A program made the translations under genes and the position numbers. From an uncultured Verrucomicrobiae bacterium (lineage in GTDB: Bacteria > Verrucomicrobiota > Verrucomicrobiia > Limisphaerales > UBA11358), in the NCBI GenBank assembly GCA_963754775.1, contig CAVWHM010000023.1, positions 94,481-158,480 on the forward strand: DNA of 64,000 nt. The letters are read 5' to 3'. How positions within the stretch are numbered: position 1 is the stretch's first letter; each line of letters starts with the position of its first letter. The notes below the pieces were generated by a model. It had not been told where the DNA came from. It ran no database searches and saw nothing but the letters and a program-made list of their open reading frames with translations. This document shows, in pieces, positions 1-64,000 of the stretch.

Positions 1-1
1 A

Positions 2-938
2 AAGATCGTAGCGCAAGTCCAGAAAGTTGGCTGCGTCATTTGCGGCCAGACCGAACGCATGGTTCCGGCGGACAAAAAAATCTACGCGCTCCGCGACGCT
101 TCCGGCACCGTGCCCAGCATCCCACTCATCACCGCGTCCATCCTTTCAAAAAAGCTCGCCGAAAGTCTCGACGCGCTGGTGCTCGACGTGAAATTCGGCT
201 GCGCCGCGTTCATGCCAACCAGGGCCGATGCCCGCAAACTTGCCAAGGCTATGGTCGCGCTCGGCAACGAGTGCGGCGTGAACACCCGCGCGATTTTGAC
301 GGACATGAACACGCCGCTGGGCCGCGCCGCCGGCAATTGGTTGGAAGTGAAGGAAAGTGTGGCGGTGCTTGAGGCCGGTAGGGCTGACCTGCCGGTCAGC
401 CAGGCCGCGCAGCAGCGCGGCCCTACCGATTTGCTTGAACTCGTCATCGACTGCGCCGCGCATCTGCTCGTTCAAACCCGCAAATCGAAATCACTCGCCG
501 CCGCGCGCCAACAGGCCGGGGATTGTCTGAACTCCGGCTCCCCGCGCAAAAAATGGGACGAAATGCTCGTTGCTCAGGGCGCGGATCTGAAGGCGTTCAA
601 CAAAAAACTCGCGCCCGATTCCATCGCCCCGGACGTGGTTGAGTTGAGGGCGGGGAAATCCGGTTACATTTCCAAGATGCGACGCGCGGCTCATTGGCGA
701 AGTCATCCGCGACCTCGGCGGCGGCCGGCTCACGAAAGATGCCGGCATCAACTATGGCGTGGGCATTGACCAAATCGTCAAGCCCGGCGAGCGGGTGGAA
801 AAATCCGCGACGCTTTGCCGCGTTCACGCCGCTGATTCAAATCAGGCCAAAGCAGCCATCGCCTGCCTGAAGGCCGCCTTTGAAATTTCTGCGAGACCGC
901 AGGGCAAAACTTCGCTGGTCGCGGAAGTCATTCAGTAG
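2..938 (+). CDS. deoA: thymidine (pyrimidine-nucleoside) phosphorylase; 5' end outside window; one apparent frameshift near 680
   Basis: Translation from base 2 (KIVAQVQKVGCVICGQTERMVPADKKIYALRDASGTVPSIPLITASILSKK...) is thymidine-phosphorylase-like. After ...GYISKM (677-679) the family-typical tail DARLIGEVIRDLGGGRLTKDAGINYGVGID...VAEVIQ continues in the next frame to TAG at 936-938. Confidence 0.8.
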
Positions 939-940
939 AA

Positions 941-1004
941 CAGGCGTCCCGCCTGTCTCCTGATTTCACAAAACCAGAAAATATGGAGACAGGCAGGATG
1001 CCTG
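941..1004. repeat. GC-rich imperfect inverted repeat between convergent deoA and pyrF (GGCGTCCCGCC palindrome family); possible bidirectional terminator
   Basis: caggcgtcccgcctgtctcc (941-960) pairs with ggagacaggcaggatgcctg (985-1004), 18/20 complementary. The core aggcgtcccgcctg recurs at 30031-30044 inside uvrC. Confidence 0.6.
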
Positions 1005-1760
1005 TCCTACACTCAAAGACTCTAAAATTTTCTCCGCCGCCGCGCGCGGATTTTCCGCCGCATAAATCGGACGGCCAATCACCAGCCAGTTTGCGCCTGC
1101 GGCGACGGCTTCACGCGGCGACAGCGTGCGTTTCTGGTCGTCGGCCTTTTCCGCGCCGGTGCGGACGCCGGGTGTGACCAGTTGCATGGCGGGCGGGATC
1201 GCCTGCCGGAGTTTGGCAACTTCCAGCGGCGAACAGACCAGCCCACGCAATCCCGCTTTGGTGGCCACCGCGGCCAGGCGGCGCACCTGATAATCCACGT
1301 TCGCATCGAGGCCGATTTCCTTCAGCGCCCCGGCGTCGAGGCTCGTCAGCACCGTCACGCCCAAAACGAGTGGCGGACTGTGGCCAAGCCGCCACGCGGT
1401 TTCCTGCGCGGCCTGTTCGGCGGCCTTGAGCATTTCCAGGCCGCCGCTGGTGTGCACGGTGAGCATCTGCACGTCCAGCTGCACCGCCGCGGTGACGGAC
1501 TTGGCGACCGTGTTGGGGATGTCGTGAAATTTCAAATCCAGGAACACCATCGCGCCCCGCTCGCGAATCCGGCGCACGATGTCCGGTCCGGCGACGGTGA
1601 AAAGCTCGCCGCCGACCTTGAAACCGCCCGAAACCGGGGCCAGTAGTTCCACGAGTTTCAGCGCGGCCCCGGCCGTCGGCACATCCAGCGCAACAATGAT
1701 GGGATTGCGTTTATCAACCACAGACGCACACAAGTAAGCACAGTTTCCAGAAAAGTGCAT
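966..1760 (-). CDS. pyrF: orotidine 5'-phosphate decarboxylase
   Basis: 264-aa ORF with IIVALDVP...FKVGGELF...VFLDLKFHDIPNTV...PGVR motifs. The true start may be the internal GTG at 1721 or the TTG at 1733. Confidence 0.9.
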   Translation of the reverse strand: MHFSGNCAYLCASVVDKRNPIIVALDVPTAGAALKLVELLAPVSGGFKVGGELFTVAGPDIVRRIRERGAMVFLDLKFHDIPNTVAKSVTAAVQLDVQMLTVHTSGGLEMLKAAEQAAQETAWRLGHSPPLVLGVTVLTSLDAGALKEIGLDANVDYQVRRLAAVATKAGLRGLVCSPLEVAKLRQAIPPAMQLVTPGVRTGAEKADDQKRTLSPREAVAAGANWLVIGRPIYAAENPRAAAEKILESLSVGQASCLSPYFLVL

Positions 1761-1804
1761 CCGCGAATTTTGACTTTGCCATGAAAATTTTCTAGCCTGC
1801 CCGC

Positions 1805-3107
1805 ATGAAAGTCATCCGCCACACCGACGCGAATTTTGCCCGAAAGCTCAGCGAAGTGACCGCCGCCTCCAGCCTGTTTGATCCGGAAGTCGAGCAACGC
1901 ACCCGCGCCATCCTCGACGCCGTGCAGGTGCATGGCGATACCGCGCTGCTGGAGTTCACGGAGCGCTTCGACGGCGCGAAGCTCGCTGCCGACCGGCTGG
2001 CCGTCACGCAGGCGGAATTGTTCAATGCCTCGCTCGCCGCCGATGAATCGCTGCGCCAGGCCGTGGCCGAGGCGGAGAAAAACATCGCCGCTTTCGCCAG
2101 GAAATCATTGCGCAAAAATTGGCAGACGAAAAATTCGCACGGCGCAACCGTTGGTGAAAAATTTGATCCGTTCCAGCGCGTGGGGGTTTACATTCCCGGC
2201 GGCAAGGCGCCGCTGGCTTCCACCGCGCTGATGACCATCACGCTCGCGAAGGTGGCGGGTTGTCCGGAAATTGTCGCCTGCACGCCGTGCGGCCGGGATG
2301 GCGGAATCAATTCGGCGCTGCTGTTCGCCACGCGCGCGGCGGGCGCGACGGAGATTTACCGCGTCGGCGGGGCGCAGGCGATTGCGGCGATGGCTTACGG
2401 CACGAAGACGATTCGTCGTGTGCAAAAGATTTTCGGTCCCGGCAACGAGTACGTCGTCGCGGCCAAACGCTTGCTCGTAGGGCATGTCGCCATTGATTTG
2501 CTGCCCGGGCCGAGCGAAATACTGGTGCTGGCGGACGACACGGCCAACCCGAAATTTGTTGCCGCCGACATGCTGGCGCAGGCCGAACACGGCTCCGGCC
2601 ACGAACGCGTCTGGCTGGTGACAACCTCGGACAAAATATTAAAAGCCGTCGAAAGGGAAATCGCGGAGTCAATTGCCGAAACTCGCGCGGCGCGAATTTA
2701 TTCAACGCGCTTTGCAGAACAACGGCTGGCTGATTCAGGTGAAATCGCTCGAAGACGGCGTGGCGCTGGCAAACCGGCTGGCTCCGGAGCATTGCGAAGT
2801 GATGACGCGCAATCCGCGCAAGGTTTCCGAGGGCATTTTGACGGCAGGCGCGATTTTCCTCGGGCCGTGGTCGCCGACGGTGTTGGGCGATTACGTGGCC
2901 GGGCCGAGCCACACGCTGCCGACCGGCGGCGCGGGCGCGTCGTTTGCCGGCCTGACCGTGGACCAATTCCAACGCCGCACCAGCGTGGTGGAATACAACC
3001 GCGCCTCACTCAAGAAAGCATTGCCTGCCGTGAAAAAGTTTGCGGAACTGGAAGGCTTGGGCGCACATGGAAAAGCTGCGGAAGCGCGGTTGAAATCGTT
3101 CGCGTAA
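1805..3107 (+). CDS. hisD: histidinol dehydrogenase; one apparent frameshift near 2668
   Basis: The N-terminal 290 aa come from ORF 1805.. (...LLPGPSEILVLADD...AQAEHGSGHE...). The C-terminal part comes from ORF 2673..3107 (QLPKLARREFIQRAL...GPEHCEV...GDYVAGPSHTLPTGG...). The frames join around gcggag-t-caattg, where one extra base is implied. Confidence 0.85.
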
Positions 3108-3558
3108 ATGAAAGTTGCTGCTTACCATGCTAGATGCAAAGAGTGCCGGAAAGATTTTCCCTACCCTTGGCTGGGAGATTTTTCTTATGGCTCGTTTTTG
3201 TTTGCTGGCGAAAAAGGTGGAATTTTCGGGTACGTAAATGCTCTAAATCATCCGGTTTGGGATTTTCTGGAGTCTATATTGGTCAAACCGGGTTCGGGCA
3301 AACAAGCCGACTCGGATCATGCAGATCGGCTTCAAGCAGCGTTTGCACATTTCGCTGACCGAATCAATAGACCAAGAACTCTGTAACCATGATGTATGCC
3401 CTGTGTGCCGGTCGTCGCAAGTTGATTTATGGCCGACAGAATACACTGGCACCATTGAAGTCGATGAAGTCACCTATGCGAATTTTTTGTCCTTACCTGA
3501 ACCTGTTCGCAAGCAAGGCGTTTTGGAATTTGATCGCGTTGGAAGACTCGTTGTATGA
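3108..3558 (+). CDS. hypothetical small protein with two CxxC pairs (Zn-ribbon-like), low GC, wedged between hisD and hisC; one apparent frameshift near 3355-3362
   Basis: Its ATG at 3108 abuts the hisD TAA (3105-3107). Its end overlaps the hisC ATG (gtaTGAgt at 3555-3558). It has CKEC near the N-terminus and CPVC at about aa 95. ORFs 3108..3386 and 3319..3558 join as ...[21 protein letters not shown]. No family recognised. Confidence 0.5.
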
Positions 3559-4699
3559 GTTCAAGAGATTCTCAATTGGTTCGCCCGCTGGTGCGCGAGT
3601 TGCACCCTTACGTCTATGGCGAGCAGCCGAAGATCAAGGGGTTGATCAAGCTCAACACGAACGAGAATCCGTATCCGCCGTCGCCGAAGGTGCTGGCGGC
3701 GGTCAAGGCGGCGGCGGACGGGCGGCTGCGGCTGTATCCGAACCCGACGGCGCAGGCGTTGCGCGAAAAACTGGCGAAGCTGCATCGTTGTCACGCGGAC
3801 AACCTCATCGTCGGCAACGGCTCGGATGAATTGCTGGCGCTGGCGACGCGGGCGTTTGTGGAGCCGGTAGGGACGCGGTGCCCCGCGTCCGCGACCAAAA
3901 GGCTGCGCGGCAGCGCAGCCCTACCAAGCGGAACGGTCGTCCAATATTTCCCCCAAGCTATTCGCTCTATCCGGTGCTGGCGGACATTCATGGCGCGCGA
4001 AAAAATCCGGTGCCGCTCAAACCGGATTTCAGCCTGCCAAGCCTGGCCGAATTGAAACGGGGCGGAGTTTGGAGATTTGACGCCGCGCTGACTTATGTGA
4101 CAACGCCGAACGCGCCGAGCGGGCGCGGTTACAAAACGTCGGAACTGGAAAAACTATGTGCCGCGCAGAAGGGCGTAGTCATTCTCGACGAGGCTTACGT
4201 GGATTTCGCGGAGGAAAACGCGATGCGGCTGGCGTTGAAATATCCGCATGTGCTGGTGGCGCGGACGTTTTCCAAGGCGTATTCGCTGTGCTTCCAGCGC
4301 GTCGGCTATTTCGTCGGGCACCCCGAACTCATCGCGGCGTTGCACAAAATCCGCGACAGCTACAACGTGAACGGCCTCGGCCAGATCGCGGCGGAAGCGG
4401 CGCTGGGCGATTTGAAGTATTATCGCGCGAATTTCAAAAAAATCATCGCCGCGCGCGAGTGGCTGGCCCGCGAATTGACGAAGCTCGGTTTCCGGGTGTT
4501 TCCGAGCCGGACGAATTTCATTCTCGCGCAACCGCCGCGCTTCGCCGCGCACGAATGGCAGCACCAATTGCGCGAACGGAAAATCCTCGTCCGCTGGTTC
4601 AGTTTTCCGGAAGTGAAAAATTATTTGCGGATCACGATTGGCACGCCGGCGGAAGTGGAAGCGCTGGCAAGGGCCACGAGGAAAATTCTGTTCGGATGA
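3555..4699 (+). CDS. hisC: histidinol-phosphate aminotransferase carrying a 60-bp in-frame palindromic insert; one frameshift in a C5 run at 3950-3954
   Basis: [12 protein letters not shown]...GNGSDELL then ...[16 protein letters not shown]...[10 protein letters not shown]...[17 protein letters not shown] (PLP lysine motif). ORFs 3555..4055 and 3878..4699 join if the run ttccccca has one more C. Confidence 0.85.
3866..3925. repeat. intragenic nested-palindrome element (REP/MITE-like), exactly 20 codons, inside hisC
   Basis: Structure: GGTAGGG, then hairpin GGACGCGG-tgcc-CCGCGTCC, then gcgaccaaaag, then hairpin GCTGCGC-ggca-GCGCAGC, then CCCTACC. The outer 7-mers are reverse complements. It encodes [20 protein letters not shown], which interrupts the conserved RAFVEP / PPSYSLYP aminotransferase region. 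Confidence 0.75.
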
Positions 4700-4823
4700 A
4701 CCGCAGCCAATGGAAATTTCCGGCTCCAAAGCCCGTTCCCGGCGCGACGCCGAAAACGACAGACGGGACGCCCGCGCCACCCTTTTTGTTTCCCGCCGGT
4801 GCAATTTCTGCTAAGAAGCCGGC

Positions 4824-5639
4824 GTGTATCTGGAATACTACGGATTGAAACAGGCGCCGTTCGACATCACGCCGAACCCGCGTTTTCTGTTTCACAGCCG
4901 GCGGCACCGCGAGGCGTACAATCATCTGCTTTACGGCATCTGCGAGCGCAAGGGTTTCGTGCAGCTCACCGGCGAGGTCGGCGCGGGCAAGACGACGCTT
5001 TGCCGCGCGTTGCTCGAACAGCTCAACGGCCTGTTTTCCACCGCGCTCATCCTCAATCCGGTGCTGGACGCCGACGGACTGATGAAGGCCATTGCGACCG
5101 AATTCGGCCTCGATGTCCAGGGACGCGACCGGTTGGAAACCATCACCCTCATCGGCGAATTTCTGCTCAAGCAGGTCCAGCAAGGCAAGGAAACCGTGCT
5201 CATCATTGACGAGGCGCAGAATCTGACCGAGGAATTGCTCGAACAAATCCGCCTGCTCTCGAACATCGAAACCGATGATCGCAAGCTGATGCAAATCGTC
5301 CTGCTGGGACAGCCCGAATTGCGCGACCGCCTCAACAGCCACCGCCTGCGCCAGCTCCGCCAACGCATCACCGTGCGTTATCATCTCGCGCCGCTCACGC
5401 GGGTTGAGGTCGGCCAATACATCCAGCACCGGCTCGAACTCGCCGGCGCGCAGGGCGTGCCGTATTTCACGCAACCGGCCCTCTGGCGCGTTTTCGGTTA
5501 CAGCCACGGCATCCCCCGGCTCATCAACGCCGTCTGCGACAAGGCGTTGCTCGCCGGTTTTGTCGAACAAAGTGACCACATCACCTACCAAATGGTGGGC
5601 CGCGCCATTCGCGAACTCGAAGGAAACATCCACCTATGA
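4824..5639 (+). CDS. ExeA/GspA-like AAA ATPase (PEP-CTERM-locus type putative secretion ATPase)
   Basis: 271-aa intact ORF with P-loop GEVGAGKTT, DEAQ box (IIDEAQNL) and LLGQPELR. This matches the ExeA/GspA and TIGR03015-like description from memory. Confidence 0.75.
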   Translation: MYLEYYGLKQAPFDITPNPRFLFHSRRHREAYNHLLYGICERKGFVQLTGEVGAGKTTLCRALLEQLNGLFSTALILNPVLDADGLMKAIATEFGLDVQGRDRLETITLIGEFLLKQVQQGKETVLIIDEAQNLTEELLEQIRLLSNIETDDRKLMQIVLLGQPELRDRLNSHRLRQLRQRITVRYHLAPLTRVEVGQYIQHRLELAGAQGVPYFTQPALWRVFGYSHGIPRLINAVCDKALLAGFVEQSDHITYQMVGRAIRELEGNIHL

Positions 5640-6152
5640 GCCGCATCAACGACGCGCTCAAACGCGCCCAGCGGGCGCAGCAAAACAAATCAGCCGCCGC
5701 CCGGCACAAAAATGCCGGGGTTGCTGCCGGTCGAATCCAGGCCCGGCAACGTCATCGGCTGGATATTGCCGGGGGTGATTGGTTTTTTGATTGTGGCTGC
5801 GTGCCTTTTTATCGGAATGGCCCTGGTCACACGACACCGTGACAAAAGCGCGCCGTGAACCCAGGCTTTCGGCGACGCAACAGGTGATACCCGACAGCCC
5901 ATTCCCGCGCCCAACGTCCGCTCCACTTCCAGCACCCACCGCGCCACACACCCCCGCCGCCGCCGCCGCCGCCCGAACCGAAGTTGCAGGGCATTGTCTA
6001 TGCCGCGACGCGAGCCGTGGGCGATCGTGGACGGCAAGACCGTCCATGTCGGCGACTGGCTCGGCGAATTCCGCGTGAAGGAAATCTCGCAACACAACGT
6101 CACGCTGGAAAAGGCCGACGGCTCGCAGAAGAAATTGGGCTTGGACAAATAA
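5636..6152 (+). pseudogene. small membrane-anchored, Pro-rich protein downstream of the ExeA-like ATPase (possible GspB/ExeB-like partner); reading frame broken about 4 times
   Basis: The start shares ATGA with the upstream stop. Pieces in different frames: MSRINDALKRAQRAQQNKS; a TM helix IGWILPGVIGFLIVAACLFIGMALV; a Pro-rich linker; KLQGIVYAA; and the tail AIVDGKTVHVGDWLGEFRVKEISQHNVTLEKADGSQKKLGLDK ending at TAA 6150-6152. Confidence 0.35.
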
Positions 6153-6173
6153 AAATCCGCGTCATCATTTCGC

Positions 6174-6885
6174 GTGCGCTTCCTGAAGAAATTTCTTTCC
6201 ACGTCGCCAGCCACCGCCCGGGTCGCGCCGTTTGTGGTTTTTCTCGCGCTGACGTTTTGCCAGGGGCAATTCGGCGCGGCGTCGGCTTATTGGTTTTACT
6301 TCGCCAAAACGCTGGTTGGCGTGTGGCTGATATGGGAAATGCGCCCGTTCGTGGCGGAAATGCGCTGGGCCTTCAGTTGGGAAGCGGTCGTCGTCGGCAT
6401 GGGCATGTTTGCGATTTGGGTTGGCATTAGACCGCGAATGGACGACGCAAACCTCGCTATTGATGCAAAATCGGCGTTGCGCAAATTTGCCGGCAGCCGG
6501 CCAAGTTCCATGGAACCCGAACGCACAATTTGGCGAAAACTCGGCGCTCGCTTGGCTGATGATCGTCACGCGGATTCTTGGTTCGACATATGTCGTGCCG
6601 CCGCTGGAGGAGGTTTTTTACCGCTCGTTTCTCTATCGCTATATCGCCAAACCGGATTTCCTGTCCGTGCCGCTCAATCAATTTTTGCCGCTGCCATTTT
6701 TTGCGACTGCGGCCGTTCTTCGGCTTTTCCCACAACAATGGCTGGCGGGCATTTTGTGCGGCGCGGCATATCAATGGCTGGTGTTGCGCAAAAACCGGCT
6801 GGGTGACGCGATGACGGCGCACGCCATCACGAATTTCCTGCTGGGCGTGTGGATTGTCTGGAAACACGCGTGGCAGTTTTGGTGA
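6174..6885 (+). CDS. CPBP/CAAX-family intramembrane protease-related protein (PEP-CTERM-associated type); about 3 apparent frameshifts
   Basis: Contains PPLEEVFYRSFLYRYI (EExxxR motif), FFGFSH (in a third frame at about 6715-6735) followed by QQWLAGILCGAAYQWL, and AHAITNFLLGVW. ORFs 6174.., 6409.. and 6578.. are fragments of one protein. Confidence 0.7.
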
Positions 6886-6964
6886 TATTCTATTAATCGT
6901 CACCGTAATCTTGATCTCCGGTATCCGGCGATTGCGATCAAGATCGGGATTCCGACTGCGAATT

Positions 6965-8643
6965 TTATTTCGCCTCGATGTTGATGTTGTTGCGTTCGAG
7001 CGTGCTGCCTTCCTGCGCGGCCAAGATTGGCGAGCGCCTCGTTGTAATTGGCCAGCGCGCGGATTTCCGCTGAGCGAGCGGAGGTGAGGGTGTTTTGATA
7101 TTGCAGCACGTAAAGGTGGTGGCTTTGCCGACGGCATAGGTTTTCTGTTCGGCGTCCAGCGCGGCCTCGGCGTAAATGCGCGCCTGTCGCGTGGCGTCCA
7201 CTTTTTGATAATTGGATCGCGCCCACCATGGCGTTGTCAATCTCCACCATCACATTTTGTTCGAACTGTTTGAGCTGCAGCAAGATTTGCTGCAGCGTCG
7301 CCTTGTCGGATTTATATTGATTGCGCGGACCGACGTTGTTGAGCGGGATCGTCATTTGCGCGCCATAACTGTAAAACGGAGCGTTGCCCTCATGGAATTG
7401 CTCGAATGTGCCGCTGAATTCCTTTGACGCGCCATTAAAACCATAGGTGCCGATCAGATCCAGTTCCGGGAAAAAGTTGATTCCGGTAAAATTTCAACTG
7501 AATGCCCTGTTGCTCCACATTCAACTGCGCCTGCAAGAGGTCCGGCCGCTCGGTCATGCCCTTCCGCCAACTGTCCTGCAAATTAAAGGTTTGCACGGGC
7601 GCGGTGAGTGCCGCCTTCGGCTGGATGTCCATATCGTGCCATTGGTAATAGTTCGTATCCGCGAGCAGGCTATTTAAAGCGTTCTGATCGCTGACCAGCG
7701 TAAATTGCGCGGCAATCAGATTGGCCCGGCTCTGTGCCACCTGCGATTCATCCTGCTGGACGCTCAAGATGGCAAGCGTGCCGATTTGCACGCGCTGGTT
7801 GTCCTGATCAAGTTGCGTCTGGGCGAGCTCCAGCGCCTCCTGCTGCACCTTCACGTTTTCCAGCGCGTAAATGAGTTCGTAGTAGGCATTCTCAACGGCG
7901 GTAACGGAGGTGATGATTTGCTGCCGCAGGCCTTGTTCGGAGTATTTCAAGCGGTTCTTGGCGACACGAATGGTCAGCCGCGTGTTATCGATCCAGAAAT
8001 TTTTCAACAGCGGCTGTGTCAGAGTGACTCCGATAGTGCCAGCCGGTGCTGTCAGAGTGAACCGTGCCGGATGAGATATCGCTCCGCAATGTTGCCGCTA
8101 AAATCGTATTGCAATCCCCACGGCAGTGAACCGCCGATGCCCGAGTTAAAACCGTTTGCCTCGGTCATCCTGGCCGGGATCGGTTGGTCGAATACTGATT
8201 GAAGGTGCCGCCGGCTGACATGTCGTAACTGTGCTTGCCGGAAATGTTGAATGCCGGATCGTAACCGCTGTAGGCCGCGCGAAGTTGTAAAGTGAAATTT
8301 GCGGATTGTAGCGTTGAATTTGCACGTCGAGATTGTGCTGCAACGCCTCCTGAATGCAGTCCTGCAATGACATCGCGCGGCCATTGGCGTTGATCGTGCC
8401 GGCGGTCGGCATTGGTCCCGGGGACGGGGCTGGTGCGCTGGTCTCGGCCGGCGCGGTGGCCGCATTCGTGTCCGTTTGCGTGGCAACCGGGTTTGAATTT
8501 GTTTGGACGGCGACCGTATTGGCCTCCGGTTGGAGTGCCGGCGCGTTGGTCTCGGCTGGCACGGTGGCCGCATTCGTGTCCGTCTGCGCCCGCGCGGCCA
8601 GGGCCAGGGAAAAAACAAGCAAAAAAACACTGAAACGTTTCAT
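6965..8643 (-). pseudogene. TolC-family outer-membrane efflux protein; signal peptide present; at least 6 frame breaks
   Basis: MKRFSVFLLVFSLALAARAQ, then a Thr/Ala/Pro repeat, then AMSLQDCIQEALQHNLDVQIQRYNPQI. ORF 7435..8007 (RLKYSEQGLRQQIITSVTAVENAYYELIYALENVKVQQEALELAQTQL...) and ORFs 6900/6965.. are TolC-like coiled/beta repeats scattered over all three frames. Confidence 0.7.
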
Positions 8644-8719
8644 GGTGCTGTGCATGCTGTGCATGTTGCGGCTTCCGCCGCGATTCGTCAAACCTAAGAC
8701 GCGCCGGCGCGCCCGGAGG

Positions 8720-10081
8720 TAACCATATGGTTAATTCCGGGTCAGCTGGATTCCCGCCCGGAGCCGGCGACGTGGATGGCGGAACATCCTCGATGACCGC
8801 GTTCTTCTCCAGCAGATCAAGCGCCTTTTCGTGCAGGATTTGCTCGTAAAGTTCGGGCACGCCGTCGCGTTTCTGCAGATCCTTTAGGAATTTTTCGAGC
8901 GGAATCTGATACAACGCCGCCAGCGACTGCGCGCGTTTCAAAATTTCCTCCTGCGACACCTTGATTTCTTCCTTCTCCGCAATGCGCTGGATCAAAAACG
9001 ACAGCTTCACGCGCTCCTTCGCATTGTAGGTGGCCGCTGAATAGATTTGCTCCTTTTGCTGCTCAATCATCTCGCGGGTGATGCCGCGCTTGGTGTTTTG
9101 ACGCACGATGTCATAGACCGCGTTGCGCGTCTCCTGCGCGACCGCCGATTCGGGCAGATCAAAATTCACGCGGTCGAGCAGCCCGCGGATGACCTGCGTG
9201 CGGATGGCTTTGGCCTGCGAATAATTCAATTCGTTCTCCAGGTCCCGCCGCACGCCGTCGCGGAGTTTCTCCAGGTTTTCCGCGCCGTAAAGCCTGGCGA
9301 ACGCGTCGTCCACCGGCGGCAGGATTTTTTCCTTTATCTCAACGACTTCAATCTCAAAAACGCCCTTTTTGCCCGGCGAGTTCCTTCGTCACGAAATCGG
9401 CTGGGAAATCCACGCTGACCGCGCGCCGGTCGCCCGCCCTGGCGCCGGTCAGTTGCTCGGCAAAACCGGGCAGGAACGCCTCCGGCCCGATGTCCACCCA
9501 GAAATTTTTCTGCTCCGTCAGCCCCTTCGCCGTCGGCGCGGTGTCGGTGATGGGCTTGCCGTCGCACGTGCCGGTGTAATTCACCACCGCGATGTCGCCC
9601 GGGCTGCGCCTCGCGCGCGACCGTCTCGAACTTCGTGTGCTGCCGCCGGAGCAGTTCCACCGCGCGCTCCACGTCGGCCGTCCGTGACGGACTTGGCCTC
9701 GCGTTTGACCCGCAGCCCTTTGTAATCGGGCATTTGAAATTCCGGCGCGGTCTCGATGGTGGCGGCGAATTGCAGCGCCTGACCGCGGCCAAACTGGATT
9801 TCCTCGATATCCGGGTAGCCAACCACGGCGATTTTCTTTTCGTCCACCGCCTTGCGATACGCATCGCTGATGAGTTTGCGCTTGGCCTCGGCCTTGATGT
9901 CGGCCTCGTATTTTTTGGCGACCAACTCGCGCGGCGCCTTGCCTGGGCGGAACCCGGGCAGCGAGGCCTGTTTCTGGAAATCCTTCGTGACGGCGGCGAA
10001 GGCCTCGTCCACGGCCTTGGCGTCCACTTCCACCCGCAGCAATTTTTTGCACGGGGCCAGATTTTCAACGGTGACGTTCAC
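8720..10081 (-). CDS. tig: trigger factor; at least 3 apparent frameshifts; authentic stop not identifiable (3' limit approximate)
   Basis: N-domain: MNVTVENLAPCKKLLRVEVD...LPGFRPGKAPRELV. PPIase part: GDIAVVNYTGTCDGKPI...FLPGFAEQLTGARAGD. C-domain: VFEIEVVEIKEKILPPVDDAFARLYGAENLEKLRDGVRRDLE... These sit in three frames. The last frame runs without a stop into the TolC-like gene (ORF 8165..9313). Confidence 0.8.
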
Positions 10082-10186
10082 AATAATTCTCGCTGGTCAG
10101 CGAGCCGCGCAGCTTACGTGAATCGAGCCAATTCCGTCAACGGTTTTGATGGCTTGCCGGCGGGGTTTCCGCTTTGATGTTGCCGA

Positions 10187-10797
10187 ATGAAGCAAATCTT
10201 TTTCATCACCGGCACGGACACCGGCACCGGCAAAACGGTGCTGACCGCACTGCTGGCGCGGTTTTTACGCAAACGCGGCGTGAACGTGGCCGCGCTCAAA
10301 CCGGTTTGCTCCGGCGGTCGCGACGACGCCCGCATACTGCGTGTCGCGTCGGCCGGCGTGCTTTCCCTTGACGAAATCAATCCGTGGCATTTCTGCGCGC
10401 CCATCGCTCCATTGCTTGCCGCGCGCCGCGAACAGAAGCGCGTCAGGCTCGCCGAGGTGCTCGCGCACGTTCGCGCGATGCAAAAACGCTTTGACGTTTT
10501 GCTGATCGAAGGCGCGGGCGGTTTGCTGAGCCCGCTCGGCGAAAATTTTGATTCGCGCGACCTCCTCACCGCCTTGCCCGCGACGCCGATTGTCGTCTGC
10601 CCGAACCGGCTCGGCGCGGTGAATCAAATATTGCTGACCCTCGAAGCCCTGCCGAAAAGTTTTCGGCGCATGGCGCGCGTTGTTTTGATGTCACCGCCGA
10701 AGCCGGACGTGCCACCGCTACAAACACAAAACTGCTGGCGGAATTTTTTGACGCGAAGCGGATTTTCACGCTGCCGTGGCTGGGCAGAAAATTTTGA
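10187..10797 (+). CDS. bioD: dethiobiotin synthase; one apparent frameshift near 10706
   Basis: FITGTDTGTGKT, LKPVCSGG and LLIEGAGGLLSP motifs. The natural-looking tail ATATNTKLLAEFFDAKRIFTLPWLGRKF lies in another frame and ends at TGA 10795-10797. Confidence 0.8.
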
Positions 10798-10859
10798 CGG
10801 TGGAGCAAGCTCTCCGAAATCCGGCGGATGAGCCGGCCGCTCCGCGAGCTGTTCCGAAT

Positions 10860-12932
10860 TTAATTTTTCGCCGGCGCGTTGGTGAACAGGAACGATTCCC
10901 GCCACGGCTGGTGGTTTTTGTAGAGTTGCAGCCGTTGTTGGATGCCTTCGAGGTTTTTCATTTTAGCGGCGATGGCGAGATCAAGGGCATTTTGCGTGGC
11001 GTCCAGCGCGTTGGTGAAATCGCCGGTTTCCGCGCAGGCCATGCCCAGCGCGTCGAGCACGAACGGTTGCGCGCCGCCGGTCAGCGCGTTGGCCTTGGCC
11101 GCAAGCACGAGCGCGGTTTTCCCGTCGCGAATTTCAGGATTTTCGGCGGCGGCCAGCACATGGGCGGTGTAGGCGAGGATTTGAAAATTGTCCGGGTCAA
11201 TCCGCAGCGCCGCGTGGAACTGATCCATCGCTTCGGCATCGCGGCCTTGTTTCAGCAGCGTTTTGCCCATTTCAAAATGCGGCCAGGGATAGGTCGGGTC
11301 GAGCCGCGCCGCGTTGGCGAATTCATTCATGGCTTCGCTGAACCGGCCGAGTTCGGCGAGCACACTGCCGAGGCCGTCATGCAAAGACGGAAGTTCCGGA
11401 TTCAGCCGGACGGCTTCGTGATATTCGGCCAGCGCCTGTTCCGGTTTGCCCATTTTATCCAGCAGGTTGCCGAGGTTATTGTGGGTTTGGTAACGCTCCG
11501 GCGCGAGCTTCGCGGCAGTGCGGTATTCGGCCAGCGCTTCATCCAATTTCCCTTGCTGTTCCAGTGCCACGCCGAGATTGGCATGCGCGATGTCGTTGTC
11601 CCGGGTCACGGCGAGCGCATGGCGAAAGAGCGTTTCGCTATCACACCAGAAACGCAATTGATGCTCCATGGCCAAAAGGCAGCCGCCCAAAATTAAAACC
11701 GCAACAGCGGCCACGGCAATGGGAGGAAATTGAAAGCGCGCCGCCAATTCGCGGAAGCCGAACGTGACAGCGAGGAACAGGCCGATGGAAGGAATGTAAG
11801 CGTAGCGGTCGGCCAGCGCCGCGCCGCCAACCTGCACCAGCCCGATGACCGGCACGAGTGTGCCCAAAAACCACAGCCAGCCGACGAGCAAATACGGCCA
11901 GCGCCGCCGGGCCAGCCAGACAGCGAGGGAAAGGAAAATCAAAACCGCGACCGCGGCTGCGATGGCAAACACGGGAATCTTGTCTGGCATCGGATAAATG
12001 ACGGCGAGATCGGCCGGCCAGATCATTTTCAGCAGGTAGCGCACAGCGGCGACCGGCGCGTTTTCCAAGCGATAGCGCAACGAAACTTTTGCCAGCGAGA
12101 CCACGGCTTCTCCATGTCGCTGCGCGAGAAAAGTGACAATGCAGGAAATGAGGGTGAGCAGAAAGAACGGCCACTTCTCCAACGCCAATCGCAGAACCCC
12201 TGCCACCTGCCACTTGTCCGCCGCGCTGAAGCGCTGCGAAAGCGGGTCTCCGGTCACTCGCTTGAGCGGCCAGAAGTCGAGCAGCAACATTACAAACGGC
12301 AGCGTGACGAGCATCGGTTTGGACATCAAACCGAGCGCGAAGAAAATCAGTGCCAGCCAATAGAAAGGTGACACGTGACACGTGACACGTGACAAGTCGG
12401 GCACGGGCGCGGCTTCTTTGCCAGTCACCTGCCCCCTGCTTGCCGCGCTGAAGCGGAGCGAAAGCGGGTCACTTGCCACGGATTTTGCATAGCGCACATA
12501 AGCCAGCAGGGTCAGCAGCCCGAAGAACGTGCTCAACACGTCCTTGCGTTCCGAAATCCATGCGACGGATTCAACGTGCAGCGGGTGCCAAGCGAACAGC
12601 GCGGCAACGAACGCGCCTGGCCACAACGTATTCGTCAGTCGGCGCAGCAGCGTGAAAAGCAAAACCACATTGGCCGCATGGAACAGGACGTTGACCAGAT
12701 GCTGCGCGCCGGGGTTCAACCCGAACAGTTCGCAATCCAGCATGTGCGAAAGCCAGGTGAGCGGATGCCAGTTGCCCGCATGTGCGGTCGTGAAGGCCCA
12801 TTCGACGCCGGCCCAGGTCAGGCCGTTTTGGACAACCTGATTCCCGGTGACGTAATCGTCGTCGTCATAGACCAGGAAGTTGTGGCGGCATACCGGCAGA
12901 TAAACCAGCAGTGTGACCAGCGCGAGCAACAA
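10860..12932 (-). CDS. TMTC-like protein: N-terminal PMT_2/GT-C-type polytopic membrane domain plus C-terminal TPR repeats
   Basis: 690-aa intact ORF. It has the acidic first-loop motif NFLVYDDDDYVTGN, typical of PMT/TMTC-type mannosyltransferases, followed by many TM segments. The C-terminal half is TPR repeats (AIAHANLGVALEQQGKLDEALAEYRTA... and so on). It contains three in-frame repeat inserts (see 12199-12476). Confidence 0.7.
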   Translation of the reverse strand: MLLALVTLLVYLPVCRHNFLVYDDDDYVTGNQVVQNGLTWAGVEWAFTTAHAGNWHPLTWLSHMLDCELFGLNPGAQHLVNVLFHAANVVLLFTLLRRLTNTLWPGAFVAALFAWHPLHVESVAWISERKDVLSTFFGLLTLLAYVRYAKSVASDPLSLRFSAASRGQVTGKEAAPVPDLSRVTCHVSPFYWLALIFFALGLMSKPMLVTLPFVMLLLDFWPLKRVTGDPLSQRFSAADKWQVAGVLRLALEKWPFFLLTLISCIVTFLAQRHGEAVVSLAKVSLRYRLENAPVAAVRYLLKMIWPADLAVIYPMPDKIPVFAIAAAVAVLIFLSLAVWLARRRWPYLLVGWLWFLGTLVPVIGLVQVGGAALADRYAYIPSIGLFLAVTFGFRELAARFQFPPIAVAAVAVLILGGCLLAMEHQLRFWCDSETLFRHALAVTRDNDIAHANLGVALEQQGKLDEALAEYRTAAKLAPERYQTHNNLGNLLDKMGKPEQALAEYHEAVRLNPELPSLHDGLGSVLAELGRFSEAMNEFANAARLDPTYPWPHFEMGKTLLKQGRDAEAMDQFHAALRIDPDNFQILAYTAHVLAAAENPEIRDGKTALVLAAKANALTGGAQPFVLDALGMACAETGDFTNALDATQNALDLAIAAKMKNLEGIQQRLQLYKNHQPWRESFLFTNAPAKN
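12199..12476. repeat. cluster of intragenic repeats inside the TMTC-like gene: two copies of a roughly 57-bp element plus a (GTGACAC)n heptamer run
   Basis: Copy A is 12199-12257 and copy B is 12421-12476. They share the core gccgcgctgaagcgSWgcgaaagcgggtc (27/29) and encode DPLSQRFSAADKWQVAG and DPLSLRFSAASRGQVTG. The run gtgacacgtgacacgtgacacgtgacaag at 12367-12398 encodes SRVTCHVS. The ORF stays open. Confidence 0.7.
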
Positions 12933-13255
12933 ACCGATGAGGCGTGGACGGGCCTTCGCCGCGCCGACTGTCCGCCATAGCCTTGGCGACGGCGGAAGGG
13001 ATTGTGTTGGAAAGCCGCCCCGGCGCCTGCCGGGCAGGTTTCCTGGCTTTCGCGGTTCTGGCTTCGGCCACGCAGGCGGGACATCGGCTTTCTTTTAAGC
13101 CATTTTGCCCGCCCGGCAAGCGTAGAGAATTTTTTCCCGCAAAAAGGCTTGGCATTCCTCCGCGCGGCGATTAATAATTTGTCCGGCAGGTAGAGGCTCG
13201 ACCGCCTGCCGCTTGGCCGCTACATCGGTTCCTCACGACCAAGTTACCAGTCGTT

Positions 13256-13990
13256 ATGATGAGCGGATTTTCGTTTATCGTCGTGGGGGCCGCTTCGAAT
13301 CAGGCGGAACTCATCTACGTTTGGAAACAGGCGACGCCCGAAGGCAAGGCCGTCATCGCCTGTCTCTTCGTCTTTTCCATCATCGCGTGGTCGGTAATGA
13401 CGTCCAAGGCCCTGCAAATGCGCCGCGCCCGGAAGCTGAACCTGTATTTTTCCACGGAGTTTCGCGCCCAGAAATCCGTGCTGGAAATTTTCGACCGCAG
13501 CCTGCAGGTCGAAGGCTGCCCGCTGTTCATGGTTTATCAGGTGGGCTGCACGCAACTGGACGCGCGGTTGCGCGGTCCCGGCGGCGACCGGCGCAAGCAA
13601 CGCGTCACGCTCAAGAACATGGAACACGTCAAACGCGCCATCGAAAACGTCGTCGCGCAGGAATCGTTGAAACTGGAATCGGGTTTGATCTGGCTCGCCA
13701 TTGCCGTGAGCGGCGCGCCGTTCCTCGGTCTGCTCGGCACGGTTTGGGGCGTGATGAGCGCGTTCGGCGGCATTGCGCAGGCGCCGCAGGGCGCGGCCAC
13801 GCTCGCCGCGATGGCGCCCGGTGTGGCGGCGGCGCTCATCACCACCGTCGCGGGCCTGCTGGTGGCGATTCCCTCGATGTTCGGTTACAACTGGCTCGTG
13901 CACAATCTGCGCGTGTTCACCGTCGGCCTCGACAATTTTGCGCAGGAACTGGTTTCCAAAATGGAGGCGGAGTATCTGGAGGAAGAATGA
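13256..13990 (+). CDS. tolQ: MotA/TolQ/ExbB-family proton channel (TolQ by context)
   Basis: 244-aa ORF with GAPFLGLLGTVWGVMSAF and PGVAAALITTVAGLLVAIP, the TolQ/ExbB signatures. It is followed by tolR, tolA-like, tolB and pal. Confidence 0.8.
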   Translation: MMSGFSFIVVGAASNQAELIYVWKQATPEGKAVIACLFVFSIIAWSVMTSKALQMRRARKLNLYFSTEFRAQKSVLEIFDRSLQVEGCPLFMVYQVGCTQLDARLRGPGGDRRKQRVTLKNMEHVKRAIENVVAQESLKLESGLIWLAIAVSGAPFLGLLGTVWGVMSAFGGIAQAPQGAATLAAMAPGVAAALITTVAGLLVAIPSMFGYNWLVHNLRVFTVGLDNFAQELVSKMEAEYLEEE

Positions 13991-13995
13991 GAAAC

Positions 13996-14066
13996 GTGAC
14001 AAGTGATATGTGGCATGTGACACGGAATGTGACTTGTCTTGTCACCTGTCACCTGTCACTCGTCAC
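13996..14066. repeat. palindromic array of GTGAC / GTCAC units in the tolQ-tolR spacer
   Basis: GTGAC occurs at 13996, 14017 and 14029 (with GTGAT at 14003). Four GTCAC units at 7-bp spacing follow at 14041, 14048, 14055 and 14062. The two halves can pair as a long imperfect hairpin. Confidence 0.7.
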
Positions 14067-14075
14067 ATAAAAAAC

Positions 14076-14489
14076 ATGAGACGATTTTCACAACGCAGTT
14101 ATCTCGTGACGTTGAGCGAAATCAACATCACGCCGCTGCTCGACCTCGCGTTCGTGCTGCTCATCATCTTCGTCATCACCACGCCGCTGCTGGAGCAGAG
14201 CATCAACCTCAAGCTCCCGCGCGGCGGCCAGCCGGACAAATCGGTGAACAAACGCGACATCCGCACCGTCGAAATCAGCAACACGGGCGTTTATGCGCTC
14301 GACCGGCAGCGGATGCCGTTCAACGAATTGATGGCGCGGCTGGCGGCGGAATCCCGCTCGAACCCAAACCTTATTGTTTACATCCGCGCGGACGGGGACG
14401 GGCCTTACAAAAACGTTGCGGACTTGTTTGATGGCTGCCAGCGCTATGGCATCACGCGCTATTCGCTCCGCACCGAACCGGCGAAATGA
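14076..14489 (+). CDS. tolR: ExbD/TolR-family protein
   Basis: MRRFSQRSYLVTLSEINITPLLDLAFVLLIIFVI...IVYIRADGDGPYKNVADLFD. I take the internal ATG at 14076, because the upstream part of ORF 14010.. is encoded by the GTGAC repeat. Confidence 0.8.
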   Translation: MRRFSQRSYLVTLSEINITPLLDLAFVLLIIFVITTPLLEQSINLKLPRGGQPDKSVNKRDIRTVEISNTGVYALDRQRMPFNELMARLAAESRSNPNLIVYIRADGDGPYKNVADLFDGCQRYGITRYSLRTEPAK

Positions 14490-15300
14490 ACCGACTGCAA
14501 AAAAAATGCGCAATCGCGACGGCGGGCTTTCACCTGCTGCTGCTCGTAATTTTGATCGTCGGGCCTGGCTTCTTCGCGCCGAAACCCAAGGCCGACGACC
14601 TGCAGATTCTGGATGTCATCCCGGCCAACTTGATTGACGCGGCGTTCAACAGCGGTGTGCGCAACGCCCAGCCGCCCCCGCCGGCGGTTCAACCGGCACC
14701 GCAACCGCCCGCGCCGCAGCCCGTCGTCACGCCCCGCCCGCGCCGCCCAAAGTGGAGACGCCGGAACCCATCAAGCCGGTCGTGAAGGCGCTGACCCCGG
14801 AGCCGAAGCCCGCGGAAAAACCGAAAATTCAAATCAGCACACAATTGGTCACGCGCACTGCGTTGAAAAATCTGACCACGAATCCGACGGATGATTCGCG
14901 CCGGCAACAGCGGTTACGGCAGCAGGCGTTCCAAAATGCCGTTCGGAGTTTGCGAAACAATCTTACTTCCACCACGACAATTGACATGCCGGGCAACAGC
15001 AGCGTGGCTTACGCCAATTACGCCTCCGTGGTAAAGAGCGTTTATGAACAGGCGTGGGTGCCGCCGGACGACGCCCAAAACGACGATGCCAATGTCAAGG
15101 TCACCGTCACCATCGCCCGTGATGGTACGGTGAATTCCACCCGCATCCTTACGCCGTCGGGCGACGCGGGGGTGGATGCCTCCGTGCAGCGCACCCTGGA
15201 CCGCGTTACCTTCATCGCGCCGTTCCCGGAAGGTACAACGGAGCCGGAACGGACTTACACCATCAACTTCAACCTCAAAGCCAAACGATCGCTGGGATGA
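14486..15300 (+). CDS. tolA: TolA/TonB-like energy transducer (TM anchor, Pro-rich linker, TonB_C-like domain); one frameshift near 14745
   Basis: N-terminal TM (AIATAGFHLLLLVILIV), then a PPPPAVQPAPQPPAPQP linker. ORF 14752.. supplies the C-domain (YASVVKSVYEQAWVPP...VKVTVTIARDGTV...). Its start shares ATGA with the tolR stop. Confidence 0.65.
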
Positions 15301-16478
15301 AAAAAAATTGCCTTCAACTGATTAAGATTTGCCTGCCGGTTCTCCTTTTTGCCGCCGTGATTGCGCGCGGCCAGAACGAGATCACCATCGAACAAAACAT
15401 TACCGTCATGGGGATGACGAAACCAATTCCGGTTTCACTGGAAGGGTTCACCGGTGAAACTTTGGACGTTTTGAAATTCGATCTTTACGTGCAGGGTTTC
15501 AGCTTTGTCGGTCCCGACGCCGCGCAATACCTCATCAGCGGCAGCAACGCCGGCAACGTGCAGGGCCGGGTTACGGATCGCTTTGCCAAAAGTTCGCTGC
15601 TCGCGCGCAGTTATACCGGCGCGTCGTTGCGGCGGGAGGCGCACGCGTTCGCCGATGACATCGTACTGGCCATCACCGGCAAAAAAGGCATCGCGCAGAC
15701 GAAAATCGCGTTCAAGGACGAAGCCCCCGACGGCGCCGGCGAAATTTACGTTGCGGATTTCGACGGCCACAATCCGCAGGCCGTCACCCATGACGGCGAC
15801 ATCGTGGCCGCGCCCGCGTGGGTGCCCGGCCGGCTCGCGGTTTATTACACCTCCTACAAGCTCGGCAACCCGGACATTTTTTATCACGACCTCACCACCG
15901 GTCAGCGCCGCGCCATCGCGCGCTATTCCGGCTTGAACTCCAGCGCCGCCGTTTCGCCGGACGGCACGAAGGTGGCGATGATCCTGAGCAAAGGAGGCAG
16001 CCCGAATGTTTATGTCTGCAACGCCGACGGCACGGGCCTGAAAAAATTGACGGCCACGAGCGAAGATTCGTCGCCGTGCTGGTCGCCGGACGGACAGTGG
16101 ATTTGTTTCGCAACCAAGATCAACGCGCGGCGGTTGCTGGCCAAAGTGCCGGCGGGCGGCGGCGGGGTCCAAACCCTCAGAACCGTCGGCGTCTCGAATC
16201 CGACCGAACCCGACTGGTCGCCGGACGGCAAATGGATCGCGTTCACGTCGCAGATGGGCGAATTCGACGTGTGTGTTGTGCCCGCCAGCGGCGGCACGGT
16301 CACGGTCCTGGTGCCGGGCGAAGATCCGTCATGGGCGCCGAACTCCCGGACACTGATTTATGCGCGGCGCACGACTTCCTACCGGTATGTGCTGTCTTTG
16401 CTTGACGCCCCGACGAAACAAGTCAAAGATATCGCCCGAGTTTCGGGAAGTGATTCCCAACCCGCTTGGGCGAGGTGA
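15297..16478 (+). CDS. tolB: TolB-like periplasmic beta-propeller protein
   Basis: 393-aa intact ORF with a signal peptide and repeated PD40-type motifs (SPDGTKVAM, WSPDGQWICF, WSPDGKWIAF). Confidence 0.8.
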   Translation: MKKNCLQLIKICLPVLLFAAVIARGQNEITIEQNITVMGMTKPIPVSLEGFTGETLDVLKFDLYVQGFSFVGPDAAQYLISGSNAGNVQGRVTDRFAKSSLLARSYTGASLRREAHAFADDIVLAITGKKGIAQTKIAFKDEAPDGAGEIYVADFDGHNPQAVTHDGDIVAAPAWVPGRLAVYYTSYKLGNPDIFYHDLTTGQRRAIARYSGLNSSAAVSPDGTKVAMILSKGGSPNVYVCNADGTGLKKLTATSEDSSPCWSPDGQWICFATKINARRLLAKVPAGGGGVQTLRTVGVSNPTEPDWSPDGKWIAFTSQMGEFDVCVVPASGGTVTVLVPGEDPSWAPNSRTLIYARRTTSYRYVLSLLDAPTKQVKDIARVSGSDSQPAWAR

Positions 16479-16527
16479 TTTTGAATTTTTTAAGAACTTT
16501 TAACTGAAATTTAACCAAAGCTAAAAT

Positions 16528-17118
16528 ATGAAAACGACAAAACTGATTTTCCCACTGGTGCTCGCGCTGGCCGCCACTCTCGCCACGACGGGCTGCAAAC
16601 ACAAACCGGTTGGCGTTACGCAACTGCCCGGGCAAAAACCAATGGTCGGCGAAAATAACAATCCCCCCACTTTGCCGAATACTCAGCCCATCAATCCGGA
16701 AAACCAGCCTGGCGCTACGCCGCTGGCCAATCCGGACGTGTTCGACAACATGCTGGCCGACCGCGCAGCACTCGCGGCGTACACAATTCATTTCGCCTAT
16801 GACAGCTCCGCAATCCGGAGCAGCGAGAAGGCGAACCTGGCCTCGGTCGCCCAGCAATTGAGCGGCGATGCCAGCACCAAGCTGCTCATCGAGGGCAATT
16901 GCGACGAACGCGGCACCGAGGAATACAACCGGTCGCTCGGCGAACGCCGTGCGCTGGCGGCGCGCGAAGCGCTGGCCAAACTGGGCGTTGACCCGATGCG
17001 CGTCGAGACCCGGAGTTTCGGCAAGGACAAGCCGGTGGATCCAGGCCACGACGAATCCGGCTGGGCCAAGAACCGGCGCGACGATTTCGTGCTCCTGCAT
17101 CCGAAGCCAGGCTCGTAA
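16528..17118 (+). CDS. pal: peptidoglycan-associated lipoprotein (OmpA-family)
   Basis: Lipobox LATTGC. OmpA-like domain: IHFAYDSSAI...LIEGNCDERGTEEYNRSLGERRA...NRRDDFVLL. Confidence 0.85.
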   Translation: MKTTKLIFPLVLALAATLATTGCKHKPVGVTQLPGQKPMVGENNNPPTLPNTQPINPENQPGATPLANPDVFDNMLADRAALAAYTIHFAYDSSAIRSSEKANLASVAQQLSGDASTKLLIEGNCDERGTEEYNRSLGERRALAAREALAKLGVDPMRVETRSFGKDKPVDPGHDESGWAKNRRDDFVLLHPKPGS

Positions 17119-17127
17119 TCTTAATTT

Positions 17128-17195
17128 GGGAGGGACGCCGTGCCGGCGTCCCTGATTTGCCGAAAAGTTTGGGACGGCGGCACGCCGTCCCTCCC
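17128..17195. repeat. double GC-rich hairpin element after pal (same GGGACGCC family); possible terminator
   Basis: gggagGGACGCCGtgcCGGCGTCCc (17128-17152) and gGGACGGCGgcaCGCCGTCCctccc (17171-17195). Each is a hairpin, and the two are near reverse complements of each other. Confidence 0.6.
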
Positions 17196-17258
17196 GGCTT
17201 TTTGCCGCTTTACTATTTCCTGGAACGGGCGTAGCCTTGGTGAGGCTCGACAAAACTT

Positions 17259-17531
17259 ATGAATGCCATGTTAGCAGCTTTTCTCGGCGGATGGGATTGG
17301 GTCATCGTGGCTTTGGCCGTTCTGCTTTTGTTTGGCGCCAAACGCATCCCCGATTTGGCCCGCAGTCTGGGCCAGAGCATCAAGGAATTCAAGAAAGGGG
17401 CGCGCGAAGTGACGGATGAAATTCAAAACGCAGCGAATGAGCCGCCCGCCCCGCCGAACAAATCCGTGAAGAATGGCCAGTCGCAGCCCGGCCAAGCCGC
17501 TTCGCAGCCTTCCAACCCGCCGAAGTCCTGA
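17259..17531 (+). CDS. tatA: twin-arginine translocase TatA/E-family protein
   Basis: GGWDWVIVALAVLLLFGAKRIPDLARSLGQSIKEFKKG is the canonical TatA N-terminus. Confidence 0.85.
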   Translation: MNAMLAAFLGGWDWVIVALAVLLLFGAKRIPDLARSLGQSIKEFKKGAREVTDEIQNAANEPPAPPNKSVKNGQSQPGQAASQPSNPPKS

Positions 17532-17551
17532 ACGGCGGAGAATTTCTCGGC

Positions 17552-18559
17552 ATGGCCGGCGAAAATGAACCGGAACGTCCCGACAGGGCCGAAGGCGGCC
17601 CGGTCAAAACCTTTCTCGAACACCTCGAAGATTTCCGCTGGGTGCTCATCAAGAGCATCGTCGCGCTGTTTTTGGGAATGTTGATCTGTCTGTTTGCGGC
17701 CAACGACGTCGTCCGCATCGTCAAGTGGCCGTTGACGCATGCTTGGATTCATTACTCCGGCACCAACCAGATCGTCACCGTGAGCTTCGGCACGAACCGT
17801 CTCGGCAATTTTCCGCTCACGCCCGAACAGCAGCAATCGCTGGACCTCGGCACGAACCGTTTTGTGGCCGTTGAAGTCGAGCCGCTGGTTATTGGCACCA
17901 ACCGCGTGCTCGGCTGGCGGGTCAATCACGACCCGAATGTGGCCGACGACGCGCAGCGGGCCAGAATTGACTTGATCAACCTCAGTCCGGCGGGCGGATT
18001 CGTCGTCGCGTTCCAGGTCGCCCTGTATGGCGGCGCAGTGCTGGCGTCGCCGTTTATATTTTACTTCGTCGTTGCCTTCGCCTTCCCGGCGCTGAAATTG
18101 CGCGAAAGAAAATACGTTTATCGCGGCCTGGCCATCGGCATCGGTCTGTTCCTTGCGGGCGTGGCCTTTTGTTATTTCGCCCTGATGCCGGTGGCGCTGT
18201 CGGCGGCGCAACTGTATTCACAATGGCTTGGTTTCGGCGCGTTTCAATGGCGGGCGGAGGATTACATCAGCTTTGTCTGCAAGTTCATGCTCGGCATGGG
18301 GCTGGGCTTCGAACTGCCGGTGGTGATTTTGACGCTGGTGAAAATCGGCGTGCTCAGCTACCGCACGTTATCGAAGGCGCGGCGTTACATGATCATCATC
18401 AATTTGATACTCGGCGCGGTGCTCACCACGCCCGAACCGATCACGATGCTGGTCATGTTCGTGCCGTTGCAATTGCTTTACGAAATCACCGTCTGGATTG
18501 CGTGGTATTGGGACCGGAAAGAAAGAAAACGGGCTTTACATCCGGCGGATTCCGCGTAA
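17552..18559 (+). CDS. tatC: twin-arginine translocase subunit TatC with an enlarged first periplasmic loop
   Basis: FLEHLEDFRWVLIKSIVALFLG start plus 6 TM-like segments. At 335 aa it is longer than the roughly 250 aa I recall as typical, because of an insert of about 80 aa with four GTN(R/Q) repeats. Confidence 0.8.
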   Translation: MAGENEPERPDRAEGGPVKTFLEHLEDFRWVLIKSIVALFLGMLICLFAANDVVRIVKWPLTHAWIHYSGTNQIVTVSFGTNRLGNFPLTPEQQQSLDLGTNRFVAVEVEPLVIGTNRVLGWRVNHDPNVADDAQRARIDLINLSPAGGFVVAFQVALYGGAVLASPFIFYFVVAFAFPALKLRERKYVYRGLAIGIGLFLAGVAFCYFALMPVALSAAQLYSQWLGFGAFQWRAEDYISFVCKFMLGMGLGFELPVVILTLVKIGVLSYRTLSKARRYMIIINLILGAVLTTPEPITMLVMFVPLQLLYEITVWIAWYWDRKERKRALHPADSA

Positions 18560-18592
18560 ACTGTGTTTGTAAAAATAACAAATCGAGAATTT

Positions 18593-18805
18593 ATGCATAA
18601 AGCAATGCCCTTTCTCACTGTAGCCGCCCTTGCCACCTTGTTTGTGTCCGGTTGCGCCACACACGAACCAAAACTCGGAAGCGGCATAAAAAACTATTAC
18701 ATAGACACGGACACCTACTCCGGTTTCAGCAACGGCGAAGTCAACATCGTCGACGTTATATCGACCTTCGGTTTTGGTAGCCGGTTCAAAGTATTCGACA
18801 ATTGA
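18593..18805 (+). CDS. small hypothetical lipoprotein (low GC)
   Basis: MHKAMPFLTVAALATLFVSGC is a signal peptide with lipobox. No family recognised. Confidence 0.45.
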   Translation: MHKAMPFLTVAALATLFVSGCATHEPKLGSGIKNYYIDTDTYSGFSNGEVNIVDVISTFGFGSRFKVFDN

Positions 18806-18874
18806 CCGTGCCTGAATCCGCTTTCATCAACGCGCCAACCATCATCCGTTGGCGCGTTTTTCTTTTGTGAGACC

Positions 18875-19747
18875 ATGGCGCTCGAAAAGAAATCCCCCTG
18901 CAAGGTCAATTTGCTGCTGAATATCCTGGGCAAACGGCACGACGGTTTTCACGAACTTGAAACCGTTATGCAACCGGTCAACCTTTTTGACGAAATCCGT
19001 TTCGAACGCGGTGGAAATGGAATTCAGCTCACCTGCGATGAACCCGCCTTGCCGGTTGACTCCAAAAATCTCGTTCATCGGGCGGCGGATGCGTTCCGCC
19101 GGGCGGTGAAAATTTCGGACGGTATCCGCATCCGGCTGGGGAAAAAAATTCCGTTGGCCGCCGGACTCGGCGGGGGCAGCGGCAACGCCGCCACGACCTT
19201 GCTCGCGTTGAACGAACTGTTCGACCAACCGCTCTCAGCCGCAATCCTGACCAAACTGGCCGCGTCGCTCGGCTCGGACGTCCCGTTCTTCCTGCAAAAC
19301 CGGCCAGCGCTTGCCACCGGGCGGGGCGAGAAAATCCAGCCCTTGGATTTCTTTCCAGCGCTGCACGGCAAGGCCCTCCTGCTGATTCATCCCGGCTTCG
19401 GCATCTCGACGGTTTGGGCATATCAAGGCCTCGCGCGGTTTCCGGCGGCATTGAACGGCCGGCGTGGCCGCGCGGAAAAATTGGTTTCCTTGCTTCAGGC
19501 CGGGGATTTGCGGGCCGGCGGCGGCGAATTTTACAATGCCCTCGAGGCGCCTGCGTTCGAAAAATATCCCGTGCTCGCGCTGTTTCAGGAGTTCCTGCGC
19601 GCGAGCGGCGCGCTCGCCGCGCTCATGTCCGGCAGCGGTTCGACGACGTTTGCCATCGCCGAAAACCGGACAGCCGCCGAATCGTTGGTGGAAAAATTCA
19701 AATCAAAATTCGGGCAGAACTGCTGGACCGCGGTGGTGCCAATTTGA
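18875..19747 (+). CDS. ispE: 4-diphosphocytidyl-2-C-methyl-D-erythritol kinase
   Basis: KVNLLLNILGKRHDGFHELETVM and KKIPLAAGLGGGSGNAATTLLALN (GHMP kinase motif). Confidence 0.9.
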   Translation: MALEKKSPCKVNLLLNILGKRHDGFHELETVMQPVNLFDEIRFERGGNGIQLTCDEPALPVDSKNLVHRAADAFRRAVKISDGIRIRLGKKIPLAAGLGGGSGNAATTLLALNELFDQPLSAAILTKLAASLGSDVPFFLQNRPALATGRGEKIQPLDFFPALHGKALLLIHPGFGISTVWAYQGLARFPAALNGRRGRAEKLVSLLQAGDLRAGGGEFYNALEAPAFEKYPVLALFQEFLRASGALAALMSGSGSTTFAIAENRTAAESLVEKFKSKFGQNCWTAVVPI

Positions 19748-19753
19748 AGGCAG

Positions 19754-19828
19754 GGTCGCCTCGCCGAGGCGACCGGTGCAAATTTTTTCACTTCCCACCG
19801 ACGGACGCCGCGGCGCGGCGTCCCTACC
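19754..19828. repeat. two GC-rich hairpins between convergent ispE and murJ (second is a GGTAGGGACGC-family member)
   Basis: GGTCGCCTCgccGAGGCGACC at 19754-19773. GGACGCCGCGgcgCGGCGTCCctacc at 19803-19828. Confidence 0.6.
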
Positions 19829-21404
19829 TTGACTTTCTAAATCGCGCGCGCGCAAACTCCACCATCTCTTTTGCCGCCGGAATCTTGAACGCCAGCGCGG
19901 CCAGCCAGTACACCAGACCCGCAATTCCCGCCGGCACGAACACTGCCCCGATTTTCAATGCCACATTGCCGTGGCCCAGTGAGTTTTCCCACAACCGCCA
20001 GCTTTCATACGCGATGAGCCCGGCAATGATCGTCAGGGGCAGCAGCCACAAAAGATTCTGGCGTGGCAATTCCAGTTCGAGCTTGCCGAGCTTCTTCCGC
20101 AAGGCGAACAGCAGCAGTCCCACGTTGAAACACGAGGTCGCGGTGTTGGCGATACCGGGGCCGCCTTCGCGCAACGGGCCAAGCAGTACCGTGGCGGCGG
20201 CAAGATTGACGGCGAGGCAGACCAGGCTGATTTTCATCGGCGTCTTCGTATCACCGAGCGCATAAAAGGCGCGCGCCAGAATGTTCACGGTCGAAAACAT
20301 CACGAGTCCCGGCGCGAGACAAGTGAGCGCGTAGGCGACGCGGAGGGTGGATGCGCTGGTGAACCTGCCGTGTTCAAACAGCAGCCGCACGATCGGCTCG
20401 GCCAGCGTCACGAGCAACGCCGAGGCGATGAGATTCAAAAAAAACAGCGTGGACAGGCCGTGCCGCAGGGTGGCACGAAACTCGGGATAATTCCCGTCCG
20501 TCGCCAGTCCGGCGAGCGTCGGCAGCAGATAGGTCGCCAGCGAAATGCCGAAAATTCCCTGCGGGAGCTCCATGAGGCGCACCGCGCCGTTAAACGAAGA
20601 AACGATGCCGGTGCCCATGAAAAACGCGATCAATTGCACGAGCGCGACGTTGATTTGGAATGCTGCCACGCCGATCGTTCCGGGAATCATCTGGCGCACG
20701 ACGCGTTGAACGGTGGCATCGCGCCAGGGCGAAACCCAGCGGTAGCGGAAACCGTCGCGCCAGAGCGTGGGCAGTTGAAAGGCCGCCTGCGCCACGCCCG
20801 CCGCCAGCACGCCATACGCGAGCGCGAAAATTTGCACCGGCAATTTTTGTTCCTTCGGAAGCCCCACGCCGAATTTCGGCGCGAGCAGATAAACAGACGC
20901 AATCATCACGACATTGAGCATGGTGGCGCCCATGGCCGGGATGAAAAAATGGCCGCGCGCGTTGAGCATCCCCATCATCGCCGCCGCCAGACAGACGAGC
21001 AGCATGTAGGGGAACATCACGCGCAGCAGCCGCAGCATCAGCTCCCAGCGGGCGTCAAATTGATGCACAGCCAGGGCGATGGATATGCCGGTCATGACCA
21101 GCGCGATGACGACGCTCGCGGAAACAATGAGGCCGGAGATGACGGCATTGGCCGCGCGCCACATTTCCTTTTCGCCGTGGATTTTTTCCTTTTCCTTGAA
21201 AACCGGGATGAAGGCCGCCGTCAGCGCGCCTTCGCCGAGCAGACGGCGAAAAAGATTGGGGATCGTGAACGCATACTGAAACGCGTCGTTGACCCAGCCG
21301 ACGTTCATGAACGCCATGTAGGCCATCTCGCGCACCATGCCGAGCAGGCGGCTGACGAGAGTGGCGGCGGCCATGGCACCGGACGACTTGAGCATCTGCG
21401 ACAT
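19824..21404 (-). CDS. murJ: lipid II flippase MurJ/MviN
   Basis: SRLLGMVREMAYMAFMNVGWVNDAFQYAFTIPNLFRRLLGEGALTAAFIPVF plus 14 TM-like segments. I place the start at MSQML (21404), because the first 9 ORF codons are heptamer-repeat sequence. Confidence 0.85.
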   Translation of the reverse strand: MSQMLKSSGAMAAATLVSRLLGMVREMAYMAFMNVGWVNDAFQYAFTIPNLFRRLLGEGALTAAFIPVFKEKEKIHGEKEMWRAANAVISGLIVSASVVIALVMTGISIALAVHQFDARWELMLRLLRVMFPYMLLVCLAAAMMGMLNARGHFFIPAMGATMLNVVMIASVYLLAPKFGVGLPKEQKLPVQIFALAYGVLAAGVAQAAFQLPTLWRDGFRYRWVSPWRDATVQRVVRQMIPGTIGVAAFQINVALVQLIAFFMGTGIVSSFNGAVRLMELPQGIFGISLATYLLPTLAGLATDGNYPEFRATLRHGLSTLFFLNLIASALLVTLAEPIVRLLFEHGRFTSASTLRVAYALTCLAPGLVMFSTVNILARAFYALGDTKTPMKISLVCLAVNLAAATVLLGPLREGGPGIANTATSCFNVGLLLFALRKKLGKLELELPRQNLLWLLPLTIIAGLIAYESWRLWENSLGHGNVALKIGAVFVPAGIAGLVYWLAALAFKIPAAKEMVEFARARFRKSR

Positions 21405-21416
21405 CGCGCCAAGCTT

Positions 21417-21450
21417 AAGTTCAAAGTTCAAAGTTCAAAGTTCAAAGTTT
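21417..21450. repeat. tandem heptamer (AAGTTCA) x4.5 just upstream of murJ
   Basis: aagttca repeated at 21417, 21424, 21431 and 21438, with a partial copy at 21445. Confidence 0.8.
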
Positions 21451-21574
21451 TCCTATCGTGCCTCGTCGTCGTCCTGCATCCTCGTCATTTCGAATCGAGA
21501 AGGACCGAGGACGAGGAGGATTCAAACTCCAATTGGCAGTTGGCAATCGGAATCTGGCGATTTAATCTGCTCGC

Positions 21575-22972
21575 GTGAGCATTTATGAAGAACTGCAATG
21601 GCGTGACTTAATTGCCGATTGCACCAGTTCTAGAACGTAGACATTTTAGTCGAAAGTGGAAAAGTTTCGGACAAGGCTCGCCGGGCTTTGGCACCGAAAA
21701 GGAATCACGCTTTACTGCGGGTTCGACCCCACCGCCGACAGCCTGCACGTCGGCAACCTTGTGCCGCTGCTGGCACTGCGACGGTTTCAATTGCTCGGCC
21801 ATCATCCCATCGCCGTGGCCGGCGGTGCGACCGGCATGGTGGGTGATCCCAGCGGCAAGACACAGGAGCGCCAGTTGCTGACCAAGGAAATACTGGATCA
21901 CAACATCGCCAGCGTGAAAGTCCAGCTGGCGAAGCTGCTCGATTTTGAGACGAAACAAAATCCGGCGCGGCTGGTGGACAACGCCTCGTGGACGGCCAAC
22001 GTTTCGTTCCTCGATTTTCTGCGGGACATCGGCAAGCATTTTTCCGTCAACCAGATGGTCGCCAAGGAAAGTGTCCGCGCACGGATGGAGGACCGCGAGG
22101 TGGGCATCAGCTACACCGAATTCAGCTACATGCTGCTCCAGGCATTCGATTTCATGGTGTTGTGCCGCGACCACAACTGCGAATTGCAGATCGGTGGCAG
22201 CGACCAGTGGGGCAATATCACCGCCGGAATTGACCTCATCCGGAAAAAATTGGGCAAGACAGCCTACGGCCTGACGCTCCCGCTTATCACCAACGCCGAC
22301 GGCACAAAATTCGGCAAGACCGAAGCCGGCGCCATCTGGCTCGATCCGAAGAAAACCAGCGTTTACAAATTTTACCAGTTCTGGATCAACACCGATGACC
22401 GCGATGTCATCCGTTACCTGAAATATTTCACGTTTTTGTCGCAAGAAGAAATCGAGTCGCTGGAAAAGCAGCACGCGGAAAATCCCGGGGCGCGGGAGGC
22501 GCACAAGGCCTTGGCCAAAGCTGTGACGGAGGTAGTCCATGGTCCGAAAGCCACGGTTGAAGCAGTCAAGGCGAGCGAAGCGTTGTTCGGTGGGAGCTTG
22601 GACGAGATTAGTGAACAGACGTTCAACGATATGATAGGTTTCTCCGATGCTATGATGAGTTCGATGTTTGGGGAACGACCCAAGAACACGCCTTGGCTGC
22701 CGATTAGAAAATCGAGATTTCAGGGGCAAGGAACGTTATTGACCGATTTGTTAGTTATCGGTGGCTTAAGCGCGTCAAAGAGTGACGCACGCAGAAAAAT
22801 TCAAGAGGGTGCCATTTACGTCAACAATTTCCGAGAAACCAATTTGCAACGTTCGATAACGTTGAACGAGCTAAAGTTCGGTAAAAACCTTCTTCTTCGG
22901 AAGGGTAAAAAGAACTATATCTGCCTCGTTGCTATTGAAGACATTAAATTCGTTCGAGACGATCAAGGATAG
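21575..22972 (+). CDS. tyrS: tyrosyl-tRNA synthetase; N-terminal 30 codons broken by about 2 frameshifts; last roughly 115 codons low-GC and apparently foreign
   Basis: GTG 21575 gives VSIYEELQWRDLIADCT. ORF 21656.. has ITLYCGFDPTADSLHVGNL (HIGH), GGATGMVGDPSG and KFGKTEAGAIWL (KMSKS-like). The S4 tail ...ARRKIQEGAIYVNN...LLLRKGKKNY has visibly lower GC from about 22615. Confidence 0.85.
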
Positions 22973-25290
22973 CAAAGGCAAAAAAAATTACATTGTCTTG
23001 ACGGCGAGGTAGCAGCCGACGTGAGTCGGCTCTGACTTTTCTGGCTGAAATAATGAGCGGACTCACGTCCGCTGCTACAAATTTGGACTGCGCGGACATA
23101 TCATCGCACACCAAATCAATAAACCAAAACCAGCACCGCCGCGTCTTGGGCAGATTTGACCACCTCCTCAAACTTCCGGTCAGCCGTCCCCGGCGCTTTG
23201 ATCTTGTTTGCCACATCCGGCACAGATTCAAGAAAGCCCAAAAGAAAACTGCTTTTGACGGCGTAGTTCACGTTTTCCGGCAACGCGCCACTCTCGGCCA
23301 GTGCCGCCCGCGCGCTCAACTTGGCCGACACGATGCCCACCACGTTGCCATGCTCATCCACCAGCGCGCCGCCCGAATTTCCCGGTTGCACAGGCACGCT
23401 GATTTGAAAATAGCGCGGGTCGTCCGACGCGCCGGACAGTGACGCGATTTCCCCTTTGGCCAACTTGGGCGCGAACCCTTGCAACCCGATGTCGGGAAAA
23501 CCGACCGTGGCCACTGTGCCGCCCAGCTTCACCGTGCGACTTGCTGCAATCGGCAACGGAGAAAATTTCCCTTCCGCTTTGAGCAACGCGATGTCATTGG
23601 CCGCGTCCACGCTTACCACTTTGGCGGCGATCATTCCTGCGCTAGTGACCAAACGAATCTGCACGGCATCTTTAACAACATGGTTGTTCGTAATCAAATA
23701 ACCATCGTCCGTGATGAAAAATCCCGTGCCGGTGGCCGATGGCTGGGAATTCGCAATGTTGTTGCCAGAAACAGATGAACCCGATTCCGGCGTTTTGCGT
23801 GGTTTAAACTCACGCGCCAATTGCTGCGCTTCAGCAATTTGATCTCGTGTCATAAATAAATTTTCCGCGTCGTTAAGTAACCTTTTTGCATTTTCATTAC
23901 CTTGCGCTGCGGAAAGGTTTAACCATTTGCACGCTTCAACATAGTCCTTAACCACTCCGTCGCCTTTCAAATAGCGCGCTCCAAGAACCATTTGAGCGTT
24001 TGCGTTTCCTTGTTCTGCGGCCTTACGAAACCATTTCAGGGCTTCGATATCATCTTTAGTCACGCCATCGCCTCTGGTATAACAAACTCCAAGGTCGTTT
24101 TGGGCTGAAGCATCGCCTTGTTCCGCAGCTTTGCGCCACCATATTGCGGCTTCCACATAATCCTTTTCACGCTGTCGCCGTCGGCATAGCAGAAGCCTAG
24201 AATGTATTGCGCTTTGGTATAATTCTGATCGGCGGCTTTGCGATACCACTTCACGGCTTCCGTATAATTTGTCTCTACGCCTTCACCCTTGTAATAACAT
24301 ACACCAAGAGCTTATTCAGCTTTGGCGTTTCCCTGTTCAGCAGCCTTGCGAAACCATTTGGCGGCTTCAGAATAATCTTGATCACGCCCATTCCACGATA
24401 AAAAAGTGTGCCGAGGAATATTACGCTATTACATCGCCATTTACTGGTTAGAGGCATTGCAAGCTGCAAAATGTTCGCGATCCTGTTCTTTTTGGTGGGA
24501 AGACAATAGAACCGCGCATGCAATAAGCACGGAAGTGTCCAAGTTAACGAATTCGCTTTCATATTCACAAATTAGTAGGCTTCAAACAGCCTATGTTGCT
24601 CGGGTTTGTTGGTGTGGAAAACAAAGAATCCAAAACATCCATATAAAATCAACATCCAAACGCCCTCATCGCCGGTTTCATCAACGTGACGCCAACATTC
24701 AAATACACATTGCCCACGCTTCAAATACGGTTCCCGCATTATCTTCGTCGTAATTCTCAGTGGCTCAACAGAAGACTGCTGCCGAACGTAAACGGCTTCA
24801 AAAGTTGATTGTAGAAATCAAAGTCAGGATGCAGCGTAAATAGCAGACCTTTTGTAATTCTAATCATCCCATCTTTGAATTCCTGATCGTCAATCCCTGC
24901 TCGGATTAGTTCTGGTCGTTCCGACACAGCCTGCATTGTAACCGCCAGCTTCTCCACAAACTGCATTTGGCGCTCTCTTGCGAAAGTGCTACCGATGACC
25001 TTCTCGTCCAAAATTCTTTGCCCAACTTCATTTCGGTCAAACGGCATTGAAGCAACAATTCTAAGCCGCTCATCAAATCCAGAGTGTTTATTATTACACT
25101 CAAAACAACAAGGCACCTTAATCAAATCGTCTGGTCTTGGTTTTGGGAAAAGGCCCATTGGCGGTATGTGGTCTAGAGTAAGTTCATCAGATGGGTGTTT
25201 CTCGCCTGGTTTGAGATCGTATTCTCTCACCGGGACACCACACAAATAACAGTTTTGTTTCGGATTATTCAATATCTTACCGCGAGAATA
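22615..25290. mobile_element. low-GC insertion inside the 3' end of tyrS (substitute tyrS tail, Sel1-protease gene, HNH gene); boundaries approximate
   Basis: An abrupt GC drop at about 22615 returns to high GC at about 25290, where the displaced native tyrS tail begins. No integrase was found inside it. Confidence 0.5.
23116..24568 (-). pseudogene. secreted Sel1-repeat protein fused to a trypsin-like (S1/DegP-type) serine protease domain; 2 frameshifts plus an in-frame TAA
   Basis: About 5 Sel1 units (AAKWFRKAAEQGNAKAE, AVKWYRKAADQNYTKAQ, AAIWWRKAAEQGDASAQ, ALKWFRKAAEQGNANAQ...). The protease domain follows: GTGFFITDDGYLITNNHVV...NDIALLK...GNSGGALV. TAA at 24312-24314. Frame breaks near 24385 and 24170. 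Confidence 0.7.
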
Positions 25291-25302
25291 GTTGTTTCCC
25301 AC
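24757..25302 (-). CDS. HNH-family endonuclease-like protein
   Basis: CYLCGVP...LTLDHIPP...VPCCFECNNKHSG (CxxC ... DH ... CxxCN). The start is uncertain (GTG 25302 or ATG 25323). The ORF-track N-terminal extension is antisense to the tyrS remnant. Confidence 0.6.
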   Translation of the reverse strand: MGNNYSRGKILNNPKQNCYLCGVPVREYDLKPGEKHPSDELTLDHIPPMGLFPKPRPDDLIKVPCCFECNNKHSGFDERLRIVASMPFDRNEVGQRILDEKVIGSTFARERQMQFVEKLAVTMQAVSERPELIRAGIDDQEFKDGMIRITKGLLFTLHPDFDFYNQLLKPFTFGSSLLLSH

Positions 25303-25495
25303 CGACCGGCAAGTCTGGCGCATCCGCCCGTCCAAAGGCCAGGCACGAAAAGACATCGAAGGCGGCGGCGTGAACATCAACAACGTCCGCGAATCAAACT
25401 TCCAACGCGCGGTGACGGCGAGCGATTTGCTTTTTGGCCAGTATCTCCTGCTCCGCAAAGGCAAAAAAAATTACGTCGTCGTCAATGCGAAGTGA
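25290..25495 (+). pseudogene. tyrS: displaced native 3' end of tyrS (S4 domain fragment)
   Basis: High-GC fragment PSKGQARKDIEGGGVNINNVRESNFQRAVTASDLLFGQYLLLRKGKKNYVVVNAK*. By hand it aligns at about 27/51 identity with the current tyrS tail SKSDARRKIQEGAIYVNNFRETNLQRSITLNELKFGKNLLLRKGKKNYICL. It has no upstream catalytic domain. Confidence 0.75.
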
Positions 25496-25592
25496 TTGGC
25501 TGGCTACAGAATTTTGCGCCCCGGCTCGCCGATACTGGCAACGGTGCAAACTGCTTCGGCTGTCCTCGCACGACACTGCGTGTGGGTGTTCC

Positions 25593-27005
25593 TCAAATGA
25601 ACTTTTCCGGGTGCATTGACCGTAATGCCTCTGTGGCTTTCTCAACGGTGTCTTTGGCTTCGCCTAGACTCATGCCCGGCTGACTGGAACGGAGTTCTTG
25701 GATGGCGTCACTCGTTTGACCTTCATAAATCAACTCAGCAACCTCCTCATCAATGCCGAGAGCTTCTTCCTCTTCCGATTCGAGATCATTATCGCCAATA
25801 TCATCAGACGTCGCGTCGGCTCTTTCGAGGTCGAGATCAATAAATTTTTCATCCAGGTCAGCCATATCATACCGTTGCGTGTCGTAATTCGGCACCAGCC
25901 GGCTCAACAAAATATCCCGGATTCTTGATTGACGTTGTTTGGCTAGTTCTGCCCCCGGTTCGACTTTAGGATTCAATGCGGAACGCCATTGTTCGTCTGA
26001 TGGACGAGCCGACGGAGGCAAAAAGGCTCGTTCAATTGTTACACATTCCATCCGCAGAAACATCAGCATATTGAACATGTTTAATTCAAGAAATTTCCCC
26101 CCGTTCTCAGACGCTAGATAGGAATCAACCAAACGGGTTTTAATTTTCTTCCAATCCTCGGGATGTTTTTTTGACCAAATCTCAAAGGCTTCCGTTTCTC
26201 GATCCATTTCAGATTTCAAAACCGAAAGTTTGGCGGAAAGATCGGAAATTTTCGTCGACCGAGCGGCATCTGACATTTTTTTCGATTTTGTGAAGAAGAA
26301 TGCGGATACGACCAGACTCCCCAATAAAACCATTGCTTTTATGAAATTCTTGATTAGTTTCGCTTCGGCATCTGCTTTGGCCTGCTTCTCGGCTTGAGCT
26401 TCCTTAGCTTGAGCTTCCTTAGCTTGAGCTTCCCTAGCTTGAGCTTCGGCCTTTGCTTGAGCCTCGGCCTTTGCTTGGGCTTCGGCCTTTGCTTGGGCTT
26501 CGGCCTTTGCTTGGGCTTCGGCCTTTGCTTTTGCTTGAGCATCCATTTTTGCCTGAAAATCAGCTTTTGCCTTCAAGATTTGTTCAGTTGGCCGTTCATT
26601 TGCGAGCCGGGTTGCATAGTCCATCGCGTTAGTATCACCTTGCAAAGCCGCCTGCACATACCACTTATAGGCTTCCAAATCATCTCTTACTACGCCATAG
26701 CCACGTTCATAGCAGAACCCCATATAAAATTGTGCTCCTAAATAATTCTGTTCAGCAGCCATGCGAAACCACTTTACCGCTTCCACCTCGTCATTCACCA
26801 CGCCTTTGCCAAAAAGGTAGCAGAGACCTAGATTGTATTGAGCCTCTGCAGAATTGTTTGTGTTGGCCATGTTATACCAATGTACATACTGGGATCTGTC
26901 ATCGGCCTGAGCGTGAGGCTCTTCAGTTTGAGCCTGAGCGGTTATGCCAACACAAAGAATCGCCCGGAAGACTAGAATTCCAAATAATGCTCTTGTTACT
27001 TTCAT
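25593..27005 (-). CDS. secreted/membrane Sel1-repeat protein with (KAEAQA)n coiled-coil repeat, one TM segment, and an acidic C-terminal region ending in an L7/L12-C-like helix motif
   Basis: 470-aa intact ORF, low GC. Signal peptide, then 2-3 Sel1 units (AVKWFRMAAEQNYLGAQ, AYKWYVQAALQGDTNA), then the tandem KAEAQA block, then TM LGSLVVSAFFF. C-terminus: ...IYEGQTSDAIQELRSSQPGMSLGEAKDTVEKA. Confidence 0.55.
   Translation of the reverse strand: MKVTRALFGILVFRAILCVGITAQAQTEEPHAQADDRSQYVHWYNMANTNNSAEAQYNLGLCYLFGKGVVNDEVEAVKWFRMAAEQNYLGAQFYMGFCYERGYGVVRDDLEAYKWYVQAALQGDTNAMDYATRLANERPTEQILKAKADFQAKMDAQAKAKAEAQAKAEAQAKAEAQAKAEAQAKAEAQAREAQAKEAQAKEAQAEKQAKADAEAKLIKNFIKAMVLLGSLVVSAFFFTKSKKMSDAARSTKISDLSAKLSVLKSEMDRETEAFEIWSKKHPEDWKKIKTRLVDSYLASENGGKFLELNMFNMLMFLRMECVTIERAFLPPSARPSDEQWRSALNPKVEPGAELAKQRQSRIRDILLSRLVPNYDTQRYDMADLDEKFIDLDLERADATSDDIGDNDLESEEEEALGIDEEVAELIYEGQTSDAIQELRSSQPGMSLGEAKDTVEKATEALRSMHPEKFI
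26395..26545. repeat. coding tandem repeat (18-bp units) inside 25593..27005
   Basis: gcttgagcttccttagct x3, then gcttgSgcYtcggcctttgctt x4-5. Translated on the minus strand these give AKAEAQ and EAQAK repeats. Confidence 0.85.
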
Positions 27006-27012
27006 TTATTCC

Positions 27013-27665
27013 TCAACTAAAAAATATTTTTACACAAATATAAACCCAAAAAACGAAAAGCCCAACCACAACCAACGCCAAAAACCCGTTCAGTGAGCCT
27101 TTGACTTCTTCCAACTCTTTATTGGCCTTCTTGTATTCAACAGTCGCTTCCTGCAATCTTCGCCTAGGATTCTTTCCCTCAATCATGAATCTCTTTACAT
27201 CAGGGTCAGTTGCAAAAAAATTCCCGGCGAACTCAAAGAACTTGAAAACTTTGAGAATGCTTTTGAAGCGTAAATCGTTTTTTTTGCCTGCGTATCTTTT
27301 CTCGACCAGCGGCAACAGTTGCTCGATTAAATACTGCGCCTTTTCTTCTTCCTTTAACAGCGGGAGTGTCGTTAAAACCGTCTGTCGAAAATTAGTTATC
27401 CGTTGTTCTTCGGCCATTTGCTCTTGGCGCGCCGCCATTTCGAGTTGTTGGATTTCCAACAAGCGCTGATGTCGAGCCGTGGCTTCTGCTGCGGCACTCG
27501 CTTCGCGTCGCATCTTTTCAACCGCTTCAGCCGTCTGTGCTATGTTAACCGCGCTCGCCACCGCTGCGGCTGCGGCTACTCTTTGGGCGAATAGTTGCTT
27601 CTTCTGCAGTGCCACTTCTTCTTGCCTTCGTTCTTCTTGCGCTGTTTTTCGACGTGTTCATTCAT
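27013..27665 (-). CDS. hypothetical coiled-coil protein with C-terminal TM anchor (low GC)
   Basis: ORF 27013..27615 (ALQKKQLFAQRV...EIQQLEMAARQEQMAEEQ... then the tail LALVVVGLFVFWVYICVKIFF). An ATG at 27665 directly follows the upstream TGA (ttaTGAATGaat) but needs one frameshift to join. GTG 27615 is the alternative start. Confidence 0.45.
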
Positions 27666-28140
27666 AAGCCATGATCGGGTGATTTTGTTCCTCGTGTAGC
27701 TACTCTTCCACCAGTTCGAGACTGATTGTGTTGATTCTCCAAGAGCTTCATGGTTTGCCTTTCGGTGAGCTTCTTTATGCTTCCCCGTGCTGTAAGCTTC
27801 TTGACGAGACAGAAGTCTTGGATTTTAGCCAGCACTAGGCATCGACCACCAGGGGCATCCCTTGTTTTATATTTAACTTCGCACAACCCAACATACCCCT
27901 CGTTAATTTGGTAACAAAAGACGTGGTCTCGCTTCCTACTTCATCAAATAGTGCCTTACCACGCCCCTTATTGAAACCGCGTGCATATGCGTCAAAAAGT
28001 TGAAAAGGTTCTGGCATCGAGAGAAACGTCCGGAATATTCTGCTAGAAAGTATTTCATCCTTGCCTTCCATTTTGGCATTCCAACGGATTGCCCAGTAAT
28101 TTTTTGGTTTCATTTTTTGGCGAGAGTTCTTGTTGTTCAT
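27662..28140 (-). CDS. hypothetical protein (two ORF fragments, one frameshift near 27885), first gene of a low-GC three-gene operon
   Basis: ORF 27835..28140 (MNNKNSRQKMKPKNYWAIRWNAKMEG...FVTKL) continues as INEGYVGLCEVKYKTRDAPGGRCLVLAKIQDF... in ORF 27662..27886. No family recognised. Confidence 0.4.
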
Positions 28141-28156
28141 TTAAATTCGTTGGTTT

Positions 28157-29311
28157 TTATTCCAATTCTCCGCGGGCTTTGGCTTCCTCCCGCGCGCGGC
28201 GGACGCTTTCTTCATACAAACGGTCATATTTGACTTCCTGTGGGTTGGCGTCCCCTTGCCGGGGCAGGGAGTTGATATGCGGGAACTGGCCGTCGAAGGC
28301 CGGGTCAATCGCCAGAATCCGTTTTGCCGGCGGCGGATGGGTGGACAAAAAATCGAACCACGGGTCGTAAGCGGAATTGACGAAATACAGATGACTGGCG
28401 GTTTCCGCGTAAGGCGTGTCGAGCCGGCCGCCCTTGAAAAGCCCGCCAATTTTTTTGAATGCACCGGCGATGCCCGCCGGATTGCGGGTGAACTGGACTG
28501 CCGCCGCATCGGCCAGCCATTCGCGCTCCCGGCAAATCAGGCTCTTGATCAATCGGACGGAGGGCGCGGTGATGCCCCCGACGATTAAAAATAAAACGCC
28601 AATCGGCGCGGTCGGCAGAAAAACCGGCTTGGTTCCCGGGTCAAAAATGGATTCGCCGATTTCCGGGGCGCGGGTCGTCCCATGCACCAAAATGCGACCG
28701 ACAATCGTCGGCCAGAAAAGGCCGTGCGCCAGCGCCATCAACTTCATGTTCAGCCGCGTGTCCCCGTTCACCACGTGGCTGAATTCATGCGCGATGATGC
28801 CCTGCAATTCGTCACGGTTCAGCAATTTCAGCGCGCCGAACGTGACGCCGATGGCCACGTCATCGCGCGCATTGCCCGCGGCGAAGGCGTTGATGCCGCG
28901 CTCGCAGTCGAGCACGTAAACTTCCGGCACCGGCACCCCGGATGCGACGGCCATTTCCTCGACGACATCACGCAATCGTTTTTCGTCGAGGTTGGCGGAG
29001 GTTTCTTCCAATTTTCGTCCGCCGAGCAGTTCCGCGACCGCCGGGCCGCCGCCAGAGAGCAGGTGCATTTTATAAAGACAGCCGAGCGCGGTGGAAAACA
29101 AAGTGCCGGCCGCGACCCAGAAGGCGAGACGCGGATCCCAGATAAATTGAAAAAAAGTTGTGCTGGTTGCCAGCGCCGGCGAAAAAAATCGGATGGGCAA
29201 GGCCAGAATCAGATACGTCAGGACCACAAACGCGAACACCGCCAGTCCGAACAAGTACAGGAGCAGGCGCGTTCGCCTTTTGGCGTGGGCTTCCTGGTCA
29301 AAAAAATCCAT
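28157..29311 (-). CDS. M48-family zinc metallopeptidase (HtpX-like)
   Basis: MDFFDQEAHAKRRTRLLLYLFGLAVFAFVV start (29311), HEFSHVVNGD (HExxH), TM segments. The 82 codons upstream in ORF 28157..29557 are repeat-element sequence. Confidence 0.8.
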   Translation of the reverse strand: MDFFDQEAHAKRRTRLLLYLFGLAVFAFVVLTYLILALPIRFFSPALATSTTFFQFIWDPRLAFWVAAGTLFSTALGCLYKMHLLSGGGPAVAELLGGRKLEETSANLDEKRLRDVVEEMAVASGVPVPEVYVLDCERGINAFAAGNARDDVAIGVTFGALKLLNRDELQGIIAHEFSHVVNGDTRLNMKLMALAHGLFWPTIVGRILVHGTTRAPEIGESIFDPGTKPVFLPTAPIGVLFLIVGGITAPSVRLIKSLICREREWLADAAAVQFTRNPAGIAGAFKKIGGLFKGGRLDTPYAETASHLYFVNSAYDPWFDFLSTHPPPAKRILAIDPAFDGQFPHINSLPRQGDANPQEVKYDRLYEESVRRAREEAKARGELE

Positions 29312-29458
29312 GGGTTGCTCCCCGCTTGTAGCAAAAGGCGCTGCCGGGGAAAACACTTTTTGTTCCACGAACGCAAAATCGCGCCGGCGTGACGGTAAAA
29401 CAGGCCTGCCTGAAACTGCTTTGCGAAGGCATAGCACGGCCAAGCCACAACCAAATCT

Positions 29459-29559
29459 TTTTGGACTGCGGCGGGAAGCGAAGCGCCACGCCGCTTTGGA
29501 AGTTCTGTCCGCAGTCGAAAAGCGGTGTCGCCGCTGTGCTCTGCCACCGCAGTCCAAAA
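29459..29559. repeat. 101-bp MITE/REP-like element with 13-bp perfect terminal inverted repeats
   Basis: ttttggactgcgg (29459-29471) is the reverse complement of ccgcagtccaaaa (29547-29559). The interior has further short GC palindromes (gcggtgtcgccgc). Confidence 0.7.
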
Positions 29560-29578
29560 TCTTCGCAACCAGGCGGCG

Positions 29579-31135
29579 CTAACGAACCTCCGACCGCGCC
29601 TCGAGGAATTTTTTTAATTCCATCGCCGCCTTGCCGCCAAACCCGGGCACTTCGGCGATTTGTTCCAGCGTCGCGGTTCGCAATCGTTGTACCGAGCCGA
29701 ATTTTTTCAGCAACGCCTGCTTGCGCCGTTCGCCGATGCCGGGGAATTCGTCCAGCACGCTTTCCGAAATCCGCTTGATGCGGAGCTGCGCGTTGTAGGA
29801 GTTGGCCACGCGATGACATTCGTCGCGAATCCGCTGGAGCAATTTAACCGCCGGATGATCGAGGCCGGGCCGCAGCGGTTTGCTTTCGCGAGGCTGGTAA
29901 ATTTCCTCGAACTCCTTCGCCAGCCCGATGACTGGAATTTTTTCGAGGCCGAGCTTTTTCAATTCCGCGCACGCGGCATTCAACTGGCCTTTGCCGCCGT
30001 CAATCAGAATCAGGTCAGGCAATGTAGCGCAGGCGTCCCGCCTGCTTCCCGCCCAAGTTTCCCCACCCGGCTTTGGCAGGCGGGACGCCTGCGCTACATT
30101 TACTTCGCGCAAAAACCTTGAATACCGTCGCTTTACAACCTCCGCCATGCTCGCAAAGTCATCCTGCCCCTCGACGGTTTTGATTTTAAACCGGCGATAA
30201 TTCACGCGGTCGGGCCGGCCGTTTTTGAAGCTGACCAGCGACGCCACGGCGAACGTGCCGCTGATGTTGGAAATGTCGAAGCCTTCAATCCTTTGCGGCG
30301 GGTTTGGCAAATCGAGCACTCTTGCCAGTTCGGCCAAATCGTTTTCCGGGTTGATGGAAAAAGGCAGCGTGTAAGGCACGCGCTCGAATTTCCGTTCCTT
30401 CTTCGTTGTTTCCCCCAGGTCGCGGAGGAGGTCGCGCAAGTCGGCGGCTGTTTCGAAATCCTGCGCGCCGGCGGCCTTTTTCATCCGGGCTTCGAGCTGT
30501 TCCTTCATTTCGTGGCACTGGCCTTCGAGGAAATCACACGCGGCGCCGACCTGTTCCAGATATTGTTTGCGAGTGACGTTGCCAATGCACGGCGCGGTGC
30601 AGTGTTTCAGATGCGCGTAGAGACAATGTTTGTAGTCGCTTTCACCCGGTGTGAATGCGCGGCAGCCGCGCAGATTGAATTGCCGCCGGACGAGCGCCAG
30701 CGTGTTGCGCAGCGCGCCCGAATTCGAGAACGGCCCGAAGTAACGCGCGCCGTCGTCCTTCCGGAGCCGGGTGAACGTGAAATTCGGGATCGGGTCGTTT
30801 AGATTCACCTTGAGCATCAGAAATCGCTTGTCGTCGCGGAAACTGACGTTGTAACGCGGATGAAATTCCTTGATGAGCTTGCCTTCGAGCAGGAACGCCT
30901 CCGGTTCGCTGCGGACGACGTGAAAATCGAAATCGTAAATCGCCTCGACGAGCGCATTGAACTTCAAGTCCCAGCCCAGGCGGCGCGACGGATGGAAATA
31001 CTGGCTGACGCGTTTGCGCAGGTCGCGCGCCTTGCCGACGTAGATGACCGTGCCGAACCGGTCGCGCATGAGATAGACGCCCGGCTTGTGCGGCAGCGTG
31101 CTGACTTTTTTGCGGATGGCTTCGGTCGCAGGCAC
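29579..31135 (-). CDS. uvrC: excinuclease ABC subunit C, carrying an 81-nt in-frame palindromic insert
   Basis: GIY-YIG (PGVYLMRDRFGTVIYVGKARDLRKRVSQY), a UVR-like helix pair, the PDLILIDGGKGQL endonuclease region and a C-terminal (HhH)2 (FPGIGERRKQALLKKFGS...VPGFGGKAA). Confidence 0.85.
   Translation of the reverse strand: MPATEAIRKKVSTLPHKPGVYLMRDRFGTVIYVGKARDLRKRVSQYFHPSRRLGWDLKFNALVEAIYDFDFHVVRSEPEAFLLEGKLIKEFHPRYNVSFRDDKRFLMLKVNLNDPIPNFTFTRLRKDDGARYFGPFSNSGALRNTLALVRRQFNLRGCRAFTPGESDYKHCLYAHLKHCTAPCIGNVTRKQYLEQVGAACDFLEGQCHEMKEQLEARMKKAAGAQDFETAADLRDLLRDLGETTKKERKFERVPYTLPFSINPENDLAELARVLDLPNPPQRIEGFDISNISGTFAVASLVSFKNGRPDRVNYRRFKIKTVEGQDDFASMAEVVKRRYSRFLREVNVAQASRLPKPGGETWAGSRRDACATLPDLILIDGGKGQLNAACAELKKLGLEKIPVIGLAKEFEEIYQPRESKPLRPGLDHPAVKLLQRIRDECHRVANSYNAQLRIKRISESVLDEFPGIGERRKQALLKKFGSVQRLRTATLEQIAEVPGFGGKAAMELKKFLEARSEVR
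30021..30100. repeat. perfect 25-bp inverted repeat with 30-nt spacer inside uvrC
   Basis: aatgtagcgcaggcgtcccgcctgc (30021-30045) is the exact reverse complement of gcaggcgggacgcctgcgctacatt (30076-30100). It translates as NVAQASRLPKPGGETWAGSRRDACATL directly before the conserved PDLILIDGG. Confidence 0.85.
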
Positions 31136-31248
31136 ACCTGAATTTCATGCAAAGCCGGCAAGGCGCAAAGGAATTTTAACCGGAAATTTTCGCTTGCGCG
31201 CCGAAAAGAATCCGCGTATTGAGCAGCAAACCCAACGAAAGGAAACCT

Positions 31249-31653
31249 ATGGCAGACACCCAAAATCCACCGCCCGCCCAACCATCGCAACCCGCAACCC
31301 TCACGCCGCCTCCGGCGACCGGCGGCGAAGACAAAACGGTCGCAATCATAGCCTACCTCACGTTGATTGGGTTCATTGTGGCCATCGTCGTTCACATGAA
31401 CAAAAAGACGAAGCTGGGCGCGTTTCATCTCCGCCAGATGCTCGGTTTTTTACTGACCGGCATCGCCGTCGTGTTTTGTGAAATCATTCTCATCTTTATT
31501 CCCATCCTCGGTTGGCTGTGCATTGTAGCTCTATGGCTTTCGATGCTGGTGCTTTGGATTCTGGGACTGGTCGCGGCCATCAACGGCCAGATGAAACCCA
31601 TGCCGGTGGTCGGGCCGCTCTACCAGAAATGGTTCGGCACCACCTTTGACTGA
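31249..31653 (+). CDS. small 3-4 TM membrane protein (DUF4870-like)
   Basis: Pro-rich N-terminus, then AIIAYLTLIGFIVAIVVH...HLRQMLGFLL... hydrophobic segments. Family assignment is from memory and uncertain. Confidence 0.5.
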   Translation: MADTQNPPPAQPSQPATLTPPPATGGEDKTVAIIAYLTLIGFIVAIVVHMNKKTKLGAFHLRQMLGFLLTGIAVVFCEIILIFIPILGWLCIVALWLSMLVLWILGLVAAINGQMKPMPVVGPLYQKWFGTTFD

Positions 31654-31768
31654 TTGGCGGCACCCTGGGATTTGCGCAGTTCGAGCCGCGCACAAATAAA
31701 TCGTGCCCGCAGCTTTCAGGCTGCGCGCGGACGGATTCGTTGGGTCGGACGCAACCTGAAGGTTGCGG

Positions 31769-32422
31769 TTACACCTTCTTTCGCAAATGCCGGTGGACGA
31801 AGAAATAATAAAGTCCGCCGAGCACGAGCGCCGCGCCGCCGACCCAAAATACGACGCGGTGCATTTCACCTTTGGTGATGTCGGCGCCGATGTTGATGCC
31901 GAGCCAGCACAACACCGAACACCAGATCGTTGCGCCGAGCACCGTGAACAGGGAAAATAACCTGTAATCCATCCGCGCGATGCCGGTGGGGATGCCGACG
32001 AGTTGCCGCGCCCCCGGCAGCAGCCGCGCGACGAACACGCCCATCGAACCGTAGTGCGACATCCAGCGTTCGGCTTTTTCCAGTTTCTCTGGCGGAAACA
32101 AAACGAGCCGGCCATAACGCAAAGTGAGGGGCCGGCCGGCGTACCGCGCCAGCCAATACATGATCGTCGCGCCCAGCCACGAGCCGAACGCGCCGGTAAC
32201 GACGATGCCGATTTGCGCCGGCCAGCCGGACAAATGGAACTGGAAAAGATTCAAGCCGTCTCCCGACCACGCCAGATGCGCTGCGGGTGGAATGATGACC
32301 TCGCTCGGCAGCGGCAGAAAGGAGCTTTCCATCGTCATCAACAACACGATGAGCGGATAACCGCCGGTTTTGAGCGCGCCGAGGTACCACGTGATAATGG
32401 GTTTGAAAAAGGAATTGAGCAT
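31769..32422 (-). CDS. DedA/SNARE-associated family membrane protein
   Basis: ESSFLPLPSEVIIPPAA...GSWLGATIMYWLARYAGRP...ARLLPGARQLVGIPTGIARM. Confidence 0.8.
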   Translation of the reverse strand: MLNSFFKPIITWYLGALKTGGYPLIVLLMTMESSFLPLPSEVIIPPAAHLAWSGDGLNLFQFHLSGWPAQIGIVVTGAFGSWLGATIMYWLARYAGRPLTLRYGRLVLFPPEKLEKAERWMSHYGSMGVFVARLLPGARQLVGIPTGIARMDYRLFSLFTVLGATIWCSVLCWLGINIGADITKGEMHRVVFWVGGAALVLGGLYYFFVHRHLRKKV

Positions 32423-32513
32423 CGGGCTTTAAAAAATGAATCCGCTAATTACGCGAATTGGCGCGAATTGGAAAGTTGAATAAAAATTAGCGGTCATTCG
32501 CGAAATTCGCGGA

Positions 32514-33458
32514 TCAGGCTTTCAGGAAAAACCGCCGCTGTTTTTCGCTGATGGGCATCCCCAGTTTCTCCATCACTTGCAGCATGTCTTCCCAGACCTT
32601 GCGTTTCTCGCTCATGGCCTGGTTGCGCAGCAGATACGCCGGATGATACGTGGGCATGAGCGGGATGCCGCGATACGTCTTCCAGGTGCCGCGCAGTTTG
32701 GTGATGCCGATGGTCTTGCCCAGCAACCCTTCCACCGCCGTCGCGCCGAGGGCGACGATGACTTTGGGCCGGATCAAATCAATCTGCTCGTGCAGATACG
32801 GAATGCACGTGGCCATTTCGTCGCTCGTCGGTTTGCGGTTGCCGGCGGATTGGCCGGGCGTGTCCGGACGGCACTTCAAAATGTTGCCGATGTAAACGTC
32901 CGCGCGTTGCAGTCCCGTGGCCTGGATGATTTTCGTCAACAACTGGCCGGCCTTGCCGACGAACGGTTCGCCCTGCTCGTCTTCGTCCGCGCCCGGCGCC
33001 TCACCGATGAACATGAGTTGCGCGTCAATGCTTCCGACTCCAAACGCAACATTTTTGCGCGACGATGCCAGGTGCGGGCATTTAACGCAGGCCAGCGCCC
33101 GTTCGCGCAAGGCGGCGAACGCCGCAGCCTTCGCCTGCGGATCCAGCGGCGGGCTTTGAGTGGGAAGCCTTTCGCCCGGCAGCGTGAGCAGGTTCGCCTG
33201 CTCGGCGGCAGGCTGAGGAGCGCCGGTCTCCGACCCGGCGCGTTTGGGGAGTTCCGTTTGCGCCGGGCCGGAGGCCGGCGCTCCACTCGCGGGAGACTTG
33301 AAATTCGCGATTTGAGGTTTTCCCGCAACCGGCTGCGTCAGGGCACGGAGCGTTTCCGGCAAAACGGCGACGTGGCGCACGCCGCGCGATTTCAAATCTT
33401 CCAGATGTTGAATCGTCGCGTCGATCAGTTGTTCATAGGCGCCGGCCATGGGTGTCAT
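32514..33458 (-). CDS. family-4 uracil-DNA glycosylase with N-terminal extension
   Basis: CVKCPHL, FIGEAPGADEDEQGEPFVGKAGQLL and HPAYLLRN motifs. I place the start at MTPMAG (33458). Confidence 0.8.
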   Translation of the reverse strand: MTPMAGAYEQLIDATIQHLEDLKSRGVRHVAVLPETLRALTQPVAGKPQIANFKSPASGAPASGPAQTELPKRAGSETGAPQPAAEQANLLTLPGERLPTQSPPLDPQAKAAAFAALRERALACVKCPHLASSRKNVAFGVGSIDAQLMFIGEAPGADEDEQGEPFVGKAGQLLTKIIQATGLQRADVYIGNILKCRPDTPGQSAGNRKPTSDEMATCIPYLHEQIDLIRPKVIVALGATAVEGLLGKTIGITKLRGTWKTYRGIPLMPTYHPAYLLRNQAMSEKRKVWEDMLQVMEKLGMPISEKQRRFFLKA

Positions 33459-33493
33459 CGTAGCCCATGGCGCGGCGGCTGCACGAAAATTAT

Positions 33494-33599
33494 CCGGCGC
33501 GTCCGGCAGAACCCTGCCCGGCTCCCTCCGATTTGGTGCAATCCAAGGCTTGTTTCTTGTCGTCCTGATGTGCTGTGTTAATGTTCGTCCCCGACGACC
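33494..33599. repeat. leader of paralog P1: decayed copy of the tRNA-Arg 3' half plus flank
   Basis: ggcgcgtccggcag (33496-33509) is identical to the tRNA 3' end at 61563-61576 and 42082-42095. The rest aligns with the P2/P3 leaders (...ccctccgatttggtgcaatccaaggcttgtttcttgtcgtc...gttcgtccccgacgaccATG). Confidence 0.6.
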
Positions 33600-35690
33600 A
33601 TGAACTTGCGCAACAGCAAAGACTGGATGGCGCACTTTAAATTCAGTTCCCTCCGGACAAGGCTTCTGAATTGCCGCCGTGCGATGGGCAATGCCTTTGG
33701 CGCTTCCGCGGGCGGGACAAAACGGCGGCTTTTGTTTTTTGAGCTGTTCGTGGCGCTTTCACTGGGCGTGACCTACTACTTCCTCGTTGAAAATTTTGCC
33801 ATTGGCAGCCCGAACAACTATACCAACGGCTGGGTATTCACGTCGTGTTCGTTTCCGGGTTTTCATCTGGACAAACTCGGCGATGTCTGGAAAGGGCGGT
33901 TGTCGGGTCTGTTGTTGTCTGGCTGGCTGTTTGATTCCCTGGTTAAAGACAACAAGTTCGGCATTGAACAGTACGAAAGCCTTTTCGGGTTATATCAAAG
34001 TTTGTGGCTGTTTCTGTTGTTCCTGGCCGTCATTTTTGCCTTGCGCCATTCGCTGTTCATCAACCTTGGCATCTTCGCGGGGTTGATGTATGGTTTTACG
34101 CCCGCCTCCGGTCTGTATTTTTATCCGTGGGACCTGCCCGCCACGTTGTTCTTTACACTGGCCGTCCTGTTTTTCGAGCGCCGGCAAATGTGGCTGATGG
34201 CCGCGGCGATTTGCGCCGGGTGTTTCTTCAAGGAAACCGTCCTGGTCTGCGCCTTGCTGGTGCTGTTTGCCAGTCCCTGGAAATGGGGGAAGCGGGTGCT
34301 GGCCTTTGCCGGCATCGTCGCGGTGTATCTGCTGGGAAAGAAATTCCTATTGAGCCAGTTGCACTTCCACGTGGCCGCCTTTTCCATGAACAATGCGACG
34401 AGTCTGACCGGGTTGTTCCGGCCTGCGCTGCTGATTGACAATTTCAAAGCTCTCTTGTCGCCGACTCTCAACCACGCCATTTTTGTCAACGCGGGTACCC
34501 TGGTGGCGGTCCTGGCGCTGGGTTGGCGCAGACGGTTTCTGCCGTACATGGCGGTGATTGTCGTTTATCTGGGAGGACAATTTATGTATGGGGGGCTCAA
34601 TGAATTTAGAATTTTCATGCAGATCCTGCCCTTGAGCCTGATTATGTTGAGTGAGCGGTGGCAGGAATATGCGGGGTCAGGTGCGGCGGAGGCGTTGCCT
34701 GCGGGTTCTGCCCCGGCCTGGGCGTTGCGCGAAACGTTTCCGGTTCTTATGCCGCTGACGATTGTGTTGATCGGCCTGTCCACCGGCATCGCCGCCTGGC
34801 GCTATTATGACATCTGTGAAAACCTCCGGCTCGACGGCCGGGAGCCGTCTGAACTGGGCCGGCGCACTGTTGAACCGGAGGGGCACGTCAGTAATCTCAA
34901 TGTCGAGTATCAAGAATTACGCAGCGAGTATGTCAAAGATGAATTGGAACTGGCCAGGGTTTCTATTGATAACCAGCACCCTTCAGACGCAATAAATCAC
35001 TACGAACGGGTTCTCGAACAGGATACAAATTCAGTGGCCGCGATGAGCGGACTCGCCTGGTTGCGCGCCACAGCTTCCGACCTGCGCCTGCGCAACAACG
35101 GCGAGGCGCTGCGGCTGGCTGAACGGGCCTGTCAACTGACTCAAAACAAGGAAGCCTCTCTGGTCGGAATCCTGGCCGTCGCCTACGCTGAAGCCGGACG
35201 CCTCAGCAATGCAGTTGTCACCGCCCCAAAAGCCCACGCGCTGGCCCTGGCACAGGGGCAAAAAGATGTGTACGTCGAGGCCGAATTGGACCTGGCCAAG
35301 GGCTCCATTGATAACCAGCAGCCTTCAGATGCCATCAATCACTACCAACGGGTTCTCGCGGTGGATGCAGATTCAGTCGCCGCGATGAGCAGTCTCGCCT
35401 GGTTGCGAGCCACAGCTTCCGACCCGCGCCTGCGCAACGGCGACGAGGCGGTGCGGCTGGCTGAGCGGGCTTGTCAACTGACTCAAAGCAAGGAGGCCTC
35501 ACAGGTCGGAATCGCGGCTGCCGCCTACGCTGAAGCCGGACGCCTCAACGATGCTGTTGCCACCGCCCAAAAGGCCTATGCGCTGGCCCTGGCCCAGGGC
35601 CAAAAAGATGTTGCCACAAGAACTGAACAGTTGCTGAAATTGTATAAATCCGGGCAGCCTTACCACCAGGAAGCCAGGCCGGCCCCTTGA
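33600..35690 (+). CDS. paralog P1: uncharacterised polytopic membrane domain (about 400 aa) plus C-terminal TPR region (with internal 114-aa duplication)
   Basis: 696-aa intact ORF with conserved blocks LFLLFLAVIFALRHSLFINLGIFAGL, YFYPWDLPATLFFTLAVLFFERRQMWLMAAAICAGCFFKETVL and GGLNEFRIFMQILPLSLIMLSERW. The TPR tail ends in LLKLYKSGQPYHQEARPAP. Confidence 0.7.
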   Translation: MNLRNSKDWMAHFKFSSLRTRLLNCRRAMGNAFGASAGGTKRRLLFFELFVALSLGVTYYFLVENFAIGSPNNYTNGWVFTSCSFPGFHLDKLGDVWKGRLSGLLLSGWLFDSLVKDNKFGIEQYESLFGLYQSLWLFLLFLAVIFALRHSLFINLGIFAGLMYGFTPASGLYFYPWDLPATLFFTLAVLFFERRQMWLMAAAICAGCFFKETVLVCALLVLFASPWKWGKRVLAFAGIVAVYLLGKKFLLSQLHFHVAAFSMNNATSLTGLFRPALLIDNFKALLSPTLNHAIFVNAGTLVAVLALGWRRRFLPYMAVIVVYLGGQFMYGGLNEFRIFMQILPLSLIMLSERWQEYAGSGAAEALPAGSAPAWALRETFPVLMPLTIVLIGLSTGIAAWRYYDICENLRLDGREPSELGRRTVEPEGHVSNLNVEYQELRSEYVKDELELARVSIDNQHPSDAINHYERVLEQDTNSVAAMSGLAWLRATASDLRLRNNGEALRLAERACQLTQNKEASLVGILAVAYAEAGRLSNAVVTAPKAHALALAQGQKDVYVEAELDLAKGSIDNQQPSDAINHYQRVLAVDADSVAAMSSLAWLRATASDPRLRNGDEAVRLAERACQLTQSKEASQVGIAAAAYAEAGRLNDAVATAQKAYALALAQGQKDVATRTEQLLKLYKSGQPYHQEARPAP

Positions 35691-35718
35691 AACGCAAGCC
35701 AAGCAACCAGGAACTCTT

Positions 35719-36480
35719 ATGAATGAACCCGCGCGCAAAAATGATTTGAAGCTCTTATCCGTCGTCATGCCGGCGCGGGACGAGGAGGGTTGCATCGCCT
35801 CAACGGTTGAGCATCTGCATTTGGAGTTAAGCCTGCAAAAGGTTCCACACGAAATCGTGGTCGTGGACGATGGCAGCACGGATTCGACCTGGAAGATTTT
35901 GTGCGATTTGACCCGGAAAATTCCCGAGCTTGCGCCCATGCAAAATACCGGCTTGCACGGTTTTGGGCGCGCCATCATTGAGGGATTGAACCAGATGAAG
36001 GGCGACGCCGTCGTCATTATGATGGCCGACGAATCGGATGATTGCCGCGACGTGGTGCGTTACTGGAAATTGCTGAACGACGGCTGGGATTGTGTGTTCG
36101 GCAGCCGGTTCATCAAGGGCGGCGGAACGATTGATTATCCGCCGGTAAAACACGTCGTGAACCGGCTGGCAAATTTTTTCATCAAGGTGCTGTTCCACAT
36201 CCCGTTCAATGACACGACCAACGCGTTCAAGGCTTACCGGCGCGAAGTCATTGATGGCTGCCGTCCGCTGATCGCCCCGCACTTCAACCTCACCGTCGAA
36301 CTGCCGCTCAAGGCCATCGTGCGCGGCTTCACCTGGACGACGATGCCCGTCACCTGGAAAAACCGGCGCGCGGGCATGGCCAAATTGAAGATCAAGGAGA
36401 TGGGCAGCCGCTATTTCTTCATCTGTTGCTACGTCTGGCTGGAAAAGTATTTCAGCCGCGGTGATTACCGGAAAAAGTAG
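35719..36480 (+). CDS. family-2 glycosyltransferase (polyprenol-phosphate sugar transferase-like, DPM1/GtrB type)
   Basis: LSVVMPARDEEGCI, VVVDDGSTDST, MADESDD (DxD-like) and NAFKAYRREV. At 253 aa it is a soluble-size GT-A. Confidence 0.75.
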   Translation: MNEPARKNDLKLLSVVMPARDEEGCIASTVEHLHLELSLQKVPHEIVVVDDGSTDSTWKILCDLTRKIPELAPMQNTGLHGFGRAIIEGLNQMKGDAVVIMMADESDDCRDVVRYWKLLNDGWDCVFGSRFIKGGGTIDYPPVKHVVNRLANFFIKVLFHIPFNDTTNAFKAYRREVIDGCRPLIAPHFNLTVELPLKAIVRGFTWTTMPVTWKNRRAGMAKLKIKEMGSRYFFICCYVWLEKYFSRGDYRKK

Positions 36481-36605
36481 CCGGCGTTTCCCGCGAAAGA
36501 GCGGAAGTTTGAGAAGGTGATTCGGGCGGCGCGTGAGCACGTCCCGCCTTATTCGAAAAGTGGGCATTTCGATAATGCCGTCGCCAGCACCTCAAAAGCC
36601 GCTTA

Positions 36606-36716
36606 AAAATCCGACGCGTCCGGCGGAAACCAAACCTGCCGCCTCCCGATGTGGAGCAATCGAAGGCTTTTTCTTGTCGTCACTGTGCGCAGTGCTAAAG
36701 TTCATCCCCAACGACC
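36606..36716. repeat. leader of paralog P2 (decayed tRNA-Arg 3'-half-like repeat plus conserved 5' region)
   Basis: atccgacgcgtccggcggaaaccaaacctgccgcctcccgatgtggagcaatcgaaggctttttcttgtcgtcactgtg...ttcatccccaacgaccATG. It is nearly identical to 38485-38593. Confidence 0.65.
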
Positions 36717-38462
36717 ATGAATTTGCGCAACGGCGCAAGCTGGCTGGCGAACTTGAAACTCAATTCCCTCAAGACAAGGCTTCTGAGTGGCTGGGGCGCA
36801 CTAGGCGGCGTCTTTGGCCGCCGGAATGGCGGTTCATCATCGCTGCTGCTGTTTTTTGAGTTGTTCATGGTGCTTTCACTGAGCGTGTCCTACTTCTTCT
36901 TGGTCAGGACCTACATCACCCGTGGCGATCCTATGAACCGCTACGTGTTCACCGCAGGTTCGGAAAAGTTTTACTCACTGGACCTACCAACAATAAATGA
37001 CGCCTGGAAGGGTCGCCTGTCGGGCTTGTTGTTTTCCGGCGCGATGATTGATTTTGCAGTCAGGGAACACACCGTTACCAAAGAACAAATAGAGCGAGGC
37101 AATAATGTTTTTGGATTGTACCATGCTTTCTGGCTGCTGCTGTTGTTCCTTGCCGTCATTTTCGCCCTGCGCCATTCGCTGTTCATCAACCTCGGCATCT
37201 TCGCCGGACTGGTGTATAATTTTTCGCCCGCCGCCGGTCCGTATTTTTATCCGTGGGACCTCCCAGCCACGTTGTTTTTCACGCTGGCCGTCCTTTTTTT
37301 CGAGCGCCGGCAAATGTTCCTGATGGCGGCGGCGATTTGCGTCGGGTGTTTTTTCAAGGAAACGGTTCTGGCCTGTGCGGTGCTGGCGTTGTTCGCCAGT
37401 CATTGGAAGTGGTGGAAACGGGTTCTACTGTTTGCCGTTCTCGTCGCGGCGTATGTGGCGGGGAAAAATTTTCTGTTGAGCCAGTTGTCCCTCAACGTGT
37501 TTAGCTTTTCAATGGGGTATGCGTCGAATTTTGTTGAGTTGTTTCGGCATACGTTTCTCATTTACAACCTGAAGGTGCTGTTCTCGGCGACCATCAATCA
37601 TGTCATTTTTGCCAACGCTGGAACTTTGGTAGTGGTTCTTGTACTGGGCTGGCGCATGCGTTTTCTCCCCTACATGACGCTGATCTTCGTGTTCCTTGGT
37701 GGACAGCTCATCTACGGCGGGTTCAATGAATTTCGCATTTTCATGGACATCCTGCCCTTGAGCCTGATCCTGTTGAGCGAGCGGTGGCTGGAACATAGCG
37801 GGTCAGTTCCGGTCGGCGATGGATCTGCCGGATTTGCCCCGGCCTGGGCGGTGCGCAAAACTTTTCCAGTTCTGTTCCCGATGACCATCGTGTTGATTGT
37901 GCTCTCCATTGGAGTTGTGGCCCGGCAGTATTATATCATCTTCGAAGACCTCCAGCCTGCTCACCAAGCGCGGTCTGAACTCGGCAAATACAACATCGAA
38001 CTCCAACCAGGCGTCACTGATCCGGAATTGTTGCGAAAGGGGTATGCCGATGCCGAATTGGAACTGGCGAGTATTTCTGTGAGCAACCAGCAGCTTTCAG
38101 ACGCCATCAACCACTACCGCCGGGTGCTTGAATTGGACACGAATTCGGTCCCTGCCTTGAATAATCTTGCCTGGCTGCTGGCCACGGCTTCCGACCCTCA
38201 GTTGCGCAATGGCAAAGAGGCGGTACGCTTAGCCGAACGGGCTTGTCAATCAACTCAATATAAGCAGGCTTTTCTCATCAGAACCCTGGCCGCCGCTTAT
38301 GCCGAAGCCGGACGATTCGACGATGCCGTCGCCACTGCCCAAAAAGCCCGCACGCTGGCGCTGGCACAGGGACAGAAGGAGATTGCGGCACAAAACGAAC
38401 AGTTGCTGGAACTGTATAAATCCGGCCGGGCTTATCATCATGAGGCCAAGCTTGCCCCGTAA
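36717..38462 (+). CDS. paralog P2 of the membrane + TPR protein
   Basis: 581-aa intact ORF, collinear with P1 (same conserved blocks). Its tail is LLELYKSGRAYHHEAKLAP. Confidence 0.7.
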   Translation: MNLRNGASWLANLKLNSLKTRLLSGWGALGGVFGRRNGGSSSLLLFFELFMVLSLSVSYFFLVRTYITRGDPMNRYVFTAGSEKFYSLDLPTINDAWKGRLSGLLFSGAMIDFAVREHTVTKEQIERGNNVFGLYHAFWLLLLFLAVIFALRHSLFINLGIFAGLVYNFSPAAGPYFYPWDLPATLFFTLAVLFFERRQMFLMAAAICVGCFFKETVLACAVLALFASHWKWWKRVLLFAVLVAAYVAGKNFLLSQLSLNVFSFSMGYASNFVELFRHTFLIYNLKVLFSATINHVIFANAGTLVVVLVLGWRMRFLPYMTLIFVFLGGQLIYGGFNEFRIFMDILPLSLILLSERWLEHSGSVPVGDGSAGFAPAWAVRKTFPVLFPMTIVLIVLSIGVVARQYYIIFEDLQPAHQARSELGKYNIELQPGVTDPELLRKGYADAELELASISVSNQQLSDAINHYRRVLELDTNSVPALNNLAWLLATASDPQLRNGKEAVRLAERACQSTQYKQAFLIRTLAAAYAEAGRFDDAVATAQKARTLALAQGQKEIAAQNEQLLELYKSGRAYHHEAKLAP

Positions 38463-38484
38463 ACCGTCCCAATTGCCACGAGAA

Positions 38485-38593
38485 AATCCGACGCGTCCGG
38501 CGGAAACCAAACCCGCCACCTCCCGATGTGGAGCAATCGAAGGCTTTTTCTTGTCGTCACTGTGTGTGGTGCTAATGTTCATCCCCGACAACC
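38485..38593. repeat. leader of paralog P3 (decayed tRNA-Arg 3'-half-like repeat plus conserved 5' region)
   Basis: cgcgtccggc is identical to the tRNA 3' end. Over the next 33 nt I count 19 ungapped matches to the tRNA half. The following aatcgaaggctttttcttgtcgtc also parallels the sequence right of the 40394 repeat (aatcgagggtttgtttctccgcgt). Confidence 0.6.
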
Positions 38594-40368
38594 ATGAATT
38601 TGCGCATCGGCGCAAGCTGGCTGCCGAACTTGAAACTGAATTCCCTCAAGACAAGGCTTCTGAATTGCGGGGGCGCGCTGGGCCGCATTTTTAGCCGTCG
38701 GAATGGTGGCCCCTCATCCTGCTGCTGTTTTTTGAATTGTTCATGGTGCTTTCATCTGAGCGTGTCCTACTTCTTTCTGGTCAGAAACTACATCACCCGT
38801 GGCGATACCATGAACCGCTATGTGTTCAATGCCGGTTCGGAAAAGTTCTACCAACTGGACCAACCCATCATGGGTGCGCACTGGGACAGCCGCCTGTCGG
38901 GCTTGCTGTTTTCCGGCGCGATGATTGATTTTGCAGTCAGGGAACACACCCTTACCGGGGAACAAATACTGGAGCGATTCAACAATGTTTTCGGATTGTA
39001 CCATGCTTTCTGGCTGCTGCTGTTGTTCCTGGCCGTCACTTTCGCCTTGCGCCATTCGCTGTTCATCAACCTCGGCATCTTCGCGGGATTGATGTATAAT
39101 TTTTCGCCCATCTCCGGGCCGTATTTTTATCCATGGGACATGCCGGCGATGTTGTTTTTTACACTGGCCGTTCTGTTTTTTGAGCGCCGGCAAATGTGGC
39201 TGATGGCGGTCGTGACTTGCGCCGGGTGTTTTTTCAAGGAAACCGTTTTGGTCTGCGCCCTGCTGGTGCTGTTCGCCGGTCACTGGAAGTGGGGAAAGCG
39301 GATTCTAACCTTTGCCGGCATCGTCACCGTGTACGTGCTGGGGAAAAAACTTCTGCTGAGCCAGTTACACCTCCAGGCGGCGGCGCTCTCACTGGGAGAT
39401 GCGACGAATTTGCGGGGGTGGCTCGCCCCCGCGCTCCCCATGGAAAACCTCGTTGAAAATCTCAAGGTGCTTTTTTCACCGACGCTCAACAGCGTCATTT
39501 TCGCCAACGCGGGAACCCTGGCGGCGGTGCTGGTGCTGGGCTGGCGCAGGCGTTTCCTGCCTTACATGACGGTAATCCTGGCGTTCATCGCCGGGTTGGT
39601 TCTGCTTCCTCTGAAGCCTGCCCGGCATTACTGAAGTTCGCGTTTTCATGCAAATCCTGCCATTGAGCCTCATCCTCTTGAGTGAGCGCTGGCTGGAACA
39701 GGCCGGGTCAGTTCCTGCCGGCGAGGGATCTGCTGGATTTACCCCGGCCTGGGCGGTGCGCAAGACCTTTCCGGTTCTGCTCCCAATGACTATCCTGCTG
39801 ATTGCGCTCTCCACCGGAGTTGCCGCCTGGCAGTATCATATCATCTTTGAAGACCTCCAGCCCGGCCACCGGGCGCGGTCTGAACTTGGCAAATACAACA
39901 TCGGGCCCCAAGGACCTTATCAGCAACCAGGAATTCTTACGTTCGGAGAATTCCTTTGCTGAATTAAAACTGGGCATGATTTCCATGGAAAACGGGCAGG
40001 ATTCCGCCGCCATCAATCATTACCAACGGGTGCTTGAGTCGGACACAAATTCAGTCATCGCCCTGAACAATCTTGCCTGGTTGCTGGCCACGGCTTCCGA
40101 CTCCGGCTTGCGCAACGGCCAGGAGGCAGTGCGTCTGGCCGAACAGGCCTGTCAATTAACTCATTACCAGGATGCCGCTTTGATCGAAACCCTGGCCGCC
40201 GCTTACGCCGAAGCCGGTCGCTTCAACGATGCGGTCGCCACCGCCCAAAAGGTCCGCACCGTGGCGCTGGCGCACGGACAGAAAGAGATTGCGGCAAGAA
40301 ATGAACAGTCCCTGGAACTGTATAAATCCGGTCGGGCTTACCACCAGGAAGCCAGGCCTGCCCCGTAA
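38594..40368 (+). CDS. paralog P3 of the membrane + TPR protein; 2 apparent frameshifts (about 39620 and 39930)
   Basis: ORFs 38594..39634, 39648..39962 and 39802..40368 are collinear with P2. The tail is LELYKSGRAYHQEARPAP. Confidence 0.6.
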
Positions 40369-40393
40369 ACCGTCCCCGAAGCCACGAGAAATT

Positions 40394-40440
40394 CTGGCAA
40401 GTCCGGCAGGACTTGAACCTGCAATCTTCTGATCCGAAGT
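40394..40440 (-). repeat. 47-bp copy of the tRNA-Arg 3' half (old att remnant), 3 mismatches to the 42080 copy
   Basis: ctggcaagtccggcaggacttgaacctgcaatcttctgatccgaagt compared with ctggcgcgtccggcaggacttgaacctgcaaccttctgatccgaagt. Confidence 0.8.
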
Positions 40441-40710
40441 AATCGAGGGTTTGTTTCTCCGCGTTTCTGTGGAGTGCGAGAAATTGCATCAAACACTTGT
40501 AAATTCAGCTCTTTATGTGTTGTGTATTCTGCCAAAACCGGGCGAAACCAGTAGTAAAAGCCGGTGACGTGTTACTACTCGTGTTGCGAGTGCTGGGATG
40601 AGGCTTTGAATCACCCGTCGCCCGCCTCGGATGCGCACAGGAAATCTTCCGCACCGGACTCGCGGTTCAACCCGCCGGCTGTTCAAAAGTGTGGGCAGCG
40701 ATGCCGGGCG

Positions 40711-41847
40711 TCAGAGCGAATCGGCGAACTTCTGCATCGCCTCCTCCTGTTTCTCGATGCTTTCCACCAGGCGGAACTGCGTGCGGCAGCGGTCGAGGTT
40801 GTGCCGCGGCCGGTGCACGCGGAAGTAAGTGTCGCCGCTGAGGAAATCCGTCAGGAACCGGATGCCGATGGTGAAGGTGATGAGTTTGCCGGAAAAGGCG
40901 ATGAGCGCGCGCTCCGCCTTGGTCAGAAACGGCCCGGTCCCTTCGAGATAACCCCGGGCCAGCGCCTTGAACATCGGCATGCCCATCTGGACCTTCGACA
41001 GGTCGAGCTCGTCCTCCAGCGTTGGGCTGGTCGTGGTGCGAATCATGTCGCCGAAATCATAGAGCACGCAGCCCGGCATGACCGTGTCGAGGTCCACCAC
41101 GCACATGGCTTTGCCGGTCTCGATGTCGAGCATCACGTTGTTGAACTTGGTGTCATTGTGTGTGATGCGCTCCGGGATTTTGCCCTTGGCCAGGCCGTGA
41201 AGGATCACATCCACGATTTTCTCCTGTTTACAGGCAAACTGGATTTCGGCTTTGGCCTCGACCGCGCGGTTGAACTTGTCCTCCGCGACGGCCTTTTGCA
41301 GCGCCGCAAAGCGCCGGCGCGTGTCGTGAAAATGAGGAATCGTCTCCGCCAGGCGCTTGCCGGCCAGGTCCACCAGCAGGCTTTGGAACCGCCCGAAGGC
41401 CTTGCCCGCTTCATAGGCCTGGATCGGCGATTCCACCGTCTCGTAGGTGCGCGCGCGCTCGACAAACGCGAACGTGCGCCAGCATTCGCCGGCGGGCGAC
41501 GTGAAATACGTCCGGCCCTCGCGCGTCGGGATGACCGTGAGCGTGCGGCGCGACACGTCCCTCACACCATGCTCCGCCAGCTTGCGGCGCTGGTGGGAGG
41601 TAACGCGCTCGATGTTGTCCATCACCGCGTCCGGATGCTTGAACACCTTCGTGTTGAGCTTCTGGTGCACATAGCGCACGTGTACGCCGCCCTGGTTGTA
41701 GGCGGCGATGTAGGTTTCGTTGATGTGCCCAATCTTGCACGGCTCGGCGTGGAGCAGGTCGCCGTAGATCTGAAACTGCCGCGAGACTTCGAGAATTTGC
41801 GCTTCCTGGTAGTCGTCCATAAGGTCGGGGTCATTAAACACCAGCAC
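40711..41847 (-). CDS. APH-fold phosphotransferase, N-acetylhexosamine-1-kinase-like
   Basis: 378-aa intact ORF with KIGHINETY, ITHNDTKFNNVMLD (catalytic loop) and VVDLDTVMPG. The resemblance to NahK/LnpB-type kinases is from memory. Confidence 0.6.
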   Translation of the reverse strand: MLVFNDPDLMDDYQEAQILEVSRQFQIYGDLLHAEPCKIGHINETYIAAYNQGGVHVRYVHQKLNTKVFKHPDAVMDNIERVTSHQRRKLAEHGVRDVSRRTLTVIPTREGRTYFTSPAGECWRTFAFVERARTYETVESPIQAYEAGKAFGRFQSLLVDLAGKRLAETIPHFHDTRRRFAALQKAVAEDKFNRAVEAKAEIQFACKQEKIVDVILHGLAKGKIPERITHNDTKFNNVMLDIETGKAMCVVDLDTVMPGCVLYDFGDMIRTTTSPTLEDELDLSKVQMGMPMFKALARGYLEGTGPFLTKAERALIAFSGKLITFTIGIRFLTDFLSGDTYFRVHRPRHNLDRCRTQFRLVESIEKQEEAMQKFADSL

Positions 41848-42079
41848 AGCCAGAACTCAAGCAAATCGCCAGCCCGCACCGCTGCCGGATAGTCAGGGCG
41901 GGTTCACCGTTGTCTTGTCCTGTTCCTTCTTCCCTCTGTTGTTTCGGCGCGTGGCGTGGACAATATTTGCAGCCGTGCCAAAGTGGAGCGTTTCAAAACG
42001 CCGGCTGCTGCTTTTGGTACAACTCGCCGATTTTGCGAGTCGCTGAGGGGACAGAAAAACGCGAAAAACCCAATAAAAT

Positions 42080-42126
42080 CTGGCGCGTCCGGCAGGACTT
42101 GAACCTGCAACCTTCTGATCCGAAGT
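42080..42126 (-). repeat. 47-bp direct repeat equal to the 3' half of tRNA-Arg (distal att site of the integrative element)
   Basis: 46/47 identical to 61561-61607. The only difference is a/g at the base corresponding to tRNA position 39. Identity ends exactly after ccgaagt, in the anticodon loop. Confidence 0.9.
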
Positions 42127-42167
42127 TATTTCCTTGACAGTTTTGACGGGTTGCCTAAAATCGCCTC

Positions 42168-43670
42168 ATGCAGCGAGAAAAGCAAGCAAATATGCCTATG
42201 AAATCAATATCTTTGAGCAATCCGGCAAAACCCGCCGCAACCCCGGTTGCAACGGGTCGCAACCTGAAAAGTGGCAGCAAAGTGGCAGCATTTTCCGACG
42301 AGCACGAACCCGCAAAATGGGCGGGCCGTTGGTCGAATCTGGCCGCCGACCACGTGAAGCGATGGGAAAAGCGTCTCTACGTCCCGAAATCCGGCCACGA
42401 GGGGGATGTTGTTGAAGCCCGCCGACTCGCCGTGCGGATTCAACACCTGGGCAGGCGCGAAGAATTTCGGTTCGAGACTACGAACCGCCAGGCTGCCGCC
42501 ATTCAAGCACTGGAAGTGTTCCGTTTCCTCAAATCGAATGGCTGGCCGGCCACGCTCGCCAAATACAAGCCCGAAGTCGAAAAGGTGAAACTCAACACCA
42601 CGATTGGCGATTACCTCGTCGCCGTCCATGATACGAACCGCCTGCGCTCCCGCACTTTTTTGAACTATCAAAACGCGCTGCGAACCGTCGCCGCCGAAAT
42701 CTTCGCCGTGAAGCTGGACAAAGGCGCGTCGAAATTCGATTACCGGAGCGGCAACCGCGAGCAAAGCGGGCGCGCCACATGGATTGGGAAGATTGACGCG
42801 CACCGGCTGGGCGAACTCACGCTGGAAAAGGTCACGGATTGGAAGCGCAAACGCGTCGTCCGCGCCGGAAACTCGCCCGCTGCCATCGCCTCCGCCAAGC
42901 GCACGGTCAACTCTTACATACGCTGTGCCCGCTCACTGTTCGCCCCCGGCATCGTCCGCGAAGTGAAGGGGCTGACGCTGCCCGACACGCTGCCCTTTGT
43001 CGGCGTTGAACTCGAAGAAACCGGCTCGATGAAATACGTCAGCAAGATCAACGCGCAAACCCTCATCGCCGCCGCAAAGCGCGACCTCAAAACCAAAGAC
43101 CCGGAAGCCTACAAAGCTTTTCTGCTTGGTCTGTTCGCTGGCCTGCGAAAAGCCGAAATTGATTCGTTGGAATGGGGGATGATTGATTTTTCGGACAACA
43201 TCATCCGGCTGGAACAAACCGAATGGCTGCACCTGAAAACTGACGATTCCGCCGCCGAAATCACCGTTGACCCCGAAGTGCTGGTCGAACTTCGCGCCAT
43301 GATACCGGAGCCAACAGACAAGCCGGCACAATGGAAGCAATTTGTTCTCGTCGGCACTCGTCCGCCGCGTCCCGAATCACCCCGGCCCTATTACCGCTGC
43401 GAAGAAACGTTTGAGCGGTTGAACGCATGGCTGCGGAGCAAGGGCATCACCGCCAACAAACCGCTGCACGAACTGCGGAAGGAACTCGGCGCCCTGATTG
43501 CGACTGAGCAGGGCATATACGCCGCGAGCCGTTTTTTGCGGCATTCCGACATATCCACCACCGCGCGCCACTACGCCGACCACAAGGCACGCATCAGCGT
43601 CGGTTTAGGCAAATACCTCGACACGTCCATCGGTGTTCCCTCGCAGCGAGCCAAAGCCGCCGTCGCATGA
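42168..43670 (+). CDS. tyrosine recombinase / phage-type integrase
   Basis: 500-aa intact ORF with C-terminal catalytic signature GLRKAEI (R), HELRKELG (HxxR), FLRHSDISTT (H) and ARHYAD (Y). The true start is uncertain, because the arm-type repeat lies at codons 34-41. Confidence 0.85.
   Translation: MQREKQANMPMKSISLSNPAKPAATPVATGRNLKSGSKVAAFSDEHEPAKWAGRWSNLAADHVKRWEKRLYVPKSGHEGDVVEARRLAVRIQHLGRREEFRFETTNRQAAAIQALEVFRFLKSNGWPATLAKYKPEVEKVKLNTTIGDYLVAVHDTNRLRSRTFLNYQNALRTVAAEIFAVKLDKGASKFDYRSGNREQSGRATWIGKIDAHRLGELTLEKVTDWKRKRVVRAGNSPAAIASAKRTVNSYIRCARSLFAPGIVREVKGLTLPDTLPFVGVELEETGSMKYVSKINAQTLIAAAKRDLKTKDPEAYKAFLLGLFAGLRKAEIDSLEWGMIDFSDNIIRLEQTEWLHLKTDDSAAEITVDPEVLVELRAMIPEPTDKPAQWKQFVLVGTRPPRPESPRPYYRCEETFERLNAWLRSKGITANKPLHELRKELGALIATEQGIYAASRFLRHSDISTTARHYADHKARISVGLGKYLDTSIGVPSQRAKAAVA
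42267..42291 (+). promoter_or_regulatory. 25-bp repeat aaaaGTGGCAGCAaaGTGGCAGCAt (candidate arm-type integrase binding site), left copy
   Basis: Perfectly identical to 61465-61489 in the same orientation. Internally it holds two GTGGCAGCA direct repeats. Confidence 0.5.
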
Positions 43671-44128
43671 AGAAACAGGCTGCTCCAAATCAAAGTGCCT
43701 TGCGTCGGAATCTTCTGGAACGCATCCGCGAGGCTTCGTTCCCTGCCGATTTTGACAAGTTCCATTGGCGGGAGTTGGAAGACGCCGGGTTGCTGGGTGG
43801 CTTTGTGAATCAGGGCTTGGACGCAAAGACATTCCGGCTCTTCGTGTTGCTCGCCACACAAGCAAAGGAACTACGCAAACAGCGCGACCGGCTGGCTCGC
43901 CGCGTTGAACTCTTGGAGCACTACCATTCGCCCCAGTGGGATGCCGTTTGGGAAGAACCATGCCCTATCAAAGCGGCCGCGCTTCGGCGCGAAGCGGAGG
44001 CAGACGACGCTCGCATCAACGAGCAGCGCCGCAAACAACGCGATCCGCTCGCGGGCTTTTTGGAAATGTTGGGCAAGGTTAAACGGCGCGACTGGGAGTT
44101 TCGAGACAAACGGCGGCGTCATCGCTGA
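43667..44128 (+). CDS. hypothetical protein (island)
   Basis: 153-aa ORF sharing ATGA with the integrase stop. Basic, coiled-coil-like C-terminus. No family recognised. Confidence 0.45.
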   Translation: MKKQAAPNQSALRRNLLERIREASFPADFDKFHWRELEDAGLLGGFVNQGLDAKTFRLFVLLATQAKELRKQRDRLARRVELLEHYHSPQWDAVWEEPCPIKAAALRREAEADDARINEQRRKQRDPLAGFLEMLGKVKRRDWEFRDKRRRHR

Positions 44129-44155
44129 TTCCGAGCCGTCTTGTGGCACGAGCCA

Positions 44156-44596
44156 ATGTCCGTAATGGACTACCACGAAGCGACGGGGTTAAGCCGCCGC
44201 ACAATTCAGAACAGGCTCGACCGTCTTGGTGCCCGACCAATCGCCGGGCGCAAGCGGCCTAACGAGCCAGCGCGCTATGGTCCGGGAGCGAATCATGCAT
44301 TGCTGTGCGACTGGCTTATCCGATACGTCAAAAACCCGAATGCGCGCCGCGGATGGCTCGCTCGCACACTGGTTCACTGCCAACACGAGACGCCGACGCA
44401 TTATGCTCAATTGTGTGAATCCATCCGGCCAGTGTTGGAATCTTTGAGTATTCAAACGACGGCGCAACGCCAGCAATTCGTTCGTTACTTGGGGGAGTGC
44501 AAAGTGATACTCCATCCACCGCCACCGCCGCCGACTTTTTTGGAAGACCCTCTTTCCATCCTAGGCATAAGCGGCCTCCAGGTCGCGTCTCAATAA
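44156..44596 (+). CDS. hypothetical HTH-containing protein (island)
   Basis: MSVMDYHEATGLSRRTIQNRLDRLG is helix-turn-helix-like. The remainder is unrecognised. Confidence 0.45.
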   Translation: MSVMDYHEATGLSRRTIQNRLDRLGARPIAGRKRPNEPARYGPGANHALLCDWLIRYVKNPNARRGWLARTLVHCQHETPTHYAQLCESIRPVLESLSIQTTAQRQQFVRYLGECKVILHPPPPPPTFLEDPLSILGISGLQVASQ

Positions 44597-44808
44597 CGTC
44601 GGCTGGCACTGTCCATTTGGTCATGGGCTGTGGGAAAATCCGGGCTTCTCCAAGCTTGTTTTTTTCTTTTGAGAAACATTCCGGCCAATTTCCGTGGGAA
44701 AACCGTCCCTCTTTTTCGCTTTAGTGCGTCCGTGTGACTTACGTTGTGGCCGTCAACACTGCGTTGACCTTCGTTGTGTGCTGCAACGATGAGCCGGGGA
44801 ATAAACAG

Positions 44809-45057
44809 ATGATTGATCAAGTTGAACAGCCGGCAGCCGGCAGGCCTGCCGCGAGCAAAACCACCCGTGGGACAGACGGCAGCAAATTCTTCACGCCGCG
44901 CCAGGTGGCAGACCGCTGGGGTTGGCATGTGGAAAGTGTGCGCCGGGCCATTCGCCAAAGGCGGATTGAATCGGTCGTGCTTTCCCGCCGGCTGCTCGTG
45001 CCCGTTGAGGAGGTCGAGCGGCTTGAACGCGAAGGACGCATAGCCCGCGCTGCTTGA
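44809..45057 (+). CDS. excisionase-family / MerR-like HTH DNA-binding protein
   Basis: KFFTPRQVADRWGWHVESVRRAIRQRRIESVVLSRRLLVPVEEVERLE matches the excisionase-type helix-turn-helix pattern. Confidence 0.6.
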   Translation: MIDQVEQPAAGRPAASKTTRGTDGSKFFTPRQVADRWGWHVESVRRAIRQRRIESVVLSRRLLVPVEEVERLEREGRIARAA

Positions 45058-45119
45058 AAGCCGGTCGTCTTCACCGACCAAATCGGTGAAGACGACTGGC
45101 AAAGCAGGATTACCAGATT

Positions 45120-45764
45120 ATGAGTAACAGCGACACGGAGTCACAGAGTTACGGAGACACTGACGACACGCAGGACTCGAAGGACGTTCCGCCCCTTGCA
45201 ACGTCCGTAAAGACGCTGCAAGAGGCGGTCCAACTCTCCCTCAAGGATGGCCTGACTGACAAGTGCCTGTTCATCTTCGCACGTGCGCTCAAGTCTTTTG
45301 AAAGAACTCATAACCGCCCCCTGCCGCCAAAAGAGTTGGACGCAGCTTTCGCGCTTTGGTGGAGCGCGGCGACGCCGCTGCTGACGCCTGCTGACGACTT
45401 CGACGAATGGCGACTCGATTTCCTGGCCACGTTCTCAAAGACGAAGTCACCGCTCGGCTCGAACTCACTTCAGGAAGCCATACTTCGTGCCAAGGCCGGT
45501 CCAATGCCGCCTCAAGCCGAACGTTACACCAATCCCAAAATCAAGCTCCTGGTCGCCGTCTGCTGCCACCTACAACTGCTGCAAGGCGATAGCCCCTTTT
45601 TCCTCAGCGCCCGCGCCGCCGCAAAGGTCATGGAGATGAAGAATCCTGAGCAGGCAAGTGCCATATTGACCGGACTTGTGTTCGATGGTGTTTTAACCGA
45701 AGTGAAGAAGGGCACACGCGCCGGAAGGCGGGCCACCCGATTTCGGTTCAACTTCGGCGAGTGA
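45120..45764 (+). CDS. hypothetical protein (island), acidic N-terminus, possible winged-helix C-terminus
   Basis: 214-aa intact ORF. No family recognised. Confidence 0.4.
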   Translation: MSNSDTESQSYGDTDDTQDSKDVPPLATSVKTLQEAVQLSLKDGLTDKCLFIFARALKSFERTHNRPLPPKELDAAFALWWSAATPLLTPADDFDEWRLDFLATFSKTKSPLGSNSLQEAILRAKAGPMPPQAERYTNPKIKLLVAVCCHLQLLQGDSPFFLSARAAAKVMEMKNPEQASAILTGLVFDGVLTEVKKGTRAGRRATRFRFNFGE

Positions 45765-45955
45765 TCTTGTAGCGCACGCGGCAGCTCCGCGCCGCCGCGC
45801 CGGCACACGGCCCGCCCGTGCGCGAGACGCAGTGGCGGGATGGTGCCCGGATGCGCCTCGGCTCGATTCCGGCCCGAAACGCGCGGCACACGCAACCCGA
45901 CACAACCCATAGTGCAAGCAGGCTTGCTGGGCAGACCGCCTCCTTTTGAAATGAA

Positions 45956-46330
45956 TTTTTCCGCCAGCCAATGGGTTTTAAGTGCGGGTAGATAGACCTC
46001 CTGCCTGGGGCAATACCCGCTGCCCTTGTTTGAAGGGGGCCAGTTTTCCCCGGGCCCGCCTGCCTTTCTTTTTAACTGGCGCACTTTTCCCCGCCAGCGA
46101 ATCTCGCCGACAGCCAAACCCAGCCTGTCCTTTTGGAAAACTTTTCCGGGCGATCTAACCCGTGTCCGCCGTCGAACGCTCGCAAATGTCCGTTTTGAGC
46201 CTGCTGCTTTTATTAAGCCGTGCTACTTTTTTATACATGTATTTTTACTCGCGTACTTTTCTCAGAGCGCCGCTATTTCGGCCCGTTGCCGGTCCGTCCT
46301 TTTCAGAACTTGGATACTTTTCCCGGCTTC
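45956..46330. repeat. ORF-poor region with about 10 dispersed CTTTTCC / ACTTTTC motifs (iteron-like)
   Basis: tttttccgccagcc 45956; cagttttccccgggcc 46041; cacttttccccgccagcg 46082; gtccttttggaaaacttttccgggcg 46127-46152; tacttttttata 46224; cgtacttttctcag 46252; gtccttttcagaac 46296; gatacttttcccggc 46313. Confidence 0.5.
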
Positions 46331-46788
46331 ACCCCTCATGCTGACTTGATGCCGTCCTTGTTCGCAAAAAAACGGCCACCGTCAGCTAACGTTTGGCCGT
46401 CTTGCCTGCACCAGCCGACGGCTTACGGTAATTCACCGGCCCGGGTTCACGCAAAACGGTGGGTTTGGCCAGCGCGCTTTCGAGGATCAACACGCTGCCG
46501 TCACGGTAAGTCACCACGGCGCTGCCGTCCGCGAATCGTTGGCGTCGCGGCCGTGCTTCTGTCTTGCTGGTTCTCTGTGGTGGACGTGGCATTGTGCGTC
46601 AGGTGAATTTCGCTCCTTTCTGCCACTGGCGCAAGCTGGCTCGCCGGTCTCAAAAAAAATCGCGCGCGACGGCCCGGCGTCAGCCACCATACACTCACCC
46701 TCTCCGCCTCGAACGGGGAGAACCGGCAGTTGTCTAATGAATCATGCCCTTCACTTCGTCACAAACATGAAAAACAACGTATGGAGAA

Positions 46789-47077
46789 TTGAATATGAAA
46801 CTGAACATTAAAGCATTCGCGCTCACCTGCGGTATCCTCTGGGGGCTGGGGCTGTTTTTTCTTACCTGGTGGTTCATCGCATTTGACGGTTCCACCGGCC
46901 AACCCACACTCATTGGCAAGATATATCGTGGCTATACGGTTTCCCCAATCGGCAGCGTCATAGGGCTGGTATATGCCTTTTTCGACGCTTTGATCGGCGG
47001 CGCGATTATTTGCGTGGCTCTACAACAAAATAGCGGGTTGCACCGACGCCAAGCCGACAGGTGACAAAAGCGCCTGA
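46789..47077 (+). CDS. small 2-3 TM membrane protein (DUF5676-like from memory); one frameshift near 47005
   Basis: MKLNIKAFALTCGILWGLGLFFLTWWFIAFDG...YAFFDALIGGAI, then LFAWLYNKIAG... in the next frame, ending at TGA 47075-47077. Confidence 0.45.
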
Positions 47078-47123
47078 CCCGCTTCGAGCAATGCGGGATG
47101 GCACGGCAATCGTTCTGCACCCC

Positions 47124-47207
47124 TCAACTTTCAACTTTCAACCTTCAACCTGCTCAAATACACGCCGGATGAACTGAATTCCACACTCCGCATTCCGCAT
47201 TCCGCAT
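47124..47207. repeat. two short tandem heptamer arrays (TCAACTT x4 degenerate; TCCGCAT x3)
   Basis: tcaactt tcaactt tcaacct tcaacct at 47124-47151. tccgcat x3 at 47187-47207. Confidence 0.8.
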
Positions 47208-47303
47208 TCGGGATGGCCAGAGTTGCCCGACGGCCATGCCTCGATTTGAACACGGTTAGCAGTTAATTTTCAACTGCGACGTTCGCAGATTTGCATTGAA
47301 GTG

Positions 47304-47861
47304 CTAAGAAAGAATGAAGCCCAATCCTTTCAGGACGAGACGCGTGGTGGGGCGGCTTAGTCTCTCTCCCCTTCCGTGAAATCCTCGCAAGTCGCCAAAT
47401 GGATAAAACGCCGATAAAGTGAAGACATGGTCGTTGAACTCCCTAGCATAATCCAGAACATCAACGATGGCCTGTCTCATCATTGCATCCGTTGGTCTGC
47501 TGCCGTGCATGACTTTGTCGCGAACGGACTCTGCATCCTTTAATTTTTTTGCCGCGGACGGTTTAACAGACTGGCCGAACAGGGATTCAAACAAAGCCCT
47601 GAAACTATCCCGCGTGAGATGTTGTTTTTGTATTACTTGGCGGGCCATATCGGCATCGGCGTGATGAAGTTTGACGACGCCGCAGTAAAGAGTGTCTCGG
47701 TGCGCCAACTCTACTCGATAGAACAAATAAGCAAGGCAGACTTCAAGGGGCAATGTTGGCTGAATCAAATCCGAAAAATACGTGAAGTGCGGCTGTACAC
47801 CCGCCGGCAAATTCGCAAAATGATTCAACAAACTGTTCCGGTTTGGGAATGGATTAGGCAT
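47304..47861 (-). CDS. HEPN-like protein (Rx4H motif), last gene of the restriction operon
   Basis: The start ATG overlaps the res stop (TAATG at 47859-47863). 185 aa, low GC, predicted all-helical. AESVRDKVMHG fits the HEPN Rx4-6H signature. Confidence 0.5.
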   Translation of the reverse strand: MPNPFPNRNSLLNHFANLPAGVQPHFTYFSDLIQPTLPLEVCLAYLFYRVELAHRDTLYCGVVKLHHADADMARQVIQKQHLTRDSFRALFESLFGQSVKPSAAKKLKDAESVRDKVMHGSRPTDAMMRQAIVDVLDYAREFNDHVFTLSAFYPFGDLRGFHGRGERLSRPTTRLVLKGLGFILS

Positions 47862-50559
47862 TACTCGTATTTCCCGCTGGTCTTCTTCCTGATCGCTTCC
47901 AAATCTTTCCCCTCCGGCATCACGAACAGGCATTTCCCGCCGCTGCGACCTTCCCACACCGCGCCGACGGCGCGCTTTTCCTCCGCGTCAGCAAATAAAT
48001 GTTCGCCCTTGTATTCCACGACCAGTTCGCGTCCGTCATTCAGTTGGCAAAGGAAGTCGGGATAAAACCAATTCTTCGAGGTTTGCAGCCGGAACGAAGT
48101 CGCCTTGTTCGCAAGATTCCGCACCCAAAACTTCACTTCCGGCAAACCGTCGAGGAACTGCGCGCATTGAAATTCCTCTTTCAGTTTGCCGCTCGGCGTC
48201 GTTTCCAGCAGTTCGCCGGGCTTTGGGCCGAAGTAATGATTCTTGAACTGGAAACCGCCTTCATAGAGCCAGCTCGGCTCATAGCTCATCGTCTTGAAAT
48301 TGATCGACGCGCTCGTCGCTGACGGTCAGGGCGGAATCCGGCAAAAGAAATTGCTGGAACGCCGCCTTCCGTTCGCTGTCGCGGTGCTGCTGGATCCGTT
48401 CCTCGACTTCTTCCCGCAAGCGGAAGCGGTCCAGCGCCAGCACGCTCATGTCGGCGATTCCAAACTTCGCCATCAGGCCGCGAATCACCTTTCGCAAAAA
48501 CTCCGCCGATTCGCCGGCGGGAATGTCCTGATGGTCAATGTGCCGGTCGAGCCAGCCGACCAAATCTTCCAGCTGTCCAATCGCCCGAACCACCCAGCGC
48601 GATCACTTGTTGGTGCAACGTCGCCACGAAATCACTGTCCGGCTTGTCCTGCAACATGCTCGTCTGCACTTCGCCTTTCGCGCCCACGTCCACCAGATCC
48701 CGCCTTGCCTGCTGGCCGCTTCAGCGGGTTGTAGCCGTCAGCCAGCGAGGCGTCCTTCGCGCTCAATTTCCACGGATGCTCCAAGCAGAAACGTGCTCTC
48801 GAACTCAAACAACATTCCATTCTCGCGCACGCAAAGCAGCGGCACGATGAAATCAATCTGCTTTTCGTAAGGCGACGGCTCGCGTGTTTTGCCGCTTCCG
48901 CCAAACGCCTTGTCCATCTCGCGCACCAGTTCGACCGCTTCGGCAACTTTCGCTTTTGCTTCCGGCGTCTTCACGCAACTCGCCAGCTTCTCCGCTTCAA
49001 CCTTGTCGAGCGGGACGAGCACGGTGATTGCGCCGCTGGCCGTATCAATCCGCGCCTTGCCCGCCAGTGCCGTCACTTGTGCTTGCGCCACCGTCGCGTC
49101 AATGTCCGCTGGCGACACCTGCACCGTCTTGGGTTGCGCGCCGAGTGGCAGCGCGCCTTGCGAAACGGGAATGATAATCCGTTCCGCTTCCGCTCGCGTG
49201 AATCCGTTGCTTTCCAGCGCCTCCCGCAACTCGTTCAAAACTTCCGGCAACGAATCCGAAACGGAAAACGCATACGCGCAATTCAAGTCGGGATGCTGTT
49301 TCGCCTGCGCGTTCGGCAGGCGGAGAATGCGCCCGACGATTTGCTCAATCGCCGTGGCCGAGCGCGTCTCCTTCAAGCTGCAAAGCACATAGGCAAACGG
49401 ACAATCCCAGCCCTCGCGCAACTTTCTGCACCGTGATAATGAAACGCACCGCCGGCTCTTTCGACGATTTGATTTCTTCCGCGCTCGGCAATTCGTCGTT
49501 GCGTGCCAACCGAAATTTTCACTTGGTCTTTGGCGATGCCAAACTCGTTCGCCAACCGCTCGCGCAACGGCTCGCACGCATCCACCCGCTCCGCCTGAAT
49601 CAGCATGATCGGGCGCAAATACTCGCCGGTCTTTTGCGCCTCGGCGATTGCGATTTTTTCCAAGTCGCCGCGCAACGTGATGGCTTCGGACAGCAATTGA
49701 TCGCGCTGGCTTGGATGCCGGGTGATTACGCGCAACGGCAGCTTCACCATGTCCGCCGCCTTCAATTCCGCCGCTGAAACATGATGCAGCACATTCGACG
49801 GCGCTGCGCCGGTGCGCGCGGGCGTGGCGGTGAATTCCACGATGCACGACGGCAAAACATTTCCCAGCGTGGCAAAGCGACAAATCCGTGCGCGCGTTGT
49901 GCGCCTCGTCAACGATGACGATGGGGCGGCGCAACCGCAGCATGTTGACCAGCGACGGTTTTGGTTTTCCATCCGCGCCCGGCAGCAAATCCGCCAGCCG
50001 GTCGGCGGGCACGTTCAGCAAATGTTCCGAAAAACTTCCGTTCTGGTCATAAACTTTCCGCCCGGTCGTGTCTTCCACGCGAAATGCCTGAATCGTGGAA
50101 ACAATGACAACCGTTTGCCCGTCCACCGTTGCACGCGGAAGCCGCAACGCTTCTTCAATCGTCACCACTTCCACCGAACCGCACGCCAGTTCCAATGCGC
50201 GGCGATACGGATGGCGCGGGTCACGCAACGCATCGGCGGTCTGGTCGAGAATCGTGTTGCTCGGCACGAGCCATAGCACTACCGCGCGTTCGGCGCGCAT
50301 GAAATCCGTCATGGCCAGTCCCGCCGCGTGACACGCCAGCAACGTTTTTCCGCCGCCTGTCGGCACGCGCAGGCAGACATAAGGCATCTGCGGTTTCATC
50401 CCAGCCGCGTTCACCGGAATGTAAGGTATGAGCCGTTCCGAAAGTGCGCGCCGTGATTTCGCGGAAAGCCGGGTCAGGATTCTGCTCGCGCGCCGCGATG
50501 CGGAAGAAATCCCGCAGCGAATCCAGCACCCGCGTTTGATAATCTTTCAGCGTTATCAT
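47861..50559 (-). pseudogene. res: type III restriction enzyme Res subunit (SF2 helicase plus C-terminal PD-(D/E)xK nuclease); about 5 frame breaks
   Basis: Motif I is RVPTGGGKT and motif II is IVIVDEAHNA. The C-terminal fragment 47861..48289 has FYPDFLCQLNDGRELVVEYKG. The N-terminus MITLKDYQTRVLDSL starts at 50559. Fragments lie in several frames (ORFs 50221.., 48738.., 49373.., 48279.., 47861..). Confidence 0.75.
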
Positions 50560-52174
50560 GACACTTTGATTTCGTAAGGCGTTTGCCGGACGATGATGCG
50601 CTCCGCCTGCAACCGGTCGCGGCCCAGCAGACAACCGGCGCAGTAAATCACTTTCTGCCCGTCAAACTTGGGCAACTGCGCGAGCACGCTGCGCGTCAAA
50701 ATATTTCCGCCGTTCGCGCTCTTGTCGCCCAGAATGCCGTTGAACAAAAGATAAATGCCGACGCCGCGACACTCGCCAATCAATGGCGATTTCAGCACGC
50801 GCTCGCGCGGCAACGGCTCGCCGGTTTCGGTGAAATAAACGTGCCGCGCCAAATCCGCGAAGCGCACGGATGGTTTGATTTGCCCGTGCTCGTCAAACAA
50901 CGGCTCGCCGAGTTCGCAGAAGCGGAAGCCACCGCCCAAGCCTTCGACTTTCTCGCCTTTGGCGTTGGTGTAACCTTGGGCGACGCGCTTGACGCGCTCG
51001 GCGGTGATGTCGCGCGCGATTTTGGGTTCCATTTCCACGAGGATGAAACGGCGGTTGCCGCCGTCCGCTTTGTTCAAATTCAAAACTGCGTGGCCGGTCG
51101 TGCCGCTGCCGGCGAATGAATCCAGAATCAAATCGCTGGGTCTGCTGGCAATTTGAAGAATCGCTGTTCAATAAGTTTCGTTGGCTTTGGAGTGTCGAAA
51201 GTCTGTCGCTGTCCGAAAATGTCTTCGAGTTCTTCGTCTGGCGTCATCGTTGTCTCCGACATCTTCGCCGAGACCAAATGTGATTCTGCGACTCAGCCCT
51301 TCCTGACATCGATTCAAGATAAGTTTTTCTGAGCGACTTGTCGTCTCATTTGCCCGAAATACAATTTCATCCTGTCTGAATCCATTTCTGCCATTGGCTC
51401 ACTTACTCCAACGCCATTCCTTTGCGGGCGGCATCTAAATGATTTTGCCAGACGGCGTCGCCAAGTCATAAATGAGGTTCGGTCTGTACAGGGCATTGCC
51501 GAACGTCGCCAGACTCGTCCACGGCCCGATCGGGATCATTGTCGGGATTCGTGTAATTCGGCATTGTGTCTCTTCTTTGCCGCGGAATATCGCGCGAATG
51601 CAAATACTTCGTACTTTGGCATAAGCAAGAACGTAATCGTGGTCGATTGAAATTTTTCGCGATGCCTTTGGTTCGAACGTCTGTTTTGCCAAAGAATTGT
51701 CGCACAAATTGTTTTCCCGCCAAAAATTTCATCCATAGCAATGCATGGCGTGTTCAATTTCGTTATCATCAATGCTGAAATAAAAATTGCTCCGTCTTCG
51801 CGCAGGAATTGCCGGAGCAACGCGAGGCGCGGATACATCATGCAGAGCCATTTGTCGTGGCGGGAGAGGTCTTCGGCTTCCTTGCCCACGGCTTTGCCGA
51901 GCCATTCGCGGATGAGCGGGCTGTTGACGTTGTCGTTGTAAATCCAGCCTTCGTTGCCGGTGTTGTAAGGCGGGTCAATGTAGATGCACTTGACCTGGCC
52001 GGCGTAGTAAGGCAGCAGCGCCTTGAGCGCGACCAGATTGTCGCCCTGCACGATGAGATTGCCGCTGCCGGGATCGCCACAGGCCAGTTCCGGCACGTCC
52101 TTGAGCAGATGAAACGGAACCTGGTGGTGATGGTTCACCACGGCATCCTTCCCAATCCAGTTCAGCGTCGGCAT
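50556..52174 (-). pseudogene. mod: type III-like (beta-class) DNA methyltransferase Mod; middle (target-recognition) part broken by several frameshifts
   Basis: The N-terminal part has IYIDPPYNTG (motif IV) and the C-terminal part has ILDSFAGSGTTGHAV (motif I), so the order is IV...I. The stop overlaps the res start (ATGA at 50556-50559). The 51130-51540 segment is readable only in pieces. Confidence 0.7.
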
Positions 52175-52182
52175 GGCGGTGG

Positions 52183-53196
52183 TTACTCGGTTTCGTCCAG
52201 TGGCTCCGGCACGTAAACACGTTTCAGCGGGAGCAGGGCTTTGTAGCGCGAGTCGAATTGCTCGTAGTGTTGGAGAATGAGCGTGACCAATTCGTCGCCG
52301 TCAATCAACCGCAAGTTGCTTTTGTTGCGAGCAAAGGCTTTGGCTTGGGTCGTGAAAGTTCCAAGCGTGACCACCAACCCGAATTCGGAACGCTCGACCT
52401 TGCCGTTGAGTTGTGACACGACAGGTTCGCCGATAGTTCCTTCAGCGCTTTTGACCTGCACTTTGACGAGCGGCGGCTCGAAACCAAGTTCGTCTTTGTG
52501 CGCAATAATATCCACGCCGCCGTCCGGCCCTTCGGGTGAAAGTCTGGTGCGATAACCCATCGTCGCCAAAAGGTGCGCGACAAACTCCGCGAGCGCATGG
52601 CCTTTCAACTCTTGGGCCAGCAACTTGACGATGTAATCGCGGGTTGTTTGTTCGATGTCTTCCGCGACGTAGGAAACGGAATCGTCCTGCTTCGGCGGTT
52701 GTGCCGTGGGCTGGCCTGTGAGGGCGGCAAGGAATTCGTCGGCAAACTGCCGGACTTGGAAGAAGCTCAACGCAGAGCCGATTTCGTAAAGCGCGCCCTG
52801 CGAGAAATGGGTGCGGGGAATTGCTTTTAGCCATTTTACCGGCCTCTGCCGCGGATAACCCGGCTGGGGTTTAGTGTCGTGTTTGGCCGGGCCGGTGATT
52901 TCCCCGATATGAACCAAACGGTCGCTCTTGGATGGATAAATGACGAGGTCGCCAGTCTTTACTTCGTGAACGAAACGGAAAAGCTGGCCGGCAGCATTGC
53001 GAATAAAGCCCTCCGGGCGAGTGGGGTAGCACTCTTTTACGCGGGACTTAAAGGCTTCACGGTCGGCGGGCAACTTTGTGACATCCCCGACTTCTACAAA
53101 GCCAAGCGCAATAACGTTGTGCGTGAGGAAAAGTTGGTCGGCATCACCCGTTTTCCCGGCGTGGATGCCCCAAAGGGTAGAAGGTTGCTTGCTCAT
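52183..53196 (-). CDS. Mrr-type restriction endonuclease (C-terminal Mrr_cat-like domain) with an unassigned roughly 150-aa N-terminal domain
   Basis: 337-aa intact ORF. The C-terminal part is GPDGGVDIIAHKDELGFEPPLVKVQVKSAEG...VVTLGTFT (D...QxK core). It ends 8 nt before the mod ATG. Confidence 0.7.
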   Translation of the reverse strand: MSKQPSTLWGIHAGKTGDADQLFLTHNVIALGFVEVGDVTKLPADREAFKSRVKECYPTRPEGFIRNAAGQLFRFVHEVKTGDLVIYPSKSDRLVHIGEITGPAKHDTKPQPGYPRQRPVKWLKAIPRTHFSQGALYEIGSALSFFQVRQFADEFLAALTGQPTAQPPKQDDSVSYVAEDIEQTTRDYIVKLLAQELKGHALAEFVAHLLATMGYRTRLSPEGPDGGVDIIAHKDELGFEPPLVKVQVKSAEGTIGEPVVSQLNGKVERSEFGLVVTLGTFTTQAKAFARNKSNLRLIDGDELVTLILQHYEQFDSRYKALLPLKRVYVPEPLDETE

Positions 53197-53265
53197 GCAG
53201 ATTGGCTGGCATCGTAGTCAACGCAAGTCTCAACGGAAAGGAAAACTAGCGGCTCGCACGATTGC

Positions 53266-53790
53266 TCATAACAACCCTGTAGGCGGCAATTGCCCCGTAT
53301 AAACGATTTCGATGCTGACGACTTGAGGGTTCAAAATCACAACGCCGCCGTCGGTTCGTCGGCTGGGAAAGTAAATGCCGCTCGCGTTGTCCATCGTTCC
53401 CAAAGTTTGAAGGCACTCGACTACGAATTGAGACTTGAAATACTGCCCGGTCTGGAGGTCGCGGTCGTTGTAGATGGCAGTCAGGAACGGTTCTGGCAGT
53501 TTGCTCATGTTCCAGACCGGCGTCTCTTGGCGTAGTTTTGACCACTCGTAAATGGGTGTTCCCGATGGTCTCGTTTCGGCAACAGCCACTTTGAATGTGT
53601 CGCCGTACCAGTTGCCGCTATCGCCGGGCAGCTTGAAGCTTCCTCCTCCCGTCGAGACGAACCCGGTCCAATACTTCTGCGCGTCCCCAGTCACAGCTCT
53701 ACACATTGGCTGTCCCGCCGGCATATTGTCCAACAGACTGTTTCCGCTGGCCATGAGCCAGCCCGATATTTGTGAATAATAATTTTCCAT
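53266..53790 (-). CDS. hypothetical protein (174 aa, lower GC) upstream of the Mrr-like gene
   Basis: Intact ORF. No motif recognised. Confidence 0.35.
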   Translation of the reverse strand: MENYYSQISGWLMASGNSLLDNMPAGQPMCRAVTGDAQKYWTGFVSTGGGSFKLPGDSGNWYGDTFKVAVAETRPSGTPIYEWSKLRQETPVWNMSKLPEPFLTAIYNDRDLQTGQYFKSQFVVECLQTLGTMDNASGIYFPSRRTDGGVVILNPQVVSIEIVYTGQLPPTGLL

Positions 53791-53869
53791 ATACCATCAT
53801 TTACACGCACAGCAGACGGAATTTGTGGTCTAACGCAACTTTTTCTCAAATTTTGTTTTTCACATTTGA

Positions 53870-56800
53870 CTAGATTATGTGTAGGGCCGGAAGGTCTTTC
53901 GGACTGCCCGTTCTAGTTCTTGGTTTCCCCGCCCGCAACACTCGCAACGAAAATCCCCGCCCATTCTCGAACGGCTCGACCGTCGCCGTGACTTCCAGCA
54001 CCGGATACCGCACCGTCGCCAGTCCGTAGCTTTTGTAGGTCTGCGCGAATAATTCCGTTTCCACCATGCCCGTCCAGTCCGCCAGCGTCAGGAATTTCAT
54101 CGGCTCGCCGGTGATCTGGTGATGCGTGCGCTGCTCCACCACCAGCCCGCACGTCACCACCGTCTCGCCGACGTGTTCGCCCAGCCGCGCCACGGGGCAA
54201 TAGGTGTCCCAAGCCACGTCGTCAAATAATTCCAGCGGATGCCCGCTCACCGCGTAGCCGAACAATTCCGTCTCGGCCTCCAGTCGTTCACGGCGCGTTG
54301 GTTCGCGCAGCAAGGCCGGATTCGCGCGAAGAAATCCGAAACCGGATTCGTGCGCGCCGTCAAAATCAAATTCCAAATTCCGTGCCCGGTTTCTGCCTCG
54401 CTGCCACTGCTCTGATGCAGTTGCTGCGCCTCCCAAAACTGCCGCGTGCGCGTCTGGCCAAATTCATCAAAGCCGCCCGCGCGAATCATCGCCTCCAATT
54501 CTTCCGGCGACGGCTTTACGCGGCGATGAAAGTCGGCCAGCGAAGCGAACGCTCCGCGCTCGCGCTCGGCCAGCAGCCGTTTGCTGGTGCGGTCGGTCAG
54601 TCCTTTGGCGCGGGTCAGCGGCACACGGATCGCATTGCCATGCGACCGCGAACTGCGGGCCCGGTTCGTTGACGGTCGGCGGCAGGAATTTCAACCCGAG
54701 CCGGTAGCTTTCCAGCACATAAACCAGCGGGTCATAAAAGCCTTTGCCGTTGGTCAGCACGGCCGCCATGAACTCCGCCGGGTAATTGCGCTTGAGCCAG
54801 GCCGATTGATACGCCTCGACGCCATAGGCCGTGGAATGCGCCTTGCAAAAGGCGTAGCCGGCAAAGCCCGCGACCAGTCCCCACACTTCCTCAATCTTTT
54901 CCGGCGCGTGTCCGCGCGCCCGCGCCGACGCGAAGAATTCCTCCTGAATCTCCGCGATGACGGCGCGCTTCTGTTTGTTCAACGCCCGGCGCAACACGTC
55001 CGCCCGGCCCGGCGGCAAGCCGGCAAACGCCTCGCAGATTTGCAGAATGTGCTCCTCATAAACCACCAGCCCGAACGTGTCGCGCAACACGGGTTCCAGC
55101 GACGGATGCGGATACGTCACCGGCTCCAGCCCCTGATAGCGCCGCGTGAACGCCAGCTTCTTGCCTTCGTTGGCCGCGCCGGGCCGGATGACGCTCACGA
55201 TGGCGATGAGCGTGTCAATGTCCCGCACGTTGCACTGGCGGCACAGGCCGGTCATGGCCGGGCTTTCGATGTGATGCACCGCCCGCGCCGCCGCCGGAAA
55301 TCATTTCCCAAACCTGCGGGTCCTGCCACGGCTCCAGCGCGTTCAAGTCCACGGTGATGCCGCGCTTGGCCAGCGACGCCTTCACGTCGCGCATCGCCGC
55401 CAGCCCGCCTTGCGCCAGCACGTCAATTTTCACCAGGCCGATGGCTTCCACGGCGTCCATGTCGAAATGCGTGGTGGGATAGCCTTTGTTGGAAATGAAC
55501 GTCGGCGTCAGTTCGTGCATCGGCTGGCGCGACAGCACCACGCCGCACGGGTGCATCTTGGGATAGCGCGGAAAGCCGTCGAGAAACTCCGCCATGTCCA
55601 GCGCGGTCTTGAACGGTTCTTCGTTCAACGGCAGGTCGCGGTTTTCGGGACTGGCGGCGAGCAGTTCGCGCAACTTCGCCCCGCCGCTCGGCGTGGGTTC
55701 GTCCGGCACCCAGCCGCCGCCGAAGCTCCACGGAAAATGTTCGGTGAACCGGCGCACTTCGCGTTCGGCCACGCCCAGCACCTTCGCCACGTCCGCAAAC
55801 GCGCTGCGGGCCTGAAACGTCGAGAAGCCGCCCACCACGGCGCAATGCTCCCGGCCATATTTGGCGAAGATGAGGTCCACCACGTCGTCTTTCCGGTCAT
55901 GCGGAAAATCAATGTCAATGTCCGGCAGCTTGTTCAGCGCCATGCGTTCCTCGTTCAGAAAGCGCCGGAAATAGAGGCCGAAGCGGATGGGGCAGACATC
56001 GGAAATGCCGAGGCAATAGCACACGAGCGAGTCCGCCGCGCTGCCGCGCGTGATCCATTCGATGCCGTGCGCGCGGCAATCTTGCAGGATGTTCCAGACG
56101 ACCAGAAAGTATTCCTCGTAGCCGACGGCGCTGATGATGCGCAATTCCTGTTCGATTTGCGGGCGCATGGTTGCGAGTGCGATCGCCGTAGCGCCGCGCG
56201 CGCCGTCCACACGAGCTGGTGAAGAAATTCGCGCGGCGTGGAACCGTCCGGCGGCACGAACGCGGGAAACTGCGGCTTGCCGAACGGCATTTCAAAATTG
56301 CAGCGTTCGGCGATTTCCAGCGAGTGCGCCAGCCATTCGGGATGTTCTTTGCACGCCGCCGCCATTTCTGCCGGCGTGCGAAAATGAAACCGTCCGTCCG
56401 TTGCGTTTGGACGGATGTTCCTGGCGGAGCAACGTCAGCGTGCGGATGGATTGCACGATGTCGTATTTCATCCGGTCGTCCGGCGCTGGCGTAATGAATC
56501 GCCGGACAGGCGACGACGGGAAAGTCCTAGCTCCGCACCCGGTAGGGACGCGCTGCCGCGCGTCCGGCCGATGAGGTGCTCTCGTCTGTGCCATCTGATA
56601 AAAACGTCCGGGAAACAGTTCGGCCAGCCGCAAGTCCGGGCTGACGGCAATCAAGCCGTCGGTGAATCCGTCCAGACGTTCAAACGCGATAGGGCGGCGC
56701 TGCTGCGCCGCAACCGCGCCTTCCTCGTTGCTCTTTCTCGGCTTGGCGCGACAACAGCCGATTCAAATTGTGATAGCCGCGCGCGGATTCGACAAAGAGC

Positions 56801-56915
56801 AAAAGCGGAGTTGTCCTTGGTGGCCGTTGCAAGGACCAATTCCGTTCCGAAAATCGGTTTGATGCCTGCGCGCTTCGCCGCCTGCGCAAACTCCACCGCG
56901 CCGTGCAGACCTGCC
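53870..56915 (-). pseudogene. dnaE2: DnaE-type DNA polymerase III alpha, probably error-prone DnaE2 (ImuC); at least 6 frame breaks and the extreme N-terminus missing
   Basis: PHP region: GLHGAVEFAQAAKRAGIKPIFGTEL. Palm/fingers: DIDIDFPHDRKDDV, KIDVLAQGGLA, VSVIRPGAANEGK, GYAFCKAHSTAYG. C-terminal OB fragment: 53870..54436. Total size is about 1,030 codons, and an adjacent Y-family fragment argues for dnaE2. Confidence 0.7.
56541..56565. repeat. GGTAGGGACGC-family hairpin inside the dnaE2 remnant
   Basis: ggtaGGGACGCGctgcCGCGCGTCC. Compare hisC 3866-3890 (ggtaGGGACGCGgtgccCCGCGTCC). Confidence 0.65.
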
Positions 56916-57005
56916 CGATTTGAGCCAGTCCTGCTGCGTTCAATCGCACGGCGGTTTTCGGTCCAATGCCCGGCAACCACTTATTCGGCAGGGAGTGAAG
57001 AAATT
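56915..57005 (-). pseudogene. fragment of a Y-family polymerase (ImuB/DinB-like HhH segment) fused to the dnaE2 remnant
   Basis: QEKQFLHSLPNKWLPGIGPKTAVRLNAAGLAQIGQ matches the LP...LPGIG.KT...L...GI.T.G motif. It is truncated on both sides. Confidence 0.5.
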
Positions 57006-57007
57006 GC

Positions 57008-58229
57008 TTTTCCTGTCCGCCCCGGCAGCAGAGTTGCTGAAGGATTGGCGCACGGGTCAAAACACCCAACATTCAATGACGGCGCTGTTGCGGCAGTCTC
57101 TCTACAGCCGGTTGGCCGGTTACGAGGACACCAACGATGCCGAGCGGCTGGCGGTCGATCCGGCGATGCGGCAGGTGGTGGGCGGGCGGGCGACCGAACA
57201 CACGGCGGCTTCGACCAGCCAGATGGGACGTTTCGAGACCGAAGTGTTGACCCAGCCGAAGAACCTGAACGCCTTGACGAAGTTGTCCGGGACCTGGATC
57301 GACCGGCTGCGGGAACACAGACGCCATGCGGGAACTGGTCTTGGACATGGACAGTTCCGTGAGCGAAACCTACGGCGAACAGGAAGGCACGGCCTACAAC
57401 GGACATTTTGCCTGCACCTGCTATCATCCATTGTTTTGCTTCAACCAGTTTGGCGACGTGGAAGGCGCGCTGCTGCGCGAGGGCAACGTGCACAGTGCCA
57501 AGGATTGGCGGGCAGTGCTGGAACCGGTGGTGGCCCGCTATCCTGCTCGCAAGCTTCGGCGTTATTTTCGGGCGGACGCCGCCTTTGCCCAGCCGGAACT
57601 CTATGAGTATCTGGAAGCCGAAGGATTTGAATATGCCATCCGCCTGCCCGCCAACGATGTATTGCTGCGGGAGATTGAGCCAATGCTGACCCGGCCAGTG
57701 GGCCGTCCGTCCAATACGCCGGTGGTCCGGTATGCCGGCTTTTTGTACCAGGCCAAGAGCTGGAATCGGTCCCGGCGGGTGGTTGCCAAGGTCGAATGGC
57801 ACAGAGGCGAACTGTTCCCCCGCATCGGGTTCATCGTGACCAACCTGACCCGGCCCGGCCAAAACGAGTGGTGCGGTTTTACAACCAGCGGGGAACGGCG
57901 GAGCAATGGATCAAGGAAGGCAAGAATGCGGTCAAATGGACGCGGCTGTCGTGCCATGATTTCGTGGACAATCAGGTGCGGCTGCACCTGTTCGTGCTGG
58001 CCTACAACCTGGGCAACTTTCTGCGGCAGGCGGTGCTGCCGCGGGTCAGTAAGGCACTGGACATTAACGACGCTGCGGGAGAAATTGATCAAGATCGGAG
58101 CCAAGGTGGTGCGTCATTCCCGGAAGATTGTCTTTCCAGATGGCAGAGGTGGCGGTTCCGCGAGCGTTGTTCCGGTCCATTCTTCAGGCAATAGACCGCT
58201 TGCGCCTGCCCGCCAGGGCCAGCGGATGA
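57008..58229 (+). mobile_element. IS1380-family-like transposase gene, 5'-truncated with at least 4 frameshifts (IS remnant)
   Basis: LKDWRTGQNTQHSMTALLRQSLYSRLAGYEDTNDAERLAVDPAMR, then LDMDSSVSETYGEQEGTAYNGHF, VVRFYNQRGTAEQWIKEGKNAVKWTRLSC, LREKLIKIGAKVVRHSRKIVF and QMAEVAVPRALFRSIL. Family call is from memory of DDE_Tnp_1_4-type proteins. No inverted repeats identified. Confidence 0.6.
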
Positions 58230-58514
58230 ATGAAAATTGAATGAAAGCAACCATCCACACAGGTGAAGTGTCGTCGCCTCCGGCTCAACCGGCTGGCTGG
58301 GGCCGGAAAATCTGGCGGCGGCTCCGAAAAACACGTTTTGGGCGTGCGAAAAGGCTTGCACAGACAAGCGTTGGGAGGATAATCGCCAAAGCGACCGGAG
58401 AAACTCAATTGGCACCATGAACATCAAGTCAAATGGGAAATCCCGGATTGACGCGTTGCCGTTCAGGAATCAAGATAACCCACGATTCCCAAAGCTCTAA
58501 ACGACCCAAAAACT

Positions 58515-59439
58515 ATGAAAAAATTACTCATCTCCACTGTCATTCTCCTCACTGCGGCAGCTATTGCCAATGCCCAACTCTCCGGCCTCGTCTACAATTC
58601 GGGGACGGGCAATTGGGAGTATCGCGCCCTAAACCCAATTTCAGGCGCAACCACCCTGCTGAATGCCTTTGCGATGCCCGATGGCTTTGATTCTTTTTTC
58701 GACCGATCCTTCCGGCGGCTCTGCTTATGTGCAGTCCGGCAGCACCCTTTACGACCTCAACCTTGCCTCCGGGGCCATTTTGAATACGCCAACTCTGGAC
58801 ACGATGATCGCCGGCTATGGCGTCGGTAACGGCGGGTTGGTCGGCCTCGACTATAACTCGGGCACCGGCAATTGGGAGTATCGTGACATTAATCCAGTTA
58901 CCGGCGGCACAACCTTGTTGAATTCTTTCACTTTGCCCGATGGGTATGAAAGTAGTTCTTTTTTGACCGATCCTGCCACCAGCTCTGCTTATCTGCAGTC
59001 CGGCAGCACCCTTTACGACCTCAACCTTGCCTCCGGGGCCATTTTGAATACGCCAACTCTGGACACGATGATCGCCGGCTATGGCGTCGGTAACGGCGGG
59101 TTGGTCGGCCTCGACTATAACTCGGGCACCGGCAATTGGGAGTATCGTGACATTAATCCAGTTACCGGCGGCACAACCTTGTTGAATTCTTTCACTTTGC
59201 CCGATGGGTATGAAAGTAGTTCTTTTTTGACATATCCATCCACCGGTTCCGCTTACTTTTTGTCAGGCAATACGCTCTACGACTTGAATCTTGCTTCCGG
59301 TGCCATTTTGAACACTTCAATACCGGACCAGACGATGCAGGCAATCGGAATAGACCCGGTTCCGGAGCCGTCCCCATTGGCATTGGCCGCTTTGGGCGGA
59401 CTGGCCTTTTTGCTGCGCTTGCGCAAAAAATCAGCTTGA
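58515..59439 (+). CDS. PEP-CTERM-anchored secreted repeat protein (three 88-aa repeats); one frameshift near 58700
   Basis: Signal peptide MKKLLISTVILLTAAAIANA. Repeat unit: NSGTGNWEYR..NP..G.TTLLN.F..PDG...S. C-terminal VPEPSPLALAALGGLAFLLRLRKK is the PEP-CTERM sorting signal. Confidence 0.75.
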
Positions 59440-59619
59440 GGCTGAGCAGTTTTTAGTGTCCAACCAACGGGAAGAAGGCGGGCGCCACAGCCACAACACA
59501 GCCACCCCCAGCCCCGCCAGCACAACGCTGGACGGCTCCGGTACCAGGACGATTTGCGATCAAACCGCTTCGTGAGGCTTCTTCAATTCCGCTCTATCCG
59601 CATGTCGTTCACCACCGAG

Positions 59620-59833
59620 TTCCAGACGGACGCGAGCGTGGTGACAACGTCAACGAAGTCGAAGCCGAGAGAATTGCTGCGCTTATCTGCGCTGCAATTG
59701 AGCAACCAGAATTTGAGAAGAACGATGAAGGGAAAGCGACAAGTTTCGGGGTCGTATCATTGGTTGGTGATAAGCAAGCCCTGAAAATTGATGCCATCTT
59801 GCGCCATCGAATCGAACTGGCGGAATACAACTA
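59620..59833 (+). pseudogene. possible fragment of an SF1 (Upf1/DNA2-like) helicase gene
   Basis: NVNEVEAERIAALICAAIEQPEFEKNDEGKATSFGVVSLVGDKQALKIDAILRHRIELAEYN* resembles the region between helicase motifs in AAA_12-type proteins. No flanking helicase sequence is present. Confidence 0.3.
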
Positions 59834-59895
59834 AATACCTTGCGACAAGCGGTTCAGCAGGCTGATAGGTGACGGTTGACAGGGTTACGGCTATA

Positions 59896-60834
59896 TCAAT
59901 CTGCGTTAAGCATCGCCTCAATCGTTTCGAGCGCATTTCCTTCAAGCCGATTGTTCACGTAGATGAACGTCTCTCGCCCCGGCCCGGCCTTTTTACCATC
60001 CGCGATTAATGTCTTGCCGGCCTCACGCGCCTGCGGGTTCGGTTCCTTCACCTTGTCGTAGGGCTGGAATGTCTTCACCGCTTCCTCGTATTTGCGTCCG
60101 GGCTTCAGGAGAAAACGCGCGACCATCAGATTCGGATTCGTGCGGCTGCCGGGCAACGCCATTTGTTCGTTCACGGCTGGCATGGCATCCCATGAATTGA
60201 AAATGTGTGTGACACCGTGCCGGGCCAGACAGCCAAAGTATTCAGGGGTCAGCCAGTGCTTGTTGCGCATCTCAATCGCGTAAGGCCAGCCCTTCGGCAG
60301 CTTGCCGAGAAACGTGTCAAGGTCGGCCACAAAATCGCGTCCGTGTTCGTAGTCGCTCGGCCAGAACCTTGAGAACTCAAACATCAGCACGCCGATCTTG
60401 TCCCGAATTTCCTCACACGGATTAAGAAATGCGCCTGCAAACAACTCCGCGTTGAGAAAATTCGGGTTCGGCTGTCCTGCCTTCGCGCCGAAGCGCGCCA
60501 GGTTCGGAAACTTCTTGATCGTCACCGCGTCAGTCACCTTGAAACCAAATCGAAAATCATCGGGCACGGCGTCGGCCAATTTTTGCAGATATTCGGGGCG
60601 CGGGAAATCGTAATACGCCGCGTCCACGCTGACCGTCTTGAAAACCTCCGCGTATTCGCTCAAACAATCCCGCTCAAACCGGGTCTTGGCGACTTTGCCG
60701 CGATACTCGTAACGCGCAGGCGTGTAGAGTTGACCGAACCAGCCTTCATATTTCCAACTCGACGTGCCGATGAACACGCCACTGGCGGCAAGCGCCGCCG
60801 CCGTTTTTTTCATCTGGTCACGGTCAAAGGCCAT
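59896..60834 (-). CDS. DUF72-family protein
   Basis: FIGTSSWKYEGW...SVDAAYYDFP...FRFGFKV...VLMFEF...YAIEMRNKHW...FIYVNN pattern. I place the start at MAFDRD (60834). Confidence 0.65.
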   Translation of the reverse strand: MAFDRDQMKKTAAALAASGVFIGTSSWKYEGWFGQLYTPARYEYRGKVAKTRFERDCLSEYAEVFKTVSVDAAYYDFPRPEYLQKLADAVPDDFRFGFKVTDAVTIKKFPNLARFGAKAGQPNPNFLNAELFAGAFLNPCEEIRDKIGVLMFEFSRFWPSDYEHGRDFVADLDTFLGKLPKGWPYAIEMRNKHWLTPEYFGCLARHGVTHIFNSWDAMPAVNEQMALPGSRTNPNLMVARFLLKPGRKYEEAVKTFQPYDKVKEPNPQAREAGKTLIADGKKAGPGRETFIYVNNRLEGNALETIEAMLNAD

Positions 60835-60990
60835 GTTCCGAAATTGTAGGTTCCCCCGCGTCGTGTCAACGTCTGCCGAACACCAATTGGCCCTTTTGCC
60901 ACAAATTTCCGCGCAGACGAATCCATCGGGCACCTTCGACTCGCCCGCCGCGAGCTACCCCCCCCCCGCCCCCTCACCTTTCTGTTCCGG

Positions 60991-61302
60991 TCAAAGCGCC
61001 AGCAATATCGCTTCCTGCTCCTGCCACGGCACCGGTTCCGGCGGGTGGTCTGACATCGCCGGGCCATCGGAGGGCGCGAGCACTTCTGACATGGCAATGT
61101 CGAACGCTTCGTCTTCACCGAGTCCGCGCTCCTGCTTCAACTTGTCCACCAGTCGTAGCGCCTGTTGCATCTTCTTCTCAAGATGATTCCTCAGCTTGCC
61201 CTCGCGGTGAAGTTGCCGGACCAACTCCGGTTGGTTCTCAAACATCCATTCAAGGTGGACTCGTTCCCGGCTGTCAGGGAAGCTGTCTGGTTCCGCACTC
61301 AT
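60991..61302 (-). CDS. small hypothetical protein, TnpV-like by loose resemblance
   Basis: MSAEPDSFPDSRERVHLEWMFENQPELVRQLHREGKLRNHLEKKMQQALRLVDKLKQERGLGEDEAFDIAMSEVLAP. Resemblance is judged from memory only. Confidence 0.3.
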   Translation of the reverse strand: MSAEPDSFPDSRERVHLEWMFENQPELVRQLHREGKLRNHLEKKMQQALRLVDKLKQERGLGEDEAFDIAMSEVLAPSDGPAMSDHPPEPVPWQEQEAILLAL

Positions 61303-61464
61303 CGTCGTTTTGTCCACGGTGCGAAACAACAACAGGCAAGTCAACGGCACAGCACAGGCTTGTCAGCCGGCGCGAAGAAAGAGTCGCTGGAACACTCCGC
61401 AACTCACTGTTCGCGCGCTCGCGCGGGCGAATTGGACTGCCGGCGCGACGGGAACGGGGACTTA

Positions 61465-61489
61465 AAAAGTGGCAGCAAAGTGGCAGCAT
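61465..61489 (+). promoter_or_regulatory. 25-bp repeat aaaaGTGGCAGCAaaGTGGCAGCAt, right copy (candidate arm-type site), 72 bp inside the tRNA-proximal junction
   Basis: Perfect match to 42267-42291. The flanks are also similar (gcRacggg...ctKaaaag). Confidence 0.5.
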
Positions 61490-61561
61490 GAAGATTTTTT
61501 TGCGTTAAAACGAAGAAACACATAAACACACAAAAGCATTGCAAACACTGAACAAAATAGC

Positions 61562-61638
61562 TGGCGCGTCCGGCAGGACTTGAACCTGCAACCTTCTGGT
61601 CCGAAGTCAGAAGCTCTATCCAATTGAGCTACGGACGC
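61562..61638 (-). tRNA. tRNA-Arg (anticodon UCG), 77 nt with encoded CCA
   Basis: Manual fold of the reverse complement: acceptor GCGUCCG/CGGACGC; D arm GCUC-AAUUGGAUA-GAGC; anticodon arm UCUGA-CUUCGGA-CCAGA (A31/C39 mismatch); variable loop AGGUU; T arm GCAGG-UUCAAGU-CCUGC; discriminator G; CCA. Confidence 0.85.
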
Positions 61639-61733
61639 CTCCTTCCATTCTGCCGATTTTCCGGCGGCATTAAAAGCGGATTGTGCGCGCCGGTTGACTT
61701 GGCGAACGGGTTTGTTAGCGTGGCGCAACACGC

Positions 61734-63287
61734 ATGGCAAAAAAGCCGTTTGAACGTCTCATTAAAATTTTGACCGGCATTCACACCGGCGCGGAAGGCG
61801 AATTCAGCCGGCTCGAACGCTTCGCGCATTTTTGGGCGCTGGCGGTCAGAAGTTTTGTGCGCAACCGCTGTCCCGTCCGCGCGGCGGCGCTGTCCTACAC
61901 CTCGCTGCTCGCACTTATTCCGCTGCTGGCGGTGGCGATCAGCGTTACCAGCAGCCTGCTCAAAAGCGAAGGCGAGGAAAAAATTTACGAGGCGATTGAC
62001 AAACTCGTCTCCGATATCATGCCACCCGCCGGGTCGAATACGAATGCCGCCTCCTTTTCGCTGAATCTCAGGCACGGCACGCCGGCGGCGCTGACCCCGG
62101 CGAATTCCGAAACGGCTGGAACCCCGGCCGGCTCCGTTGCGGAAACCAACATGTTGGTGGCCGCCACCGGCCCCGAGGATCGTGTGGCCAACGCACAAAA
62201 AGAGGCGGCCCGGAGCATTCGTGATTTCATCCAGAAAACCCGCAGCGGCACGCTCGGAGTGGCCGGGACGGTCCTGCTGATCTTCGTGGTTTTCTCCTTG
62301 CTTGGCCGGATTGAGGAAACCATGAATGACGTCTGGGGCGTCACCCGCAGCCGGAACTGGCTGACCCGGATCGAGCACTACTGGTTTGCCATCGGATTGG
62401 TGCCAACGTTGCTGGTCGCCGGCCTGATTCTCGCCTCGGGCCCGCAGTTCGCCGGCGTGCGGCAGTTTGTCGAATCCATGCCGCTGGCGAGCAGGGTAAT
62501 CTTCAACTTCCTCCCGCTGGTCCTGCTGTGGCTGGCCTTCGCGTCCTTCTATAAAATCATGCCGAACACCCGGGTCTGCTTCAATGCGGCGCTGGTCGGC
62601 GGTGTCGTCGGCGGTTCACTCTGGTACCTGAACAACGTCTTTGGCTTCCTTTACGTTTCCCGCGTTGTTTCCAACAGCAAAATTTACGGCAGCCTCGGCC
62701 TGGTGCCCGTGTTCATGATCGGGCTTTATTTTTCGTGGCTGATTTTGCTGTTCGGCGCGCAGGTCGCCTATGCGTTTCAGAACCGGTCGGTCTATTTGCA
62801 GGACAAACTCGCGGAAAATGTGAATCAACGCGGACGCGAATTCATCGCGTTGCGGCTGATGACGGGCATCGGGCAACGGTTCCAACACGGCCTGCCGCCG
62901 GCCACCATCCAGGAAATTTCCACCGAACTGGGCATTCCCAGCAGGCTGGTCCAACAAATTTTGCAGACCCTGCTTGCCGCGCGGCTCGTCACCGAAGTCG
63001 GCGGCACAGAGGGCGCTTACGTGCCCGCGCGACCGCTTGAATCCATCAACGCCTACCAGATTCTCCACGCCCTGCGCACGGGCACCGGACAGGAATTGCC
63101 GATGCGCGACGAACCGGCGCGTGCGGAAGTCTATGGCGAGTTCGCCCGCATCGAGGAAGCCGAGCGTCAGGCCGCGTCGTCGGTGACGATGCTGGCGCTG
63201 GTCAATCGCGCCCGGGCGCGGCCGGAAATTGCCGCGCCGCCGGGATTGAAGGCCGTCCAGCCGCGCGGCCCCGCCGTTCAGGGGTAA
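61734..63287 (+). CDS. YihY/BrkB-family membrane protein with C-terminal winged-helix-like extension
   Basis: AAALSYTSLLALIPLLAV, GVAGTVLLIFVVFSLLGRIE and FYKIMPN... with 6 TM segments. The C-terminal 150 aa (PPATIQEISTELGIPSRLVQQILQTLLAARLV) look Rrf2/wHTH-like. Confidence 0.7.
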   Translation: MAKKPFERLIKILTGIHTGAEGEFSRLERFAHFWALAVRSFVRNRCPVRAAALSYTSLLALIPLLAVAISVTSSLLKSEGEEKIYEAIDKLVSDIMPPAGSNTNAASFSLNLRHGTPAALTPANSETAGTPAGSVAETNMLVAATGPEDRVANAQKEAARSIRDFIQKTRSGTLGVAGTVLLIFVVFSLLGRIEETMNDVWGVTRSRNWLTRIEHYWFAIGLVPTLLVAGLILASGPQFAGVRQFVESMPLASRVIFNFLPLVLLWLAFASFYKIMPNTRVCFNAALVGGVVGGSLWYLNNVFGFLYVSRVVSNSKIYGSLGLVPVFMIGLYFSWLILLFGAQVAYAFQNRSVYLQDKLAENVNQRGREFIALRLMTGIGQRFQHGLPPATIQEISTELGIPSRLVQQILQTLLAARLVTEVGGTEGAYVPARPLESINAYQILHALRTGTGQELPMRDEPARAEVYGEFARIEEAERQAASSVTMLALVNRARARPEIAAPPGLKAVQPRGPAVQG

Positions 63288-63290
63288 ATC

Positions 63291-64000
63291 TCAAAGTTTC
63301 GCAATAAACCGTTTGAGTCGGTTCATCGCTTCCTTGAGATTGTCCATGCTGGTCGCGTAGGCGCAGCGGATGAAGCCTTCGCCACATTCGCCAAACGCCG
63401 TGCCCGGCACCGCCGCCACTTTTTCCTCGTGCAGAAATTTCATGGCAAAGTCTTTCGACTTCATCCCAAACTTCGCCACGCTGGGAAAGGCGTAAAACGC
63501 GCCCAGCGGGCGGTGGCATTCGATGCCCATGTCGGCAAATGCGGCGGCGATGAAATTCCGGCGGCGACGGTATTCATCCACCATCTCGCCGATGTCCGTA
63601 TCCGGGCGGGCGAGCGCTTCGATCGCGGCTTTCTGTCCCATGGAAGAGGCGCAGAGCATCGTGTATTGGTGGATTTTCATCATCGCCTCGACGAGTTCCG
63701 CCGGGCCGCAGGCGTAGCCGAGGCGGTAACCGGTCATCGCCCACGCCTTCGAGAAACCATGCAGGAAAATCGTGCGATCGCGCATCCCCGGCAGGCTCAC
63801 GATGCTCGTATGCGGTGAATCGTAGGTCAGTTCGCCGTAAATTTCGTCGGTGACGACGATGAGGTCGTGCTCGCGGGCGAACGCGGCGATGTCCTCCAAA
63901 TCCTGCCGGCCCATGACCGCGCCGGTGGGATTATTCGGGAAATTCAGCATCAGCACCTTCGTCTTCGGCGTGACCTTCGCCTCCAGCATCGCGCGCGTGA
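63291..64000 (-). CDS. class I/II PLP-dependent aminotransferase (aspartate-aminotransferase-like); N-terminus outside window
   Basis: LNFPNNPTGAV and GFSKAWAMTGYRLGY (PLP-lysine motif). The ORF runs off the right edge. Confidence 0.8.
   Translation of the reverse strand, partial: TRAMLEAKVTPKTKVLMLNFPNNPTGAVMGRQDLEDIAAFAREHDLIVVTDEIYGELTYDSPHTSIVSLPGMRDRTIFLHGFSKAWAMTGYRLGYACGPAELVEAMMKIHQYTMLCASSMGQKAAIEALARPDTDIGEMVDEYRRRRNFIAAAFADMGIECHRPLGAFYAFPSVAKFGMKSKDFAMKFLHEEKVAAVPGTAFGECGEGFIRCAYATSMDNLKEAMNRLKRFIAKL

Follow-up and report, generated by a model that had tools for sequence, protein, structure and literature searches.

In the 64-kb stretch of verrucomicrobial DNA analysed here, hereafter the window, a palindrome of 60 bp lies within hisC, the histidine-biosynthesis gene for histidinol-phosphate aminotransferase. 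The locus raises the question of what kind of element this palindrome is, how it came to interrupt a conserved enzyme, and why it has persisted. The evidence below indicates that it is very probably a dimer of inverted GTAG-tagged REP units, that is, a non-autonomous element of the REPIN type, inserted in frame.

Anatomy of the palindrome and related loci in the window

The sequence at 3866-3925 (+) is GGTAG-GGACGCGG-tgcc-CCGCGTCC-gcgaccaaaa-GGCTGCGC-ggca-GCGCAGCC-CTACC. It consists of GTAG (3867-3870), hairpin 1 (3871-3890), a spacer (3891-3900), hairpin 2 (3901-3920) and CTAC (3921-3924). Each unit of 24 nt is composed of GTAG, a G+C-rich stem of 8 bp, a 4-nt loop (TGCC) and the return stem. 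The heads of the two units are outside, so the element is an "HH" dimer in the terms of PMC3733652 and is REPIN-like. The first base of the palindrome is the third position of a Pro codon. Its flanks, GAGCC at the 5' side and AAGCGG at the 3' side, have no direct repeat in common, that is, there is no target-site duplication.

The repeat finder reported perfect 8-bp stems for both internal hairpins and 81% complementarity across 21 nt for the outer arms. The dimer folds as a nested three-helix structure, with -40.5 kcal/mol as RNA (z = -3.0) and -24.4 kcal/mol as DNA (z = -3.3). None of 200 shuffles was as stable in either case. The original prediction, which was made from the letters of this region, described a nested palindrome of 60 bp at this position with outer arms around two independent hairpins, and both descriptions are confirmed by the sequence, the repeat finder and the folding against 200 shuffles. 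It had also placed the 5' module of the palindrome at two other sites, and this module indeed recurs at 56541-56565 (+) and, inverted, at 19803-19828 (-). With one mismatch at most, GGTAGGGACGCG has four matches in the window versus 0.22 expected.

The element belongs to a larger family. Perfect hairpins preceded by GTAG were found 12 times in the window, while 0.55 were expected and 2 was the maximum in Markov shuffles. GTAG is the commonest 4-mer before hairpins in the window. Fifteen perfect hairpins have stems of 8 bp or longer, and 7 of them carry the tag. Most GTAG-tagged hairpins belong to outward-headed dimers. One of the 12 hairpins, at 24576-24593, is probably a chance match. Eight loci with 12 GTAG units, plus one dimer with GGAG heads, were observed, and five of the loci are GTAG dimers.

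Two of these dimers are, like the hisC copy, in frame inside genes. The thymidine phosphorylase (TP) gene upstream of hisC contains a GTAG dimer of 50 bp at 378-427 (+), which has the hisC-type architecture with a 1-nt spacer. It encodes approximately GRADLPVSQAAQQRGPT, a net gain of 15 amino acids relative to empty-site relatives (thymidine/pyrimidine-nucleoside phosphorylase). The gene uvrC (29579-31135, minus strand) contains a GTAG dimer of 74 bp at 30024-30097, which encodes approximately VAQASRLPKPGGETWAGSRRDACAT within the UvrC RNase H endonuclease domain. The TP and uvrC dimers were absent from the original prediction, as were the frameshift of hisC, the multiple cassettes at the hisC site and the conservation of the stems, which are described below.

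The other loci lie at gene ends, between genes or in a fragmented region. A GTAG dimer of another stem family (ACAGGCG/GACAGGCA) is located at 935-1010, directly after the TP gene, and the TAG stop codon of the TP gene (936-938) falls within its GTAG head. Similarly, a single GTAG unit at 19803-19828 (-) is at the 3' end of murJ, whose TAG stop codon (19824-19826, minus strand) falls within the head. A GTAG dimer with the stems AGCCGAC/AGCGGAC is at 23009-23078, between two convergent long ORFs. The related dimer with GGAG heads (17128-17195) is intergenic, after an OmpA-family gene. The single GTAG unit at 56541-56565 (+), which has the same 5' module as the hisC copy, is in a fragmented region where a neighbouring ORF has a weak, sub-threshold match to the PHP domain. 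Overlap with coding sequence is thus seen for about half of the REP loci, which affect hisC, the TP gene and uvrC, two stop codons and possibly the fragmented ORFs at 56.5 kb. The stems of the family are heterogeneous and include GGCTGACC, GGCCGCGC, GGACGCGC and GGACGCCGC.

The HisC insertion site and its occupants

In the window, hisC (3555-4699, +) is split into two frames by a 1-nt deletion. The N-terminal ORF is at 3555-4055 and the C-terminal ORF, in the other frame, is at 3878-4699. In the alignment, the C-run at 3950-3954 reads TTCC-CCC in the window versus TTCCTCCC in relatives, and the missing base is 25 nt downstream of the REP dimer. RAFVEP and PPSYSLYP, which had been described as flanking the insert in one frame, are therefore in different frames in the window. 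A programmed frameshift at 3950 was considered and rejected, as the corresponding sequence of relatives is an ordinary in-frame TTCCTCCC and unrelated single-base indels affect two neighbouring genes. Both of these genes are frameshifted, the TP gene by an additional, uncompensated base near 652 and hisD by another near 2664. In the relatives L081 and L082, the TP gene, hisD and hisC are all intact and in the same order as in the window. The indels of the three window genes may be assembly errors or may mark pseudogenes, and the loop may not be made at all in the source genome.

The unexplained single-base indels in three neighbouring genes put the quality of the assembly in question, and with it the palindrome, which could be an assembly artefact or a product of chance. 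The probability of this is practically nil. The same element is present at the same site in at least 11 independent metagenome assemblies, which excludes an artefact, and chance is opposed by the failure of all 200 shuffles to fold as well. Relatives with 95-96% identity carry the element within an intact HisC ORF of 381 amino acids, again in independent assemblies. Between the window and L082, codon positions 1 and 2 of hisC differ by 3.1% and four-fold sites by 10.7%, indicating purifying selection on the insert-bearing gene. The dimer is present in at least 12 related lineages, and hisC there is intact and under purifying selection.

The nearest HisC proteins come from metagenome bins of Verrucomicrobiota. 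The distance from GNGSDE to P.Y is 47 residues in the window and 26 residues, in a few cases 27-28, in outgroup HisC proteins from Kiritimatiellia, Lentisphaeria, Deltaproteobacteria and others. One relative, L067, has the empty site FVEPGGVVQYF. Compared with the empty site, the net gain derived from the REP is 63 nt (approximately 3867-3929), which is 21 codons and corresponds to the palindrome of 60 bp and a further 3 nt. The alignment with orthologs that the original prediction had proposed thus supports an insertion, with outgroup proteins lacking the segment. The part of that prediction concerning the frame stands, based on the intact 381-aa ORFs of relatives, while its length of 20 codons is to be corrected to 21.

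In P0001, a HisC protein with 96% identity, residues 103-124 have no counterpart in the solved HisC structure PDB 3HDO. This segment sits between a predicted helix and a predicted strand. The hisC REP dimer therefore occupies a tight helix-to-strand turn, to which it adds 21 codons. The 21-residue loop is probably surface-exposed, as suggested indirectly by the absence of a counterpart in 3HDO, the helix/strand boundary, and the extreme variability in length and sequence. An AlphaFold2 model of P0001, built from a shallow alignment of 30 sequences in which all homologues were at least 76% identical, had a mean pLDDT of 49.

The insertion was also predicted to keep the frame through a length that is a multiple of 3. 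This holds for the net gain in hisC, but not as a property of the element. Among the GTAG dimers of the window, five in all, such a length is confined to the hisC dimer, and the in-frame dimers of the TP gene (50 bp) and of uvrC (74 bp) lack it. The multiple of 3 is thus considered to reflect selection, which acts as a filter on the net insertion.

The HisC site contains an insert in all of about 150 related proteins except L067, and at least 12 unrelated types of insert were observed. The 120 homologues listed, which are 79-96% identical, all have an insert between FVEP and VQYF. These inserts, of 10-30 residues, fall into 12 unrelated sequence clusters. Unrelated loop types are found even between proteins 88-95% identical in their flanks, and the loops are unalignable in 61% of the HisC pairs whose flanks are 92-95% identical. 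At the DNA level, three kinds of occupant were observed among 34 species representatives. Strong palindromes, with z from -4 to -9.5, are present in L001, L002, L004, L006 and L007. Other representatives have tandem heptamers, (CCAAAGT)n and its variants, and the third kind is short unstructured inserts.

The presence of some expanded loop in all but one of these proteins, basal branches included, could mean that the segment is an ancestral HisC loop of no mobile origin, in which the palindromy is incidental. The composition of the loops agrees with this, as none of the 39 distinct variants is negatively charged overall and 35 are positive. However, the encoding DNA is made of GTAG-hairpin units that recur between genes and within other genes of the window, unrelated loop types occupy the site in close relatives, and the palindrome is far more stable than its shuffles. 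An ancestral loop is thus highly improbable, and the repeat census within the window largely refutes it. In contrast, the prediction that coding sequence was invaded in frame by a REP- or MITE-like repeat, with a peptide loop as the result, is supported by the GTAG head and hairpin, the inverted dimers and the excess of tagged hairpins, and the reading as an insertion by the outgroup proteins and 3HDO.

In a rough neighbour-joining tree of HisC, the empty-site protein L067 is nested and the basal branches have inserts. This indicates that the expansion of the loop is ancient and that its occupants change over time; the REP dimer may have taken the place of an earlier insert instead of giving rise to the loop.

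A similar turnover is seen in the TP gene. Its loop is empty in L008 and L034, and four REP families occupy it elsewhere, one each in the window together with L081, in L082, in L004 and in L205. The occupant in L205 belongs to the same family as the intergenic dimer at 935-1010 of the window. A single REPIN family occupies three places in L004, namely the TP loop, the hisC loop and another site in hisC. In L001, the family of the hisC cassette is represented by an additional copy nearby. A k-mer search for cassette copies in the flanks of relatives gave real matches only in the window, L001 and L004; matches in L010 and L017 were rejected as chance matches of low complexity.

Conservation of the hisC copy

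The DNA of the 12 lineages sharing the hisC cassette was aligned. The mean pairwise divergence is 31.0% at four-fold synonymous sites of hisC. Within the element, it is 58.6% in the spacer, with indels, 16.1% in the hairpin loops, 11.2% in the outer GGTAG/CTACC and 4.2% at the 32 stem positions. Invariant columns account for 24 of 32 stem positions versus 18 of 101 four-fold sites (Fisher p = 5e-9). The hisC copy thus keeps its stems far better than neutral drift would allow. Synonymous positions within the stems are likewise conserved, indicating that the constraint acts on nucleotides and not on the peptide.

In the 12 lineages, 99% of cells are paired in both hisC hairpins. The eight changes in the stems are of two kinds: six affect one side only and turn the pair into G.U on the sense strand, and two disrupt pairing. 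No compensatory double changes in the stems were observed among the 12 lineages. Without covariation, structure is not separable from sequence conservation, and selection on structure is not proven.

The comparison of single relatives showed another mode of change. Between L081 and the window, the hisC element differs at 26 of 74 columns and the four-fold sites at 8 of 186 (p = 5e-10). The TP dimer of L081 is identical to that of the window at 50 of 50 positions. The divergence of the hisC element next to an unchanged TP dimer suggests a discrete rewrite, in which the 3' hairpin was lost, the frame was kept and hisC remained intact. Neutral decay was considered for the differences of L082 and L081, and was rejected for the stems by the comparison of 12 lineages.

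The conservation of the stems is likely to be caused either by selection on the hairpins, as mRNA or DNA, or by repeated correction from other copies of the family. A lower mutation rate in the stems is the least likely cause. The data cannot separate selection from correction, and each corresponds to a different view of the element.

Selection would be expected if the element has been domesticated and its REP origin is only history. The hairpins would then be kept as a protein-binding DNA site or for a role in the hisC mRNA; stability, processing and a translational pause between folding units were considered. This is a possible but rather unlikely explanation. The low divergence of stems relative to four-fold sites, together with the conservation of synonymous stem positions, is consistent with it. 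So are the paired state of nearly all cells and the formation of G.U on the sense strand by six of the eight stem changes. In addition, the GTAG heads, which are needed for cleavage by the transposase, decay faster than the stems. On the other hand, the lack of compensatory double changes argues against it, and L081 has an intact hisC after losing the 3' hairpin. At the same site, many relatives have heptamer repeats or short inserts without structure, whose fold z is near 0. No Rfam match was found in a scan of 3400-4400 at E of 1 or less; the best was RF01683, with 12.6 bits versus a gathering score of 50 (E = 0.86). The G.U excess (6 of 7 transitions, p of about 0.06) could also be explained by a C-to-T bias on the coding strand.

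Correction would be expected if the hisC copy is overwritten by gene conversion or re-inserted from the REP pool of the genome. The stems would then track a conserved master sequence while the spacer differs. Nearly identical stems beside a spacer that exceeds synonymous divergence and contains indels fit such concerted evolution. The 5' unit GGTAGGGACGCGGTGC[CT]CCGCGTCC is also present at the unrelated metagenome loci L120, L132 and L144. The abrupt rewrite of the hisC copy in L081, with no change in 50 positions of the TP copy, and the four different REP families in the TP loop of close relatives point in the same direction. The stems of the window family are heterogeneous, though, so that redraws should differ, yet the 12 lineages keep the same two stems. 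No donor copy for the rewrite in L081 was found among 203 loci. Concerted evolution is about as doubtful as domestication.

A more far-reaching proposal is that the hisC stems are selected as an in-frame hairpin, at the level of mRNA or DNA, and that surface loops of housekeeping enzymes such as HisC and TP are landing pads, each filled anew by the REPIN family that the lineage happens to carry. This is speculative and improbable on the present data. If it held, intragenic REP hairpins would not be inert passengers, and the REP/RAYT machinery would direct insertions to sites in coding DNA, in place of random insertion sorted by selection.

The locus can be regarded as a natural experiment. One codon position of a conserved enzyme has received at least 12 unrelated cassettes in about 150 relatives. 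One of these cassettes can be traced through 12 lineages, and the synonymous sites of the host gene serve as a built-in neutral yardstick. It bears on the old question of whether individual REP/REPIN copies decay as selfish DNA, are maintained by the host or are continually renewed from a pool. The data also show how mobile hairpins give essential enzymes new surface peptides, most of them basic. Both the conserved stems and the behaviour of the site as a hotspot merit the attention of specialists.

Probable mobilisation and comparison with known elements

The family is also widespread beyond the window, as an exact search of metagenome contigs for GGTAGGGACGC-N8-9-GCGTCC returned at least 120 stretches. 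Among the matches listed, 88 of 123 elements are dimers with a CCCTACC-type partner, and no ORF runs through 63 of the 108 elements away from contig edges. Copies inside Pfam-matched regions were found in EPSP synthase, CtaA, a pyridine-nucleotide oxidoreductase and a NUDIX protein, and another copy is in an interdomain linker of PutA. Lengths that are multiples of 3 are over-represented, with 34 of the 67 metagenome dimers listed (p = 0.004), but the copies are non-independent and the window has such a length in the hisC dimer only, so that this value is not relied on. The flanks of 128 units show only a preference for T at position -1 (47% versus 21% background), from which the hisC copy departs. 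Neither a strong target motif nor a target-site duplication was seen in the flank profiles of these 128 units.

A candidate transposase is encoded on the metagenome contig L102. Its gene for a 146-aa protein matches Y1_Tnp (PF01797, 27 bits versus a cut-off of 23) and has the HUH and Tyr motifs. On either side of this gene lie GGTAGGGACGC dimers, identical in head and stem base. A regular expression for the conserved HUH and Y motifs of RAYTs matches RAYT-like genes in L102, L104 and L195, and found none in the six frames of the 64-kb window. As no such motif is present in the window, mobilisation can only be inferred for the source genome, where the REP dimer was probably mobilised by a RAYT transposase. 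The hisC copy would have been moved in trans by this REP-associated tyrosine (HUH/Y1) transposase, acting on single-stranded hairpin DNA. Only those insertions would survive in which the frame is kept, the TAG of the head is not read as a codon, and the surface loop is tolerant. Such a filter could explain why the same loops are used repeatedly.

Bacterial MITEs are derived from IS elements and have terminal inverted repeats and target-site duplications. The hisC element resembles them as a small non-autonomous element with inverted ends, and MITEs are occasionally in frame within genes. It differs from MITEs in the absence of a target-site duplication, in its ends, which are GTAG-hairpin units and not IS-type inverted repeats, and in the associated enzyme class, a Y1 HUH transposase.

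Rickettsia palindromic elements (RPEs; cited in PMC3733652), reportedly described by Ogata and colleagues in 2000, are the classic case in which selfish palindromes have entered protein genes in frame. At about 100-150 bp, RPE-1 elements exceed the hisC element in length. As in RPEs, a palindrome lies in frame in a housekeeping gene and adds a surface peptide compatible with function. RPE-4 and RPE-6 belong to the CGTC-tagged superfamily (PMC3733652). The hisC element, compared by its tag, has GTAG and not CGTC, and the host phylum is different.

The closest likeness is to GTAG-tagged REPs, which occur inside genes (Di Nocera et al. 2013, BMC Genomics 14:522; PMC3733652). REPs, palindromic stem-loop units of 20-40 bp, were originally defined as extragenic, and the intragenic hisC copy joins exceptions that are documented there. 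Dimers with a coding capacity of 20-30 residues make up more than half of the intragenic REP inserts. Intragenic copies are most numerous in the verrucomicrobium Opitutus terrae, and the host genes include Uvr and DnaE2 genes (PMC3733652). REPINs are mobilised by RAYTs (Bertels and Rainey 2011; PMC3116915). As in GTAG REPs, a terminal GTAG is followed by a hairpin with a stem of 6-9 bp, the dimers are inverted with the heads outside, and the copies dispersed over the 64 kb are mostly near the 3' ends of genes with a minority intragenic. A Y1/HUH transposase gene flanked by REPs, typical of the family, was seen on the metagenome contig L102. In-frame REP dimers in genes, especially in Verrucomicrobia, are thus already documented, and the hisC case is a further example. 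The present case differs from the described GTAG REPs in that about half of the loci overlap coding sequence, one loop is filled by many unrelated cassettes across relatives, and the stems of the intragenic hisC copy are conserved approximately 7-fold better than synonymous sites.

REP dimers in the thymidine phosphorylase and hisC genes

A single loop of thymidine phosphorylase (TP), encoded upstream of hisD and hisC, is occupied by four unrelated REP-dimer families among close relatives. The REP dimers in this loop are located at 378-427 in the window, about 2810-2880 in the close relative L082, about 4905-4985 in the relative L004, and about 1275-1385 in locus L205. The loop is empty in two other relatives, L008 and L034.

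The hisC REP dimer of the close relative L081 (6307-6390) and its counterpart in the window align over 74 columns, of which 26 differ; several indels between them cancel one another. Four-fold sites differ only 4.3% between L081 and the window, and their TP dimers are identical. A donor for the L081 hisC dimer sequence was not found in a search of 203 loci. In L004, hisC carries a second in-frame REPIN near the C-terminus (about 10965-11050; FILARPPK / LEAQGW junction), which belongs to the same family as its other hisC insertion.

In place of a palindrome, the hisC loop of several lineages contains a heptanucleotide repeated in tandem, (CCAAAGT)n or a variant of it. Such loops are seen in L034 (10293-10328), L018, L025, and L005, and in proteins including P0018, P0040, and P0052. 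Three heptanucleotide units restore the frame.

The net charge of the HisC loop was counted for the variants of the homologues P0001-P0120 and the relatives L001-L034. It is at least 0 in all 39 distinct variants, positive in 35, and negative in none; K and R make up 22% of the composition, and D and E 6%. Palindromic, heptamer-repeat, and unstructured loop DNA all give this charge pattern.

REP units in other genes and at stop codons

A 74-bp GTAG REP dimer (window 30024-30097), encoding approximately VAQASRLPKPGGETWAGSRRDACAT, lies in frame within uvrC, in the RNase H endonuclease domain. In other lineages (P0061 and P0067), the hisC loop is filled by the same REP family. At two genes, the phosphorylase gene and murJ, the TAG stop codon (window 936-938 and 19824-19826, respectively) falls within the GTAG head of a REP unit and is therefore supplied by the REP.

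Integrity of the TP, hisD, and hisC genes

The neighboring TP gene, hisD, and hisC are each broken in the window by an uncompensated single-base indel relative to L081 and L082 (at 652, 2664, and 3950-3954, respectively), and are intact in relatives. These indels represent either assembly error or gene decay. The hisD-hisC interval of the window contains an ORF of 92 aa (3108-3386) whose start is Cys-rich and which has no Pfam match. A 149-aa ORF is at the corresponding position in L082, and other genes are inserted there in several relatives.

Dimer lengths and RAYT-like genes in metagenomes

Among the matches listed from the metagenome stretches L084-L203, 34 of 67 dimers with exact GGTAGGG...CCCTACC ends have a length divisible by three (binomial p = 0.004), and 30 of 56 after crude dereplication, a statistic that rests on non-independent copies. 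The window's own REP dimers show no such bias. A REPtron is present in L102 (110-768): a Y1_Tnp (RAYT-like) gene of 146 aa at 218-658(-) is flanked on both sides by GGTAGGGACGC REP dimers (110-188 and 691-768). L104 and L195 contain more RAYT-like ORFs.

Follow-up and report, generated by a model that had tools for sequence, protein, structure and literature searches.

The tyrosyl-tRNA synthetase gene tyrS is normally essential. In the window analysed here, a 64,000-nucleotide stretch of DNA from an uncultured Verrucomicrobiae bacterium (contig CAVWHM010000023.1), it ends in low-GC DNA, and a high-GC piece of a second TyrS S4 tail lies further downstream. The locus thus raises the question of where its two gene ends come from, and of what kind of event put them there. 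A displaced gene 3' end together with a supplied substitute is the classic footprint of integrative elements, and a preliminary description of the locus had proposed such an element, integrated into the tyrS 3' end, and had invoked either a later deletion or an unconventional, possibly HNH-linked, mechanism. The features discussed below are collected in Table 1.

Table 1. Features of the tyrS locus, in window positions.
Feature	Position	Strand	Remarks
tyrS ORF in use	21656..22972	+	438 codons from GTG 21656; Pfam tRNA-synt_1b E=1e-84, SYY_C-terminal E=2.9e-15
Native tyrS body	21704-22506	+	almost mismatch-free against same-species L096 from 21704 to ~22440
tyrS segment, non-L096 allele, family consensus kept	22507..22636	+	L096 alignment breaks at 22506
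Tail A	22637..22971	+	low-GC patch (38-47% GC); linker and S4 domain in use
Tail B remnant	22972..23012	+	last 13 codons and stop of an earlier native-type tail, KGKKNYIVLTAR then stop; out of frame with tail A
Bidirectional terminator-like hairpin	23009..23078		24-nt arms, 92% complementary; between tail B and the convergent protease gene
Sel1-repeat trypsin-like protease gene	23116..24600	-	Trypsin_2 E=1.2e-27, Sel1 E=4e-26
HNH-like ORF	24757..25323	-	188 codons from ATG 25323; motifs CxxC...DH...N...CxxCN
J50	25280..25325		46-nt non-tyrS junction directly left of tail C; common to L009/L097
Tail C, stranded native S4 tail	25326..25495	+	~55 codons and stop, within the 67-codon ORF 25292-25495
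Second insertion	25498..28150	-	~2.65 kb, low GC; fits exactly between the stop codons of tyrS and M48
Sel1/coiled-coil protein	25593-27005		in the second insertion
200-aa ORF	27013-27615		in the second insertion
101-aa ORF	27835-28140		in the second insertion
M48 peptidase gene	28157..29557	-	native convergent neighbour of tyrS; Peptidase_M48 E=4.3e-24

The gene in use is open to 22972, as first described, and its two parts have different affinities. In blastn, a 9.9-kb match with L096, which belongs to the same species as the window (97-99% DNA identity), takes in the tyrS body at 96.8% and ends at 22506. The encoded protein agrees with its relatives somewhat further, through 'FNDMIG', and departs from the family consensus at ~22636 in the alignment; the transition lies at a homologous position and is in frame. 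The breakpoint, which the preliminary description had left to an alignment of relatives, is therefore placed at 22507 for the DNA block diverging from L096 and at ~22636 for the protein. The segment between these two points is probably the donor-derived left part of a first import. The sharp GC fall reported from ~22615 is seen in the profile across 22600-23000, where values of 0.52-0.63 give way to 0.47, 0.43 and 0.38. Tail A retains the SYY_C-terminal match in its S4 region, and carries a 13-residue C-terminal extension with its own stop. At the protein level it is ~50% identical to all native tails, reaches only 37-48% against the tails of relatives, and its best match out of 1.84 billion representative proteins is 50-56%. 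A foreign origin of the low-GC end in use is supported.

The downstream piece, tail C, is the displaced native end of tyrS. Its DNA (25326-25497) is 96.5% identical to the working tail of L096, with which it shares a 'GQY' signature, and its protein is 87% identical to the working tails of the relatives L001 and L022; the high-GC fragment had rightly been taken for the native end. The 67-codon ORF that contains it covers positions 29-83 of 83 of the Pfam SYY_C-terminal profile (E=1.8e-16), and matches the in-use tail (residues 374-426) at 52.8% protein identity. The DNA of the two tails is 60% identical, so that the ~53% protein identity and clearly different DNA of the earlier account agree with our values. 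The same account had assigned the whole of 25290-25495 to a second S4 tail, which stands for the ~55 codons of 25328-25492; the first 11-12 codons of the ORF are non-tyrS sequence and belong to J50.

The native state of the tail follows from the empty site of L096, where murJ, tyrS with a high-GC tail, 6 bases and the M48 peptidase gene succeed one another. In L001 as well, the native tail adjoins M48 and there is no island. Relative to L096 and to relatives such as L001, the DNA between the tails is supported as an insertion, and insertion polymorphism within one species is directly visible. Window and L096 are collinear on both sides of the island (L096 10301-18438 matches window 28151-36287 at 98.6%), and the flanking genes called around the L096 site include no integrase or other recombinase. 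The 219 native bases of L096 9915-10133 have no counterpart in the window, where 2.8 kb (22507-25325) stands in their place, comprising tail A, the tail B remnant, the hairpin, the Sel1-trypsin gene, the HNH-like ORF and J50. Two other origins raised in the preliminary description, a low-GC tail as the normal end in relatives and a fragment of a duplicated tyrS paralog, do not apply: L096 carries the high-GC tail, and the fragment is not part of a paralog. L096 could itself represent a secondary loss rather than the ancestral empty state, since its tyrS has a divergent patch of its own at 9845-10060.

A second sample yielded a contig, L107, that corresponds to the whole block 22424-28156 at 96.2% and starts at 22424. 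This would fit the coexistence of island-bearing and island-free strains, as polymorphic boundaries of this kind are frequent break points in assemblies. It also bears on the suspicion that a chimeric contig or collapsed strains produced a false duplicate tail. Assembly errors are met with in this gene, as the many short 'tail-only' ORFs on long ERZ250395xx contigs are frameshift artefacts of error-prone assemblies. For the window, an artefact is hardly credible: the same architecture is present in the independent assemblies L009, L097, L098-L101 and L107, and its two tails cannot be mis-joined repeats since they share only 60% of their DNA.

Two genes had been described between the tails, a Sel1 serine protease and an HNH endonuclease. 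The former is confirmed and is decaying: the ORF 23116-24249 is intact, and the N-terminal Sel1 region upstream of 24249 is degenerate, with at least two frameshifts and one stop. The latter assignment is weak. Pfam HNH_5 gives E=0.024 and 15 bits, under the cut-off of 27.5, the HNH endonuclease of PDB 4h9d aligns over the DH...N...CxxCN motif with E=0.018, and the AF2 model (pLDDT 34) is unusable. No integrase or recombinase domain is found in the scanned island ORFs of the window, in keeping with the earlier observation, nor in those of L009, L098 and L102.

The layout of tyrS, small cargo and stranded tail occurs in three other Verrucomicrobia lineages, so that four genuine instances only were recovered, the window included. 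The cargo consists of 282-aa and 162-aa ORFs in L009/L097, of RelB and PemK in L098-L101 (19 JGI contigs), and of a zeta-like P-loop protein in L102, where PolX takes the downstream place of M48. Of the window's cargo, which it had been proposed earlier to look for at other tyrS loci, protease remnants are present in L098; the HNH-like ORF is confined to the window's island, without counterpart in L009/L097, L098 or L102, and the other cargo differs. Protease fragments are thus common to the window and L098, and the in-use tail with its hairpins is 73.6% identical over 326 nt between L009 and L098. Viewed together, the islands form a mosaic in which the same pieces recur. All variants of the site, from empty (L096, L001) to protease plus HNH-like ORF (window), 282/162-aa ORFs (L009) and RelB/PemK (L098), sit between tyrS and the tail adjoining M48, and none has mobility genes. 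Speculatively, the cargo (type II toxin-antitoxin pairs, HNH-like protein, protease) is plausibly selfish or defensive, and it may favour retention of the island. Other routes exist at the tyrS locus, since L006 has a low-GC replaced tail that no stranded tail accompanies, and an IS1595 transposase lies downstream. In favour of recombination, many short database ORFs pair a TyrS tail with an unrelated N-terminus (DctP-like, hydrolase-like or receiver-like, by eye), and their points of fusion resemble microhomologies.

This distribution bears directly on homing, in which the HNH protein would cut the native S4 tail of a naive tyrS and repair would copy the island, tails A and C being immune. 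The HNH-like ORF does adjoin the junction, and J50 meets the tail in its most conserved stretch, the PSKGQARKD codons. Besides the sub-threshold assignment, however, L009/L097 share J50 and the stranded tail with an unrelated ORF in the place of HNH, and L098 and L102 have toxin-antitoxin genes there and no HNH. We regard homing as very improbable, and the mechanism is not tied to HNH, because sister islands do without it: the others hold RelB/PemK, a zeta-like P-loop protein or unknown genes. The HNH link of the preliminary description is not supported.

J50 occurs once in the window, and the first minus-strand cargo gene begins at its left edge. Between the window and L009, 42/49 positions are identical (86%), against 61.5% at four-fold sites of tyrS (p ~2e-4, a binomial estimate), and J50 and tail together are 86.5% identical over 222 nt. 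To the left of J50 the cargo of the two differs. To the right, DNA similarity ends at the tyrS stop codon, beyond which the M48 ends differ (466 aa vs 676 aa), so the tail is the only right-hand flank that they have in common. J50 meets tail C at the 'PSKGQ' codons, a non-homologous position.

Such a conserved boundary could be expected of a decayed or non-autonomous integrative element of the CIME type, whose integrase targets the tyrS 3' end, with a replacement tail carried in attP, the integrase gene lost or acting in trans, and J50 as the element arm of attR. The islands are indeed low in GC, and J50, which borders tyrS at one and the same position in two species, has changed less than neutral sites. 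Nevertheless, a recombinase is found in none of the four independent islands, and a search for short direct repeats, suggested earlier as a check, gave none at the boundaries (22506/22507 or ~22636, and 25325/25326). The sole long repeat, 22972-23010 with 25455-25493, represents homologous tail ends. Moreover, 219 native bases have been lost, and divergence of the gene in use sets in ~50 codons (window) to ~120 codons (L009) upstream of the start of the stranded tail; conservative site-specific recombination produces neither. The junction position also varies among families, lying before PSKGQ, before ELLVH or before DLDGAG, and the window and L009 agree at only 57% of the DNA of their in-use tails, at odds with the 86% of J50. 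An element of this kind, which was the central proposal of the preliminary description, is in our opinion unlikely.

The left part of the island records more than the single tail swap first described. Directly after tail A, the tail B remnant forms the 39-nt direct repeat with 25455-25493 (82% identical), its first 20 nt matching 25455-25474 exactly, and tblastn gives 81.8% over 11 aa. Tails A and B are joined out of frame at a non-homologous position, with the RKGKKNY codons duplicated. In the hairpin that follows, each strand has a terminator-like site, 23014-23031 (+) and 23073-23056 (-), and L098 has the same order of tail end, hairpins and protease 3' end. The low-GC block continues to 28150 with the second insertion, which separates tail C from M48; this gene adjoins the tyrS tail directly in L001, L096, L009 and L098. 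The locus is layered: the remnant of a third tail is joined in it by a 5' patch and the second insertion.

The two tails of L098, and likewise those of L102, are far closer to each other, at ~90% and ~86% DNA identity respectively, with long identical runs, which would fit local duplication or gene conversion as well as import. Near-identical hybrid tails are also predicted if a non-replicating circle carrying cargo and a tyrS 3' fragment from the junction onwards entered by one homologous crossover, duplicating the tail, with excision by recombination between the tails, and with later patches that obscured the picture. Under this Campbell-type route, the upstream tail should further be complete, the downstream one should lack its 5' part, and the junction should be constant within a family, which is what J50 shows. 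It requires, though, that the in-use gene be native up to the position equivalent to the junction. The foreign part starts well upstream in the window, and judged by GC and divergence from the family consensus it does so in L009 and L098 too; native bases are also lost, and a rescue needs an assumed second event in each case. We hold this route to be improbable.

We favour, with a probability of about 60%, the view that the island was built by recombination, through a homologous crossover on one side and a non-homologous join on the other followed by homologous spread and turnover, and that it is not an integrase-type element. A homologous anchor is seen on the left, where the L096 alignment runs to 22506 and the switch occurs in frame at a homologous position. 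Non-homologous joining is seen where J50 abuts PSKGQ, in the out-of-frame contact of tails A and B, and in the absence of 219 bases. In a first step, foreign DNA bearing the 3' part of a relative's tyrS, a terminator, the convergent protease gene and further cargo would have entered by homologous recombination within the conserved tyrS body on the left, and by a join at a non-homologous position within the recipient's own S4 tail on the right. This would strand a 5'-truncated native tail beside M48, with loss of the native bases between the joins; only events bringing a complete replacement tail would survive, because tyrS is normally essential. The later deletion previously invoked for the short stranded piece is not needed, since a one-sided homologous crossover with a non-homologous join yields it.

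From the anatomy of the left part, we infer that a repeat of the event would have let tail A overwrite most of the first imported tail, of which the last 13 codons would be left out of frame as tail B. In a third step, the allele, which now has a piece of tyrS at either end (the body upstream, the stranded tail downstream), may be moved between strains and species, exchange its cargo, or be deleted by RecA-type homologous recombination, without encoding any enzyme for the purpose. The sharing of J50 and the tail by two species that differ in cargo and M48 3' ends would thereby be explained. Alternatively, a site-specific process, or constraint acting on J50, could account for its identical position in these two species. 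No donor of the imported DNA was found in database searches, and for that reason the 3-10 nt of microhomology expected at illegitimate joins is not readable.

Known systems offer several parallels. In homology-facilitated illegitimate recombination, described in naturally transformable Acinetobacter, Streptococcus pneumoniae and Pseudomonas stutzeri, a one-sided homologous anchor is combined with a microhomology join. To our knowledge, it is known from laboratory transformation assays and not as recurrent natural remodelling of essential gene ends; unlike in those assays, the product at tyrS seems to persist and to spread between species. The likeness lies in one end that is homologous within a conserved gene and another that is non-homologous shortly downstream. 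The term appears in PMC6382021 and PMC8116780. Also alike are the gain of a few kb of foreign DNA, the loss of a short recipient stretch and the lack of a dedicated recombinase.

The minimal mobile elements of Neisseria are cassettes at sites bounded by conserved genes, where transformation and homologous recombination exchange one cassette for another. The tyrS site resembles them in its varied small cassettes or none, its lack of mobility genes and an exchange inferred to proceed via flanking homology. It differs in its flanks, the left one being within an essential ORF that has its coding end replaced, and the right one a piece displaced from that ORF. Both arms can thus come from one gene, even with a different downstream neighbour as in L102. 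Papers on these Neisseria elements include PMC3787668 and PMC1797815.

ICESt1/ICESt3 and the CIMEs at fda in Streptococcus thermophilus are integrative elements that restore the 3' end of a protein gene, some derivatives being without integrase. As at tyrS, a housekeeping 3' end is duplicated, the incoming copy is in use and the old end lies at the far side of the island. In these elements, nonetheless, both boundaries carry the same att core repeat and no target bases are lost, in contrast to the window with its missing bases and repeat-free boundaries, and to the varying junction positions of the tyrS islands. Finally, orphan C-terminal modules downstream of rhs and cdiA are displaced ends that pile up through recombination in the conserved upstream part, and the window likewise holds three tails in series; in contrast, tyrS encodes a housekeeping enzyme rather than a polymorphic toxin, and its tails have no paired immunity genes.

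For annotation, short ORFs labelled 'S4 domain protein' or 'partial tyrosine--tRNA ligase' downstream of Verrucomicrobia tyrS can be displaced ends, and can also be frameshift artefacts in long-read assemblies. For the biology of these bacteria, the same-species empty site indicates that horizontally acquired sequence can repeatedly take the place of the coding end in an aminoacyl-tRNA synthetase gene that is normally essential, with no dedicated integration machinery, leaving behind a series of up to three generations of gene ends. As a tentative extension, rather doubtful as yet, the islands might be recombinase-free selfish cassettes, which carry a spare, functional end of an essential gene and have a truncated old end on the far side, so that pieces of a single highly conserved gene bound them as in an ends-out gene-targeting construct, enter the tyrS of related genomes by host homologous recombination, and discourage their loss through toxin-antitoxin or nuclease cargo. 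Entry would then be possible whatever lies downstream, be it M48 as in most lineages or PolX as in L102. If the tyrS pieces act as portable homology arms, they would give small toxin-antitoxin and nuclease cassettes a simple route of spread that requires no shared gene order, and could help explain integrase-free hotspots beside core genes.

The tyrS gene of the window is accompanied by two different 3' ends. Between 22600 and 23000 the GC content falls from 0.52-0.63 to 0.47, 0.43 and 0.38, and a separate ORF of 67 codons at 25292-25495, only about 55 of which derive from tyrS, matches positions 29-83 of the 83 of the Pfam SYY_C-terminal model (E=1.8e-16). For the tail in use, the match to this model covers positions 14-81 (E=2.9e-15), and the two tails are 52.8% identical in protein and 60% in DNA. 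By these Pfam, GC and identity values, the GC drop and the second TyrS S4 tail that the preliminary description had pointed out are both present, far beyond chance. Exact look-ups of the window TyrS and of the 67-aa ORF matched no record; the window comes from a Verrucomicrobium of subdivision 3 (Limisphaerales-like), the group that supplies all its nearest tyrS matches in the genome collection. In a dozen relatives the working TyrS tails terminate in ...CPSKGQARKDIEGGGVNINNVRESNFQRAVT..DLLFGKHLLLRKGKKNYVVVTAK. With the tails of two relatives (L001 and L022) the stranded fragment shares 87% identity; the tail in use reaches just 37-48% with relatives' tails.

The same species also provides an empty site. 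A 151-kb contig (L096), retrieved via a 100-aa tail ORF 98% identical to the stranded fragment, aligns with the window on both sides of the island (1-9914 with 12565-22506 at 96.8% identity, and 10301-18438 with 28151-36287 at 98.6%), as does its tyrS tail (10134-10305 with 25326-25497 at 96.5%). Its gene order is murJ, tyrS, native tail, six bases, M48 peptidase and uvrC; murJ, tyrS and M48 are also present in L001, where the tail adjoins M48. These alignments and gene orders, together with the tail comparisons, identify the stranded fragment as the native end of tyrS and the end in use as an imported substitute. Both insertion-free relatives carry the native-type tail rather than the low-GC one, and the fragment does not belong to a separate duplicated tyrS paralog. 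The DNA separating the two tails is thus, as judged from these alignments, an insertion polymorphism inside one species. A 5.75-kb contig from another sample (L107) spans window positions 22424-28156 at 96.2% identity, with termini that coincide with both island boundaries; this would be consistent with a mixed population, since polymorphic boundaries of this kind are where assemblies tend to break.

The empty-site allele has a peculiarity of its own, a divergent, AT-richer and frameshifted tyrS stretch at 9845-10060 of L096 (codons ~270-330). Over 'AHKAL...FNDMIG', about two thirds of the residues differ by eye between this contig and the window. The stretch could be a trace left by an earlier exchange, or sequencing error in part, and the frameshifts in this tyrS are probably assembly errors.

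Relative to the empty site, 219 native bases (L096 9915-10133) have been exchanged for window positions 22507-25325, whose components are listed below with the features around them.

Features of the tyrS region in the window
Feature	Position	Remarks
tyrS ORF	21656-22972	
tyrS segment	22507-22636	follows family consensus as far as 'FNDMIG'
Tail A (tyrS end in use)	22637-22971	very AT-rich; ~50% identical to each native tail
Tail B remnant (third tail)	22972-23012	KGKKNYIVLTAR, then stop; out of frame
Terminator hairpin	23009-23078	bidirectional
Sel1-trypsin protease gene		convergent to tyrS; at least 2 frameshifts and 1 stop in N-terminal Sel1 region
ORF with HNH-type motifs		weak support: HNH_5 E=0.024; PDB 4h9d E=0.018
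J50 (junction left of tail C)	25280-25325	46 nt, non-tyrS; directly adjoins the native tail's 'PSKGQ' codons
Tail C (stranded native tail)	25326-25495	
Second, separate insertion	25498-28150	2.65 kb, low GC; exactly in the six-base spacer between the tyrS and M48 stops

Tail A contains a linker insertion and a 13-residue C-terminal extension. Its closest match among 1.84 billion representative proteins reaches 50-56% identity, so this exhaustive search did not find a donor lineage; a word-index search gave one weak match. The first 20 nt of the tail B remnant match the end of the stranded tail exactly. The protease cargo gene is decaying, and its Sel1 repeats run on upstream of the 377-codon ORF, across the frameshifts and the stop (24250-24600, minus strand). 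For the HNH-like ORF, an AlphaFold (AF2) model made without alignment was unusable (pLDDT 34).

Comparable islands are found in relatives. In another species, represented by two independent assemblies (L009 and L097) with tyrS DNA 82% identical, a low-GC tyrS 3' part is followed by two unrelated minus-strand cargo ORFs, J50, a stranded tail and M48. A further group (L098-L101, 19 JGI contigs) contains tyrS, hairpins, fragments of the window's protease gene, a RelB/PemK toxin-antitoxin pair and a stranded tail that begins at 'ELLVH', then M48. In L102 the surroundings differ, with an S1 protein upstream and PolX downstream; here tyrS is followed by a small ORF, a zeta-toxin-like P-loop protein (weak match), another ORF and a stranded tail beginning at 'DLDGAG'. 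None of the four islands that have a stranded tail contains a recombinase gene. Another relative (L006, 10870-14000) carries a low-GC (41%) replaced tyrS linker and tail, a TPR gene and an IS1595-family transposase (E=4e-33), with no stranded tail downstream. Many 'tail-only' ORFs of 57-117 aa on contigs of more than 100 kb looked like additional instances, but not all short tail ORFs are genuine: in the four contigs checked beyond L096 (L103-L106), error-prone long-read assemblies with many split genes, they are frameshift artefacts.

How did these islands arise? The preliminary description proposed an element integrated at the tyrS 3' end, and outwardly the island does look like the integrative elements that target the 3' end of genes, and like the CIME derivatives of these that lack an integrase, but the defining features of such elements were tested here and are lacking. 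Conservative site-specific integration should leave a core repeat at each boundary and all target bases in place, and the gene should be native up to the start of the stranded copy; all three predictions fail, and this explanation is not supported. The sole long repeat consists of the homologous tail ends, with no core repeat at the boundaries and no short direct repeat at about 22615 and 25290; 219 bases of the empty site are missing; and foreign sequence in the gene in use starts upstream of the junction-equivalent position, by about 50 codons in the window and about 120 in L009. Moreover, the junction positions vary from family to family. The HNH-like protein, raised earlier as a possible agent, cannot be the common driver, because none of the sister islands contains its ORF, not even L009 with its shared J50. 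What stands of the earlier interpretation is therefore that the stranded tail is native and the substitute end imported; the integrative element and the HNH-linked mechanism are not supported.

The observations fit a homologous crossover in the tyrS body combined with a non-homologous join inside the recipient's tail. At the left end the crossover would fall inside the conserved tyrS body, at the right end the incoming DNA would be joined non-homologously within the recipient's own tail, and selection would retain only those events that supply a complete substitute tail; this would directly account for a stranded piece that is shorter than what it was exchanged for. The signature is that of homology-facilitated illegitimate recombination, whose steps we infer here, and the window shows it twice. 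A first import would have brought tail B, the terminator, the protease gene, further cargo and J50, stranding tail C; a later patch of tail A would have left the last 13 codons of tail B behind, out of frame. Chimeric database ORFs, which join a TyrS tail to the first part of an unrelated gene at apparent microhomology (for example ...GTGKPLV joined to EILV after a hydrolase-like N-terminus), lend some support and suggest that non-homologous joins are common around tyrS. In three short metagenomic ORFs (P0012, P0013 and P0015) a verrucomicrobial TyrS tail continues in frame from the start of an unrelated gene, by eye DctP-like, alpha/beta-hydrolase-like and response-regulator-like, again with fusion points resembling microhomologies.

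The islands are mosaics of pieces held in common. The window and L009 share only J50 and the tail: left of J50 the cargo differs, DNA similarity ends at the tyrS stop codon, and right of the tail the M48 genes end differently (466 aa vs 676 aa). J50 is identical at 42/49 positions between the two, compared with 61.5% at four-fold degenerate sites of the tyrS body (binomial estimate p ~2e-4), and therefore has been constrained or was shared after the host genomes diverged. Read most simply, the pattern reflects homologous recombination with the tyrS body at one end and the stranded tail at the other as arms, and these arms would also permit cargo to be exchanged or deleted. In L098 and L102 the in-use and stranded tails are 86-90% identical with long identical runs, which fits close donors or gene conversion between the copies. 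An exact 19-mer of J50 hit 15 loci in metagenome and viral contigs, all chance matches and none with tyrS context. The antisense translation of the stranded tail plus J50, used as a query for first-cargo genes of sister islands, gave no match, and a sigma-70 promoter scan found sites no more numerous than in shuffled sequence. The first cargo ORF beside J50 in L009 (12253-12741, minus strand), for which Pfam and PADLOC found nothing, contains RNLFVH, which could be a HEPN-type Rx4H motif.

The surroundings of the island vary as well. The second insertion carries three minus-strand ORFs of no assigned function: one for a Sel1/coiled-coil protein whose N-terminus is hydrophobic and signal-like, one for a 200-aa coiled-coil protein whose C-terminus is hydrophobic, and one of 101 aa. 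Inside the Sel1/coiled-coil gene, (AKAEAQ)n and (AKEAQ)n stretches are encoded by tandem 18-nt and 15-nt repeats (26351-26554). Of the six positions at which tail C and the L096 tail differ, four lie in the last five codons, beside this insertion. On the other side, 21455-21703 (the murJ-tyrS spacer and about 45 first tyrS codons) differs from the L096 allele. Two in-frame TAG codons after 'VSIYEELQWRDLIADCTSSRT' leave GTG 21656 as the only possible tyrS start, from which the first 17 conserved N-terminal residues (SILEELKWRGLLADCTD in L096) are missing; the function of the window tyrS may be reduced, or the genome may have a second copy at another place. The TyrS N-terminus of L001 differs too. 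In other relatives the murJ/tyrS gap holds a 1427-aa RHS-repeat protein or a 469-aa ORF (L104 1982-6811, L105 5494-6903), so the 5' side of tyrS is also a variable spot. Further downstream, at 34928-35611 and 36609-40395, the L096/window comparison revealed two tandem units of ~342 nt with ~85% mutual identity and more paralogous copies (~71-75%) of the 382-aa and TPR gene pair.

We found no report of tyrS as an island target in the literature. The founding step of the tyrS island would work like homology-facilitated illegitimate recombination as known elsewhere, its stacked tyrS ends are reminiscent of displaced C-terminal modules at rhs and cdiA loci, and, like a minimal mobile element of Neisseria, the site holds different cassettes or none and lacks mobility genes. 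A tentative proposal, to which we would give about one chance in four, is that cassettes with a piece of one essential gene on either side represent a recombinase-free, self-targeting class of selfish element.

Follow-up and report, generated by a model that had tools for sequence, protein, structure and literature searches.

Decayed tRNA-Arg 3' ends upstream of tandem membrane+TPR genes point to an older layer of accretion at a tRNA-Arg gene in an uncultured Verrucomicrobiota lineage

Tandem accretion of integrative elements at tRNA and tmRNA genes, with att-flanked remnants that lack an integrase (CIMEs), has been described for the ICESt1-related elements of Streptococcus thermophilus (Pavlovic et al. 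2004, Bellanger et al. 2011; PMC5704250), and arrays of genomic islands are known at the ssrA gene of Dehalococcoides (McMurdie et al. 2011, PMC3146451). In this paper we analyse a stretch of 64,000 nucleotides, called the window throughout, from an uncultured Verrucomicrobiota lineage. Three tandem paralogs of a membrane+TPR gene (P1, P2 and P3) are each preceded there by a decayed copy of the 3' half of a tRNA-Arg gene. These relics are a well-documented example of a known process, tandem accretion at a tRNA gene.

Several features of the ICESt1/CIME systems resemble those found here. The 3' end of the target gene is present in several co-oriented copies and the youngest element adjoins the live gene, an older segment (40395-42126 in the window) has kept both att copies without an integrase, and unrelated integrases, here the 500-aa integrase of the window and that of an element family we call family X, share one core. 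Unlike in those systems, the oldest att copy here is 30-45% diverged, is probably no longer a recombination substrate and seems to have been multiplied with a cargo gene by homologous recombination, and no conjugation or mobilisation genes were seen in our locus. The Dehalococcoides arrays are like our locus in that the 3' end of a single-copy RNA gene recurs many times, as direct repeats, across a hypervariable region. Also common to both are strain-variable islands, an integrase module beside attL, and an older distal part that is fixed, syntenic between strains and free of island signatures. The Dehalococcoides arrays rely on a serine recombinase and 20-bp repeats, whereas tyrosine integrases and a 46-nt core are found here, and their fixed old region holds no detectable repeat, whereas our relic is detectable and copied onto paralogs (PMC3146451).

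The live gene, its near-perfect core copies and the right-hand backbone are as follows.

61562-61638, minus strand: live tRNA-Arg(TCG) gene (ARAGORN; Rfam, 66.8 bits)
61562-61607, plus-strand coordinates: att core, the 3' 46 nt of the tRNA-Arg(TCG) gene
42081-42126, plus strand: displaced core copy, which matches the gene at 45/46 positions and forms the distal att junction of the 19.4-kb integrase island
42127-61561: 19.4-kb integrase island, the youngest
42168-43670, plus strand: tyrosine integrase of the youngest island (Pfam Phage_integrase, E 1.3e-9)
40395-40440, plus strand: displaced core copy, the attL core of a family X element that has decayed (it differs from the ancestral tRNA at 3 positions and from the live gene at 4)
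61734-63287, plus strand: BrkB/Rrf2 fusion gene (Pfam), right backbone anchor beside the tRNA

The core takes in the tRNA from its CCA end back to the base that precedes the anticodon loop, so that it starts at a canonical sublocation and stops at the tRNA 3' end, as att sites do. The shared block is 46 nt long, base 47 being different in the gene and in the 42081 and 40395 copies, and the decayed relics end on the right at the same boundary. All five extra copies lie on the plus strand, on the 3' side of the minus-strand gene, and thus form direct repeats. Williams reportedly defined, in Nucleic Acids Research in 2002, an anticodon-loop sublocation class of tRNA integration sites. Our repeat resembles that class in that it begins at the edge of the anticodon loop and extends to the 3' end, which means that the gene is rebuilt by the element's copy, and in this respect the locus is not unusual. 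In the half of the live tRNA-Arg that the element supplied, the loop-closing pair is an A.C mismatch.

An earlier note on this DNA had counted one mismatch for the 42081 copy against the gene; it is not a change in the copy. Over the part compared, the 42081 copy is 100% identical to the tRNA-Arg genes of L047-L049, and base 61599 (plus strand) of the live gene differs from the relatives' genes and from all displaced copies; the mismatch thus arose in the live gene. The integrase at 42168-43670 is 92% identical to an integrase adjoining a core copy in L048, where the orthologous 42081-type core adjoins this orthologous integrase, and it is unrelated to the family X integrase. Orthologues of the 40395 core exist in L011 (9187-9232) and L051, and the BrkB/Rrf2 gene adjoins tRNA-Arg in L047-L050 too.

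The left part of the interval contains the paralogs and the segments that we read as relics.

32514-33452, minus strand: UDG-family gene (Pfam UDG, E 4.5e-41), left backbone anchor of the variable interval
33494-33539, plus strand: oldest decayed core relic, at the boundary of UDG backbone and variable region (leader profile; intact core at the equivalent position in L053)
33540-33599, plus strand: P1 leader, homologous to the family X arm (profile)
33600-35690, plus strand: P1, membrane+TPR paralog, 696 aa, TPR block duplicated
35719-36480, plus strand: GT2 glycosyltransferase between P1 and P2 (Pfam Glycos_transf_2, E 2.8e-19)
36611-36657, plus strand: decayed core relic upstream of P2 (alignment, profile)
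36658-36716, plus strand: P2 leader, homologous to the family X arm (profile), containing TTGTCG-N16-TAAAGT
36717-38462, plus strand: P2, membrane+TPR paralog, 581 aa
38488-38534, plus strand: decayed core relic upstream of P3 (profile match 38483-38534)
38535-38593, plus strand: P3 leader, homologous to the family X arm (profile)
38594-40368, plus strand: P3, membrane+TPR paralog, pseudogene with two frameshifts (tblastn with the intact L011 orthologue Pb, frames 2>3>1)

The earlier note had read the leaders as decayed copies of the tRNA-Arg 3' half and as an older layer of accretion at that gene, and both readings are borne out. The P1 relic retains the 14-mer of the note, GGCGCGTCCGGCAG, at 33496-33509 exactly as in the tRNA, and the P2 and P3 relics retain CGCGTCCGGC with 26/36 matches in local alignment. 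Against dinucleotide-shuffled controls the leaders clearly stand out (z = 3.4-7.6 across score schemes, 5.2-7.5 under the 1/-1 scheme). When both strands of the window were scanned with the tRNA segment, the three leaders were the top non-trivial matches, one chance match near 30720 on the minus strand scoring equally (14). An independent repeat search put the leaders of P2 and P3 into one family, D10, together with the three tRNA copies. An nhmmer profile built only from 12 leader segments of the window and its relatives, without any tRNA copy, found in the leader-masked window 42075-42120 (E 8.8e-7), 61562-61601 (4.4e-5) and 40389-40435 (1.7e-4) as its best three matches, all on the plus strand, the next reaching only E 0.069. 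Among 10 tRNA genes this profile matched tRNA-Arg alone. Aligned without a gap, the 12-segment consensus agrees with the 42078-42127 copy at 35/49 positions, and the relic copies in different relatives retain different bases of the tRNA. Judged by these comparisons, the 5' parts of the leaders are confirmed as descendants of the tRNA-Arg 3' half, and they mark an older accretion layer at this gene.

What follows the relics is equally informative, and the 40395 core provides the reference for it.

40441-40600, plus strand: family X left arm from the decayed element, with AATCGAGGGTTTGTTTCT... followed by the inverted repeats AGTAGTAA...TTACTACT
40520-40819, minus strand: weak C-terminal remnant of a family X integrase (the L054 integrase as tblastn query matches 112 aa at 29% identity, E 0.002)
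40711-41847, minus strand: APH-family kinase gene (Pfam APH, E 5.9e-14)

The relic has the extent of the att core, and homology then runs without a gap into an element arm rather than into the tRNA 5' half: about 50 nt match the left arm of the integrase+primase elements of family X, which in relatives occupy this tRNA-Arg gene with their core intact. In L052, L053 and L054, too, the flank at 40441-40600 comes after an intact core, with a different sequence to the left of the core in each. When the masked window was searched with a profile of the leader continuation, the best match lay at 40441-40484, beginning with the first base after the core (E 0.035), and this profile also matches the arms of L051-L054 from the first post-core base (best E 3.6e-6, in L053). 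The parallel once drawn between the leaders and the sequence right of the 40395 repeat is thus real, but that sequence is the left arm of family X and no P leader. At the intact junctions in L053 and L054 an integrase ends 48 nt from the core and a Toprim/DUF3631 primase is present. An integrase thus adjoins the core at these homologous sites, as it does at 42168-43670; among the window's open reading frames and Pfam matches, no integrase or other mobility gene adjoins the P leaders, which is why we call them relics. On the strength of the roughly 50 nt of arm homology, the old layer probably belonged to family X.

The segment 40395-42126 carries two att copies, with only the APH gene and the integrase trace between them and an integrase island next to it, as is typical of CIMEs and tandem accretion. 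The APH gene is its sole intact gene and is conserved between two cores in L011 and L051. The weak integrase remnant overlaps the 3' end of the APH reading frame.

The left boundary is defined by synteny. UDG is a conserved neighbour in L006, L015, L016, L018, L050 and L053, and orthologues of P1 adjoin it in L006, L011, L015, L016 and L018; the GT2 gene is syntenic with P1 in L006, L011, L016 and L018. L050 has the order DedA-UDG-GH106-tRNA-Arg-BrkB, with 3 kb from UDG to the tRNA and no P genes. In L053 the place next to UDG that the P1 relic takes in the window is occupied by an intact core, an element arm and an integrase. Along the UDG flank synteny with both stops about 25 nt to the left of the relic position. 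From the short distance in L050 and the intact core in L053 it follows that the intervening 28 kb in the window are accreted DNA and that every leader represents a decayed attL, made up of core and arm. In L006, L016 and L018 no tRNA-Arg gene turned up less than 10 kb from P1; its linkage to P1 there is suggested by shared flanking genes on other contigs. L016 and L049, for instance, which are different contigs, can be joined in this way to give a presumed order UDG-P1-GT2-...-tRNA-Arg-BrkB.

The site has been active in close relatives: the islands at the same tRNA-Arg gene vary among them, and no fewer than three different elements have entered it. One further island is seen in L047, and the genome of L011 and L048 contains four core copies and an extra family X island. 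The latter lies between the att-flanked segment and the neighbouring element, which indicates that the inner core was used or retained. All relatives are metagenome assemblies, in which tandem repeats are prone to assembly collapse.

The best overall explanation, which we hold with good confidence, is that the interval from UDG (33452) to tRNA-Arg (61562) was accreted by site-specific integration at the tRNA 3' end and that the relic was then copied along with P. Elements with tyrosine integrases would recombine at the anticodon-loop edge, and with each integration the displaced 46-nt tRNA 3' segment would come to lie at the far end of the insert, towards UDG, joined to the left arm of the element. 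An old family X integration would have left an attL (core plus an arm of about 50 nt) beside UDG, after which the integrase was lost. As P starts about 60 nt past the core, the former arm would have become its immediate upstream region, and the old attL would then have decayed at about the speed of silent sites. Tandem duplication, unequal crossing-over and gene conversion would have carried the relic and the P 5' region to the other paralogs, so that it now stands before P1, P2 and P3. A later integration would have brought the 40395 core with the family X remnant (arm, integrase trace and APH gene), and a further one the 42081 core with the present 19.4-kb integrase island. The true sequential layers would accordingly be three: the ancient relic, the 40395 repeat with its decayed integrase-less remnant, and the 42081 repeat with the island. 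Of this account, the homology, its boundaries, the synteny and the mosaic structure of the paralogs are demonstrated, while the sequence in which things happened, how recombination proceeded and a possible promoter function of the arm are our inference. Excision and integration at the decayed copies are expected to be lost.

A rather improbable alternative is that each P unit arrived by a separate P-carrying integration at tRNA-Arg, the relics decaying independently according to age. This is also what the earlier note had proposed, with decay increasing from 38.49 over 36.61 to 33.50 kb. The repeated structure of trailer, core, arm and P is what serial entry of one element type predicts, the site has accepted several elements in close relatives, and since family X elements all give the same junction of core and arm, identical junctions are no proof of a single origin. 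The scheme is contradicted for P2 and P3, whose relics are identical at 53/55 positions and have all their differences from the tRNA in common, at only 34-38/55 matches between the P3 relic and the tRNA copies. P1-type and P2/3-type relics share 9 derived states, and their changed sites overlap well above chance (P = 3e-4), all of these states being transitions, some of which could be parallel changes. There is no decay gradient over the three leaders (30-38/55 matches to tRNA copies, the lower ungapped count of P1 being partly due to an indel). Moreover, P2 and P3 come from separate, old clades of the P family. In L006 and L016 the P3 orthologues are inverted and have neither the relic nor the leader nor the first ~58 codons, implying that the relic was grafted onto P3. 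Identity profiles of the paralogs are mosaic: Pa of L011 has a P2/3-type leader on a P1-type body. P copy number varies among close relatives, and at an RNase HII locus P genes form tandem arrays that have no relic at all.

The near-identity of the P2 and P3 relics, the common derived states, the mosaicism and the relic-free P3 orthologues together suggest that the relic spread with the P genes by tandem duplication and recombination and not by three separate insertions. Two independent old integrations, one P1-type and one P2/3-type, may instead have taken place. The proposed order of decay survives for the gene, the 42081 copy, the 40395 copy and the leaders taken as one class; the leaders are not independent time points. 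The other mechanism offered at the time, amplification of a cassette by recombination between flanking repeats, comes closer to the copying among paralogs favoured here.

Our results show how the growth of a genomic-island hotspot can be dated and ordered in an uncultured lineage, and that an att relic can remain recognisable over species-level divergence. They also call for caution, because repeated att-like relics need not equal the number of integrations when recombination among tandem paralogs multiplies them.

It is quite unlikely that the segment was retained for a function, as a structured leader RNA or a protein-binding operator, with its tRNA likeness incidental or secondary. The best-preserved part of the relic is GCGCGTCCGGC, and two common transitions create an imperfect palindrome, TCCGNCGCGTCCGGCGGA, of which one pair co-varies in two sequences. 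Among P1 orthologues, however, the relic (42-73% identity) changes no more slowly than fourfold sites (43-87%), at 73-90% for the P1 leader, and its decay looks neutral, at about the silent-site rate. RNAalifold gave no consensus structure (-9.6 kcal/mol, covariation term 0.02), cmscan against Rfam matched no family except tRNA itself, and P genes elsewhere manage without the relic.

Still less probable is an ordinary tandem duplication of P without an integrase, its right breakpoint falling inside the tRNA. P3 ends 26 nt from the tRNA 3' fragment, which would fit P and the tRNA having once been convergent neighbours, and tandem duplication is common in the P family. Against this, the relic stops at the att-core boundary and continues into an integrase-element arm known from four other contexts, and the leftmost relic lies at the backbone boundary by UDG, where L053 has an intact attL. 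Chance likeness of GC-rich sequences, for which the equal pairwise score near 30720 might speak, is refuted for practical purposes by the profile matches (E 9e-7 to 2e-4) in the same orientation and register, the different tRNA bases kept by the relatives' copies, the consensus agreement and the intact site in L053.

Returning to accretion followed by copying of the relic, it is possible, though we would not bet on it, that the former attL arm, perhaps with part of the tRNA-derived core, was exapted as the promoter or 5' region of P and now travels with it. An integration-site arm would then be a regulatory cassette, and P paralogs would be shuffled as ready-to-express units, which makes this a concrete and testable case of a mobile-element end possibly turned into a gene's promoter region. 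The hexamers of TTGTCG-N16-TAAAGT in the P2 leader were read by eye from the sequence, and a consensus promoter scan made no call there. All 148 bp upstream of P1 are accounted for by the UDG start flank, the relic and the leader derived from the arm, and this last part is better conserved than the relic. Leader positions 8-63 precede P genes at loci without a detectable tRNA part (L012, L017, L022), so that it is an inference which of the two, P leader or element arm, gave rise to the other. P2 is about 90% identical in nucleotides to a gene located at a tRNA-Leu locus of another genome, L012.

The window holds a single tRNA gene, tRNA-Arg(TCG), on the minus strand at 61562-61638. Its 3' 46 nt begin at the final base of the anticodon stem's 5' strand, extend to the encoded CCA (plus-strand reading TGGCGCGTCCGGCAGGACTTGAACCTGCAACCTTCTG[G/A]TCCGAAGT) and recur at 42081-42126 and 40395-40440. 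We call this segment the core, and the decayed copies of it before the membrane and TPR paralogs P1, P2 and P3 relics. The relevant features are as follows.

Features between the UDG-family gene and the BrkB/Rrf2 gene
32514-33452, minus strand, UDG-family gene
33600-35690, plus strand, P1 (696 aa)
35719-36480, plus strand, GT2 glycosyltransferase
36717-38462, plus strand, P2 (581 aa)
38594-40368, plus strand, P3 (two frameshifts)
40395-40440, plus strand, core copy
40711-41847, minus strand, APH-family kinase
42081-42126, plus strand, core copy
42168-43670, plus strand, tyrosine integrase
to 61561, mosaic island with ResIII helicase, Mrr, split methylase, DnaE fragments, transposase fragment, PEP-CTERM protein and DUF72
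61562-61638, minus strand, tRNA-Arg
61734-63287, plus strand, BrkB/Rrf2 fusion gene

The single mismatch that the earlier note saw between the 42081 copy and the gene exists, but the odd base is that of the live gene: the tRNA-Arg genes on three contigs of relatives (L047-L049) match the 42081 copy exactly. The live gene has C at tRNA position 40 (plus-strand 61599), where the genes of 4 relatives and all displaced cores have T. With this C, the stem pair that closes the anticodon loop is A.C instead of A-U. The latest island contributed the gene half that holds this position.

Our results confirm that the likeness of the P leaders to the tRNA-Arg 3' half is real. The leader strings quoted in the earlier note lie where it placed them, and its claim that the 5' parts of the leaders resemble the tRNA 3' end is upheld by both shuffle and profile tests. 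Local alignments of the tRNA segment against each leader exceed dinucleotide shuffles with z = 3.4-7.6 depending on the score scheme, and with z = 5.2-7.5 under a 1/-1 scheme. When the whole window is scanned on both strands with the tRNA segment, the leaders are the best non-trivial matches, with one chance match tying in score, and repeat finding independently placed the tRNA copies and the leaders of P2 and P3 in one family (D10). The profile was built from the tRNA-like part of 12 homologous segments of leaders, taken from the window and from related loci L006, L011, L013, L015, L016 and L018, and was run against the window after its leaders had been masked. The top three matches, all on the plus strand and with near-full profile coverage, are 42075-42120 (E 8.8e-7), the tRNA gene at 61562-61601 (E 4.4e-5) and 40389-40435 (E 1.7e-4); the next match has E 0.069. 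Of ten tRNA genes with differing specificities, the profile matches that for Arg alone. The consensus of the 12 segments is identical to the 42078-42127 copy at 35/49 positions without gaps, and the tRNA bases kept differ by copy: GCAACCTTC.GAT in P1 of L011, GAAC..GCAAT in L013 and in Pb, a further P gene of L011, and CCTTCTGAT in L006. The leader does not hold a whole decayed tRNA, as the homology ends at the core boundary and is followed by the arm, the element-end sequence adjoining the core.

The earlier note also held that the sequence right of the 40395 repeat parallels the continuation of the leaders. This likeness is real, and in the masked window the best match to a profile built from the leader continuation is 40441-40484, from the first base past the core onward, but the flank itself is the arm of an element. 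Sensitive blastn and three-frame translation found no remnant of a P coding sequence right of 40484, where the flank was later shown to consist of element arm and an integrase trace. Scanning a metagenome collection for the junction CTTCTGRTCCGAAGTAATCGA recovered 4 contigs (L051-L054), in all of which the core is followed by the common sequence AATCGAAGGC.TGTTTCTC... The first, L051, is from a close relative and has the layout of the window, P-trailer, core, APH and core. The other three have near-intact cores (97.8-100% identity to the 42081 copy) and three unrelated left flanks. L051, L053 and L054 have in common CATCAAACGCC and inverted AGTAGTAA/TTACTACT repeats, and in L053 and L054 an opposite-strand tyrosine integrase ends 48 nt from the core, followed in L054 by a Toprim/DUF3631 primase. 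We name elements with this core and arm junction family X; the extra island of L011, whose integrase is 78% identical, is a further member. Positions 1-50 of the P-leader profile match the L053 arm (E 3.6e-6), and a weak integrase trace lies at 40520-40819. We identify 40441-40600 as the arm of a decayed family X element, and each P leader as a decayed attL composed of tRNA core and element arm. An integron-cassette reading was set aside, no IntI-type integrase being seen among the proteins scanned.

Comparison of the UDG-P1 interval and of tRNA-Arg in relatives speaks for accretion at this tRNA. The BrkB/Rrf2 gene neighbours tRNA-Arg in four related contigs. In L050 the order is DedA, UDG, GH106, tRNA-Arg and BrkB, and the 3 kb between UDG and the tRNA hold neither a P gene nor a relic. 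In L053, UDG is followed after about 60 nt by an intact core, arm and integrase, and the distance of this core to the shared backbone motif CACAAAAATTA.TTGTTCACAA equals, within a few nt, that of the decayed relic in L006. The order UDG, relic with leader, P1 is kept in five further species-level genomes or metagenome contigs (L006, L011, L015, L016 and L018), with GT2 next in all except L015 and with P1 identity down to about 64-67%; the content right of GT2 is different in every lineage. L016 and L049 have flanking genes in common, from which we infer, across two contigs, the order UDG, P1, GT2, P3 (inverted), further genes, Ig protein, tRNA-Arg and BrkB for this genome type. On the L011/L048 contig, cores lie at about 9.19, 10.93 and 25.79 kb, and the tRNA follows near 33.2 kb. 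Three inserts are thus stacked there: the APH remnant, an island of family X, and one with an integrase that shows 92% identity to that of the window. L047 has yet another island at the tRNA. These differing islands and stacked inserts make the UDG-tRNA-Arg interval an active integration hotspot, with the P1 relic at its old outer boundary. Two further differences lie outside this interval. In L006-L009 a 513-aa gene of unknown function, absent from the window, stands between DedA and UDG (L006 1695-3236), and a low-GC block of the window at ~22640-28150 (46-54% vs about 58-60%), missing from the otherwise syntenic L018, is probably another insertion.

How did the relic come to stand before three paralogs? 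The evidence favours copying over one integration per paralog. Between the P2 and P3 relics 53/55 positions are identical, and every difference from the tRNA is common to both. The consensus relics differ from the tRNA at 17/49 sites (P1-type) and 15/49 sites (P2/3-type); 11 of the changed sites overlap (hypergeometric P = 3e-4), and at 9 of them the base is the same. These nine shared states are without exception transitions, and it is possible that some are parallel changes. A bootstrapped neighbour-joining tree of residues 59-340 places P1-P3 in three different old clades. Window P1 groups with L006, L016, L018 and Pa of L011; window P3 with Pb of L011 and with the L006 and L016 genes that are inverted; P2 clusters with P2 of L011 and with a gene from a tRNA-Leu locus, L012. 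The paralogs are mosaic: identity of P2 to P3 is 87-91% at the 5' end and 63-67% in the middle, P2 and the L012 gene are 86-93% identical in the body and unrelated upstream, and Pa has a P1-type body with a P2/3-type leader. In L006 and L016 the P3 orthologues have neither relic nor leader, and their first ~58 codons are missing. Copy number varies from 3 in the window to 4 in the 95%-identical relative L011, and other metagenomes have relic-free tandem P arrays beside RNase HII. From relic identity, mosaicism and copy-number variation we conclude that the relic was carried along with the 5' region of P as paralogs were tandemly duplicated and recombined with one another. The older accretion layer at the same tRNA that the earlier note proposed stands, but the truly sequential layers number only three: the relics taken as one old class, the copy at 40395 and the copy at 42081. 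The near-identical P2 and P3 relics, the shared derived states and the mosaic paralogs speak against three leaders as separate layers, each from its own integration.

The inverted P3 orthologues (L006 7438-9120; L016 9935-11650) are oriented opposite to P1-GT2 and have a different N-terminus and upstream region. The broken paralog differs by relative: P3 of the window has two frameshifts (38594-40368) and its L011 orthologue is intact, while L011 has a frameshift in P1 (509-2598) and has lost the ATG of Pa (5558-7195). This suggests redundancy within the P array.

The two parts of the leader evolve differently. Among P1 orthologues, pairwise identity is 42-73% in the tRNA-derived relic, 43-87% at fourfold-degenerate gene sites and 73-90% in the arm-derived leader. 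The tRNA-derived part thus decays at the silent-site rate or faster, and the arm-derived leader appears to be under constraint. In a Jukes-Cantor estimate from the deepest pair of orthologues, with 49% identity at fourfold sites, a neutral relic would be about 67% identical to a frozen tRNA if integration just preceded the deepest split; about 55-70% is observed. RNAalifold found no supported structure, an Rfam search matched the tRNA alone, and a consensus promoter scan did not pick out the hexamers of the leader. In most copies the best-kept part of the relic (33491-33508, 36608-36625, 38485-38502) is the imperfect palindrome TCCGNCGCGTCCGGCGGA; in window P1 it ends in CAGA. The palindrome arises from two transitions common to most relic copies, one of its pairs co-varies from G-C to A-T in L013 and L015, and it may have a secondary operator role.

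The locus is a case of tandem accretion at a tRNA gene that includes a fossil att site and a remnant flanked by att copies but lacking an integrase (CIME). Such accretion with CIMEs is known for ICESt1-related elements (review PMC5704250), and the ssrA island arrays of Dehalococcoides, in which the distal, older region has become fixed, are a close parallel (PMC3146451). Less usual here are that the relic is still detectable across species, that recombination multiplied it along with a cargo paralog, and that an element arm is the immediate upstream region of the P genes. Arm-derived leader is also found before P genes at loci without the tRNA part (L012, L017, L022). We tentatively raise the idea that a former attL arm might have been exapted as promoter or 5' region of the P family, although we consider this somewhat less probable than its opposite.

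P-family genes in other genomes are unusually often found ~100-550 nt downstream of a complete tRNA gene, as at L012, L019, L031, L036 and L042 (Leu, Glu, Glu, Gln and Ser) and also at L001 and L010. No repeats of the 3' ends of these tRNAs were found within 10 kb, and 5 of the 8 tRNAs in about 600 kb of P flanks fall within this zone. The 19.4-kb island of the window holds DnaE-like Pol III alpha fragments (54467-56210), a split N6/N4 methylase (50556-52174) and a truncated DDE transposase (57326-58240); in L052 a full-length DnaE-like gene (3909-7637) ends at a core copy. At 58583-59336, ~3 tandem copies of a 264-nt unit, two of them at 98% identity, lie within an ORF with a PEP-CTERM motif (58663-59439).

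Follow-up and report, generated by a model that had tools for sequence, protein, structure and literature searches.

Organization of the P1-GT2-P2-P3 locus

The 64,000-nucleotide stretch of DNA analyzed here (hereafter, the window) comes from a soil Verrucomicrobium and carries a cluster of membrane protein paralogs around a glycosyltransferase gene. The first gene, P1 (33600-35690, + strand), is an open reading frame (ORF) of 696 amino acids that encodes a membrane core, an extra transmembrane (TM) helix and a periplasmic TPR domain. It is followed by GT2 (35719-36480, + strand), a 253-amino acid ORF that matches Pfam PF00535 (E = 2.8e-19), and by P2 (36717-38462, + strand), a 581-amino acid ORF with the same domain order as P1. 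P2 is identical to database protein P0001 and serves as our reference copy of the P family. A third paralog, P3 (38594-40368, + strand), is disrupted. P1, GT2 and P2 all lie on the + strand, and the gaps between P1 and GT2, GT2 and P2, and P2 and P3 are 28, 236 and 131 nucleotides, respectively. The ORF coordinates confirm the first-pass annotation in placing GT2 between P1 and P2, and its description of P as a polytopic N-terminal domain with a C-terminal TPR domain holds for P1 and P2, both of which have Pfam TPR matches.

Between the two intact copies, P1 and P2, identity is 62% in the membrane domain and 63% across the whole alignment. P1 matches the P-core HMM with an E-value of 3e-123, and it contains the terminal TPR module twice (residues 448-560 and 562-696). 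The proposal of three P paralogs stands for P1 and P2 but not for P3 as it reads here, since P3 is broken over three frames (38594-39634, 39648-39962 and 39802-40368), with frame changes near 39615, beside a short ccc run, and near 39915, at a cccc run. As the P3 counterpart in a relative with 95% nucleotide identity (locus L005) is a single intact ORF, P3 is predicted to be either a pseudogene or a carrier of sequencing errors.

The genes flanking the P array are housekeeping genes, encoding UvrC, UDG and an APH-family kinase. The window also encodes a DedA/VTT-family membrane protein (31769-32422, - strand; Pfam VTT_dom), whose best match is the NCBIfam model for the undecaprenyl-phosphate transporter UptA (NF052604; E = 1.5e-26, 93.7 bits, below the cutoff of 250) and whose synteny is repeated in a related locus (L001). 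This protein is a candidate accessory in carrier-lipid recycling, a role that is possible but unproven.

The P membrane core and its conserved residues

Across the P family, the conserved membrane core spans ~320 amino acids (P2 residues 40-360) and contains 10 TM helices. This is shorter than the ~400 amino acids initially proposed, as residues 383-412 form an added TM helix. The earlier view that this domain is unrecognized was correct: the P membrane domain has zero Pfam matches even at E ≤ 10, and a profile search of PDB sequences with the P core likewise returned 0 matches at E ≤ 10. Of the library models, NF046093 alone matches the P core recurrently, with weak matches to 14 of 32 diverse members. 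It matches all three P copies in the window with E-values of 4e-5 to 4e-4, scoring ~20 bits where the cutoff is 150, and the match covers half of the model (positions 117-229, corresponding to P2 residues 135-245). The P family comprises about 290 clusters at 50% identity, with 3-7 divergent paralogs per genome; its named members are all from Verrucomicrobiota and are all labeled "hypothetical proteins".

Family alignments place conserved positions in several short segments. The first periplasmic loop after TM1 contains W97-K-G-R100 (37005-37016, + strand), where R100 never varies within the family and W97 hardly does. TM3 and TM4 are joined by a periplasmic loop that carries YFYPWDLP (residues 176-183; 37242-37265, + strand), in which D181, the candidate catalytic or metal-binding acidic residue, is invariant and P179, W180 and P183 are nearly so. 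In FFKET (residues 212-216; 37350-37364, + strand), K214, E215 and T216 show little or no variation; helices 200-213 and 215-226 form a short hairpin with this motif at its tip, between two Arg/Lys-rich cytoplasmic loops. Both YPWD and FKET fall within the segment matched by NF046093. The last periplasmic loop of the core contains E338-F-R340...L346-P347 (37728-37757, + strand), where E338, R340 and P347 vary little or not at all. The corresponding motifs of P1 are YPWD at residue 175, FKET at residue 210 and EFRIF at residue 335. Sequence blocks previously described as strictly conserved among the three window copies are exact in P1 and P2, but P3 reads YFYPWDMPAMLFF... where P1 and P2 share one such block, and one of its frameshifts lies at the NEFRIF block.

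Topology of the P proteins

An AlphaFold2 model of P2 (pLDDT 83, pTM 0.86) shows 10+1 TM helices and a structured 68-residue loop after TM1. The additional TM helix (P2 residues 383-412; 37863-37952, + strand) returns the chain to the periplasm from the core's cytoplasmic end, before the TPR domain (38034-38459, + strand), which is recognized by Pfam TPR matches and includes the terminal module. An extra hydrophobic segment precedes the TPR or Sel1 domain in 159 of 162 P members that have a repeat domain, whereas it is absent from 87 of the 89 short members, and many P-family members have no repeat domain at all. The segment is also absent from P0237, a natural fusion, in a distant homolog, of a P core (29% identity) with an immediately following GT2 domain (41% identity, E = 1e-52). 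As GT2 directly follows TM10 in this fusion with no TM helix between them, the C-terminus of the core is placed in the cytoplasm. Short loops rich in Lys and Arg are L2, L4, L6 and L8, and not L3, L5, L7 and L9. The same topology is indicated by the fusion, by the extra TM helix and by the positive-inside rule, and it predicts that the conserved polar residues of the P family and the TPR domain are all periplasmic, which bears on the earlier question of whether the conserved acidic residues face the periplasm.

GT2 and its linkage to P

The best solved relatives of GT2 are Pyrococcus furiosus DPMS (PDB accession number: 5mlz; E = 1.1e-18, residues 13-228), followed by GtrB and ArnC, and its top NCBIfam matches are all polyprenyl-phosphate glycosyltransferases (dolichyl-P hexose transferase, AglJ, PgfS and ArnC). 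The alignment of GT2 with DPMS is confined to the catalytic and interface region; GT2 has no TM anchor and reads MADESDD (residues 102-108) at the position of the DPMS DAD motif. By these sequence matches, GT2 is a polyprenyl-phosphate sugar synthase of the DPM1/DPMS/GtrB/ArnC type, in agreement with its original assignment as DPM1/GtrB-like.

GT2 is directly preceded by a P gene in the window and in four related loci (L001, L005, L014 and L047). Another locus (L013) has a P-GT2 operon plus a convergent P gene, one (L037) has a P gene (40% identical) divergent from an SDR-GT2 pair (GT2 76% identical), and one (L025) has P-SDR-SDR-GT2 on one strand in an operon-like cluster. P and GT2 are therefore adjacent in at least three different arrangements, at P identities of 40-96%, with several of these loci being syntenic relatives and not independent events; the P0237 fusion comes from one metagenome contig. 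The co-occurrence of P and GT2 thus extends beyond this genome. GT2 orthologs that are 70-91% identical are found in at least 510 metagenome contigs, and their usual neighbor is an SDR epimerase/dehydratase. When we surveyed the 80 best GT2-ortholog loci, with flanks of 6 kb or shorter (29 of the 80 loci were <5 kb), P was absent from 79. As these loci lack P and most orthologs sit after an SDR epimerase, we conclude that GT2 is a shared donor synthase and not a dedicated P partner. Near about 30 P paralog loci, GT2 was not found. Adjacency, the operon-like cluster and the fusion link P to GT2, and this link is one-sided.

These data bear on whether the association is incidental, a lineage-specific synteny in which P is a transporter, a sensor or a TPR-using assembly factor. 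The GT2 and P loci that lack the other gene, the housekeeping genes around the array in the window and the statistical weakness of the fold evidence described below would fit such a reading. However, the adjacency recurs in different arrangements over a wide range of P identity, the P-SDR-SDR-GT2 cluster is operon-like and the fusion joins divergent versions of both partners. Chance adjacency within 2 kb of an approximately single-copy gene in a multi-megabase genome would be expected at well under 1% of loci, and MFS and other transporter folds all have listed Foldseek probabilities of ≤0.25. We consider an incidental association quite unlikely.

The same data raise the possibility that P is the membrane partner of an anchor-less GT2, acting as a docking subunit and/or flippase (scramblase), with the abundant TMTC-like proteins serving as the transferases. 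Analogous partners are DPM3 for human DPM1, the Ppm2/Lnt-like domain for mycobacterial Ppm1, and GtrA/ArnEF. The 253-amino acid GT2 has no TM helix, the P core occupies the exact position of a membrane anchor in the fusion, the cluster has no separate flippase gene, and TMTC-like genes flank GT2 in one locus (L089). By contrast, the invariant residues of P are charged and lie in periplasmic loops, not at the cytoplasmic face or mid-membrane, and neither an anchor nor a flippase needs a periplasmic TPR or Sel1 domain or 3-7 divergent paralogs per genome. Furthermore, P genes are missing from the surroundings of most GT2 orthologs, so GT2 does not generally need P, and the high-probability fold matches of P are GT-C enzymes or GT-C-like subunits. 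By analogy with these partners such a role could be envisaged, and we regard it as unlikely, if deserving of some weight.

Fold comparison of the P core

Among the 50 PDB matches listed by Foldseek for the P2 model, those with a probability >0.5 are members of the GT-C superfamily only: PIG-U (0.99), PglB (0.91 and 0.75) and ALG9 (0.84 and 0.66). Although this outcome favors GT-C folds, the matches are statistically weak (best E = 0.026, TM-score 0.33-0.39, RMSD 12-20 Å); as a control, the TMTC-like protein of the window did no better (PglB, probability 0.96, E = 0.07, TM-score 0.36). No sequence homology between the P core and any GT-C was detected by Pfam, PDB profile search or hhalign. At the beginning of the first external loop, P does not conserve the acidic residue that is canonical for GT-C enzymes. 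This loop has W97/R100 and D112 (the latter not family-wide), and the invariant Asp lies in the next periplasmic loop.

A transporter or polymerase fold, which would have counted against the glycosyltransferase proposal, did not emerge from the fold comparison. This is relevant to the idea that P is a Wzy/WaaL/SEDS-like polymerase or ligase of undecaprenyl-diphosphate-linked glycans (exopolysaccharide or O-antigen), with a co-polymerase-like TPR part and a GT2 that only decorates the polymer. Ten to 12 TM helices and conserved periplasmic Arg and acidic residues are also typical of those enzymes, the best match of the P TPR part is the PEP-CTERM/EPS-associated PrsT model (below threshold), and the name of NF046093 says merely "cell surface glycopolymer formation protein". 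Nevertheless, no WaaL, RodA/FtsW or Wzy-type chain is among the 50 listed PDB matches, the listed non-GT-C matches all have a probability of ≤0.25, and Pfam gives no Wzy_C, O-antigen ligase or FTSW_RODA_SPOVE match. In addition, the neighborhood lacks an initiating phosphoglycosyltransferase, a Wzx flippase, a chain-length regulator and export genes, and the fusion partner of P is a monophosphate-sugar synthase. A polymerase or ligase function is, in our judgment, very unlikely.

Relationship to TMTC-like proteins

Outside the P cluster, the window encodes a TMTC-like protein (10860-12932, - strand) with a GT-C/PMT_2-like membrane domain followed by TPR repeats. As first annotated, this gene exists and has a DDDD loop motif, VYDDDDY at residues 21-27, corresponding to the loop-1 YDDDDY motif; translation probably begins slightly upstream of the TTG at 12932. 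The protein belongs to a very large Verrucomicrobial family. Its membrane domain has no Pfam match of its own, and only a few close homologs carry PF13231 or the label "protein O-mannosyl-transferase". The claim of a shared terminal TPR module is borne out: the module is common to the TMTC-like protein and P1-P3, and the C-terminal module of the former is homologous to that of P2 (BLASTP, 30% identity over 135 amino acids, E = 1e-15), both ending in LYK. The suggested likeness in architecture thus holds for the polytopic domain, the TPR repeats and the homologous module, but the membrane domains have no detectable homology (P core against the TMTC-like profile by hhalign, 7% probability).

Comparison with known glycosylation systems

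TMTC1-4 (GT105), TMEM260 (GT117) and Pseudomonas aeruginosa TfpW are protein O-glycosyltransferases that combine a GT-C membrane domain with TPR repeats and depend on a lipid-phosphate sugar from a DPM1-type or related synthase. P resembles them in overall architecture, with TPR repeats on the lumenal or periplasmic side after an N-terminal polytopic domain. It differs in its shorter core (10 TM helices, about 320 amino acids), its own motifs (W..R, YPWD, FKET and E.R), the many family members without a repeat domain and, relative to the TMTC-like protein, the lack of a loop-1 DD/DE motif. In DPM1/DPM3 and mycobacterial Ppm1/Ppm2, a polyprenyl-P-mannose synthase without an anchor of its own depends on a separate membrane protein or is fused to one, as is the case for M. 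tuberculosis Ppm1 and its membrane domain. GT2 is likewise a catalytic domain without a TM helix that is fused to the cytoplasmic end of the P core in P0237, but P is unrelated to DPM3 and Lnt and has conserved periplasmic charged residues and a TPR domain that those anchors do not need. The P core also matches NF046093 ([quoted passage not shown]), far below cutoff.

Three-component periplasmic glycosylation systems, of the GtrA/GtrB/GtrC type or of a pentofuranose type that employs a GT136 GT-C enzyme, start from a polyprenyl-monophosphate sugar that is produced by a synthase in the cytoplasm. Outside the cytoplasm, this donor is used by a polytopic membrane enzyme that carries an additional substrate-binding domain on the periplasmic side, and auxiliary epimerases may diversify the donor (Kelly et al. 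2024, PMC11127046). The P locus similarly pairs a GtrB/DPM1-type GT2 with a candidate transferase whose TPR domain lies in the periplasm, and relatives have SDR epimerase/dehydratase genes beside GT2. Unlike those systems, the P cluster has no flippase gene (GtrA/SMR or MATE), its GT2 has no TM anchor such as that of GtrB, P shows no detectable sequence similarity to GtrC-type, GT136 or other GT-C enzymes, several tandem P paralogs take the place of one transferase, and there is no O-antigen context.

A proposed role for the P family

We put at about even the chance that P proteins are periplasm-facing glycosyltransferases that use a polyprenyl-phosphate-linked monosaccharide and are GT-C-like in function and probably in fold. 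In this explanation, which we prefer, the tandem P array is a recent, copy-number-variable paralog expansion. On the cytoplasmic face, GT2 would load polyprenyl phosphate with a sugar taken from a nucleotide sugar, a step for which the enzyme class is established, possibly while docked on the cytoplasmic C-terminal end of the P core. The lipid-linked sugar would then be flipped by P or by an unlinked protein, as no GtrA-type flippase gene is present at the P/GT2 cluster. The P core may bind this donor and transfer the sugar at a periplasmic site formed by R100, D181 of YPWD, K214-E215-T216, N284 and E338/R340. By analogy to TMTC, TMEM260 and TfpW, the TPR or Sel1 domain, which the 11th TM helix would place in the periplasm, may select the acceptors, most likely proteins.

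The original idea of a module comprising a donor synthase and several periplasmic transferases is partly upheld, in GT2 class, linkage, topology and the high-probability fold matches, and weakened by the lack of sequence homology to GT-C proteins, the weak fold statistics, an undedicated GT2, the P loci that lack GT2, a disrupted P3 and the missing flippase gene. Other transferases in these genomes that depend on lipid-linked sugars probably draw on GT2 as well. The polytopic inner-membrane family of P1, P2 and P3 (if P3 is intact) had not been classified before, and it is plausibly a new GT-C-like family.

Organization of the P/GT2 locus

The window has a GC content of 57%, and its close database matches are MAGs of soil and peat Verrucomicrobiota. 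P1 (33600-35690, +; 696 aa), the glycosyltransferase gene GT2 (35719-36480, +; 253 aa), P2 (36717-38462, +; 581 aa) and the third paralog P3 (38594-40368, +) follow one another with intergenic gaps of 28, 236 and 131 nt. P1 is 115 aa longer than P2 because the terminal TPR module (~113-135 aa) is duplicated inside it (aa 448-560 and 562-696; window 34941-35687, +). P3 occupies three frames, not a single ORF, with frameshifts near 39615 (beside a short ccc run) and near 39915 (at a cccc run). A related locus of 95% nucleotide identity (L005, 5537-9157) carries four P copies against the three of the window, and its counterpart of P3 is intact. This comparison indicates that the P array is tandem and variable in copy number, and that P3 is either a decaying pseudogene or mis-sequenced through long-read indel errors.

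The array is flanked by housekeeping or unrelated genes, which encode UvrC, a DUF4870 protein, a DedA/VTT protein, a family-4 uracil-DNA glycosylase (UDG), an APH-family kinase and a tyrosine integrase. The best NCBIfam match of the DedA/VTT-family gene (31769-32422, -), which lies 1.2 kb upstream of P1, is the model of the undecaprenyl-phosphate transporter UptA (E = 1.5e-26; 94 bits, below the cutoff of 250), and the gene order UvrC-DedA-x-UDG-P-GT2 recurs in a relative (L001). The DedA/VTT protein could serve in carrier-lipid recycling or could be a coincidental neighbor. Just downstream of the array are the genes for the APH-family phosphotransferase (40711-41847, -) and the tyrosine recombinase/integrase (42168-43670, +). 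ARAGORN found no tRNA gene near the junction of array and integrase. A variable region may have its boundary at the integrase.

GT2 resembles polyprenyl-phosphate sugar synthases

GT2 matches Pfam PF00535, and its closest solved relative is the dolichyl-phosphate mannose synthase (DPMS) of Pyrococcus furiosus (PDB accession number: 5mlz; E = 1.1e-18, aa 13-228), followed by GtrB (sll0501) and ArnC, both at ~1e-7. The alignment with DPMS includes VVVDDGS.D.TW, GSRF.KGG and RRAGMAKLK, and so takes in the GSR..GG and R..G.(S/A)K regions expected of a homologous GT-A catalytic domain. The best NCBIfam matches are all polyprenyl-phosphate glycosyltransferases, but at scores so far below their equivalog cutoffs (e.g., 55 bits vs 375) that they do not fix the sugar specificity; the class, that of polyprenyl-phosphate sugar synthases of the DPM1/DPMS/GtrB/ArnC type, is clear. 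This agrees with the first-pass annotation, which had described GT2 as DPM1/GtrB-like.

GT2 contains no TM helix. Opposite the metal-binding DAD motif of DPMS it carries MADESDD (aa 102-108; window 36022-36042, +), in which M102-A103-D104 aligns with DAD, so that Met replaces the first Asp, and E105 and D108 follow. As MADES.D is invariant both in GT2 orthologs and in the GT2 domain of P0237, a distant homolog that is a natural fusion of a P core to GT2, the variant suggests an active-site arrangement specific to this subfamily.

The P core defines an unnamed family

We found no Pfam model for P1, P2, P3 or 85 (also 32) diverse members, apart from a single GT87 match at E = 0.05. The only recurrent library match of the ~320-aa membrane domain, hereafter the P core, is NCBIfam NF046093 ([quoted passage not shown]), which is matched at ~20 bits by all three window copies and by 14 of the 32 diverse members; a literature search found no papers on this family. 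As a full-length profile (alignment A3) was swamped by TPR and Sel1 matches in PDB, a trimmed core alignment (A5) was built instead, and its profile had no match among PDB sequences at E ≤ 10. A relationship of the P core to the cation-efflux protein FieF was rejected, the phmmer matches in PDB reaching only E = 0.018-0.07 over one helix pair.

Homologs of P fall into 290 clusters at 50% identity (E ≤ 1e-3; exhaustive search among 1.84 billion representatives), and an indexed search returned 195 clusters at 90% identity, all of them unnamed or labeled "hypothetical protein" or "TPR repeat protein". Repeating the homolog search with the core profile gained no named or more distant members. By contrast, the membrane domain of the window's TMTC-like gene drew at least 8000 candidates. 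Stand-alone proteins of 310-360 aa are numerous among the P relatives, and others carry TPR or Sel1 repeats. The species-representative genomes were scanned with the alignment of the Verrucomicrobial subfamily (A2), A3 and A4 being too diverse, and the scan therefore reaches that subfamily only; all 38 loci recovered came from Verrucomicrobiota MAGs, save one contig binned as Pseudomonadales, with three to at least seven copies per MAG. Three distant stand-alone homologs lie on contigs too short to be informative about gene context. No P-core counterpart was matched on plasmids by tblastn, and scans of viral contigs gave no relatives that would represent phage-borne P-like genes or fusions of the kind seen in serotype conversion.

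Predicted topology and conserved residues of the P core

The AF2 model of P2 (pLDDT 83, pTM 0.86) contains ten core TM helices and one more. TM1 (40-63) is followed by a structured loop of ~68 residues, nine membrane helices reaching as far as residue 360 and, beyond a disordered linker, a long helix (383-412). The loop after TM1 (aa 64-131; pLDDT 85-98) is built of short helices at 66-69, 72-79, 95-98 and 101-114.

Three independent observations agree on how the core is oriented. In P0237 the GT2 domain comes immediately after the tenth helix without an intervening TM segment, which places the C-terminus of the core in the cytoplasm because a fused, nucleotide-sugar-dependent GT2 must be cytoplasmic. 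An extra hydrophobic helix precedes the C-terminal extension in 159 of the 162 members in which that extension is at least 120 aa long, and is absent in 87 of 89 short members. Finally, Lys and Arg are enriched in the short loops that follow helices 2, 4, 6 and 8 and not in the alternate loops. We infer that the N-terminus and the core C-terminus are cytoplasmic, and that the TPR/Sel1 domain and all of the conserved polar motifs are periplasmic.

Residues that are invariant or nearly so in members down to ~22% identity are, in P2 numbering, W97 and R100, then P179, W180, D181 and P183 (YPWD.P), together with K214, E215 and T216 (FKET), N284, G302, E338, R340 and P347. R100 (invariant) and W97 (nearly so) both lie in the loop after TM1. 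GT-C enzymes have a conserved catalytic Asp or Glu in the first extracytoplasmic loop. In P, the acidic residue D112 of this loop is invariant in A2 and at least 90% conserved in A4, but drops under 90% in A3 and A5, which are wider; the Asp that is invariant across the family is D181, one periplasmic loop further on.

The P core has GT-C-like features and matches no known GT-C family in sequence searches

GT-C enzymes are defined by a polytopic membrane domain of 7-13 TM helices (PMC11127046). The P core has 10 + 1 TM helices in the AF2 model, in agreement with hydrophobicity and the positive-inside pattern, and the structured region after TM1 (P2 aa 64-131) is predicted to be extracytoplasmic, as in GT-C proteins, where such a region contributes to the active site. 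Searches of Pfam and of PDB sequences, and hhalign with the profile of the TMTC-like family, did not assign P to any GT-C family.

We searched the P model with Foldseek against PDB and BFVD. No PDB match reached E ≤ 1e-3, and the PDB proteins with a probability above 0.5 were solely GT-C proteins: PIG-U (0.99; E = 0.026, TM 0.33), PglB (0.91/0.75; TM 0.35) and ALG9 (0.84/0.66; TM 0.37-0.39). ALG12 and EmbA/B stood lower in the list, and every listed transporter or GPCR match had a probability of 0.25 or less. BFVD returned one uncharacterized archaeal-virus protein (probability 0.80) and nothing useful. As a control, the membrane domain of the window's TMTC-like protein (pLDDT 69) matched PglB (0.96; E = 0.07, TM 0.36) and PIG-U (0.44). 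As these matches are similarly weak, Foldseek is insensitive for the GT-C fold class, and the fold result for the modeled P core equals that of a family generally taken as GT-C while falling short of proof. A Wzy- or WaaL-like polymerase or ligase would also be a polytopic membrane protein, but neither the listed Foldseek matches nor the Pfam searches gave such a family and polysaccharide-assembly genes are absent from the context, so we regard this identity for P as very improbable.

The first-pass annotation had ascribed to P the architecture of TMTC-type GT-C O-mannosyltransferases. Its TMTC-like gene (10860-12932, -) does encode a YDDDDY motif in the first loop, some of its homologs are labeled O-mannosyltransferase or PMT_2, and its product is homologous, over the final 135 residues, to the C-terminal part of P2 (30% identity, E = 1e-15). 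In the membrane domain the two proteins share no detectable homology: profile-profile comparison (hhalign) gave a non-significant 7% probability, at which its pairing of YPW..D (the YPWD region) and G..FKET of P with W..ERKD and G..SKP is a lead only. Whereas TMTC/GT105 proteins combine a PMT_2/DUF1736-type domain, with a DD/DE motif in loop 1, and TPR repeats, P has the TPR repeats only, with no PMT_2 or DUF1736 match and no loop-1 DD motif, and its profile does not resemble that of the TMTC-like gene in the window. As judged by sequence, the membrane domain of P is not homologous to that of TMTC proteins. The shared architecture holds, and a TMTC-type GT-C fold for P is plausible, with Foldseek matches at E ≥ 0.026. 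P shows the descriptive features of GT-C enzymes, but every sequence-profile test failed, the structural matches are weak and the acidic residue of loop 1 is not conserved family-wide; we therefore place P in none of the GT-C families known. It probably acts as a GT-C enzyme does, and would in that case be a new family of that kind.

The reading frame of the TMTC-like gene is open upstream of the TTG at 12932 (12933-13094, -). As the N-terminal ARPRLIGL conserved in its homologs is encoded there, the true start is probably an upstream non-ATG codon.

P is repeatedly linked to a shared GT2

Seen from the P side, a GT2 ortholog adjoins a P gene in four relatives' loci (L001, L005, L013 and L014) and lies 1-2.3 kb away, with SDR genes between, in two more (L025 and L037); in the other ~30 P loci, flanks of up to 10 kb contain no GT2. 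The arrangements differ: P is followed by GT2 in the clade of the window, a P-GT2 operon faces a convergent P in L013, GT2 and an SDR epimerase gene diverge from a Sel1-bearing P in L037 (7853-12814), and P-SDR-SDR-GT2 lie on one strand in L025 (8702-13143). In the P0237 fusion, the P core is 29% and the GT2 domain 41% identical to those of the window. These varied arrangements and the fusion argue against an incidental association of P with GT2, which we consider quite unlikely, and the co-occurrence that the first-pass annotation had proposed is borne out.

The fusion lies on a 22-kb contig (L004), in which a run of same-strand ORFs (1-10004) includes genes for 1280-aa and >600-aa proteins that have no Pfam match, and a gene for an FkbM-type methyltransferase is just upstream of the fusion.

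Seen from the GT2 side, orthologs are encoded on at least 510 metagenome contigs. Among the best 80 GT2 loci (70-91% identity), P lies within 6-kb flanks only in the closest (L047), and absence is weaker evidence in the 29 loci that are under 5 kb. An SDR epimerase/dehydratase gene that is not in the 64-kb window stands immediately upstream of GT2 in 49 of the 80; its ~355-aa product has dTDP-glucose 4,6-dehydratase and GalE as best sub-threshold matches, and L025 and L037 have a second SDR gene. GT2 is far better conserved than P (in L037, GT2 is 76% identical to that of the window and the adjoining P 40%). We conclude that GT2, usually with the SDR, is a conserved, shared unit of putative donor synthesis, beside which P is repeatedly found and to which it is once fused. 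As GT2-side neighborhoods are mostly without P (79 of the 80 best loci lack it in their flanks), this supports functional coupling of P and GT2 and not a dedicated module; we rejected a dedicated operon, and the proposed donor synthase dedicated to several P transferases is revised to a shared synthase.

On one metagenome contig (L089, 1485-8857), TMTC-like genes (E = 1e-139 and 1e-125) lie to either side of a GT2 ortholog, as would suit a donor synthase that serves more than one transferase family.

A possible mechanism

The adjacency and fusion of P and GT2, together with the predicted periplasmic position of the conserved residues, suggest indirectly that P may take its sugar from a lipid-phosphate-linked donor at the extracytoplasmic face. 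GT2, given its class, would load polyprenyl phosphate with a sugar at the cytoplasmic face, the donor would reach the periplasmic leaflet, and the P core would use it at a periplasmic site that may comprise R100, D181, K214/E215/T216, N284 and E338/R340. By analogy with TMTC, TMEM260 and TfpW, the TPR/Sel1 domain of P may pick the acceptor, probably envelope proteins. We give even chances to this mechanism of donor synthesis by GT2 and transfer by periplasm-facing P. It has parallels in the three-component systems of periplasmic glycosylation that Kelly et al. (PMC11127046) reviewed and extended. In Gtr-like systems, however, a flippase gene is encoded with the synthase and transferase, and among the neighbors of the P/GT2 cluster in the window we found no GtrA, SMR or MATE gene.

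This lack of a flippase gene near the cluster, like the P0237 fusion, would also fit a P that anchors the TM-less GT2, flips its product, or both. The periplasmic placement of the conserved residues and repeat domains, the expansion of P paralogs and the many GT2 orthologs without P speak against such a role, and we consider it unlikely. Returning to transfer by P, a broader and tentative proposal, on the doubtful side in our estimate, is that the P core founds a glycosyltransferase family that neither Pfam nor the papers searched contain. In this view P is a minimal GT-C-like enzyme of 10 TM helices with a catalytic motif set of its own (W..R, YPWD, FKET and E.R), on whose cytoplasmic face an anchor-less DPM1-type synthase docks, fused to it in some lineages; synthesis, translocation and transfer would be coupled without a separate flippase, and interchangeable periplasmic TPR/Sel1 domains would direct the expanded paralogs to different envelope proteins of Verrucomicrobiota.

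If P is a lipid-sugar-dependent periplasmic transferase, it would add a family that sequence searches do not connect to known GT-C enzymes, whose diversity is acknowledged as under-sampled (PMC11127046); if it is only an anchor or flippase, it would also be new, and narrower in scope. How polyprenyl-phosphate sugars cross the membrane, and by which protein, is poorly resolved in the field; the P::GT2 fusion would offer a compact test system for their handover from synthase to transferase, and the conserved motifs are immediate targets for mutagenesis. With three to seven or more paralogs per genome and a very large TMTC-like family, the proposed role would imply extensive glycosylation of envelope proteins or glycans in soil and peat Verrucomicrobiota.
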